Below, one piece after another: positions 1-32,000 of a DNA stretch of 32,000 nucleotides. The position numbers and the translations under genes were made by a program. Position 1 is the stretch's first letter. The number at the start of each line of letters is the position of its first letter. Source of the DNA: Nostoc sp. PCC 7120 = FACHB-418. GTDB lineage: Bacteria; Cyanobacteriota; Cyanobacteriia; Cyanobacteriales; Nostocaceae. Below the pieces are notes generated by a model. That model worked only from the letters and a program-made list of their open reading frames with translations, was not told where the DNA came from and searched no databases. The stretch is taken from assembly GCF_000009705.1 (NCBI RefSeq), contig NC_003272.1, positions 3,390,001 to 3,422,000 of the forward strand, written 5' to 3'.

Positions 1-31
1 ACTTTGTCTGTTCCCTGCCAGACGACTGTAG

Positions 32-472
32 TCAAAAATTAAAACTACTACCTCTTTGGTCAATAGTTTGATTTTGTGCGGCATTAACTGCTTTTTGAAT
101 GTTTTGGTTAAAAGTTGTAGGAAATGGATGTTGCGATTTTTCTATGGTTGCTTTAATTTCTTCGAGAATTTGAGCCAAATTTTTGGGAGGATTAACTTCT
201 GCTGCTGCGGCTAATTCCTGTACAGCTTGCTTAACTTCTGGGTGCGCTTGAGTTGCTGTTTCTACATCAATTACAGCTTTACCATAATCCAGGGGTTCGT
301 CTGATGCTTTTTCAATGGCGACTACAGTCTGGGGAGAGTGTTTTCTCAAGGTGACGAGAAACTTACTAGTTTTATCCCAGAGAGTTTCACCGATTATTTC
401 CCCGGTTCTTTCTAAGGCTTTGGTGGCTAGGACTGTGCCAATGGCGATCGCCGCAGTAGTTAGTGGTTCCAT
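32..472 (-). CDS. Hypothetical small helical protein (146 aa)
   Basis: Uninterrupted ORF with ATG at 472. It has a hydrophobic N-terminal segment (MEPLTTAAIAIGTVLATKAL) followed by an Ala/Glu/Lys/Gln-rich, helical-looking sequence. I can name no motif. Any downstream partner lies beyond the left window edge. Confidence 0.5.
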   Translation of the reverse strand: MEPLTTAAIAIGTVLATKALERTGEIIGETLWDKTSKFLVTLRKHSPQTVVAIEKASDEPLDYGKAVIDVETATQAHPEVKQAVQELAAAAEVNPPKNLAQILEEIKATIEKSQHPFPTTFNQNIQKAVNAAQNQTIDQRGSSFNF

Positions 473-641
473 GTACTATTTTATTATCGGCATATCTTTT
501 ATTAACACATGGCTGGTGTGTATATTCCCGTAATTTAAGCGGGAAATTTAGATTTTCGGGGATTTTTAACGCGGAGGGTCGCGGAGGTAAGCGCAGAGGG
601 GCGCGGAGTGTAAGAGGCTGTCTGTCGGAGATTATCGTCCA

Positions 642-830
642 CAATCAACTTAGTTTCGTGACGAATCAACTTAGTTTGGTGACCAATCAACTCAGTTTCG
701 TGACCAATCAATTTAGTTTCGTGACCAATCAACTTAGTTTCGTGACCAATCAACTTAGTTTCGTGACCAATCAACTTAGTTTCGTGACCAATCAACTCAG
801 TTTCGTGACCAATCAACTTAGTTTCGTGAC
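642..830. repeat. Tandem array: 9 head-to-tail copies of a 21-bp unit CAATCAACTTAGTTTCGTGAC
   Basis: Copies counted directly at 642, 663, 684, 705, 726, 747, 768, 789 and 810. There are only 5 variant bases in total. Each unit contains the small palindrome AACT-T-AGTT. There are no spacers between units. Confidence 0.95.
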
Positions 831-892
831 CAACGCAAGTTTTTTCAGTGAGTTCACTAGCACACAGATATAACATTATGGAGTAATAAGCT

Positions 893-957
893 ATTCTGCT
901 TTTAAGTTGCATAATCAATCGTGAAGGCTGTTAACAGTCAACCGTCAACCGTCAACA
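893..957 (+). repeat. Dispersed intergenic element, copy A: ATTCTGCTTTTAAGTTG, 16 nt, GGCTGTTAACAGT, then heptamers GTCAACC x3
   Basis: The same 17-mer, the same 16-nt spacer length and the same GGCTGTT(A/G)ACAGT block recur at 27356-27417. Heptamers lie at 937-957. Confidence 0.8.
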
Positions 958-1176
958 ACTTTTATTAGTAGTTACTAGTCTTTGTGCATAAAAAACACAA
1001 GTCACATCTATTGAAATAATGTAGGGAATTTTTTCTGGAAATCAGGAATGCTGTAAGTTGAGTTTGTAGTTAACAATCACAATGCAATATCTATACAGAT
1101 ATGGCTGTAGCTTGTTTTTATTTGTGATTTCCGGTGATTTGGCTACGAGTAATTATTTAACAAAAAACGTAGGTTA

Positions 1177-1563
1177 ATGATGAATAGTCAAATTTATAGT
1201 GTAGCGATCGCATTACCAACTATATTACTCACTGCTTTGCCTAGCTTGGCAAGCAATAATTATAACGCTTCCCAGATTCAGAGACTAGATGCTAGTTACA
1301 TTGCCCAGATACCAAGCACTGGTGTAGATGAAGTATCAAGACCTAGACCCCGTGGCCCCGGTGGTCATGAAATTGAAGCCGTACAAGAAACAACTATAAT
1401 TAATCCGTCAGGATTACGGGAACGTCCTAGACCAAGAGGGCCAAAGGGTTCTGAAGACGGAATTAATGCAATACAAGGGCAATTCCTTCACTTATCACCC
1501 ACATTATTAAACCAACCCAAATTAGAAGGTGTTCAAAATTCCAAATTTAAAACTCAATATTAA
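1177..1563 (+). CDS. Small secreted hypothetical protein (128 aa) with duplicated RPRPRGP(G/K)G motif
   Basis: The N-terminus looks like a signal peptide (MMNSQIYSVAIALPTILLTALPSLASN). There are two copies of RPRPRGPxG about 30 aa apart. No recognisable domain. Confidence 0.55.
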   Translation: MMNSQIYSVAIALPTILLTALPSLASNNYNASQIQRLDASYIAQIPSTGVDEVSRPRPRGPGGHEIEAVQETTIINPSGLRERPRPRGPKGSEDGINAIQGQFLHLSPTLLNQPKLEGVQNSKFKTQY

Positions 1564-1644
1564 ACCAATTCGCAATGGACTAACGAAATGACGTAAACGT
1601 GTACTTTCACCTTCTACAATTCCCTTGACAACTTGCCAATCGCC

Positions 1645-1673
1645 AAAGTTAAGTGAGGAAAATCCTTAACTTT
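1645..1673. repeat. Palindromic hairpin AAAGTTAAG-N11-CTTAACTTT (member of the CTTAACTTTT family); possible weak terminator of the upstream gene
   Basis: A 9-bp perfect inverted repeat read directly, followed by a T-run. It lies 82 nt after the stop of the 1177-1563 ORF. Confidence 0.45.
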
Positions 1674-1767
1674 TCTACATCGACAGCCACGGGCAGTACC
1701 TCTATAAATATAGCAGTCAACTTTGTAAAGTATCGCATTAATTCAGAATTGTCAGGCAGAGATACCC

Positions 1768-4700
1768 GTGCAAAAACTAACTTCATCCTACGAATATCAA
1801 GTTGGCGGTCGTCTCAGAGTTGATGCACCTAGCTATGTAGTACGGCAGGCAGACAAAGAGCTTTACAATGCTCTCAAAGCAGGTGAGTTTTGTTACGTTC
1901 TCAACTGTCGGCAGATGGGTAAATCTAGCTTGCGGGTGCAGGTTACTAAACGTCTGCAAGAAGATGGTATTGCTTGTACAACAGTTGACCTCTCAGGAAT
2001 TGGCAACAGCAACATCACCTCTAACCAGTGGTATGCAGACATCATTATGCGACTGGTGCGGAGTTTCCAGCTTTCTACTGAAGTTAATGTTCATAATTGG
2101 TTAGGAGAAAGACAAGACCTGTCTCCAGTCGGTCGCTTGGCTGAATTATTACAATCTGTTTTACCGGAATTGATTCAGCAGCCAATTGTGATTTTCTTTG
2201 ATGAAATCGACAGTACTATTAGCTTGCCATTTAATACTGATGATTTTTTTGCCCTGATTCGTGCTTGTCACGAACATAAGCGTTTTACTTTTGCGCTGTT
2301 GGGTGTGGCTACGCCTTCCGATTTAATTACAGATAAAGCTCGCACACCGTTTAATATTGGACGAGCAATTGAGTTAAATGGGTTTAATCTGGCAGAAGTT
2401 CAACCTTTAGAAATAGGATTGGCGAATACAGTAGAAAATCCTCAAGCAGCACTGAAGGAAATACTGGCTTGGACGGGAGGTCAACCATTTTTAACTCAAA
2501 AACTTTGTCAATTAGTTACACAGCATTGGCATTGGGAAACAGGAGAACAGGGAAGCTTTTCTGCCATAGAATCCCCTTTCCTCAAGAAACTGATGCAGGA
2601 GATATTGACTCCAAGCGAGGCGATAGCTGACCAAGTATCTGCTATAGTGCGATCGCATATCGTCGAAAATTGGGCTTCCCTCGATGAACCACCCCATTTA
2701 AGAACCATCCGCGACAGATTACTTTGCCACGAACAACGCGCCAGCAGATTATTGGGACTATATCTGCAAATCTTACAAAACGATAATGTGCCTGCCGACG
2801 ATTCACCAGAAAAAATCGAATTGCTCCTATCAGGGTTAGTTGTTAAAAAACAAGGTAGCTTACAAGTTTATAATCGCATCTATCAAGAAGTTTTTAATTT
2901 AGAGTGGGTAGAGAAGCAATTAAAAAAGTTACGTCCCTACGCAGATTTAATTAACGCTTGGGTAGCCTCAAATTATCAGGATGAAACCAACCTGCTGCGA
3001 GGACAAGCCCTCAAAGATGCTCAAACTTGGGCCAAGGGCAAGAGTTTGAGTAATATGGATTATCGCTTTTTAGCCGCCAGTGAGGAACTAGAGAAACGCG
3101 AGGTACAGAGTGCGCTAATTGCATCTCAACAAGCAAACCAAATCCTTCTCACCGCCGAACAGCAAGCAAAACAAACAATTAGGCAGGGAGTGGTGAGATT
3201 ATCCGCCCTGTCTCTAGTGACTGTTTCTCTTTTGGGATTATCAGGTTTACTTACATGGCAAACCGCGCAACAAAAGCGACAAGTAAGCTTAGGCGAGATT
3301 AAAGCTTTGGCTCTCTCCTCAGAAACAGCTTTTGAGTCCCATAATAACTTTGATGCTTTACTCGAAAGTCTCAAGGCTGGTATCAAGTTAAACCAGATTG
3401 GTTGGAAAAACGCAGATACAGAATTACAGGTGCAGGTAGAAAAGAATTTACGTCAGTCTCTATATTGGGTACGTGAACGCAATCGTTTAGTAGGTCATGG
3501 GGATGTAGTCACAAGAGTTAAATTTAGCCCCGATGGAGAAAAACTCGCCAGTGCCAGTTGGGATAAAACCGTGAAAATTTGGCAGCGTGACGGTAAATTA
3601 TTGCATACCTTGCGTGGTCATACGGATGCAGTGTGGAGCGTTAATTTTAGCCCTGACGGCAAAATGTTGGTCAGTGCTAGTCGAGATAAAACCGTGAAAG
3701 TCTGGCGTGTGGAGGATGGTCAAGAAATTGCCACCTTAACTCATCAAAATTGGGTAGCGTGTATCGGATTTAGCCCTGATAGTAAGACAGTGGCATCAAT
3801 GGAATGGAATGGGACAATGAGACTCTGGAACCTCCAAGGACAGGAGTTAAAATCTTTCCCTACCCATAAAGCCCCAGTTGTTGCTGTCCATTTCAGCCCC
3901 AAGGGAAACATGATTGCTACCGCTAGTCGAGATGGTACAGCAAAGGTTTGGTCTTTAGATGGCAAAGAATTATTGTCTCTGGGAGGCCATAAGAATTGGG
4001 TAATGTATGTTAATTTCAGTGAGGATGGCAAAAACCTAGTAACAGCAAGTCGAGACAAAACCGCGAAAATTTGGGATTTACAAGGGAAAGAACTAGCAAC
4101 ACTACGCGGTCATAGTGATACCGTTGCTAGTGCAGTATTCAGCCGCGACGGTCAAACTATTGCTACTGCAAGCTCGGATAAAACCGTGCGACTCTGGAAC
4201 CGCAAAGGCGAAGAATTGCAAGTTTTTTGGGGACATACCGATGCTGTTTGGGGTGTCAACTTAAGCAAAGATGGAAAACTTCTAGTTAGCAGTGGCGAAG
4301 ATGGGACGGTGAGATTGTGGAATATGGAAAACGGGGAAGCCGGAAAATTTCAATCCCTAAGTTTCAATCTTGGTGAAGCTGCGGCAGGAACTATTAGTTT
4401 TAGCCCTGATGGTAAAATTTTGGGTACAACTGGTCGTTACACAATGGCGAAACTCTGGAATCACCAAGGACAAGAACTAGTAACACTTAACGGTCATAGC
4501 GACACCTTAAGAAGTCTGCAATTCAGCCCAGATGGACAGATTATCGCTACCGCCAGCCGAGATAAAACAGTCAAACTGTGGAATTTAAATGGTAAAGAAA
4601 GAGCAACTTTGCACGGACATCAAGCAGATGTCAGAAGCGCAACTTTCAGCCCCGACAGTAAAACCATCGCTAGTGCAAGCTGGGATACAACAGTTAAACT

Positions 4701-5337
4701 GTGGAATTTGAATGGTAGAGAAATCATGACTTTGCGCGGACATCAAGCCGGCGTGAGAAATGTTAGTTTCAGTCCTGATGACCAAATTATCGCTACCGCA
4801 AGTGAAGATGGAACGGCTAAACTCTGGAATCGCCAGGGACAAGAACTAGTTACCCTCAAAGGACATCAAGCAGGGATACAGGCTGTAAGCTTCAGTCCTG
4901 ATAGTCAAGTTATCGCCACAGCCAGTAAAGATAAAACCGTGAAACTCTGGAACCGACAGGGGAAAGAGCTATTGACTCTGCTGGGACACAGAGGTGAGGT
5001 GAATGCTGTAAGTTTTAGCCCGAATAGAGAAACCATTGCTACAGCCAGTGAAGACATGACAGTCAAGCTGTGGAACCTTAAAGGAGGACAGATGCAAACC
5101 CTTTCAGGTCTTGATGCTGGAGTTAAAAGCGTGAGTTTTAGCCCAGATGGAAAGGTTTTGGCTTCCTCTGATTCCCTGGGTAAAGTCACTCTCTGGAATT
5201 TAGATTTTGATTCCAGTCCTGAGAAATTGTTGGCGCAGGCTTGTAATTGCGTGAGGGATTATTTACTCAATAGTGCAGATATCAAAGAGCATGAGAGGGT
5301 TTTGTGCGATAAGCTCGGTACAGTAAAAGCATTATAG
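1768..5337 (+). CDS. AAA_35-type (STAND-like) P-loop NTPase, single TM helix, 14 WD40 repeats (1189 aa)
   Basis: GTG start at 1768. Walker A is NCRQMGKSS and Walker B is IVIFFDEID, set in the YEYQVGG...GGQPFLTQK context typical of the cyanobacterial AAA-like domain. A hydrophobic helix [20 protein letters not shown] lies at about nt 3200-3260. There are 14 units of the type FSPDG...ASxDKTVKLW with a 41-42 aa period, from about nt 3490 to 5220. Confidence 0.9.
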
Positions 5338-5351
5338 TCAGTAACTCATCG

Positions 5352-6545
5352 TTAAACAGCAGAAATATTATTTCTAGCAAGAGGATGAAGCCGATTTGTT
5401 AAAGCTTCTAATTCACCGCCAGCAAGCAGCAATTCAATCACTTCACGACCTTGAGAAATAAAGGTTTCAACTTGCTCTTCAAAGGTGATAGTACCTCGAA
5501 ATACTTCAGCTAAAGGTTTCCTGAGATGAAGAGGATGCCAACGATTTGGTTTCGCTACTTCAAATATGTGATCGTGAAAATCCCATTTACCGAAATTGCT
5601 TTTCAATCTTGAGCGTAATTTAGTATATTCATCAGAATGCAAAAAATGTCCTTCAAATGATTTCCATTTGTGTATATCAAAAGTTATAATCAAGCAGAAA
5701 TCGGGACTTAAATAGGGCTTGGAAGGCTGCACACGATGATCAGAACCATCTAAAAGAGTACCAATGAATATACCTGGAAACCACCCATCCAAAATATCTA
5801 ATCCTAATCGTCCCCACTGATATTTCACTTCCATAAAAGGAATAGGTGCATCTTTATTAAATCCAATTTTTTCTGCTACCCAACGCCAATCTGCTTCAGC
5901 AGCGCGTAATGTTATGTTTTTCAGATTAGGTATTAATGATTGAGCAGGTAAATAAGAAATTATACTTTCATAAGAAACTGGTGCTGCTGGGCCTAAATTC
6001 TCCTCTGCAAGCATATCTATAAAATCATGAACTAGACTATCTTCTGATTTTGTTTCTAACCAATGTTTCAAAAACCTATATACATCACTCCAATTCAGAG
6101 CTAAATCAGGCTGTTGTTCATGTTGTCGAGTTAATCCAGTAATTAGAATTAATTTGTATCCTTGTGACCATTTCAAATTTGCTTCTGCATATTCACGATA
6201 TTTATCTAATTGACCTGGATGTAAATATGACCATACCTTGTGTTCAAATATCAAGGCAAATTTTCCAAAATCTGCCACCATATCTATTTGTCCACCAGGA
6301 AATGTATATTGAGTTTTCCACTCAGGTAATATGTGAGTTAAAGGAAGAGGTTCTGGTAATTTTTGATTGAGATAATCTACAAATTCACGCGCCAGCAACT
6401 CTTTATTTCTCAAAAGCCAAGCAAAACCTTCAGTAATAAAATTCTCAATTGGATCGAGTTCTTGGCTTTTGGGATATTTACGTAATGCGCTAAACAAGCT
6501 ATCTGACACGCCTGTATCCTCCATAGCTTTAAAGGTGTCTACCAT
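5352..6545 (-). CDS. PD-(D/E)XK (RecB/Cas4-like) nuclease-fold protein with uncharacterised C-terminal half (397 aa)
   Basis: The N-terminal region carries, in order, E (ENFITEGFAWLL), D (GGQIDMV), ExK (LIFEHKVW) and QxxxY (GQLDKY). This is the classic RecB-family arrangement, at about nt 6200-6440. The C-terminal roughly 230 aa has no motif I recognise. The stop lies 14 nt from the stop of the convergent AAA_35-WD40 gene. Confidence 0.7.
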   Translation of the reverse strand: MVDTFKAMEDTGVSDSLFSALRKYPKSQELDPIENFITEGFAWLLRNKELLAREFVDYLNQKLPEPLPLTHILPEWKTQYTFPGGQIDMVADFGKFALIFEHKVWSYLHPGQLDKYREYAEANLKWSQGYKLILITGLTRQHEQQPDLALNWSDVYRFLKHWLETKSEDSLVHDFIDMLAEENLGPAAPVSYESIISYLPAQSLIPNLKNITLRAAEADWRWVAEKIGFNKDAPIPFMEVKYQWGRLGLDILDGWFPGIFIGTLLDGSDHRVQPSKPYLSPDFCLIITFDIHKWKSFEGHFLHSDEYTKLRSRLKSNFGKWDFHDHIFEVAKPNRWHPLHLRKPLAEVFRGTITFEEQVETFISQGREVIELLLAGGELEALTNRLHPLARNNISAV

Positions 6546-6734
6546 AACATACAGGCTAAGTAATGTCGTCAGGCGATCGCACTACACTCAACAATTACGT
6601 TATCTAAAGCGCGCAAAAAGAAGCTTTCCGCCGTCAAGTAATCTTCATCGAGATACCAACGACCCAGTTTATTGTAAGTCTGCAAATTTTATATTGATAC
6701 AAACACTATTCTACGCACTTTTGCAATTCGTAGT

Positions 6735-8780
6735 TTATGCAAACAAGAACTGTGCAGTATTGCCAGATGCCAGATTTAACCCGATGTTATCTGAGGTAAA
6801 TCCCCCGACACCGCGTAACTCGGCTAATAACTCACCTGAACCAAATCCTGTATTTCCAGTCACCCCGTCACCTAAATGGAAATAGGTATTGCGGCCATGC
6901 ACCACTACATCGATCGCCTCGATACCTTCAAATTGCAATAAATCTCCGCCTGCACCACGCTGGAACTGATGGATCACATCACTGCCATCACCTTGACGAT
7001 ATATTACTGTATCAATGTGGCGATCACTTCCCAAATACAGGGTATCGTTTCCTAGCCCACCTACGAGAATATCAGTACCTGTTCCAGCATAAAGGATATC
7101 ATTACCTTCACCACCGCGCAAAATATCATCGCCACTCAAACCCCCAATAATGTCATTACCACCTTGACCGTTGATGACATCATCGGAGTTGTCAAAGCCA
7201 CGTACATGATTATCTAAATCATTCAGGAAGGTGACGGTGTTGCGATTCCAAATTCTGTTTTGCGTGGAGTCTGCGTCAAAGACATCAAAACTATCTTGCA
7301 GGGTTTCATCACCATCAAACATGATGTTACCAATCTGACCATGCTGACCACCAGGAATCGGCAAGTTATCCAGGTTTTCTAAAGCAAAGTCCTTGAGAAT
7401 CACTTGGGTATCATCAACCCCTTCAAAACTGACAACTAAATCATCACCAGTTTGGGTAAGGAGCAAGTTTTTGGCAACTAAACCCTCTCCTGTAAATATG
7501 AGTTCATCAAAGGTTTCCCGCACTTCCAGCGAGGGATTGCTTCCCCGTCCTACTCCCTGAAACCCTTCTACCTCAATAGTGCGATCGCCACGGTTGACTT
7601 TAACTGGATAGATATTGCTATCAGGATTCGCCGTTGATGCAGAATTTTGGATGAAACGCACTCCACCCATATCCCGCAATAGACCACCTGATTGAACAAA
7701 GATTGCGCCCCCACGGCCTTGACCATTTTGAAAGCCACTACCACCAACAGCAGAATTGAAGAGAAATGAACTGTTCCTGACGTTGAAGGTGGCGCTGTTA
7801 GAGACAAAGACTGCACCTCCTAAACCTGCACCACCGCCGCCTTGTCCTCCCACACCGCCGTTACCTGGACTGTTGCCGTTAAAGGTTGAGCGACCATTAC
7901 CTCCATTCGCCCCATCGCGTCCAGCCCCAGCAAATGCGCCAGCTGCACCCCCAAGACCACCAGCACCACCGGGGCGAGCTTGTCCTCCCAACACGTTAGC
8001 ACCGCCGCCACCACCACCGCCGCCGCCACCACCGCCACCACCATAGCCACCAAAACCACCGCCGCCGCCACCAGTAGCATTTCGGAAAGCACCAGCACCG
8101 CCAGCACCGCCACCTCCGCCGCCGCCACTACCGCCACCAACACCAAAGCCTCCTGAGCTACCACTCACACCGCCACCAGCTCCCAAGCCTGTACTTCCGA
8201 CTATCCGACCAGCAGCACCACCGTTACCCCCACTAGTTGGGACTATACCTCCAATGGCAAAGAAACTTGGTAAGCCACCACTACCACCAGGAAAGCCATT
8301 GCTCCCAGCCGAGGAATCATTTCCACCCCGCCCACCGTCGCCACGACCAGTAAAACTATTACCTCCGACTGCTCGGTTATCAAAAAACACAACATTATCT
8401 GCTGTGACATTAGCACCTGGATTCAGAAACAGGCCACCTCCAGCACCTAAACCGCCACCGCCACCCCGACTACCGTTGCCTCCTTGAGCAAGACCCCTGT
8501 TAATCTGCAAATTATTAAATGTAACAGTGCTGTTATCAATCAGAAATAGGGAAGTGCGCCCCTGTCCATTGAAGCCAGTAAAACTAGTGCCATTCCCCTG
8601 AAAGTTAATGCTATTGCCTTGTCTGATGACAACTGGACTATTTAAGAGAGCAATGCCATTAATAGCGATCGTATCTGTTCCTGGTAAGGCTTCGGCGGCT
8701 GTGACAGCTTCTCGTAGGCTCAACAGCCCATCATTAGGATTAACAACATCATTGAGTGTAGTAACGGTAAAAGTTGCCAT
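6735..8780 (-). CDS. Gly-rich secreted RTX-type protein (681 aa): N-terminal CSLREA-like beta-helix start, poly-Gly core, C-terminal Ca-binding GGxGxD repeats
   Basis: The N-terminus is TVTTLNDVVNPNDGLLSLREAV. There are long GGxGG runs including about 14 consecutive Gly. Nonapeptide repeats GGNDIIGGLSGDDILRGGEGNDILYAGTGTDILVGGLGNDTLYLG lie at about nt 7025-7170. There is no N-terminal signal peptide, which fits a type I secretion substrate. Confidence 0.85.
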   Translation of the reverse strand: MATFTVTTLNDVVNPNDGLLSLREAVTAAEALPGTDTIAINGIALLNSPVVIRQGNSINFQGNGTSFTGFNGQGRTSLFLIDNSTVTFNNLQINRGLAQGGNGSRGGGGGLGAGGGLFLNPGANVTADNVVFFDNRAVGGNSFTGRGDGGRGGNDSSAGSNGFPGGSGGLPSFFAIGGIVPTSGGNGGAAGRIVGSTGLGAGGGVSGSSGGFGVGGGSGGGGGGGAGGAGAFRNATGGGGGGFGGYGGGGGGGGGGGGGGANVLGGQARPGGAGGLGGAAGAFAGAGRDGANGGNGRSTFNGNSPGNGGVGGQGGGGAGLGGAVFVSNSATFNVRNSSFLFNSAVGGSGFQNGQGRGGAIFVQSGGLLRDMGGVRFIQNSASTANPDSNIYPVKVNRGDRTIEVEGFQGVGRGSNPSLEVRETFDELIFTGEGLVAKNLLLTQTGDDLVVSFEGVDDTQVILKDFALENLDNLPIPGGQHGQIGNIMFDGDETLQDSFDVFDADSTQNRIWNRNTVTFLNDLDNHVRGFDNSDDVINGQGGNDIIGGLSGDDILRGGEGNDILYAGTGTDILVGGLGNDTLYLGSDRHIDTVIYRQGDGSDVIHQFQRGAGGDLLQFEGIEAIDVVVHGRNTYFHLGDGVTGNTGFGSGELLAELRGVGGFTSDNIGLNLASGNTAQFLFA

Positions 8781-8882
8781 GTGAGTATCCTTTGATTAAT
8801 AAATGTAGGCAGAATAGGGAATATCACCACCTTTGGAGAAGCGGCGTTACATTTAGTTTTAATTTGTGGATTTTAAGAAAAA

Positions 8883-9143
8883 TTAAGAGTAAATTACACC
8901 ACGATATTTTAAATTTCTCCGTGGTTGGGAAATTGTAGATATAACTTGGTTTTTAATATAAAGTGCGCCACGATAAATTAGAGTTTGATGTGTTGGTACA
9001 TTTTGATTAACAACTGAATAGTTAATATTGTAATCAGCACCACGATACTTTAAAGATACTTTTGCTGCTGTTATTTTAGATAAAGGATAATCACACTTAT
9101 AGGGTAATAATTGATAATTTATTTCCATCTTATTAAGCCTCAT
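8883..9143 (-). CDS. DUF4278-like small protein with three (K/I)YRGxxY motifs; start uncertain (9197, 9143 or 9128)
   Basis: The motifs KYRGADY, IYRGALY and KYRGVIY recall the cyanobacterial DUF4278 YRG-repeat family. ATG codons at 9143 and 9128 are in frame within the 104-codon ORF. Confidence 0.5.
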   Translation of the reverse strand: MRLNKMEINYQLLPYKCDYPLSKITAAKVSLKYRGADYNINYSVVNQNVPTHQTLIYRGALYIKNQVISTISQPRRNLKYRGVIYS

Positions 9144-9237
9144 TGTAAGTGAATAAACTGCTAGTTTGCTGCAACATTTTATTTTTTGTTTCAGCAATGA
9201 TTTATTTATAGGATTTCTAGAAATTAATGTCGATGTA

Positions 9238-9281
9238 TAAAAGTTAAGGATTTAGCACAGAGTCGATTTACTTAACTTTTA
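9238..9281. repeat. Palindromic hairpin TAAAAGTTAAG-N22-CTTAACTTTTA (CTTAACTTTT family); candidate terminator or protein-binding site after the three-gene cassette
   Basis: An 11-bp perfect inverted repeat read directly. It lies about 260 nt downstream of the stop at 9541 on the minus strand. Confidence 0.5.
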
Positions 9282-9540
9282 GCTAGCGCAGTGGGTACAA
9301 TCTGACGCACCTGTAGGGGATAATCCTGGTATTCAACGGACGAGTTTTGGATTTGATGATCGCACTGTGTCAGGTAAAGGTATCTCTGCTATGTTGTATT
9401 ATCAGCAAGAGGAAGTACCTTCAGGACATGATAGAACACCCGCACCGATCAAGCAAAATGCCCGTGTGTTGAGAAAATATTGCTGGGTAGACAGAGGATA
9501 CTTTGGAAGAGAGCGATCGCCAGTGAATCTAATCACGTAT

Positions 9541-10953
9541 CTACATATTACGTGTAGCAGTTGGTCTTAAGGCATCTTCAAAATACTGTCGATATAACTC
9601 ACAACTGGATATAACCTGATTTCCTTGCAGCTTGACTAACCCCATGCTGTGCAACTTAAATGCTAAAATCTGTTCCAACTCCACAGGATTTGATGAACGG
9701 ATTACTTCCTCATAGGCTGCTGCTAATTGCGGATGTTCTTGTAAGCTTCTTAAATGGCGATGCAAGTGATTACTATAAATACCTGCATCTGTAGCTGCGG
9801 TTTGGATTAACTGCTTAAAAGTCAAGTCTTGTTGCGCTAAATGATATAAAGCTTGCTGTATTAGATACGGATGTCCAGCCACAAGCTGCATCAATTCTGA
9901 TAACTCATTTTCAGATAAATGAATTCCATAACGTTGGGCTAAATTGCATACCTGCACAGGTGTAAATGTTTGCAATTCAATTGCTAAACCCACATTAAAG
10001 GGTGATTTATTAATATCTAGAGGAATATATACTTCTGTGGAATGAACAATTACCAAACGCAAATTTTGCCACAGAGGATTACCGATATCTCCATAAGCAG
10101 CTTCTTCATACCAAGAACGCAATAAAGTAAAGAAATCATCAGCAATTTCTGGATGTAAAAACACCTCATCAACTTGATCTAAAGCTAAGACCAAAACACC
10201 ATTAATTTCTGGTAGCACACAATCTTCAAAATAAGCGGTGCAGTTGCTTTTACTGCCAAAAGTTGCGCTCCAATAATCCTCTACTCGATGGGGTAACTGA
10301 AGCTTACGAGTAATCGCAGCACAAAACCAACGCAAGAATTTATCTAAGTCATTAAAAATAGCACTTTCAGCTCGCTGTAAGCTCAAAGCTACAGTACGTA
10401 CTGAAGAATTTTGTTGTTGAGCATGGGCTAAAATTCTTACCATTAAAGAAGTCTTACCCATTTGACTGGGTGCTTTAATACGAATCAACGCCCCATCTCT
10501 GGTAATTTCCTCATAACAGCGAGACTCTACCGGAGGACGTTCCATATACAAAGCAGAGTCCAATGCTATGACTCCAACTGGTGATTCTAATTCTAGGGAT
10601 TGGGGATTAATAACTGGCGATTGGGAGTTGGCTAATGAGGAAGAGTTTTCGATTTTTAATTCTTCAGATGCTCGTTGTGCGAGGACAGCCATCAAATTAG
10701 TTTTACTGACTTTTTCCCCTAAACTAGCTGAAAGTATCTGCCATAGTTTCGGGCCAACATCATGTTTGATGTACTCAGGAGCGTAGTCACGTTCTTCGGC
10801 AATTTTATCATATTTTTGACCTAGCAAAGCTCCTCGTAGTACAGCTACTTCAATGTTTTTCAGATGTCTTTTAGTTTTGGCAAATACTGCGGCATCTACT
10901 ATTTTCAAAGCTGCTTCAAATGTGATTGCTATTTCTTGAATTATTTCCGTCAT
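9541..10953 (-). CDS. HTH-like N-terminal module fused to an AAA_35-type P-loop NTPase (470 aa), with no repeat or effector domain
   Basis: The N-terminal roughly 95 aa contains YDKIAEERDYAPEYIKHDVGPKLWQILSASLGEKVSKTNL, a helix-turn-helix-like module common at the N-termini of cyanobacterial signalling NTPases. Walker A is APSQMGKTSL and Walker B is VLVLALDQVDE. The C-terminus has the helical/winged-helix-like VAGHPYLIQQALY region. Confidence 0.8.
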   Translation of the reverse strand: MTEIIQEIAITFEAALKIVDAAVFAKTKRHLKNIEVAVLRGALLGQKYDKIAEERDYAPEYIKHDVGPKLWQILSASLGEKVSKTNLMAVLAQRASEELKIENSSSLANSQSPVINPQSLELESPVGVIALDSALYMERPPVESRCYEEITRDGALIRIKAPSQMGKTSLMVRILAHAQQQNSSVRTVALSLQRAESAIFNDLDKFLRWFCAAITRKLQLPHRVEDYWSATFGSKSNCTAYFEDCVLPEINGVLVLALDQVDEVFLHPEIADDFFTLLRSWYEEAAYGDIGNPLWQNLRLVIVHSTEVYIPLDINKSPFNVGLAIELQTFTPVQVCNLAQRYGIHLSENELSELMQLVAGHPYLIQQALYHLAQQDLTFKQLIQTAATDAGIYSNHLHRHLRSLQEHPQLAAAYEEVIRSSNPVELEQILAFKLHSMGLVKLQGNQVISSCELYRQYFEDALRPTATRNM

Positions 10954-11011
10954 TTTCTTTAATGTTTATAAATTTATTTTATTTTTTAATTAATAGATAG
11001 CTTCGGATTTC

Positions 11012-11761
11012 TTAACTTACTTTATCTGCTAATTTTTGTAGGGTTTGAGTGAATGGATGGTCAGGATATTGTAAACAAAATATGCCACTACTGCCCAGTT
11101 GTGCCATATCTTCCGAAAGTGGCAATATACCTGCAACTGGAACGTTATAAGTTTTCTCTACTTTTTGCTGTAGTGATGCAAAATTCATGCGATTTGGTAT
11201 CTTATTAATGACCATCATCATCTCGCGGACTTGCAGTTGACGAGCAATATTCACGGTTACTGCCGTGCCTTGAAAGTCTTGGCGATCTGGACGCAGGATA
11301 ATAATTAACAAGTCAGAAATAGCGATACATAGTAAAGTTTCTCGGCTTAATCCAGGGTGAGTATCAATAAATAAGTAGTCTAATTTTAATTCTTTAATTA
11401 ATCTTTGAAAGCCAGTATTTAGTAAACTAACGTTGTATCCTTCGCTCAAAATTTTGGCAATTTCATCAGCATTGATACTAGAGGGTATGAGGAAAACTGT
11501 TCCCTGAGAAATTGCTAGATGAGAAGTAACATCACAGGCGGTATCCTCAATACAACTACGATTCCACAAATAGTCATTTAAGGTTTTGCCTGTAATTGTC
11601 TTATCAATACCAAATAGAGCATGAATGCCCGGAGATTGTAAATCAGTATCTACAATTGCCACTCGCTTTTCTTGAAGTGCCATTGCGACTGCTAAATTCG
11701 CTGTTAAGTTAGATTTACCTGTTCCACCTCGAAAGGAGTGAATCGCAATAATTTTAGACAT
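11012..11761 (-). CDS. MinD/ParA-family (SIMIBI) ATPase, 249 aa, deviant Walker A with Arg in place of the signature Lys
   Basis: The Walker A region is IAIHSFRGGTGKSNLTANLA, where the family consensus is KGGxGK[ST]. A switch-like VAIVDTDLQSPG and a Walker B YLFIDTHPG are present. The gene is co-directional with its neighbours, with gaps of 22 nt upstream and 58 nt downstream. Confidence 0.85.
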   Translation of the reverse strand: MSKIIAIHSFRGGTGKSNLTANLAVAMALQEKRVAIVDTDLQSPGIHALFGIDKTITGKTLNDYLWNRSCIEDTACDVTSHLAISQGTVFLIPSSINADEIAKILSEGYNVSLLNTGFQRLIKELKLDYLFIDTHPGLSRETLLCIAISDLLIIILRPDRQDFQGTAVTVNIARQLQVREMMMVINKIPNRMNFASLQQKVEKTYNVPVAGILPLSEDMAQLGSSGIFCLQYPDHPFTQTLQKLADKVS

Positions 11762-11783
11762 AGAATACTAATTCGTATTGGGA

Positions 11784-12194
11784 TTAAGATATCTTGCTAT
11801 TGCGAAGATATTTAACTTCTATCTGCAATTGTTGAAAATATTCTGTTTGAGTTATTTCTGCTACTTGATGTGCAAGTTTGTTTAAATCAATCTCTATTTG
11901 CATTTCTTGGAGTTGGAGTTTTTTCTCCTTTTCCTGCTGTTGCAATAGGCTTTCTAATTCAGCTTTTTCTTGCTTCACAACTGCCAATTTTTGCTGCAAA
12001 TTTGCAACTTCTGCCCTTAAACTCTCTTCGGTATCTTGTAAGTAAAATTTAACTTTGTGTTTTACCTGATTCTTCCTTAACTGCTTCTGGGTTAGTCTGG
12101 AAGCATTATTCCTTACTGCATTGTTGAAAGCAATGAGGTTAATTACGTTTGCTGGAACTACTTCGATACCAATATTAAGGGGATGTTGGGGCAT
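11784..12194 (-). CDS. Coiled-coil protein (136 aa) with a basic N-proximal peptide
   Basis: A clean ORF. It carries the basic stretch RLTQKQLRKNQVKHKVK, followed by roughly 80 aa rich in Glu/Gln/Lys/Leu with heptad character (LRAEVANLQQKLAVVKQEKAELESLLQQQEKEKKLQLQEMQIEIDL). It is the first gene of the cassette. Confidence 0.6.
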   Translation of the reverse strand: MPQHPLNIGIEVVPANVINLIAFNNAVRNNASRLTQKQLRKNQVKHKVKFYLQDTEESLRAEVANLQQKLAVVKQEKAELESLLQQQEKEKKLQLQEMQIEIDLNKLAHQVAEITQTEYFQQLQIEVKYLRNSKIS

Positions 12195-12277
12195 GATTTA
12201 CTCCATGTCATCAACGTCTGCGTTGGGAGTGGCGGATCTTTACTTTCTTAGAATGACGCGATCGCCTGACATAATGA

Positions 12278-12320
12278 AAGATCAGTTTTGTCATAAAGCG
12301 GTACTTGTAAAACTGATCTT
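12278..12320. promoter_or_regulatory. Perfect 12-bp inverted repeat AAGATCAGTTTT-N19-AAAACTGATCTT, 84 nt upstream of the cassette start codon
   Basis: Read directly. It shares the 10-nt core AAGATCAGTT/AACTGATCTT with the palindrome at 13485-13530. Each arm contains GATC. Confidence 0.55.
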
Positions 12321-12353
12321 GACAAAAGACATTATTTATAGATGGAAATCAAT

Positions 12354-13253
12354 TTAGCCAGGATTTGCTGGGGAGTATTCCCCAAATCGCCAACGTAGGG
12401 AAGTAGCATTGCAGCTTTCCAACACTTGCTCAATAGCAAACTCTACTAAACGTTGCGCCCCTGCAAATTCAGTTAATCTTGCCACATCCCAAATTACCTG
12501 TGCTTTACCAGTGATTTGTAAGGTATGCCCTTTTTCAAAGTCGATAAATAATAAACCTGCTTTGGGATTTACATTTAAGTTACCAAAGGTTTGAAACATA
12601 TTATTTCCAGAGTAATCAGGAAAAACAAGCTGATTACTATTCACAACTTGTATAAACCCTGGAAAGCCTCCTCGGTGGGAAGCATCAGCCCCACTTTCTG
12701 GATGATAACTAGCGATGAAAAAAGTGTCTGCTTGGGTTATCCAAAGTTGATTGGTATCACTTAAACTATCTCTGGTAAAAGCTTCAGGTTGTTCTATTGC
12801 ATCAATTACCGCTTTTTCTATATGACGTATTTGGATGTATTTAGGACAGTTAAAAAATACCTGCTGAATTTCTACTTTGATATGCTTTTGATTTACCTCT
12901 GCTTTGCCATTTAAACGTAAACGCCGACGGTTTGCTAAATCAATTACCAATAGACCAATATCATTATTGACTTTTAGGTTTTGGTGTAGAGGATCGGTTT
13001 GTATGGGGATAGTATTAATCTGTATTGTTTGTGTGTTTAATACTTCTACAAAACCAGGGTTTTCTGTTAACAACGATGCCCAGACTCTACCTTCTGTGTC
13101 CACTGTACTAGCAACTGCTAATTGTTGTGTGTGCAGGAACTCCTCAGCAGGTGGTTTGATGGTGCTACTGATGAAATGACATAGACGTTGCGCCTCTTCT
13201 CGCACGCCCGCCTGAGTTTGGACTGTAATTTCTCCAGAATGAAAAGAAGACAT
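12354..13253 (-). CDS. Pyridoxamine 5'-phosphate oxidase-related FMN-binding (split-barrel) family protein, 299 aa
   Basis: The N-terminus reads FHSGEITVQTQAGVREEAQRL...LAVASTVDTEGRVWASLLTENPGF, typical of the PNPOx-like family. A second barrel-like half contains FFIASYHPESGADASHRGG. Confidence 0.7.
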   Translation of the reverse strand: MSSFHSGEITVQTQAGVREEAQRLCHFISSTIKPPAEEFLHTQQLAVASTVDTEGRVWASLLTENPGFVEVLNTQTIQINTIPIQTDPLHQNLKVNNDIGLLVIDLANRRRLRLNGKAEVNQKHIKVEIQQVFFNCPKYIQIRHIEKAVIDAIEQPEAFTRDSLSDTNQLWITQADTFFIASYHPESGADASHRGGFPGFIQVVNSNQLVFPDYSGNNMFQTFGNLNVNPKAGLLFIDFEKGHTLQITGKAQVIWDVARLTEFAGAQRLVEFAIEQVLESCNATSLRWRFGEYSPANPG

Positions 13254-13484
13254 TTTACTAACTCGTCATAGTCTAGGGCTAGGCTAACGGCTACGTAATT
13301 CAAAGTTCCGGTCTAATAGCTAAAGTTCACTGAAGTGGACTGAATGGAATTTCTCATTGAATCCTCTTGAGAGGAGTACTATGAGACTCGGAATGGATTC
13401 TGAGGCGGGATAGATGCCCTCTTAGAAATCACATCGTATATTTCCTATACATTTCTTTAGTATTTTTTATATAAACTCTATTTT

Positions 13485-13530
13485 CCAAGATCAGTTTTGG
13501 ATTGATGGGTTGAAAGATAACTGATCTTGG
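13485..13530. promoter_or_regulatory. Perfect 12-bp inverted repeat CCAAGATCAGTT-N22-AACTGATCTTGG upstream of the NB-ARC-WD40 gene
   Basis: Read directly. It lies 16 nt before ATG 13546 and 85 nt before the in-frame GTG at 13615. An AT-rich stretch with TATAAA precedes it. Confidence 0.55.
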
Positions 13531-13545
13531 CGATCGCAGAATTTT

Positions 13546-16500
13546 ATGATATTGCAATCAACGTCACTGTTCTGTAAATATATAAATAATTGCAGGTATA
13601 TTAACCGAGAAATCGTGGCTACTCTCAAAGCTTCTCCACAGGGACTCGCAAGAATTAAACAAGCTAGAAGTGATAGGGGTTGGTCTGTTGATGATTTTAG
13701 ATGGCTAGAATTAGCCAGTGAAATTTTAGGTGTTTGTTGGCAAGAAAATGGTGTTCTCGCTGCTGGGATATCAGAAGGAACATGGAAGCGTTTCTTGGCT
13801 GGGAAGCAAGCGATTAATGCTGAAGCTTTTAAAGCTTACTGTCAGGTACTGGGGTTGAATTGGGAAGAGGTGCAGGAGGGAGGACGCACCAAGGAACGAA
13901 AAGACACAGGAACAAGCAGACAAGAAAAATTTTTGTCATCTTCCCATCCTCATACAGATTGGGGTGAAGCACCTGATGTATCTATTTTTTATGGTCGAAG
14001 TGAAGAACTAGACACGGTGAAGCGATGGGTTACACAAGAAAATTGTCGCTTGATAACGCTGCTGGGAATGGGTGGAATTGGAAAAACGACACTTTCTGTA
14101 AAACTAGCGCAGGAAATTATCAACAGCGAGAAAATTTATCTTTCCCAGTCCCCTGAATACATAATTTGGCGTAGTTTGCGAAACGCGCCACCAGTGGAAG
14201 ATATTTTGGCGGAGTTAATTCAATTTTTATCTGGACAGCAGGAAACAAATTTATCAAATCATCTACAGGGGAGAATTTCGCTGTTACTCAAAAATTTACG
14301 TTCGTCGCGCTGTCTAATTATTTTGGATAATGCTGAGTCAATTTTACAAGCAGGCGATCGCAATGGTCGTTATCGTGCTGGATGTGAAGGTTACGGTCAA
14401 TTCCTACAATGTATAGCAGAAACTTCCCACCAAAGTTGTTTAATTCTCACTTCACGGGAAAAACCCCAAGGACTGGCTAAGTATGAAGGTGATAGTTTGC
14501 CAGTACGTTCTCTACCACTGACAGGGTTACAAGAACAAGAAGGACGCGAATTATTTAATGTTAAGGGTAAATTTGCTGCTTCTTGTGACCAATGGCAAGT
14601 TTTAATTTCACGCTATGGCGGTAATCCTCTAGCTCTCAAAATTGTAGCGTCTTCCATCCGCGACTTTTTTGATGGTGATGTTTCCCAATTTCTGGAAGTT
14701 TCTCAGCAAGGTACATTCATTTTTGATGATATTCGGGATTTACTTGACCAACAATTCCAGCGTCTCACAACTCTGGAACGAGAGATTATGTACTGGTTAG
14801 CCATCAATCGTGAACCTGTAACTTTAGCAGAGTTACAAGCCGATTTTGTTGCTAATATCCCACCCCGTGAACTGCTAGAGTCCCTAAGTTCTCTACAAAG
14901 ACGTTCTTTAATTGAAAAAAGTGCTGGCGGGTTTACTCAGCAACCTGTAGTAATGGAGTATGTGAGCAATCATTTAATTGAGCAAGTGTGTGAGGAGATG
15001 AGGGAATGGGGACTGGTAAGAAGCAGGGGTGCAGAGGAGCAGAGGAGCAGGGGAGAGAAAATACACACTCAATACAAGCTAAACGCCGCGCTTCCGCTAA
15101 CAGCACTCAGCACTCCCTTATTTACTACTCATGCACTCATTAAGGCACAAGCTAAAGATTATGTGCGGGAGAGTCAAATTAGTTTGATTCTTCAGCCTCT
15201 AATCAATCAATTAATTACAGAATTTGGCAGTCTGGAAAATATCAGTAATTGTCTGGTTCACATCCTCTCTAGGCTACGGGGTAAGTCGCCCCAAGAAACG
15301 GGCTATGCTGGAGGGAATGTTCTTAATTTGCTGCATCATGCACAAGTTGACCTCAGTGGCTATGATTTTTCGGGGTTAACTGTTTGGCAAGCTTATCTTC
15401 AAGGCGTAAACCTCCATGATGTGGATTTTGCTAACTCAGATTTATCTTGCTGTGTATTTACGGAAACATTAGGTAATATTTTATCGGCTGCTTTTAGTCC
15501 CGAAGGTCAACTTTTAGCAACCTGCGATACTGACTGTCATGTGCGTGTATGGGAAGTGAAAAGCGGGAAATTATTACTAATTTGTCGAGGACATAGTAAT
15601 TGGGTGCGCTTTGTGGTGTTTAGCCCAGATGGAGAAATATTAGCGAGTTGCGGCGCTGACGAGAATGTGAAACTTTGGAGTGTCCGCGATGGTGTTTGTA
15701 TAAAAACGTTAACTGGGCATGAACATGAGGTATTTTCTGTAGCGTTTCATCCAGACGGTGAGACTCTAGCCAGTGCAAGCGGTGACAAGACAATCAAACT
15801 CTGGGATATTCAAGATGGTACTTGCTTGCAAACGCTGACAGGACATACAGATTGGGTGCGTTGCGTTGCTTTTAGTCCAGATGGTAACACTTTAGCGAGT
15901 AGTGCGGCTGACCACACAATTAAACTGTGGGATGTGTCTCAAGGTAAATGCTTGAGAACGTTAAAATCACATACAGGATGGGTGCGTTCCGTAGCCTTTA
16001 GTGCAGATGGACAAACCTTAGCTAGTGGTAGCGGCGATCGCACAATTAAAATTTGGAATTATCATACAGGTGAATGTCTGAAAACCTATATCGGACATAC
16101 TAACAGCGTCTATTCTATTGCCTATAGTCCTGATAGTAAAATTTTAGTCAGTGGTAGTGGCGATCGCACAATTAAACTCTGGGATTGTCAAACCCATATC
16201 TGCATCAAAACTCTACACGGACACACTAATGAAGTTTGTTCCGTCGCCTTTAGCCCAGATGGTCAAACACTAGCTTGTGTTAGTTTAGACCAAAGCGTGA
16301 GGCTCTGGAATTGTCGCACTGGTCAATGTTTGAAAGCTTGGTACGGTAATACAGATTGGGCATTACCTGTAGCTTTTAGTCCTGATAGACAGATTTTAGC
16401 TAGTGGTAGTAACGACAAAACAGTTAAACTCTGGGATTGGCAAACCGGCAAATACATCAGCAGCTTAGAAGGGCATACCGATTTTATTTATGGAATTGCC

Positions 16501-17322
16501 TTTAGTCCAGACAGTCAAACCCTAGCTAGTGCGAGTACAGATTCCTCAGTCAGATTGTGGAACATTAGCACAGGTCAATGCTTCCAGATTTTACTCGAAC
16601 ATACAGATTGGGTGTATGCTGTTGTGTTTCATCCCCAAGGTAAAATCATCGCCACCGGTAGCGCTGACTGTACAGTCAAGCTATGGAATATTAGCACAGG
16701 TCAATGTCTCAAAACCTTGAGCGAACATAGCGATAAAATCCTGGGAATGGCTTGGAGTCCAGACGGGCAACTTTTAGCTAGTGCTAGTGCTGATCAATCT
16801 GTGAGACTATGGGATTGTTGTACAGGTCGTTGTGTTGGCATATTGCGAGGACATAGTAATCGCGTTTACTCAGCTATCTTTAGCCCCAATGGAGAAATTA
16901 TTGCCACTTGCAGCACCGACCAAACAGTGAAAATATGGGATTGGCAGCAGGGTAAATGCCTCAAAACCTTGACTGGACATACTAACTGGGTATTTGATAT
17001 TGCTTTTAGCCCTGATGGAAAAATCCTGGCCAGCGCATCCCATGACCAAACCGTAAGAATTTGGGATGTTAACACAGGAAAATGTCATCATATCTGCATT
17101 GGGCATACACACTTAGTTTCTTCTGTGGCTTTTAGTCCAGATGGGGAAGTGGTCGCTAGTGGTTCTCAAGACCAAACCGTGAGGATTTGGAATGTAAAAA
17201 CTGGTGAATGTTTGCAGATTTTGCGGGCGAAACGGCTTTATGAGGGAATGAATATTACTGGTGTCACAGGGTTAACAAAAGCTACAATTTTCACATTACA
17301 AGCTCTTGGTGCTTTGAGATAG
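13546..17322 (+). CDS. NLR-like STAND protein: N-terminal HTH-like module, NB-ARC NTPase, pentapeptide repeats, 14 WD40 repeats (1258 aa)
   Basis: The P-loop LLGMGGIGKTTL, Walker B CLIILDNAES, LILTSREKP and GGNPLALK match the NB-ARC motifs of Apaf-1 and plant R proteins. The N-terminus ends in AFKAYCQVLGLNWEEV. Pentapeptide units are VDLSGYDFSGLTVWQAYLQGVNLHDVDFANSDLS. There are 14 x 42-aa WD40 units from about nt 15460 to 17220. An alternative GTG start lies at 13615. Confidence 0.9.
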   Translation: MILQSTSLFCKYINNCRYINREIVATLKASPQGLARIKQARSDRGWSVDDFRWLELASEILGVCWQENGVLAAGISEGTWKRFLAGKQAINAEAFKAYCQVLGLNWEEVQEGGRTKERKDTGTSRQEKFLSSSHPHTDWGEAPDVSIFYGRSEELDTVKRWVTQENCRLITLLGMGGIGKTTLSVKLAQEIINSEKIYLSQSPEYIIWRSLRNAPPVEDILAELIQFLSGQQETNLSNHLQGRISLLLKNLRSSRCLIILDNAESILQAGDRNGRYRAGCEGYGQFLQCIAETSHQSCLILTSREKPQGLAKYEGDSLPVRSLPLTGLQEQEGRELFNVKGKFAASCDQWQVLISRYGGNPLALKIVASSIRDFFDGDVSQFLEVSQQGTFIFDDIRDLLDQQFQRLTTLEREIMYWLAINREPVTLAELQADFVANIPPRELLESLSSLQRRSLIEKSAGGFTQQPVVMEYVSNHLIEQVCEEMREWGLVRSRGAEEQRSRGEKIHTQYKLNAALPLTALSTPLFTTHALIKAQAKDYVRESQISLILQPLINQLITEFGSLENISNCLVHILSRLRGKSPQETGYAGGNVLNLLHHAQVDLSGYDFSGLTVWQAYLQGVNLHDVDFANSDLSCCVFTETLGNILSAAFSPEGQLLATCDTDCHVRVWEVKSGKLLLICRGHSNWVRFVVFSPDGEILASCGADENVKLWSVRDGVCIKTLTGHEHEVFSVAFHPDGETLASASGDKTIKLWDIQDGTCLQTLTGHTDWVRCVAFSPDGNTLASSAADHTIKLWDVSQGKCLRTLKSHTGWVRSVAFSADGQTLASGSGDRTIKIWNYHTGECLKTYIGHTNSVYSIAYSPDSKILVSGSGDRTIKLWDCQTHICIKTLHGHTNEVCSVAFSPDGQTLACVSLDQSVRLWNCRTGQCLKAWYGNTDWALPVAFSPDRQILASGSNDKTVKLWDWQTGKYISSLEGHTDFIYGIAFSPDSQTLASASTDSSVRLWNISTGQCFQILLEHTDWVYAVVFHPQGKIIATGSADCTVKLWNISTGQCLKTLSEHSDKILGMAWSPDGQLLASASADQSVRLWDCCTGRCVGILRGHSNRVYSAIFSPNGEIIATCSTDQTVKIWDWQQGKCLKTLTGHTNWVFDIAFSPDGKILASASHDQTVRIWDVNTGKCHHICIGHTHLVSSVAFSPDGEVVASGSQDQTVRIWNVKTGECLQILRAKRLYEGMNITGVTGLTKATIFTLQALGALR

Positions 17323-17525
17323 TTAAATAGTGCAGCAAGACTTAAATGTTCAAAAATTGTAGGTTTAATTAAGCGCAGCTTAACCCAACCTGGATCAGGG
17401 TGTATTAGGCGCATATTTTGAGATCATTATTCCTGACAAACTTAACTTTTTAAGAAGTCTGATTTCTCAATTTTTCTAGATTGAGGAAAATAATTGCTAA
17501 AGGCGATCGCATCTCGAACGCTCTT

Positions 17526-18413
17526 TTACAATTCGCCAGTTTTCATCAGTGATTTAGTCTTAACTTGCCGATGCCAACCACGTCCTAGCAACAGTAAACC
17601 AGCAAATGCCAGCAAACCAACACTAGCAGCAGGTTCGGGAACCTTTTCTACAGTAATCCGAGCTACCTGATAGCCTGGGGTGAGGAAGTTAGCATTCGCA
17701 AATCTCGGATCATCTAAAATACCGCCACTACCAGCAGGTAAGAAACCACCAAACTCTGAAGCTAGGCGGACTACGCCATTTTCATCAACACCAGTATTAG
17801 GGGTTTGTTGACCAAAGAAAGCTGTATTTTGAGGTAATTCATCATTGACTTCTGTACCACCGTCCAGCACTTGAGAACCCAGTACCAAAAATTCAGTCCC
17901 GATGAATTTACCTACTTCATCGAAAATAGGATGAGCCAGAGGATTACCATTAGCGATGAATAAATCGTTACTGGGAATCACCATTGAAATATAACTAAAA
18001 AAGCGGCCACTATTGCGAACTGCTTGATAATCGAAATCAAATGTAGCAGTCTCACCTGGATCAATTGGCCCTGGAATCCCATTATTTCCAAGAATTGTAG
18101 CTTGAACGTCACCCGCGCCAAAATTGGCGAACCGAGTTGTAATTTCTGCTGTTGCACCATCTTCAACAACACTTTCTGTACCCGGAAAATTAGGGTTTAA
18201 AGGTGCATTGCGATCGTAAGTATCAAAATTGCCATTGTGAAAGCCAACCCACAGAGGAGTCAAGAAAGTACCCCCTTGGGGTGCTAGATTCTCAATCTTG
18301 ACTCTCAGAGTAGCTGCTGTTGCCGATGTTGCCAACATCAATGTTGAACTCATGGCTAAGATGGTGCTGGTAAGTACTCTATTTTTCCAGCAGTTTTTCG
18401 TCTGATTTTTCAT
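17526..18413 (-). CDS. Spondin_N-like secreted protein with C-terminal PEP-CTERM sorting signal (295 aa)
   Basis: A signal peptide is present (LMLATSATAATL). The motif GGTFLTPLWVGFHNGNFD is spondin-N-like. The C-terminus VPEPAASVGLLAFAGLLLLGRGWHRQ gives a PEP motif, a TM helix and a basic tail. Confidence 0.8.
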   Translation of the reverse strand: MKNQTKNCWKNRVLTSTILAMSSTLMLATSATAATLRVKIENLAPQGGTFLTPLWVGFHNGNFDTYDRNAPLNPNFPGTESVVEDGATAEITTRFANFGAGDVQATILGNNGIPGPIDPGETATFDFDYQAVRNSGRFFSYISMVIPSNDLFIANGNPLAHPIFDEVGKFIGTEFLVLGSQVLDGGTEVNDELPQNTAFFGQQTPNTGVDENGVVRLASEFGGFLPAGSGGILDDPRFANANFLTPGYQVARITVEKVPEPAASVGLLAFAGLLLLGRGWHRQVKTKSLMKTGEL

Positions 18414-18479
18414 GATTAGGCTCTCAATAATTGTGAGTCTTCATTTTTATATCGCCTAATCAATCAGCAGTCGATTGAT

Positions 18480-18520
18480 AAAAGTTATGTAGTTTCTGAA
18501 TTACCGCTATCTTAACTTTT
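18480..18520. repeat. Palindromic hairpin AAAAGTTATG-N21-CTTAACTTTT (CTTAACTTTT family, 9 of 10 bp paired)
   Basis: Read directly. It is intergenic, upstream of the spondin-like gene. Confidence 0.4.
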
Positions 18521-18672
18521 CTGTATAACGGAGCAGTTAATGACATGAGTGTTCAATTGTTGTGAATCTCCCAGTTTCTAGCCTGGTAGAGGCTCAATAT
18601 ACTATTTCCTACTTTAATTTATCTAGTTTGTTTTATCTGCCATAGGACTCATACTTGATTTTTGAAATATAC

Positions 18673-18772
18673 GTAGGGGAGCCACTGCGTTGGACGGGTT
18701 TCCCGGCTTGGAGCAAGTGGCGTTGGGCATTGCCCACCAAAACCATGAGCCGGTGGGCAATGCCCACCCTAC
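18673..18772. repeat. GC-rich multi-hairpin palindromic element (MITE-like or structured RNA) bounded by GTAGGG...CCCTAC
   Basis: There is a 14-bp perfect stem, GGGCATTGCCCACC (18725-18738) pairing with GGTGGGCAATGCCC (18752-18765). A second stem is GCCACT/AGTGGC, and the outer arms are GTAGGG/CCCTAC. Its GC content is far above the surrounding AT-rich spacer. Confidence 0.65.
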
Positions 18773-18896
18773 AGATACTGAGAATTTTATGTGTAAGCGC
18801 AGGCTACGCCAACAGAAATCAAATCGGATTCCTATATATGTAGCTTCATATTAAATTTGTATTAGTATTTCTATAAGCCTAAAAACCAATTACTTT

Positions 18897-19337
18897 ATGA
18901 ATAAGCTGCCGAAAATAGACCGTCAGCGAGAGCATCAAGCGAATGAACGTACTTTTTTAGCATGGTTACGCACTTCTATCGCTTTAATTAGTTTTGGGTT
19001 TGCTATTGCTAGATTTGGGTTATTTTTGCGTCAGCTTGATACAGCAATTACACAAAGAGAAACATCTGTCAATCCTCTATTCAACTCAGAGAATTTAGGG
19101 ATTACTTTAGTGCTTGTGGGAATTTTGGCGATCGCTCTAGCTGCATGGCGTTACAATCAGGTATTCTGGCAAATAGAGCGAGGCGACTATCGACCCAATC
19201 GATTAGCAATATGGGTCATGACTGGAGTCGTGATGATTTTGGGATTTTTAAGTATTCCTTTACTCTTGTTACGGGAGCAATCCATACCGCGACCATCTTC
19301 TATTTTCAAGCAGCCTCAATCCCAAAAATTGCGTTAA
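18897..19337 (+). CDS. DUF202 (YidH-like) membrane protein, 146 aa
   Basis: It carries the signature ANERTFLAWLRTSIALISFGF and three hydrophobic helices. Confidence 0.8.
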   Translation: MNKLPKIDRQREHQANERTFLAWLRTSIALISFGFAIARFGLFLRQLDTAITQRETSVNPLFNSENLGITLVLVGILAIALAAWRYNQVFWQIERGDYRPNRLAIWVMTGVVMILGFLSIPLLLLREQSIPRPSSIFKQPQSQKLR

Positions 19338-19649
19338 CAATTCCCGCACCTCTACCCCACAACCATAGAAAAATCATCTCCAAAGCCCATCATTATAATT
19401 AATTGATCAATAGAGTACATTCCTAATGGATTGTATATATACGAAGTATTGCGGATGAGATACTAATCTATGGAGTATTTGCAGAAAGTCGAATCAGCCC
19501 TTAGCCGCAAATCAATATTCATTTTTATAAAAGCAACAAATGACATCCGAATTGAGAATTTTTAATCAGTATTAATTTTTTGGCTTTGGCTACTTCTCAT
19601 TCTTCTGTCTCCCCATTCGCAGTTTAGAGACTAGGACAAAAATCAGATT

Positions 19650-22600
19650 ATGAGCCAAACCTTCGCAACTATTGACGGGAATGAGGCTGTCGCCCGTGTT
19701 GCCTATAAATTAAATGAAGTAATTGCTATCTATCCCATCACCCCCTCTTCAGCAATGGGTGAATGGGCTGATGCTTGGATGGCGGAAGGTCGTCCCAACC
19801 TCTGGGGGACAGTTCCCAGTGTGGTACAGATGCAGAGTGAAGGCGGGGCGGCTGGTGCGGTGCATGGGGCTTTGCAAACGGGTTCCTTAAGTACGACTTT
19901 CACAGCATCTCAAGGGCTATTGTTGATGATTCCCAATCTCTACAAAATTGGGGGTGAACTGACTAGTATGGTGGTTCACGTGGCGGCGCGGTCTTTGGCT
20001 ACCCACGCCCTATCAATTTTTGGTGACCATAGTGATGTGATGGCGGCGCGTGGTACTGGGTTTGCTATGCTGTGTTCGGCTTCGGTGCAGGAGAGTCACG
20101 ATTTTGCTTTAATTGCCCATGCGGCAACTTTAGATACACGGGTTTCCTTTTTGCACTTCTTCGATGGCTTCCGTACTTCCCATGAGGTACAGAAAGTAGA
20201 GCTTTTAGCAGATGATGATGTGCGATCGCTCATTAATGAAGATAAAATATTTGCACACCGCGCCCGCGCCCTCACCCCAGATAGTCCTTTGTTGCGGGGG
20301 ACAGCCCAAAATCCTGATGTCTTCTTCCAAGCCCGTGAAGGTGCAAACCCTTACTACAACGCTTGTCCCGCAATTGTCCAAGGGATTATGGATAAATTTG
20401 GCGAACGGACGGGGAGATATTATCAAATATATGAATACCACGGCGCGAGTGATGCCGATCGCCTAATTATCATCATGGGTTCTGGTTGTGAAACAGTCCA
20501 TGAAACAGTGGATTATCTCAACGCCCGTGGTGAAAAAGTAGGCGTTCTCAAAGTCCGACTATTTCGCCCCTGGGATGTAGAGAGATTTGTCCAGGCTTTA
20601 CCTCATAGTGTACAGGCGATCGCTGTCCTCGACCGCACTAAGGAACCAGGAAGCGCGGGGGAGCCTTTGTATCAAGATGTAGTTACAGCGATTCATGAAG
20701 GATGGGTAAATAAAAATAATTCCCCAGTCCCCAGTCCCCAGTCCCCAGTCCCCAAAATTATTGGTGGAAGGTATGGGTTGTCGTCGAAGGAATTTACACC
20801 GGCGATGGTGAAGGCTGTGTTTGATAATTTGGCTCAAGCTACGCCGAAGAATCACTTTACTATCGGGATTAATGATGATGTAACGCATACATCCCTAGAA
20901 TATGACCCTAGCTTTTCCACGGAACCGGATAACGTTGTCCGGGCGATGTTCTATGGTTTGGGTTCCGATGGGACAGTGGGGGCGAATAAGAACTCAATTA
21001 AGATTATTGGGGAAGGAACAGACAATTACGCCCAAGGTTATTTTGTTTACGACTCCAAAAAATCTGGCTCGATGACGGTTTCTCACTTGCGCTTCGGTTC
21101 TCAACCCATACGTTCTACTTACTTGATTGACCAAGCCAATTTTATTGGTTGTCATCACTGGGGATTTTTGGAACGTATCGAAGTTTTAAATGCGGCTGCT
21201 CATGGGGCGACTATTTTGTTAAATAGTCCATACAATGCGGCTACTGTTTGGGAAAATTTACCCCTGAAAGTCCGGCTGCAAATTCTCGATAAGCAACTCA
21301 AACTCTACGTCATCAACGCCAATCAAGTCGCCCGTGATAGTGGGATGGGTGGACGCATTAACACCATTATGCAGGTGTGCTTTTTTGCTTTGGCGGGGGT
21401 ATTGCCAGAAGTGCAAGCGATCGCCAAAATAAAACAAGCGATAGAAAAGACCTATGGTAAGAAAGGGGTAGAAGTTGTCCGCATGAACTTGCAAGCGGTA
21501 GACCAGACCCTCGAAAATTTACATGAAGTGAAGATTCCCATTGAGGAAAAAGGGAAATGGATAGATGAGGAAGCACTCCTATCTAACCAAAGTCCCTTCT
21601 CCACCAGCGCCCCCAAGTTTGTGCGGGACGTTCTGGGAAAAATCATGGTGTGGCAAGGTGATGACTTACCTGTAAGTACACTACCACCAGATGGGACATT
21701 TCCCACAGGTACAGCTAAATGGGAGAAGCGCAACGTTGCTCAAGAAATACCTGTGTGGGATACAGATATCTGCGTACAGTGTAGTAAGTGTGTGATGGTT
21801 TGTCCCCATGCGGCAATTCGCGCTAAGGTTTATCAGCCAAGTGAGTTAGAGAATGCACCACCTACTTTTAAGTCAGTGGATGCTAAAGACAGAGACTTTG
21901 CTAACCAAAAATTCACTATCCAAGTCGCTCCAGAAGATTGTACAGGCTGCGCTATTTGTGTGAATGTCTGCCCAGCCAAAAATAAATCCGAGCCATCACT
22001 CAAAGCCATTAACATGGCAAATCAGCTACCTTTACGGGAACAGGAAAGAGACAATTGGGATTTCTTCTTGAATTTACCCAATCCTGACCGACGAAACTTA
22101 AAACTTAACCAGATTCGCCAACAACAACTGCAAGAACCTCTATTTGAATTTTCCGGTGCTTGTGCTGGTTGTGGTGAGACACCTTATGTAAAACTATTAA
22201 CACAATTATTTGGCGATCGCTCGGTTATTGCCAACGCCACTGGTTGTTCTTCCATTTACGGCGGAAATCTCCCCACCACCCCCTGGACGAAAAACAACGA
22301 TGGACGAGGCCCGGCTTGGTCTAATAGTTTATTTGAAGATAACGCCGAGTTTGGTTTTGGTTATCGTCTGTCGTTAGATAAGCAAGCAGAATTTGCGGCG
22401 GAATTACTGCAACAGTTCAGCACGGAAGTGGGGGATAACCTTGTAGATTCGATTCTTAAAGCACCACAGAAAACTGAGGCTGACATTTGGGAACAACGCC
22501 AAAGGATTGAGTTGTTAAAGCAACAGTTAGATAAAATTCCCACCTTTGACCCCAATCTCAAATCCAAAATCCAAAATCTCAAATCTCTCGCTGATTACCT

Positions 22601-23249
22601 AGTGAAAAAAAGTGTCTGGATTATTGGCGGTGATGGTTGGGCTTATGATATTGACTTTGGCGGTATCGACCATGTGATAGCCAGTGGTCGCAACGTGAAT
22701 ATTTTGGTCATGGATACAGAAGTGTATTCTAACACCGGCGGTCAATCTTCCAAAGCCACCCCCAAGGCAGCCGTCGCTAAATTCGCCGCCAGTGGTAAGC
22801 CTGCACAAAAGAAAGATATGGGTTTAATGGCGATGAATTACGGTAACGTATATGTGGCAAGTGTAGCGTTAGGTGCAAAAGATGACCAGACACTCAAGGC
22901 ATTTTTGGAAGCAGAAGCCTTTGACGGCCCATCTATAATTATTGCCTACAGCCATTGCATCGCCCACGGCATCAACATGACCACAGGCATGAACCAACAA
23001 AAAGCCCTGGTAGAATCAGGACGCTGGTTATTGTATCGTTATAATCCACTGTTGCAAGAACAGGGCAAAAATCCCTTACAGTTAGATATGCGATCGCCTA
23101 CTCAATCAGTAGAGCAATCAATGTATCAAGAAAATCGCTTCAAGATGTTGACGAAAAGTAAACCAGAAGTAGCTAAACAACTGCTAGAACAAGCACAAGC
23201 TGAAGTTGATGCACGTTGGCAGATGTATCAATATTTGGCAAGTAGGTAA
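19650..23249 (+). CDS. nifJ: Pyruvate:ferredoxin (flavodoxin) oxidoreductase
   Basis: It is 1199 aa, which is full PFOR length. It begins MSQTFATIDGNEAVARVAY. Two 4Fe-4S ferredoxin motifs are present (CVQCSKCVMVCPH and CTGCAICVNVCP). The TPP-binding region is GGDGWAYDIGFGG-like (GGDGWAYDIDFGGIDH). Confidence 0.97.
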   Translation: MSQTFATIDGNEAVARVAYKLNEVIAIYPITPSSAMGEWADAWMAEGRPNLWGTVPSVVQMQSEGGAAGAVHGALQTGSLSTTFTASQGLLLMIPNLYKIGGELTSMVVHVAARSLATHALSIFGDHSDVMAARGTGFAMLCSASVQESHDFALIAHAATLDTRVSFLHFFDGFRTSHEVQKVELLADDDVRSLINEDKIFAHRARALTPDSPLLRGTAQNPDVFFQAREGANPYYNACPAIVQGIMDKFGERTGRYYQIYEYHGASDADRLIIIMGSGCETVHETVDYLNARGEKVGVLKVRLFRPWDVERFVQALPHSVQAIAVLDRTKEPGSAGEPLYQDVVTAIHEGWVNKNNSPVPSPQSPVPKIIGGRYGLSSKEFTPAMVKAVFDNLAQATPKNHFTIGINDDVTHTSLEYDPSFSTEPDNVVRAMFYGLGSDGTVGANKNSIKIIGEGTDNYAQGYFVYDSKKSGSMTVSHLRFGSQPIRSTYLIDQANFIGCHHWGFLERIEVLNAAAHGATILLNSPYNAATVWENLPLKVRLQILDKQLKLYVINANQVARDSGMGGRINTIMQVCFFALAGVLPEVQAIAKIKQAIEKTYGKKGVEVVRMNLQAVDQTLENLHEVKIPIEEKGKWIDEEALLSNQSPFSTSAPKFVRDVLGKIMVWQGDDLPVSTLPPDGTFPTGTAKWEKRNVAQEIPVWDTDICVQCSKCVMVCPHAAIRAKVYQPSELENAPPTFKSVDAKDRDFANQKFTIQVAPEDCTGCAICVNVCPAKNKSEPSLKAINMANQLPLREQERDNWDFFLNLPNPDRRNLKLNQIRQQQLQEPLFEFSGACAGCGETPYVKLLTQLFGDRSVIANATGCSSIYGGNLPTTPWTKNNDGRGPAWSNSLFEDNAEFGFGYRLSLDKQAEFAAELLQQFSTEVGDNLVDSILKAPQKTEADIWEQRQRIELLKQQLDKIPTFDPNLKSKIQNLKSLADYLVKKSVWIIGGDGWAYDIDFGGIDHVIASGRNVNILVMDTEVYSNTGGQSSKATPKAAVAKFAASGKPAQKKDMGLMAMNYGNVYVASVALGAKDDQTLKAFLEAEAFDGPSIIIAYSHCIAHGINMTTGMNQQKALVESGRWLLYRYNPLLQEQGKNPLQLDMRSPTQSVEQSMYQENRFKMLTKSKPEVAKQLLEQAQAEVDARWQMYQYLASR
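20722..20754 (+). repeat. STRR1-type heptamer CCCCAGT x4.7, inside the nifJ coding sequence
   Basis: Copies read directly at 20722, 20729, 20736 and 20743, plus a partial CCCCA. They are translated in frame as SPVPSPQSPVPK. Confidence 0.9.
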
Positions 23250-23293
23250 TGGGTAATGGGTAATAGGTAATAGGTACAAATCTATTACCTATT
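23244..23293. repeat. Heptamer repeat (A/G)GGTAAT x5 overlapping the nifJ stop, forming a hairpin with ATTACCTATT at the PIN gene stop; candidate bidirectional terminator
   Basis: Heptamers run from 23244 to 23278. AATAGGTAAT (23262-23271) pairs with ATTACCTATT (23284-23293). The element sits between convergent genes. Confidence 0.6.
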
Positions 23294-23780
23294 ATTGTTC
23301 ATCAACAATCGATAAAATACGATTATAGAGAGAACGACTAACCCAAAATTTTGCTATATTGATTAAATCATCCAAAACGGGTTTAACTGATAAAATTAAA
23401 CCCCGACTTTTTGCTTCTATCAAAATCCCTAAAATACCTGTAATTTTCAAATTATATTCAATTGCTATTTGTCTGCCCAACTGTTCATCTATAATTAACC
23501 AATCAGCCTTTAATTCTAATGCTAAAGCGATAGCAGAAGATTCACCTTCATCTAATTTATTTCTTAACGACACCACTAAATCATCGTTGGTGATTGGGTT
23601 AACTTGAATCCAATGCAATGTTTTAACTTCTTTAGCTCCGGGTATAGAATCTCCCCACTGAGTTAATTCATGAAAAACTGCTGATGGTATGATAATGCCG
23701 CCATAAAGTTGTTTTAGTAAATGAATTTTGCCTATAGCAGCTAGATTAGTAATAGGTGAAGTGTTGCTAACGATAGGCAT
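23292..23780 (-). CDS. DUF3368-type PIN-like nuclease (toxin candidate), 162 aa
   Basis: The N-terminus is PIVSNTSPITNLAAIGKIHLLKQLYGGIIIPSAVFHEL, typical of the COG2405/DUF3368 family. It starts 5 nt after the UPF0175 gene. Confidence 0.8.
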   Translation of the reverse strand: MPIVSNTSPITNLAAIGKIHLLKQLYGGIIIPSAVFHELTQWGDSIPGAKEVKTLHWIQVNPITNDDLVVSLRNKLDEGESSAIALALELKADWLIIDEQLGRQIAIEYNLKITGILGILIEAKSRGLILSVKPVLDDLINIAKFWVSRSLYNRILSIVDEQ

Positions 23781-23785
23781 AATTA

Positions 23786-24022
23786 TTAAAGAATACCCAA
23801 ATTTTGTAAATCAATTTCTAAGTCACTTTCATCATAATGAAGAGGAATATTTCTCTTTGCCAATTCATGTTGAAATTGCAATAAAGGCACTTGAGCCAAC
23901 TGGGAAGCTTTACCAAGACTAATGTTCTTTTTTTGAAATAATAGGATAATCAGTTCGAGAATTAATTCCTTTTCTGATAATCCACTTGCTTGGACAATCT
24001 CATCAGAAATGACTAAACTCAT
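23786..24022 (-). CDS. UPF0175-family antitoxin candidate, 78 aa
   Basis: The sequence ISLGKASQLAQVPLLQFQHELAKRNIPLHYDESDLEIDLQNL matches the UPF0175 pattern. It lies immediately upstream of the PIN-like gene. Confidence 0.8.
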   Translation of the reverse strand: MSLVISDEIVQASGLSEKELILELIILLFQKKNISLGKASQLAQVPLLQFQHELAKRNIPLHYDESDLEIDLQNLGIL

Positions 24023-24098
24023 CTTTGTTCACCAAGGTATCCAGATTATTTTAATTATAAAGGCTAGATAATTTAATTAATCCTTATCAATAATTACC

Positions 24099-24124
24099 AA
24101 AAAAAGGGGTAGATATACTACCCC
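24099..24124 (-). terminator. Rho-independent terminator of the phosphorylase gene
   Basis: The stem is GGGGTAG/CTACCCC (24106-24112 and 24118-24124) with a 5-nt loop. On the minus strand it is followed by a U7 run (plus-strand A7 at 24099-24105). It lies 30 nt after the stop at 24155. Confidence 0.75.
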
Positions 24125-24154
24125 CTTACCGAACCAGGAAACTTAGATTATTAG

Positions 24155-26368
24155 CTACAGCAGAACCTTAGCTAAAATTGGCTGCACACGGGTAGAGATT
24201 TCTGGTACATACACCTGTGTAACGTAGTCAGCAATCATTCTGTCTGTATTAAATAATGGTGCATTGGTTTTGATGGATGCTTTCATGACTTGCACCCAAC
24301 GATGGGGAATCCCGTTGGCATCTTGGTCGTAGTATAGAGGTACAATTTCCTCTTCTAGCAACTTATACAGGGATTGGGAATCAATGCGGTCTTGTAATTC
24401 TTGGTCGCTGGTGTGAGCATCTTCACCAATCGCCCAACCATTTAAGCCTTTACCATTTGCATCGGCTTGATAACCTTCACACCACCAACCATCAAGGACG
24501 CTGCAATTAATCCCACCGTTGAAGCAGACTTTCTGTCCACTTGTTCCCGATGCTTCTAGGGGACGACGGGGATTATTTAACCACACATCCACACCTTGGA
24601 CTAATTTCTGCCCTGTGTAAATGTCGTAATCTTCAATAAAGGCGACACGGTTAATAATGCCTGAATTATGACACCATTCCATCAAGCGTTGGATAATCCG
24701 CTTACCTTCTTCATCGGCTGGGTGGGCTTTGCCGGCAAACACTATCTGCACTGGACGTTCAGCGTTGCTGAAAATGCGTAACGCTCGTTCTGCATCACGT
24801 AAAATTAAGTCGCCACGTTTGTAAGGGCTGAAGCGTCTAGCAAAACCAATGGTGAGGATTTTGGGATCTAGTAGACTATCACTGGCTTGAATGAGTCTTT
24901 GGTCTTCACCCCGATGTTCCCGTGATTTTCTGACTTTATAACGGGTGTAGGCGACTAATCTTTCTTTGAGGATGAGATGGCGTGACCATAATTCCTCATC
25001 GGGGATGTCGTCCACTTTTGCCCACATTTTGGGATCAATGGCTTGGGTTCTCCAGTCTGCACCCAAGTATTGATTATATAAGTCGGCTAATAAAGGTGCT
25101 GTCCAGGTGGGTGCGTGTACACCATTGGTAATGTAACCAATTGGTACTTTCTCCTCCGACCTTTGGGGATAGAGGACAGTCCACATCTTGCGGGATACTT
25201 GACCATGTAGTTCACTCACACCGTTACAAGCGCGGGACATTCGCAAGGCTAACACAGTCATACCAAAGGGTTCCCAGGGGTCACCTAATCGCCGTGCGCC
25301 TAAAGCTAAGAATTGTTCACGGGAGAGACGTAATTGTGTCCAGTAGTGGGCAAAGAAGGAGTCAATTAAATCGGGTGAGAAGACATCGTGACCGGCGGGA
25401 ACTGGTGTATGGGTGGTGAATACGCAACTATTCCGCACACTGGCTTCAATATCGTAGAAGGATTTACCTGTGCGTTCGATTTCCAGACGGGCAATTTCTA
25501 AGGTACAGAAAGCGGCATGACCTTCGTTGAGGTGATAGACAGAAGGTTTGATCCCCAAGGCTTGCAACGCTCTCACACCGCCAATTCCTAAGACGACTTC
25601 TTGGGCGATGCGGGTTTCTGTATTCCCACCGTATAAATGTCCTGTCAACCAACGGTCAATGGGATCATTGTCATGGCGATCGCTATCGAGTAAATATAAA
25701 CTTACCCTTCCTACTTGCACGCGCCAGATTTGCACTGTTACCTGACGCTGGCGAATCTCCAATTTAATTGTTAGTGGTTCCCCATGCTCATTTTTAATCA
25801 ACTCAATGGGCATCCGATGGAAGGAATTATCCACATAATAATCTTCTTGCCAACCTTGACGGCTCAAGCGCTGACGAAAATAACCTTGGCGATATAGCAA
25901 GCCAATACCCACCAACGGTACACCCAAATCGGATGATGATTTCAGGTGATCCCCAGCCAAAATCCCCAACCCACCAGAGTAAATTGGTAGAGATTCATGA
26001 ATACCAAATTCGGCACAAAAATAAGCAACGGGGTTTTCGTGGGAAACTTGGGGCGCTACTCGACTCACCCAAGTATCTTTCTGGTTGATATATTGGTCAA
26101 ACTCCTGCGCCAAGGCAGAAACTTGCTTGAGATAAAACGGGTCTTCAGCTAACTGGGTGAGGCGTTCGTAGCTGACTGACTCTAAAATTGCCACTGGGTT
26201 ATGTCCACAGCGTTCCCACTCTTGGGGATCAATGGCTTGGAATAATGCTAGGCGATCGCCACTCCAACTCCACCAATAATTATAAGCTAAATCTGCTAAT
26301 CGCTTGAGGGAAAAAGGTAGCTTTTCACTTAAATGTAAGGCTGCTGTATTTGCACTGCTCTGAGACAT
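24155..26368 (-). CDS. glgP: Alpha-glucan (glycogen/maltodextrin) phosphorylase family protein, 737 aa
   Basis: It carries AYFCAEFGIHESLPIYSGGLGILAGDHLKSSSDLG and the PLP-lysine region LEASGTSGQKV, both typical of the alpha-glucan phosphorylase family. Confidence 0.93.
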   Translation of the reverse strand: MSQSSANTAALHLSEKLPFSLKRLADLAYNYWWSWSGDRLALFQAIDPQEWERCGHNPVAILESVSYERLTQLAEDPFYLKQVSALAQEFDQYINQKDTWVSRVAPQVSHENPVAYFCAEFGIHESLPIYSGGLGILAGDHLKSSSDLGVPLVGIGLLYRQGYFRQRLSRQGWQEDYYVDNSFHRMPIELIKNEHGEPLTIKLEIRQRQVTVQIWRVQVGRVSLYLLDSDRHDNDPIDRWLTGHLYGGNTETRIAQEVVLGIGGVRALQALGIKPSVYHLNEGHAAFCTLEIARLEIERTGKSFYDIEASVRNSCVFTTHTPVPAGHDVFSPDLIDSFFAHYWTQLRLSREQFLALGARRLGDPWEPFGMTVLALRMSRACNGVSELHGQVSRKMWTVLYPQRSEEKVPIGYITNGVHAPTWTAPLLADLYNQYLGADWRTQAIDPKMWAKVDDIPDEELWSRHLILKERLVAYTRYKVRKSREHRGEDQRLIQASDSLLDPKILTIGFARRFSPYKRGDLILRDAERALRIFSNAERPVQIVFAGKAHPADEEGKRIIQRLMEWCHNSGIINRVAFIEDYDIYTGQKLVQGVDVWLNNPRRPLEASGTSGQKVCFNGGINCSVLDGWWCEGYQADANGKGLNGWAIGEDAHTSDQELQDRIDSQSLYKLLEEEIVPLYYDQDANGIPHRWVQVMKASIKTNAPLFNTDRMIADYVTQVYVPEISTRVQPILAKVLL

Positions 26369-26912
26369 AAAATTCTACGCTTTGGAAATTACGTGTGAGA
26401 TACTTGCGGTTATCAAAGAAATACTTTCTTGCTGTATGGTTGACAACACAGCATTAGTAAACGTCTTGTTTTTCTCGATTTCACTCATCATCTACCCCCA
26501 GCCAACGCCATTCAGGTTGATTTCTGTTGAGTTTCAAGTAGTTAACTAGCACCTGAATTAGGGGGATTTCATTGACATCAAAACTTACCTAAAATTAGTG
26601 ATGTTTATTCTTTATATCTTGTAGAGACTACCATTATTGATTAGAATTTTTGATGTTGTTTTATATCAATACTATGCACTAAATTTTAATTTATTTATTT
26701 TTTTGTAAAAAAATATTTAAATATATAACAATATAGTGTTACCAGGCAAAACCTTATTAGCAAAATTGTATTAGAGGCAAAAAAATTCTCTGCATCCAAG
26801 AAGACCTTTCCAGCTAGTAAAGATTAATAGGTTTGATGGAAAGCCATGTGGAATCTGTTTTGTGTAAATTGACTGGGCTTGGAGAACTTACAAACAATAA
26901 CTCTAGACTCAT

Positions 26913-27329
26913 ATGATCAATCGCATTACCTCTGTTTTTCTTGTTGGTTTGATAGCATCCGCTTCAGCTTTGGCTATTTCCCCCAAGGCTGACGCGAACA
27001 CACCAGCGTTTTCTATTTTTGAGCTAGGTAGACAAGATAATCGTCGCCATAACTGGGATAACGACCGTCGTGATGACTGGGATAATATCCGCTATGACCG
27101 CGACAATGACCGTCGCTATCGGGATAATCACCGTCGTCATCGGAATAATCATCGCCGTAACGACTGGGACAAAAACCGTCGTTGGGATAATAACCGTCGC
27201 TGGGATAACGACCGTCGCTGGGATAACAACCGTCGCTGGGATAACAACCGTCGCTGGGATAACAACCGTCGTAATGACTGGGATAATAACCGTCGTGACG
27301 ACTGGAATCGTAACTGGTTTCGTTATTAA
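26913..27329 (+). CDS. Secreted low-complexity protein (138 aa) built of NRRWDN-type hexapeptide repeats
   Basis: A signal peptide is present (MINRITSVFLVGLIASASALAISPKADA). The rest is almost only R, D, N, W, H and Y. A terminator hairpin follows the stop. Confidence 0.65.
   Translation: MINRITSVFLVGLIASASALAISPKADANTPAFSIFELGRQDNRRHNWDNDRRDDWDNIRYDRDNDRRYRDNHRRHRNNHRRNDWDKNRRWDNNRRWDNDRRWDNNRRWDNNRRWDNNRRNDWDNNRRDDWNRNWFRY
27174..27263 (+). repeat. 18-bp tandem coding repeat AACCGTCGCTGGGATAAC x5 (degenerate copies extend to about 27040-27310)
   Basis: Units read directly at 27174, 27192, 27210, 27228 and 27246. Confidence 0.9.
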
Positions 27330-27355
27330 TCCCTCCGCTTTCAGTATATTAGGCG

Positions 27356-27417
27356 ATTCTGCTTTTAAGTTGTAAAGTCCATCTAGAGGGCTGTTGACAG
27401 TTGACAGTTAACAGCCC
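27356..27417 (+). repeat. Dispersed intergenic element, copy B, ending in a heptamer (TTGACAG x3) hairpin that looks like the terminator of the repeat-protein gene
   Basis: The layout is ATTCTGCTTTTAAGTTG, 16 nt, GGCTGTTGACAGT. The stem GGGCTGTT (27388-27395) pairs with AACAGCCC (27410-27417) and can extend to 11 bp with one G-U pair. A T-rich tail follows. Confidence 0.75.
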
Positions 27418-27470
27418 TTGTTAATTTTGCTGAGGGACTTCCAGATAAAGAAATATCCAAAATGTAGCCA

Positions 27471-27535
27471 GTAGGGTGCGTCAGTATGAATACTTTCTAA
27501 GTATAGTTAGGTTCTATCCCACTGATGCACCCTAC
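27471..27535. repeat. Long palindromic hairpin GTAGGGTGCGTCAGT-N35-ACTGATGCACCCTAC
   Basis: 15-bp arms with one G-T mismatch position, read directly. It sits between the convergent repeat-protein and fghA genes. The GTAGGG/CCCTAC ends resemble those of the element at 18673-18772. Confidence 0.65.
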
Positions 27536-27567
27536 GAAACCTTTCCTTAACGGTAGGAAATTAGCAC

Positions 27568-28416
27568 TCAGCTACGCTCCAAAGAGGTTGCATGATGACG
27601 GATATGATCTGCTATAAAACTAGCAATGAAATAATAACTGTGGTCATAGCCTGCTTGATAACGTAAATTAAGCGGTTGGTTAACTGCTTGACAAGCTTGG
27701 GCAAATACATCTGTTAATAATTGTTCAGTTAAAAATTTATCAGACGTACCTTGGTCTATGAGAATTTGGCTGTGATATCCCAACTGTTTAACTAATTCAC
27801 TAGCATCATAAGCCAGCCAGCTTGCTTGATTATTTCCGAGATAACGACTAAAAGCCTTTTGACCCCAAGGACAGCCCATAGGTGTAACAATCGGTGCAAA
27901 AGCCGACACAGATTTAAAAATATGGGGATTACGCAAAGCACAGACCAGCGCCCCATGTCCACCCATCGAGTGACCAAAAATCCCTTGTTTCTCAGCTTGT
28001 ATAGGGAAATTAGCCGCAATCAAAGCAGGTAATTCCTGCACAATATAACTATACATTTGGTAGTGCGATCGCCAAGGTTTTTCCGTCGCATCCACATAAA
28101 AACCCGCACCTGTACCAAAATCCCACTCGTCATCTTCACCAGCAATTCCAGTATTGCGGGGGCTAGTGTCTGGCGCAACCAAAATTAATCCATACTCAGC
28201 CGCGTAACGTTGCGCCCCAGCTTTAGCCATAAAATTTTCTTCTGTACAAGTCAAACCAGAAAGAAAATAGAGGACTGGTAGAGGTTTTTCGGCTGCTTGC
28301 GGTGGCTGATAAACAGCAAAACGCATTTCCCCGTTACAGGTAGAAGACGGATGAGAATAAAAGCCGAGTTTACCGCCAAAGCTTTGATATTCTGAGATCA
28401 GTTTGAGATTATTCAT
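27568..28416 (-). CDS. fghA: S-formylglutathione hydrolase (esterase D family)
   Basis: It is 282 aa and carries [10 protein letters not shown]...MRFAVYQPP, the nucleophile elbow [10 protein letters not shown] and a C-terminal GYDHSYYFI. Confidence 0.93.
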
Positions 28417-28574
28417 CTACTTAATTAAATCATCTGTTGTAGGTATACCCGGATAGAAGCGATCGCTCATCGTTGAAAGTTCCGTGGGAAGAAGGTGGTT
28501 AGGGTTGGGAAATATTTATCAATCATCATTGATAAAATGAAGTAGGTTGACACTCCTCAGCCTAATACTCACTG

Positions 28575-29219
28575 ATGCTGCGAGGAAATATGCTGTTAAC
28601 TGAACTTCGTGCTGATCGGGTAGTTCTCCATAATATTAGTTGGCAACAATTTGAGAATTTATTAGTAAATTTAGGTGAAAGTAGAGCAGCTAGGATTGCT
28701 TACGATGATGGCACTTTAGAGATTATGACCCCATTACCAGAACACGAATATTATAAAGAAATAATTGGTGACATTATCAAAGATACGGCTGAAGTTTTAG
28801 AGTTAGATTATGAATGTTATGGTTCAACTACCTGGAAACGAGAATTAAAAAAGGCTGGGATAGAATCTGACAATTGCTTTTATTTCCAAAATGAAGCCTT
28901 AATTAGAGGTAAGCTCAGTTTTGATTTAAATCAAGACCCACCTCCAGATTTAGCTTTAGAAATTGATGTTACGAGTAAATCATTAGATAGATTTCCTCTC
29001 TATGTTCGGTTAGGTGTGCCTGAAATCTGGTGTTATGATGCTGGAGACATCAAAATTTACCAATTGCAAGGTGAGAAATATATCCAAACCGAAACAAGTT
29101 TAGTATTTCCTAATTTAAATATTCAAGAAATTCCATCACTAATTGAAAGATACCGCATGGCGGGAAGGCGGGTATTTCGACAAGTAATTAGGGAATGGGT
29201 ACGAGGACAGATGGGGTAA
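28575..29219 (+). CDS. Uma2-family (DUF820) PD-(D/E)XK-like endonuclease; the real start is possibly ATG 28590
   Basis: It carries WQQFENLL...RIAYDDGTLEIMTPLPEHE, DLALEIDVTS and LGVPEIWCYD, which are hallmark Uma2 blocks. Confidence 0.85.
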   Translation: MLRGNMLLTELRADRVVLHNISWQQFENLLVNLGESRAARIAYDDGTLEIMTPLPEHEYYKEIIGDIIKDTAEVLELDYECYGSTTWKRELKKAGIESDNCFYFQNEALIRGKLSFDLNQDPPPDLALEIDVTSKSLDRFPLYVRLGVPEIWCYDAGDIKIYQLQGEKYIQTETSLVFPNLNIQEIPSLIERYRMAGRRVFRQVIREWVRGQMG

Positions 29220-29283
29220 AGCGATCGCACCTGCCTCTATATAATCAAGTTGGGTATTACCCACTCTGAGTACAATCTAGCTA

Positions 29284-30393
29284 TTAAAAAGTCACCACAC
29301 TGCGAATCGATTCACCTCTGTGCATCAAATCCATAGCATCATTAATTTTTTCAATTGGCATCACATGAGTAATTAAATCATCAATATTTATCTTTCCATC
29401 CATATACCAATCAACAATTTTCGGCACATCTGTACGCCCTCTAGCGCCACCAAAAGCAGAACCTTTCCACACACGCCCAGTCACTAATTGAAAGGGACGA
29501 GTACTAATTTCTTGTCCTGCACCAGCTACACCAATAATTACACTCACACCCCAACCCTTATGACAGCATTCTAAGGCTTGGCGCATCACATTGACGTTAC
29601 CAATACATTCAAAACTGTAATCAGCGCCGCCTTTCGTTAAGTCCACCAAATAAGCAACTAAATCACCCTCAACTTCTTGGGGATTAACAAAATGTGTCAT
29701 CCCAAATTTTTCAGCCAAGGCGCGTTTGCTGGGATTAATATCTACGCCGACAATCATATTCGCACCCACCATCCGCGCCCCTTGGATGACGTTTAAACCA
29801 ATACCCCCCAAGCCAAAAACGACGACATTTGCCCCTGCTTCCACCTTGGCTGTATAAATGACTGCACCAATACCTGTCGTTACACCGCACCCAATGTAAC
29901 AAACCTTGTCAAATGGGGCATCTTCTCGAATTTTGGCTACAGCAATTTCCGGTAACACTGTGTAGTTAGCAAACGTAGATGTACCCATATAGTGATGAAT
30001 CATCTGCCCATTGATACTAAAACGACTAGTCCCATCGGGCATCACACCACGTCCTTGAGTACCACGAATAGCTTGACACAGATTAGTCTTAAAGCTTAAA
30101 CAATAGGCACATTGGCGACATTCTGGGGTGTAGAGAGGAATCACATGATCCCCTGGTTTGACACTGGTAACACCAGCGCCCACATCTACTACTACCCCCG
30201 CACCCTCATGTCCTAAAATGGCGGGGAACAAACCTTCGGGATCATTTCCTGAAAGGGTGTAAGCATCGGTATGGCAAACGCCACTGGCTTTAACTTCAAC
30301 CAATACTTCCCCAGCTTTTGGCCCCTCTAGTTGAACGGTTTCAATTGTCAACGGCTTACCCGCGCCGTAAGCTATTGCTGCTTTCACTTCCAC
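29284..30393 (-). CDS. frmA: S-(hydroxymethyl)glutathione dehydrogenase / class III alcohol dehydrogenase
   Basis: It is 369 aa and carries [31 protein letters not shown] and the Rossmann motif VFGLGGIGL. The start is GTG at 30393, preceded on the minus strand by GAGGAGGG about 8 nt upstream. Confidence 0.95.
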
Positions 30394-30412
30394 GAGTTAG
30401 CCCTCCTCATCA

Positions 30413-30440
30413 ATTCAAAATTCAAAATTCAAAATTCAAA
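30413..30440. repeat. Heptamer repeat ATTCAAA x4 in the frmA leader
   Basis: Read directly. It lies 20-47 nt upstream of the frmA GTG on the minus strand, where it reads TTTGAAT x4. Confidence 0.85.
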
Positions 30441-30685
30441 AAAAGCCCTTACCTGGGAGTATCTTACCTGCAACACTGAAAAATTAAAAATGATGGGGTG
30501 AGCAAGATTCTATCGAATGGTAGTTGCAGAAAATTTACATAACTTTTTTGTAAACTAACTAAAATTGCATTTTTTGCTGAGATTGGTACATTAGTTACAG
30601 GCGGCAAGCCTAGAAAATGATATTGGTCTGCTGCACTAGACTCATATTTTTGTCAACCCTTCAATTATCTTTACTGTTAAAGCTT

Positions 30686-31969
30686 ATGAACCCTGCCCTA
30701 ACTAAAATTGGCGATCAAATGTCCAACCTGACTGGTGTACGAGCGATTATGAAGGACATTATCGAAACGTTGAAGTCTGGTGGAGGGCAGGATTTAATTA
30801 ATTTGAGTGCGGGGAACCCGTTGATTTTGCCAGAGGTAGAACAGTTATGGCGGGACTGCACAGCAGAACTCTTAGCAAGTCAAGAATATGGTGAAGTAGT
30901 TTGTCGCTATGGTTCTAGTCAAGGCTATGCGCCATTAATTGAAGCGGTTGTGAAAGATTTTAACCGTCGCTATGGTCTGAATTTAACCGATCGCAACATC
31001 TTAATCACTCCGGGTAGTCAAACTCTGTACTTTTATGCTGCTAATGTTTTCGGCGGTTACACCAGTAGCGGCGACCTCAAGCAAATTGTTTTACCCCTGA
31101 GTCCCGATTACACTGGCTACGGTGGTATTTGTCTAGTTCCCGAAGCTTTAGTTGCTTACAAACCTTCTCTAGATATTGATGCAGCAGCACACAGCTTTAA
31201 ATATCGCCCCGATTTTAGCCAAGTGTCTATTTCCGAAAGCACCGGCTGCGTCATTTTCTCCCGCCCCTGTAACCCTACAGGCAACGTCCTCACAGATGAC
31301 GAAGTGAGAAAAATTGCCGCCCTTGCCGCACCTTATAATGTGCCAGTGCTGATTGATTCGGCTTACGCTCCCCCATTCCCGGCGTTGAACTTCACGGATA
31401 TGTCGCTGATTTTTGGGGAAAATATTCTTCATTGCACCAGCTTATCGAAAGCGGGTTTACCAGGGGAGAGAATTGGTATTGCTATCGGTAATGAAAGATT
31501 AATTCAAGTCCTAGAATCTTTCCAGACTAATGCTAGTTTACATTCCTCACGCTATGGGCAGGCGATCGCCGCTCGTGCCATTAACTCTGGTGCGTTGGCA
31601 CAAATCGCGGAACAAGTTATCCGTCCCTTCTACAAAAACAAATTCGCCATCGTCGAGAATGCCTTAGAAGCAGCCATGCCCAAAGAATTACCTTGGTTCC
31701 TCCATCGTGGTGAAGGTGCTATCTTTAGTTGGCTATGGTTACAAGATTTGCCCATCACAGATTGGGAATTATACCAAGAACTCAAAAAAGTTGGGGTAAT
31801 TGTCGTCCCTGGTAGTACATTCTTCCCTGGCTTAAAAGAAGAATGGGCGCACAAACACCAATGTGTCCGCATCAGCTTGACTGGTAGCGATACTGAAATC
31901 GCCCTTGGTATGCAGCGTCTAGCAAAAGCAGTCGAACAAATTTACCAGCGTACACCCATTAGTGCTTAA
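30686..31969 (+). CDS. avtA: Valine-pyruvate aminotransferase-like class I/II aminotransferase
   Basis: It follows E. coli AvtA, as I remember that sequence, along its whole length. Examples are RPCNPTGNVLTDDE, the PLP-lysine block SLSKAGLPGERIG, HRGEGAIFSWLWLQDLPIT and FFPGLKEEWAHKHQCVRIS. The ORF opens at 30617, but homology begins near MNPALTKIGDQ, so ATG 30686 is preferred. Confidence 0.88.
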   Translation: MNPALTKIGDQMSNLTGVRAIMKDIIETLKSGGGQDLINLSAGNPLILPEVEQLWRDCTAELLASQEYGEVVCRYGSSQGYAPLIEAVVKDFNRRYGLNLTDRNILITPGSQTLYFYAANVFGGYTSSGDLKQIVLPLSPDYTGYGGICLVPEALVAYKPSLDIDAAAHSFKYRPDFSQVSISESTGCVIFSRPCNPTGNVLTDDEVRKIAALAAPYNVPVLIDSAYAPPFPALNFTDMSLIFGENILHCTSLSKAGLPGERIGIAIGNERLIQVLESFQTNASLHSSRYGQAIAARAINSGALAQIAEQVIRPFYKNKFAIVENALEAAMPKELPWFLHRGEGAIFSWLWLQDLPITDWELYQELKKVGVIVVPGSTFFPGLKEEWAHKHQCVRISLTGSDTEIALGMQRLAKAVEQIYQRTPISA

Positions 31970-32000
31970 GTAATGAAGCGTAAACAAGAAAGTAAAGGGG

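Follow-up and report, generated by a model that had tools for sequence, protein, structure and literature searches.

Three closely spaced minus-strand genes of Nostoc/Anabaena PCC 7120, all2798, all2797 and all2796, raise the question of whether a small coiled-coil protein, a MinD/ParA-like ATPase and an HTH-bearing NTPase belong to one system and, if so, of what kind. The original prediction, made from the sequence of the window (the whole 32,000-nucleotide stretch of DNA that was analysed), took them to be a three-gene cassette. The coordinates of the open reading frames, their intergenic gaps (22 and 58 nt) and their motifs were reproduced (Table 1), and the all2798 product is identical to BAB74497.

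Table 1. Features of the all2798–all2796 locus and its surroundings, numbered from the first letter of the window
Feature	Position	Strand	Description
all2798	11784..12194	(-)	136-aa tail-carrier; N-terminus specific to Nostocales, followed by basic stretch, coiled coil and, C-terminally, the conserved tail
tail motif	11799..11933	(-)	All2798 residues 88-132: KEKKLQLQEMQIEIDLNKLAHQVAEITQTEYFQQLQIEVKYLRNS
basic stretch	12048..12104	(-)	All2798 residues ~31-49, SRLTQKQLRKNQVKHKVKF; originally put forward as a putative ATPase-stimulating peptide
all2797	11012..11761	(-)	249 aa; MinD/ParA-fold ATPase, HS[FY]RGGTGKSN clade
deviant Walker A SFRGGTGKS	11711..11737	(-)	All2797 residues 9-17; Arg replaces signature Lys
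all2796	9541..10953	(-)	470 aa; minimal STAND NTPase, HTH_VMAP-M9 + AAA_35
all2799	12354..13253	(-)	two-domain PNPOx-type flavoprotein; Pfam PNPOx_N and TIGR04025 matches
alr2800	13546..17322	(+)	NB-ARC/NACHT-WD40 STAND protein
DUF4278 small protein, 3' of all2796	8883..9197	(-)	Pfam DUF4278 match
AAA_35-WD40 protein, 1189 aa	1768..5337	(+)	second AAA_35 gene of the window; WD40 matches
spacer 5' of all2798	12195..12353	(.)	159 nt, separates cassette from PNPOx gene all2799
inverted repeat 3' of all2796	9238..9281	(.)	perfect 11-bp arms 9238-9248 / 9271-9281, 22-nt loop

The three genes are probably one transcription unit with its promoter in the spacer upstream of all2798, where no consensus promoter was called. 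The perfect palindrome claimed for this spacer is present as an inverted repeat with 12-bp arms (12278-12289 / 12309-12320), and the spacer also holds a HIP1 site (12258-12265). The hairpin claimed to follow the cassette likewise exists as an inverted repeat, but it lies about 260 nt past the all2796 stop, just upstream of the DUF4278 open reading frame, and folds weakly as RNA (-8.8 kcal/mol, z = -1.2). The spacer hairpin is also weak (z = -1.7), and a simple terminator scan reported neither of them.

The fold expected of All2797, and the arginine that stands for the signature lysine of its deviant Walker A motif, are both borne out. Pfam ParA, CbiA and AAA_31 match above their cut-offs, the predicted structure (pLDDT 89) is closest to archaeal MinD, FlhG, FleN and Soj, and in an alignment of the clade R11, K16, D38, D40 and D133 are invariant; with its other catalytic residues conserved, the clade ATPase looks catalytically intact. 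The NCBIfam MinD and ParA equivalogs score far below their cut-offs, and the protein falls, as had been supposed, outside canonical MinD/ParA in a distinct Arg-signature clade, whose members are at least 57–60% identical across cyanobacteria, Chloroflexota and a Planctomycetia MAG and are in some cases fused to a winged HTH (L027, L038, L043). With MinD–MinE–MinC it shares the deviant-Walker-A dimerising ATPase fold, archaeal and bacterial MinD being the best sequence and structure matches, and a short helical partner segment would likewise be expected on the dimer, with a second protein bound by the ATP form. Unlike MinD, it has the invariant arginine and lacks a membrane-targeting helix, neither minC nor minE is among its neighbours, and its partner motif, unlike MinE, is the end of sensor proteins. 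In the searchable literature All2797 comes up a single time, listed as an additional MinD homologue whose function is unknown, the true MinCDE of PCC 7120 being alr3455–asr3457 (PMC7766704).

What identifies the partner of this ATPase is a different part of All2798 from the one originally singled out. Both the basic peptide and the coiled coil claimed for the 136-aa protein are there, but the basic stretch, with a net charge of +6 in 17-residue windows, can be recognised in the four closest aligned Nostocales orthologues alone (L001–L003 and the window) and not in the Egbenema, Chlorogloeopsis and Leptolyngbya versions. What is conserved is the C-terminal coiled-coil tail of 46 aa, …ELxIEIDxxKxAxQVAEITxTDYFQxLQ…, for which a consensus was built from 146 unique instances; All2798 matches the motif HMM with E about 1e-21, and Pfam and NCBIfam do not cover it. 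Orthologues of all2798 itself occur only in Nostocales-type cyanobacteria, where they are annotated as hypothetical, and its distant matches all align to residues ~82-133, at the C-terminal end of the matched proteins. The tail is common to hundreds of sensor proteins (dCache-HAMP, PAS, REC, GAF, CHASE2 and histidine kinase, including hybrid), in which it stands where a conventional output domain would be, and most members of the gene pair have a sensor of this sort as their tail protein. Longer all2798 orthologues (L004, L007, L169) have a PAS domain ahead of the same tail; the Nostocaceae protein is a tail carrier reduced to a 136-aa coiled coil, whose relatives keep that domain.

The association of tail and ATPase holds when loci are chosen by either partner. 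A tail-motif protein lies within 6 kb in 53 of 80 ATPase-selected genome loci, and the HS[FY]RGGTGKS ATPase is present in 52 of 80 metagenome loci picked by the tail alone, with 40 cases in which it directly follows the tail gene on the same strand; 12 other tail-selected loci were too short to judge, and of the 68 informative ones 16 lack the partner in the available sequence. The ATPase gene usually begins a few to about 100 nt downstream of the tail gene on the same strand (median gap ~45 nt in 56 adjacent pairs, 22 nt in the window), and the metagenome ATPases adjoining tail proteins carry the identical HS[FY]RGGTGKS string. In the available sequence the tail partner is absent from about 27 of the 80 ATPase loci; partnerless loci include some with ample flanks (L138, L159), and three in the window's own subclade have the ParA-like and AAA_35 genes without a tail protein (L006, L008, L009). 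A small control, some 85 kb of AAA_35-centred loci together with the rest of the window, held no further tail or clade ATPase, and no tail–ATPase fusion protein was found. Judged from these sequences, the R-signature MinD/ParA-like gene forms a genuine and conserved functional pair with the coiled-coil gene, a pair of which no description was found in the searchable literature, in keeping with the original statement that no characterised system is known with the composition of the cassette. Of the cassette as first proposed, the all2798–all2797 pair is the conserved part, a tail coiled-coil partner being frequent across the RGGTGKS clade, but HTH-AAA_35 is not a general partner and is a neighbour of the pair in one cyanobacterial lineage only. 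We consider it probable that the pair is a member of a widespread two-gene signalling module, in which a sensor-tail would act with an ATPase switch.

Another possibility, which we think rather unlikely, is that the ATPase sets up gradients along the nucleoid or membrane that space or localise tail-sensor clusters, the tail being the cargo's interaction motif; in the window, All2798 would be the adaptor and All2796 the cargo or anchor, as in the first reading of the original prediction. Such a system would be comparable to PpfA–TlpT and ParC–ParP, which position chemoreceptor arrays, McdA–McdB, which positions carboxysomes, and archaeal MinD4, which positions the motility machinery, a role that a published study reportedly assigns to an archaeal MinD. 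In its fold and its nearest sequence and structure relatives All2797 does belong with MinD/ParA positioning ATPases, archaeal MinD ranking first, and, as in PpfA–TlpT, ParC–ParP and MinD4, the ATPase is genetically tied to HAMP or coiled-coil sensory proteins. Unlike those systems, however, its partners are not MCPs, the che operon is absent, the tail sits C-terminally on many kinds of sensor and enzymes or regulators lie downstream; this variable third gene (glutaminase, SpoIIE set, cNMP-binding protein or winged-HTH fusion) fits regulation better than it does cargo. Many tail carriers, moreover, are integral membrane dCache-HAMP receptors, All2797 lacks a C-terminal membrane-targeting extension, and neither a ParB-like or McdB-like gene nor a defined cargo is present, so that a nucleoid-tethered positioning machine finds no specific support.

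McdA–McdB resembles the pair in joining a cyanobacterial ParA-type ATPase, sometimes without the signature lysine, to a small coiled-coil partner. Type 1 McdA combines a serine in SGGQGKT with a large insertion, type 2 the lysine with a double Trp, and the gene for McdB, which ends in an invariant Trp, lies downstream (PMC7182216). All2797, by contrast, has RGGTGKS with a single W, its partner gene lies upstream and encodes a protein ending in ...NSKIS, and its clade extends to Chloroflexota and a Planctomycetia MAG; no carboxysome genes were found in the window. We rejected the assignment of all2797–all2798 to McdA–McdB, whose defining features (PMC7182216) they do not have.

All2796 has the make-up first described for it, an HTH and an AAA_35 domain with neither repeats nor an effector domain. 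A five-helix HTH (HTH_VMAP-M9, residues ~12-104) is followed by a disordered linker and, at residues 125-459, by the AAA_35 NBD, helical domain and winged helix (Pfam AAA_35, 503 bits; GKT Walker A; LALDQVDE; precomputed domains PF26355 and PF14516). The best folds for its predicted structure (pLDDT 83) are PAB2304 (2qen) and SSO1545 (2fna), with which it shares the arrangement of AAA_35/'archaeal ATPase'-type STAND NTPases, and the next matches are Avs3, CED-4, NRC and ORC/Cdc6. Across cyanobacteria there is a single orthologue per genome, with at least 68% identity, and all2796 is one gene of a conserved and older cluster, ATPase-free in other cyanobacteria, that also comprises alr2800-type STAND-WD40 and DUF4278 genes. 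In six of six other cyanobacteria, the orthologue (69–73% identity) has no ATPase or tail gene nearby and adjoins alr2800-type STAND-WD40 genes or AAA_35 paralogues, and DUF4278 genes (L163, L165, L166). In other genomes, full-length alr2800 orthologues (64–72% identity; L004, L005, L165, L169) border on All2796 orthologues and on subclade ATPase loci, the one in L165 lying directly upstream of the All2796 orthologue with the ATPase gene absent. AAA_35-WD40 genes stand beside the All2796 orthologue in L161 and L165, and in the window's own 1189-aa protein of this type the N-terminal region shares 28% identity with the All2796 AAA_35 domain and the WD40 region resembles the L161 protein.

The ATPase tree splits into subclades matching the type of neighbouring gene, a match that is no proof of interaction, as adjacent genes are co-inherited anyway. 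The slot 3' of the ATPase holds a glutaminase, DUF7005 with a cNMP-binding protein (a bacteriocin-transport protein in the DUF7005 subclade), SpoIIE or, as in the window, HTH-AAA_35, and cyclase genes are also near the ATPase in some other subclades. The window's orthologous subclade comprises 10 loci, nine GTDB species representatives and the window, which span Nostocales, Chlorogloeopsis, Egbenema and a Leptolyngbyaceae MAG and all have an all2799-type PNPOx gene upstream, often with intervening genes; the three-gene order recurs in seven. L169, identified afterwards as an eleventh member, lacks an All2796 orthologue within 6 kb and keeps the ATPase pair and alr2800 with a SpoIIE module downstream in place of All2796.

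It could be, then, that all2798 and all2797 are the functional pair and that all2796 belongs only to the STAND cluster, its place beside the ATPase being due to chance or merely inherited, a reading that we regard as distinctly improbable. The ATPase-free orthologues in the six sampled genomes and the L169 locus both allow the AAA_35 link to be inherited gene order rather than function. Against this, each of the 10 genome-scan subclade loci has an All2796 orthologue on the same strand no more than 6 kb from the ATPase, directly after it in nine (gaps of 9–287 nt, several only 9–66 nt) and, in the tenth, L007, about 3.8 kb downstream with a glutaminase gene in between. The AAA_35 gene also sits where sister subclades have their variable downstream partner, and a 40%-identical AAA_35 gene lies near a glutaminase-class locus (L023).

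A two-NTPase conflict or immunity switch, in which the ATPase would work with the STAND NTPase to detect an invader and set off a response, is highly improbable: the Avs, CED-4 and NLR matches of the AAA_35 STAND fold, an N-terminal domain shared with VMAP-associated HTH proteins (Kaur et al. 2020) and named after VMAP conflict systems, the STAND-WD40 neighbours alr2800 and ORF1189, and the MinD/ParA-like domains among the effector-associated domains of those systems would fit it, but inactivity is predicted for those domains (Kaur et al. 2020, PMC7159879) and the ATPase looks intact, both proteins are very conserved with rapid diversification in neither, All2796 being one orthologue per genome and not a member of a diversifying family, vWA, MoxR, nuclease, TIR, caspase and other effector genes are absent from the cassette and its immediate neighbours, PADLOC gave weak partial matches only, and most members of the ATPase family have sensors and genes of metabolism or regulation around them. 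Nor is the composition island-like. The 32 kb contain 24 HIP1 sites, which corresponds to an expectation of 2.0 for the cassette, and their absence from it is not beyond chance (Poisson P(0)=0.14); another part of the window runs for longer, 3.9 kb, without a site. The claimed AT-richness is real but modest (0.372 vs 0.421 for the window), and the neighbouring PNPOx (0.397), ORF397 (0.358) and DUF4278 (0.289) genes are also below the window mean. These compositional hints are not significant.

For the sensor-tail and ATPase switch that we favour, a dimeric tail would dock on the ATPase and set its ATP-dependent cycle of dimerisation and hydrolysis, in the manner of MinE, ParB-type or FliM/FliY peptides on their ATPases, and the ATP-bound dimer would then bind and control a target. 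FlhG binds a short conserved 'EIDAL' peptide, the N-terminal motif of FliM/FliY, and the tail holds an invariant-like IEID, a lead only. The candidate target is the gene 3' of the ATPase, be it the glutaminase, DUF7005 with the cNMP-binding protein or the SpoIIE partner-switching set, and a winged HTH fused to the ATPase may be an alternative form of it. FleN–FleQ and FlhG are likewise systems in which MinD-like ATPases act as regulatory switches and not as positioning motors, FleN binding an HTH-containing transcription factor at its AAA+ domain. FleN, FleN–FleQ and FlhG structures are among the All2797 fold matches, and FleN–FleQ is a precedent for a MinD-like ATPase controlling an AAA+ transcription factor; the context of all2797, however, is non-flagellar, its signature residue differs, and All2796 has a STAND (AAA_35) fold, not a sigma-54 activator fold. 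In the Nostocales subclade the target slot might, more tentatively, be filled by all2796, with the ATPase perhaps gating the oligomerisation or DNA binding of this HTH-bearing minimal STAND NTPase in the way FleN acts on FleQ, AAA_35 being a possible lineage-specific target of the switch.

The three products of the cassette are identical to BAB74497, BAB74496 and BAB74495 and, with alr2800 (BAB74499) as anchor, their genes are all2798, all2797 and all2796, the PNPOx-type gene being all2799. The open reading frames, the 22-nt and 58-nt gaps between them, the 159-nt spacer and the two perfect inverted repeats all agree with the original description; both palindromes fold weakly as RNA, and no Rfam family matches positions 8500-13700 at E<=0.1. 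The octamer HIP1 (GCGATCGC) occurs at 24 sites in the 32 kb against 0.13 expected from shuffles, an abundance typical of the host genome, and its absence from the cassette, to which attention had been drawn, is true but not significant, with 2.0 sites expected (P=0.14) and a longer HIP1-free gap elsewhere in the window. The cassette is indeed AT-richer than its surroundings, but modestly so (GC 0.372 versus 0.421 for the window), the PNPOx, ORF397 and DUF4278 neighbours likewise falling under the window mean. The coordinates are collected in the table, where L-numbers denote genome or metagenome loci retrieved by the ATPase, tail or All2796 scans.

Positions of the cassette, its neighbours and related genes at other loci
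Feature	Location	Strand	Remark
AAA_35-WD40 gene (ORF1189)	window 1768-5337	+	STAND cluster member
397-aa ORF	window 5352-6545	-	weak PD-(D/E)XK nuclease match (PDDEXK_4, about at cut-off); not linked to the cassette
681-aa Gly-rich protein	window 6735-8780	-	C-terminal RTX-like repeats (GGxGxD); stretch locally GC-rich (0.57), with several long shadow ORFs on both strands
DUF4278 gene	window 8883-9197		STAND cluster member
Inverted repeat, 11 bp, perfect	window 9238-9248 / 9271-9281
HIP1 site	window 9513-9520		brackets the cassette
all2796 (470 aa)	window 9541-10953	-	STAND cluster member
all2797 (249-aa ATPase)	window 11012-11761	-
all2798 (136 aa)	window 11784-12194	-
HIP1 site	window 12258-12265		brackets the cassette
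Inverted repeat, 12 bp, perfect	window 12278-12289 / 12309-12320
all2799 (PNPOx)	window 12354-13253	-
alr2800 (NB-ARC/NACHT-WD40)	window 13546-17322	+	STAND cluster member; orthologues 64-72% identical
ORF with Uma2 'putative restriction endonuclease' domain	window 28575-29219	+	not linked to the cassette
STAND cluster elsewhere	L161, L163, L165, L166, L169
PAS-tail + ATPase pair and following genes	L169:6860-9482
DUF7005/TIGR03896/HlyD set	L017, L019, L028, L031, L036, L039, L042, L056, L066, L070
ATPase-winged HTH fusion	L027:4067-5212		HSFRHGTGKS
ATPase-winged HTH fusion	L043:1841-3058		HSFRHGTGKS
ATPase-winged HTH fusion	L038:631-1728		GCRHGLGCS

When the 136-aa All2798 was searched against the ORFs of 80 ATPase-centred loci, all matches beyond its close relatives aligned to residues ~85-133 and proved to be the C-terminal ends of much larger proteins encoded by genes adjoining the ATPase. 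These larger proteins are sensors, built from dCache-HAMP, HAMP-PAS, REC-HAMP, GAF, CHASE2 or Tll0287-HAMP modules, and include a hybrid histidine kinase with PAS. The shared 46-aa coiled-coil motif, hereafter the tail, is covered by no model in Pfam or NCBIfam; its consensus over 146 unique copies is EQRLKQQVQELRIEIDEAKKARQVAEITETDYFQQLQxKAxxLRxR, with a heptad-like hydrophobic pattern and near-invariant E14, D16, V24, A25, T28 and F33, and the motif HMM recognizes All2798 at an E-value of about 1e-21. A single-sequence search with All2798 against 1.84 billion representatives returned 65 matches, a number kept low because a 46-aa motif scores near threshold; the search confirms the C-terminal position of the tail, but not the size of the family. 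In all2798 orthologues of 249-273 aa from Chlorogloeopsis (L004), a Leptolyngbyaceae MAG (L007) and Leptolyngbya IPPAS B-1204 (L169), a PAS domain lies between the coiled coil and the tail, so the protein of Nostocaceae is probably a sensor that has been reduced. The N-terminal basic peptide, previously proposed as the key partner element, does not hold that place, being recognizable solely in the closest Nostocales orthologues aligned. Residues ~56-116 weakly resemble the zippers of c-Jun/AP-1 bZIP proteins (E 0.02-0.1), with a basic stretch immediately N-terminal to give a bZIP-like layout; we judge this probably to be generic coiled-coil similarity.

The association of tail and ATPase was seen from both directions, in loci whose ORFs were called mechanically. 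Among the 80 genome loci most similar to the ATPase query, a sample biased towards cyanobacteria, the motif HMM finds the tail in 53. Conversely, of the 80 most similar metagenome loci chosen by the tail alone, using a 7-sequence tail alignment as query, 52 encode an ATPase with the HS[FY]RGGTGKS motif, immediately downstream on the same strand in 40 cases; a further 12 have too little downstream sequence for a judgement, and in the remaining 16 the available sequence contains no such ATPase. Over 56 adjacent pairs in all data the median stop-to-start gap is about 45 nt, so that all2798 and all2797, 22 nt apart on the same strand, are typical. Neither ~85 kb of control loci centred on AAA_35 nor the remainder of the window yielded a further tail or clade ATPase, and no protein fusing the two was found. 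A clade with few copies per multi-megabase genome should lie <8 kb from a gene picked at random in well under 1% of cases and, since random co-location is this rare by our own estimate rather than by a computed control, the association is far beyond chance. Tail and clade ATPase are very probably functional partners, and the window pair has all the defining features of the proposed module: the tail, HSFRGGTGKS and adjacency.

The ATPase All2797 scores above the Pfam cut-offs for ParA (71 bits), CbiA (68 bits) and AAA_31 (68.5 bits), and its predicted model (pLDDT 89) has archaeal MinD, FlhG, FleN and Soj as top fold matches, with a TM score of 0.80-0.85 against MinD 1hyq, in agreement with the fold first assigned to it; it belongs to the ParA/MinD superfamily (SIMIBI, deviant Walker A). 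Residues K16 (Walker A), D38 and D40 (Walker A') and D133 (Walker B) line up with the MinD motifs and are invariant among 18 aligned clade members. The replacement of the signature Lys by Arg in FRGGTGKS, also noticed at the outset, turns out to be a clade property, R11 being conserved in 18/18 aligned members and in the metagenomic ATPases, alongside the tightly conserved motifs HS[YF]RGGTGKSN, DTDLQSPGIH, LNDYLW, IDTHPGL and LRPDxQDFQGT. The clade occupies at least 593 places in species-representative genomes, mostly of cyanobacteria, also of Chloroflexota and other groups, and a Planctomycetia MAG protein is among the close homologues; PCC 7120 itself has a paralogue, All2033, with 59% identity. 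Divergent members at three loci are fused to a C-terminal winged HTH (IclR/MarR/TrmB-like), of which the L038 protein, whose Walker A string is without the catalytic Lys, may be inactive.

All2797 can be separated from canonical MinD, partition ParA and McdA. It is not a canonical MinD, given the Arg signature, an NCBIfam minD_bact score of 51.7 against a cut-off of 212.9 (minD_arch, 85.4 against 201.75), the absence of MinC and MinE among the scanned ORFs of the window, and the lack of a C-terminal amphipathic membrane-targeting helix, the last core helix (236-248) being the protein end and the alignment to MinD structures extending to residues 247-248 with no extension left over. MinCDE of PCC 7120 is encoded by alr3455-asr3457, and All2797 is 25.9% identical to the MinD of that locus (PMC7766704). 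Neither is it the ParA of a ParABS system, as no ParB-like gene adjoins it and its ParA_partition score is 63.6 against a cut-off of 180. McdA proteins of type 1 carry Ser in SGGQGKT and a mid-protein insertion, those of type 2 the signature Lys and a double Trp, and the McdB gene lies downstream of McdA and encodes an invariant C-terminal Trp (PMC7182216); in contrast, All2797 has RGGTGKS, a single Trp (LNDYLW) and no insertion, and the all2798 gene lies upstream of its ATPase and its product ends in LRNSKIS, which together rule out membership of McdA/McdB. The likeness to the FleN/FlhG-type regulatory MinD-like ATPases would lie in the modelled fold and in the HTH-NTPase gene adjoining all2797; the defining feature of FleN/FlhG is direct binding and control of an AAA+ transcription activator or a flagellar C-ring motif, and the window has no flagellar genes.

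In a neighbour-joining tree of the ATPases, the subclades match the types of neighbouring gene. Subclade A, comprising the window and L001-L009, has the order PNPOx, tail protein, ATPase, HTH-AAA_35; subclade B (about 25 loci) has ATPase, glutaminase and a dCache-HAMP-PAS tail protein; subclade C (about 15 loci) has a dCache-HAMP tail protein, an optional 863-aa protein without Pfam match, ATPase, DUF7005, TIGR03896 and HlyD; subclade D has DUF928, a CHASE2 tail protein and ATPase; and the chloroflexotal subclade E has REC/GAF-HAMP tail proteins with cyclase-AAA_16 genes nearby. As tail and ATPase recur across the subclades while the downstream gene changes, these two are the constant parts, and the variable slot is filled by enzymes or regulators. 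The TIGR03896 protein of subclade C is a cNMP-binding 'bacteriocin-type transport-associated protein', and genes for Nif11-type peptides and radical-SAM/SPASM proteins lie close by, a gene content suggestive of RiPP or bacteriocin export under sensor control. At L169 the genes after the PAS-tail and ATPase pair encode a 228-aa protein without assigned family, a SpoIIE (PP2C) phosphatase, DUF6272 and a SiaC/STAS-like protein, a set that looks like a partner-switching module occupying the variable slot. Upstream, a two-domain PNPOx flavoprotein of the all2799 type accompanies the pair in 10/10 subclade A loci, often with unrelated or opposite-strand genes in between, and is absent from the other subclades; it is a possible redox or cofactor input.

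The third gene of the cassette encodes, as first described, an HTH-like module joined to an AAA_35 P-loop domain and lacking sensor repeats: All2796 scores 503.5 bits for AAA_35 (cut-off 27) behind an N-terminal HTH_VMAP-M9, with an invariant GKTS and nearly invariant D259 and E263 in LALDQVDE. In its predicted model (pLDDT 83), five helices form the N-terminal domain and a disordered linker leads to an NBD-helical-winged-helix core that best matches the archaeal ATPases 2qen (PAB2304) and 2fna (SSO1545), followed by Avs3, CED-4, plant NLRs (NRC) and ORC/Cdc6. Neither Pfam nor the model has any of the C-terminal WD40-, TPR- or LRR-type repeats that many STAND proteins carry, the winged helix leading to the end at residue 470, and on the predicted structure All2796 is a minimal STAND NTPase without sensor repeats.

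Whether the ATPase clade always sits beside both a coiled-coil gene and an HTH-AAA_35 gene had been posed as a check, and the answer divides: the tail partner is widespread, but AAA_35 is limited to one subclade. In subclade A an All2796 orthologue lies on the same strand within 6 kb of the ATPase at 10/10 genome-scan loci and directly after it at nine, the exception being L007, where it lies about 3.8 kb beyond the ATPase behind a glutaminase gene. At L006, L008 and L009 (Pelatocladus and two Calothrix) PNPOx, ATPase and AAA_35 are kept, with 9-10 nt between the last two and no tail protein detected within 6 kb. Orthologues of All2796 with at least 68% identity occur in >100 clusters, unicellular Crocosphaera included, and in 6/6 other genomes (Crocosphaera, Hydrococcus, Cyanosarcina, an Oculatellaceae MAG and two JGI MAGs) none has an ATPase or tail nearby. 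They adjoin instead AAA_35-WD40 or AAA_35 paralogues, an alr2800 orthologue (69% identity, L165) and DUF4278, the same STAND set that the window holds, with the PNPOx, tail and ATPase genes sitting between all2796 and alr2800. In Hydrococcus (L163) a HemolysinCabind protein is encoded downstream of the All2796 orthologue and DUF4278. This cyanobacterial STAND cluster is conserved independently of the ATPase, and L169 keeps alr2800 and the tail-ATPase pair with no All2796 orthologue within 6 kb; the AAA_35 link is thus lineage-specific. It may be functional, because slot and strand are the same and the gaps short, and may equally be inherited gene order; that the AAA_35 protein is the target of the ATPase in Nostocales we regard as somewhat doubtful.

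ATPases of the ParA/MinD type are familiar as motors for positioning, with a few (FleN, FlhG, Soj) acting as regulators, and the recognized outputs at the ends of sensors are kinases, cyclases, MCP signalling domains or HTH domains. We propose that the present module is a ParA/MinD-type ATPase with a partner motif, serving as sensor output, on the basis of adjacency and gene order, tail-ending sensors, intact catalytic residues, a variable downstream gene and the winged-HTH fusions. As a coiled coil, parallel and dimeric, the tail would run on from the signalling helices of the HAMP, PAS or REC modules, engage the two-fold-symmetric ATPase dimer and set its nucleotide cycle, with the ATP form binding the downstream target, a logic that would be the same as that of MinE-MinD-MinC and FleN-FleQ. 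We lean towards a sensor-driven switch. A positioning system is an unlikely alternative.

A role in defence, the conflict or immunity switch of the original prediction, is disfavoured and highly improbable. The VMAP ternary system has a core of three genes in the set order VMAP, MoxR, vWA (Kaur et al. 2020; PMC7159879); All2796 has just its HTH_VMAP-M9-type N-terminal domain in common with it, and membership is ruled out as no scanned window ORF contains a MoxR or vWA domain. PADLOC-DB 2.0 gives partial P-loop matches alone for All2797 (PDC-M28B, 1e-9 over 90 residues), none for All2796 and, for All2798, PbeC at 0.0015, by appearance coiled-coil noise. With these weak matches, no vWA, MoxR or effector genes in the window, a non-significant lack of HIP1 and a modest GC shift, the locus is not a defence island.

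Neither the tail nor its pairing with the clade ATPase is described in Pfam, NCBIfam or the papers searchable without subscription. The sole mention of All2797 found in that literature is a 2020 review, in which All2797, All2033 and Synpcc7942_0220 figure as additional MinD homologues with unexplained function (PMC7766704).

More tentatively than the switch itself, we suggest a previously unrecognized mode of signal transduction, in which dCache/HAMP, PAS, REC, GAF and CHASE2 sensors would act through the 46-residue tail on an Arg-signature MinD/ParA-type switch, with no kinase, cyclase or DNA-binding output, and through it on targets as diverse as glutaminase, cNMP-binding bacteriocin-export regulators, partner-switching phosphatases, winged-HTH domains and, in Nostocales, the HTH-STAND NTPase. 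If true, the one- and two-component paradigms would gain a third type of component, and the tail, by coupling hundreds of different sensors to a dedicated MinD-like ATPase, would account for many 'output-less' HAMP and PAS proteins. It would also provide a simple, testable system of a 46-residue peptide and a 250-aa ATPase, and a function for the extra cyanobacterial MinD homologues All2797, All2033 and probably Synpcc7942_0220, and would point to direct regulation of glutaminase, bacteriocin export and the conserved STAND NTPase cluster of multicellular cyanobacteria.
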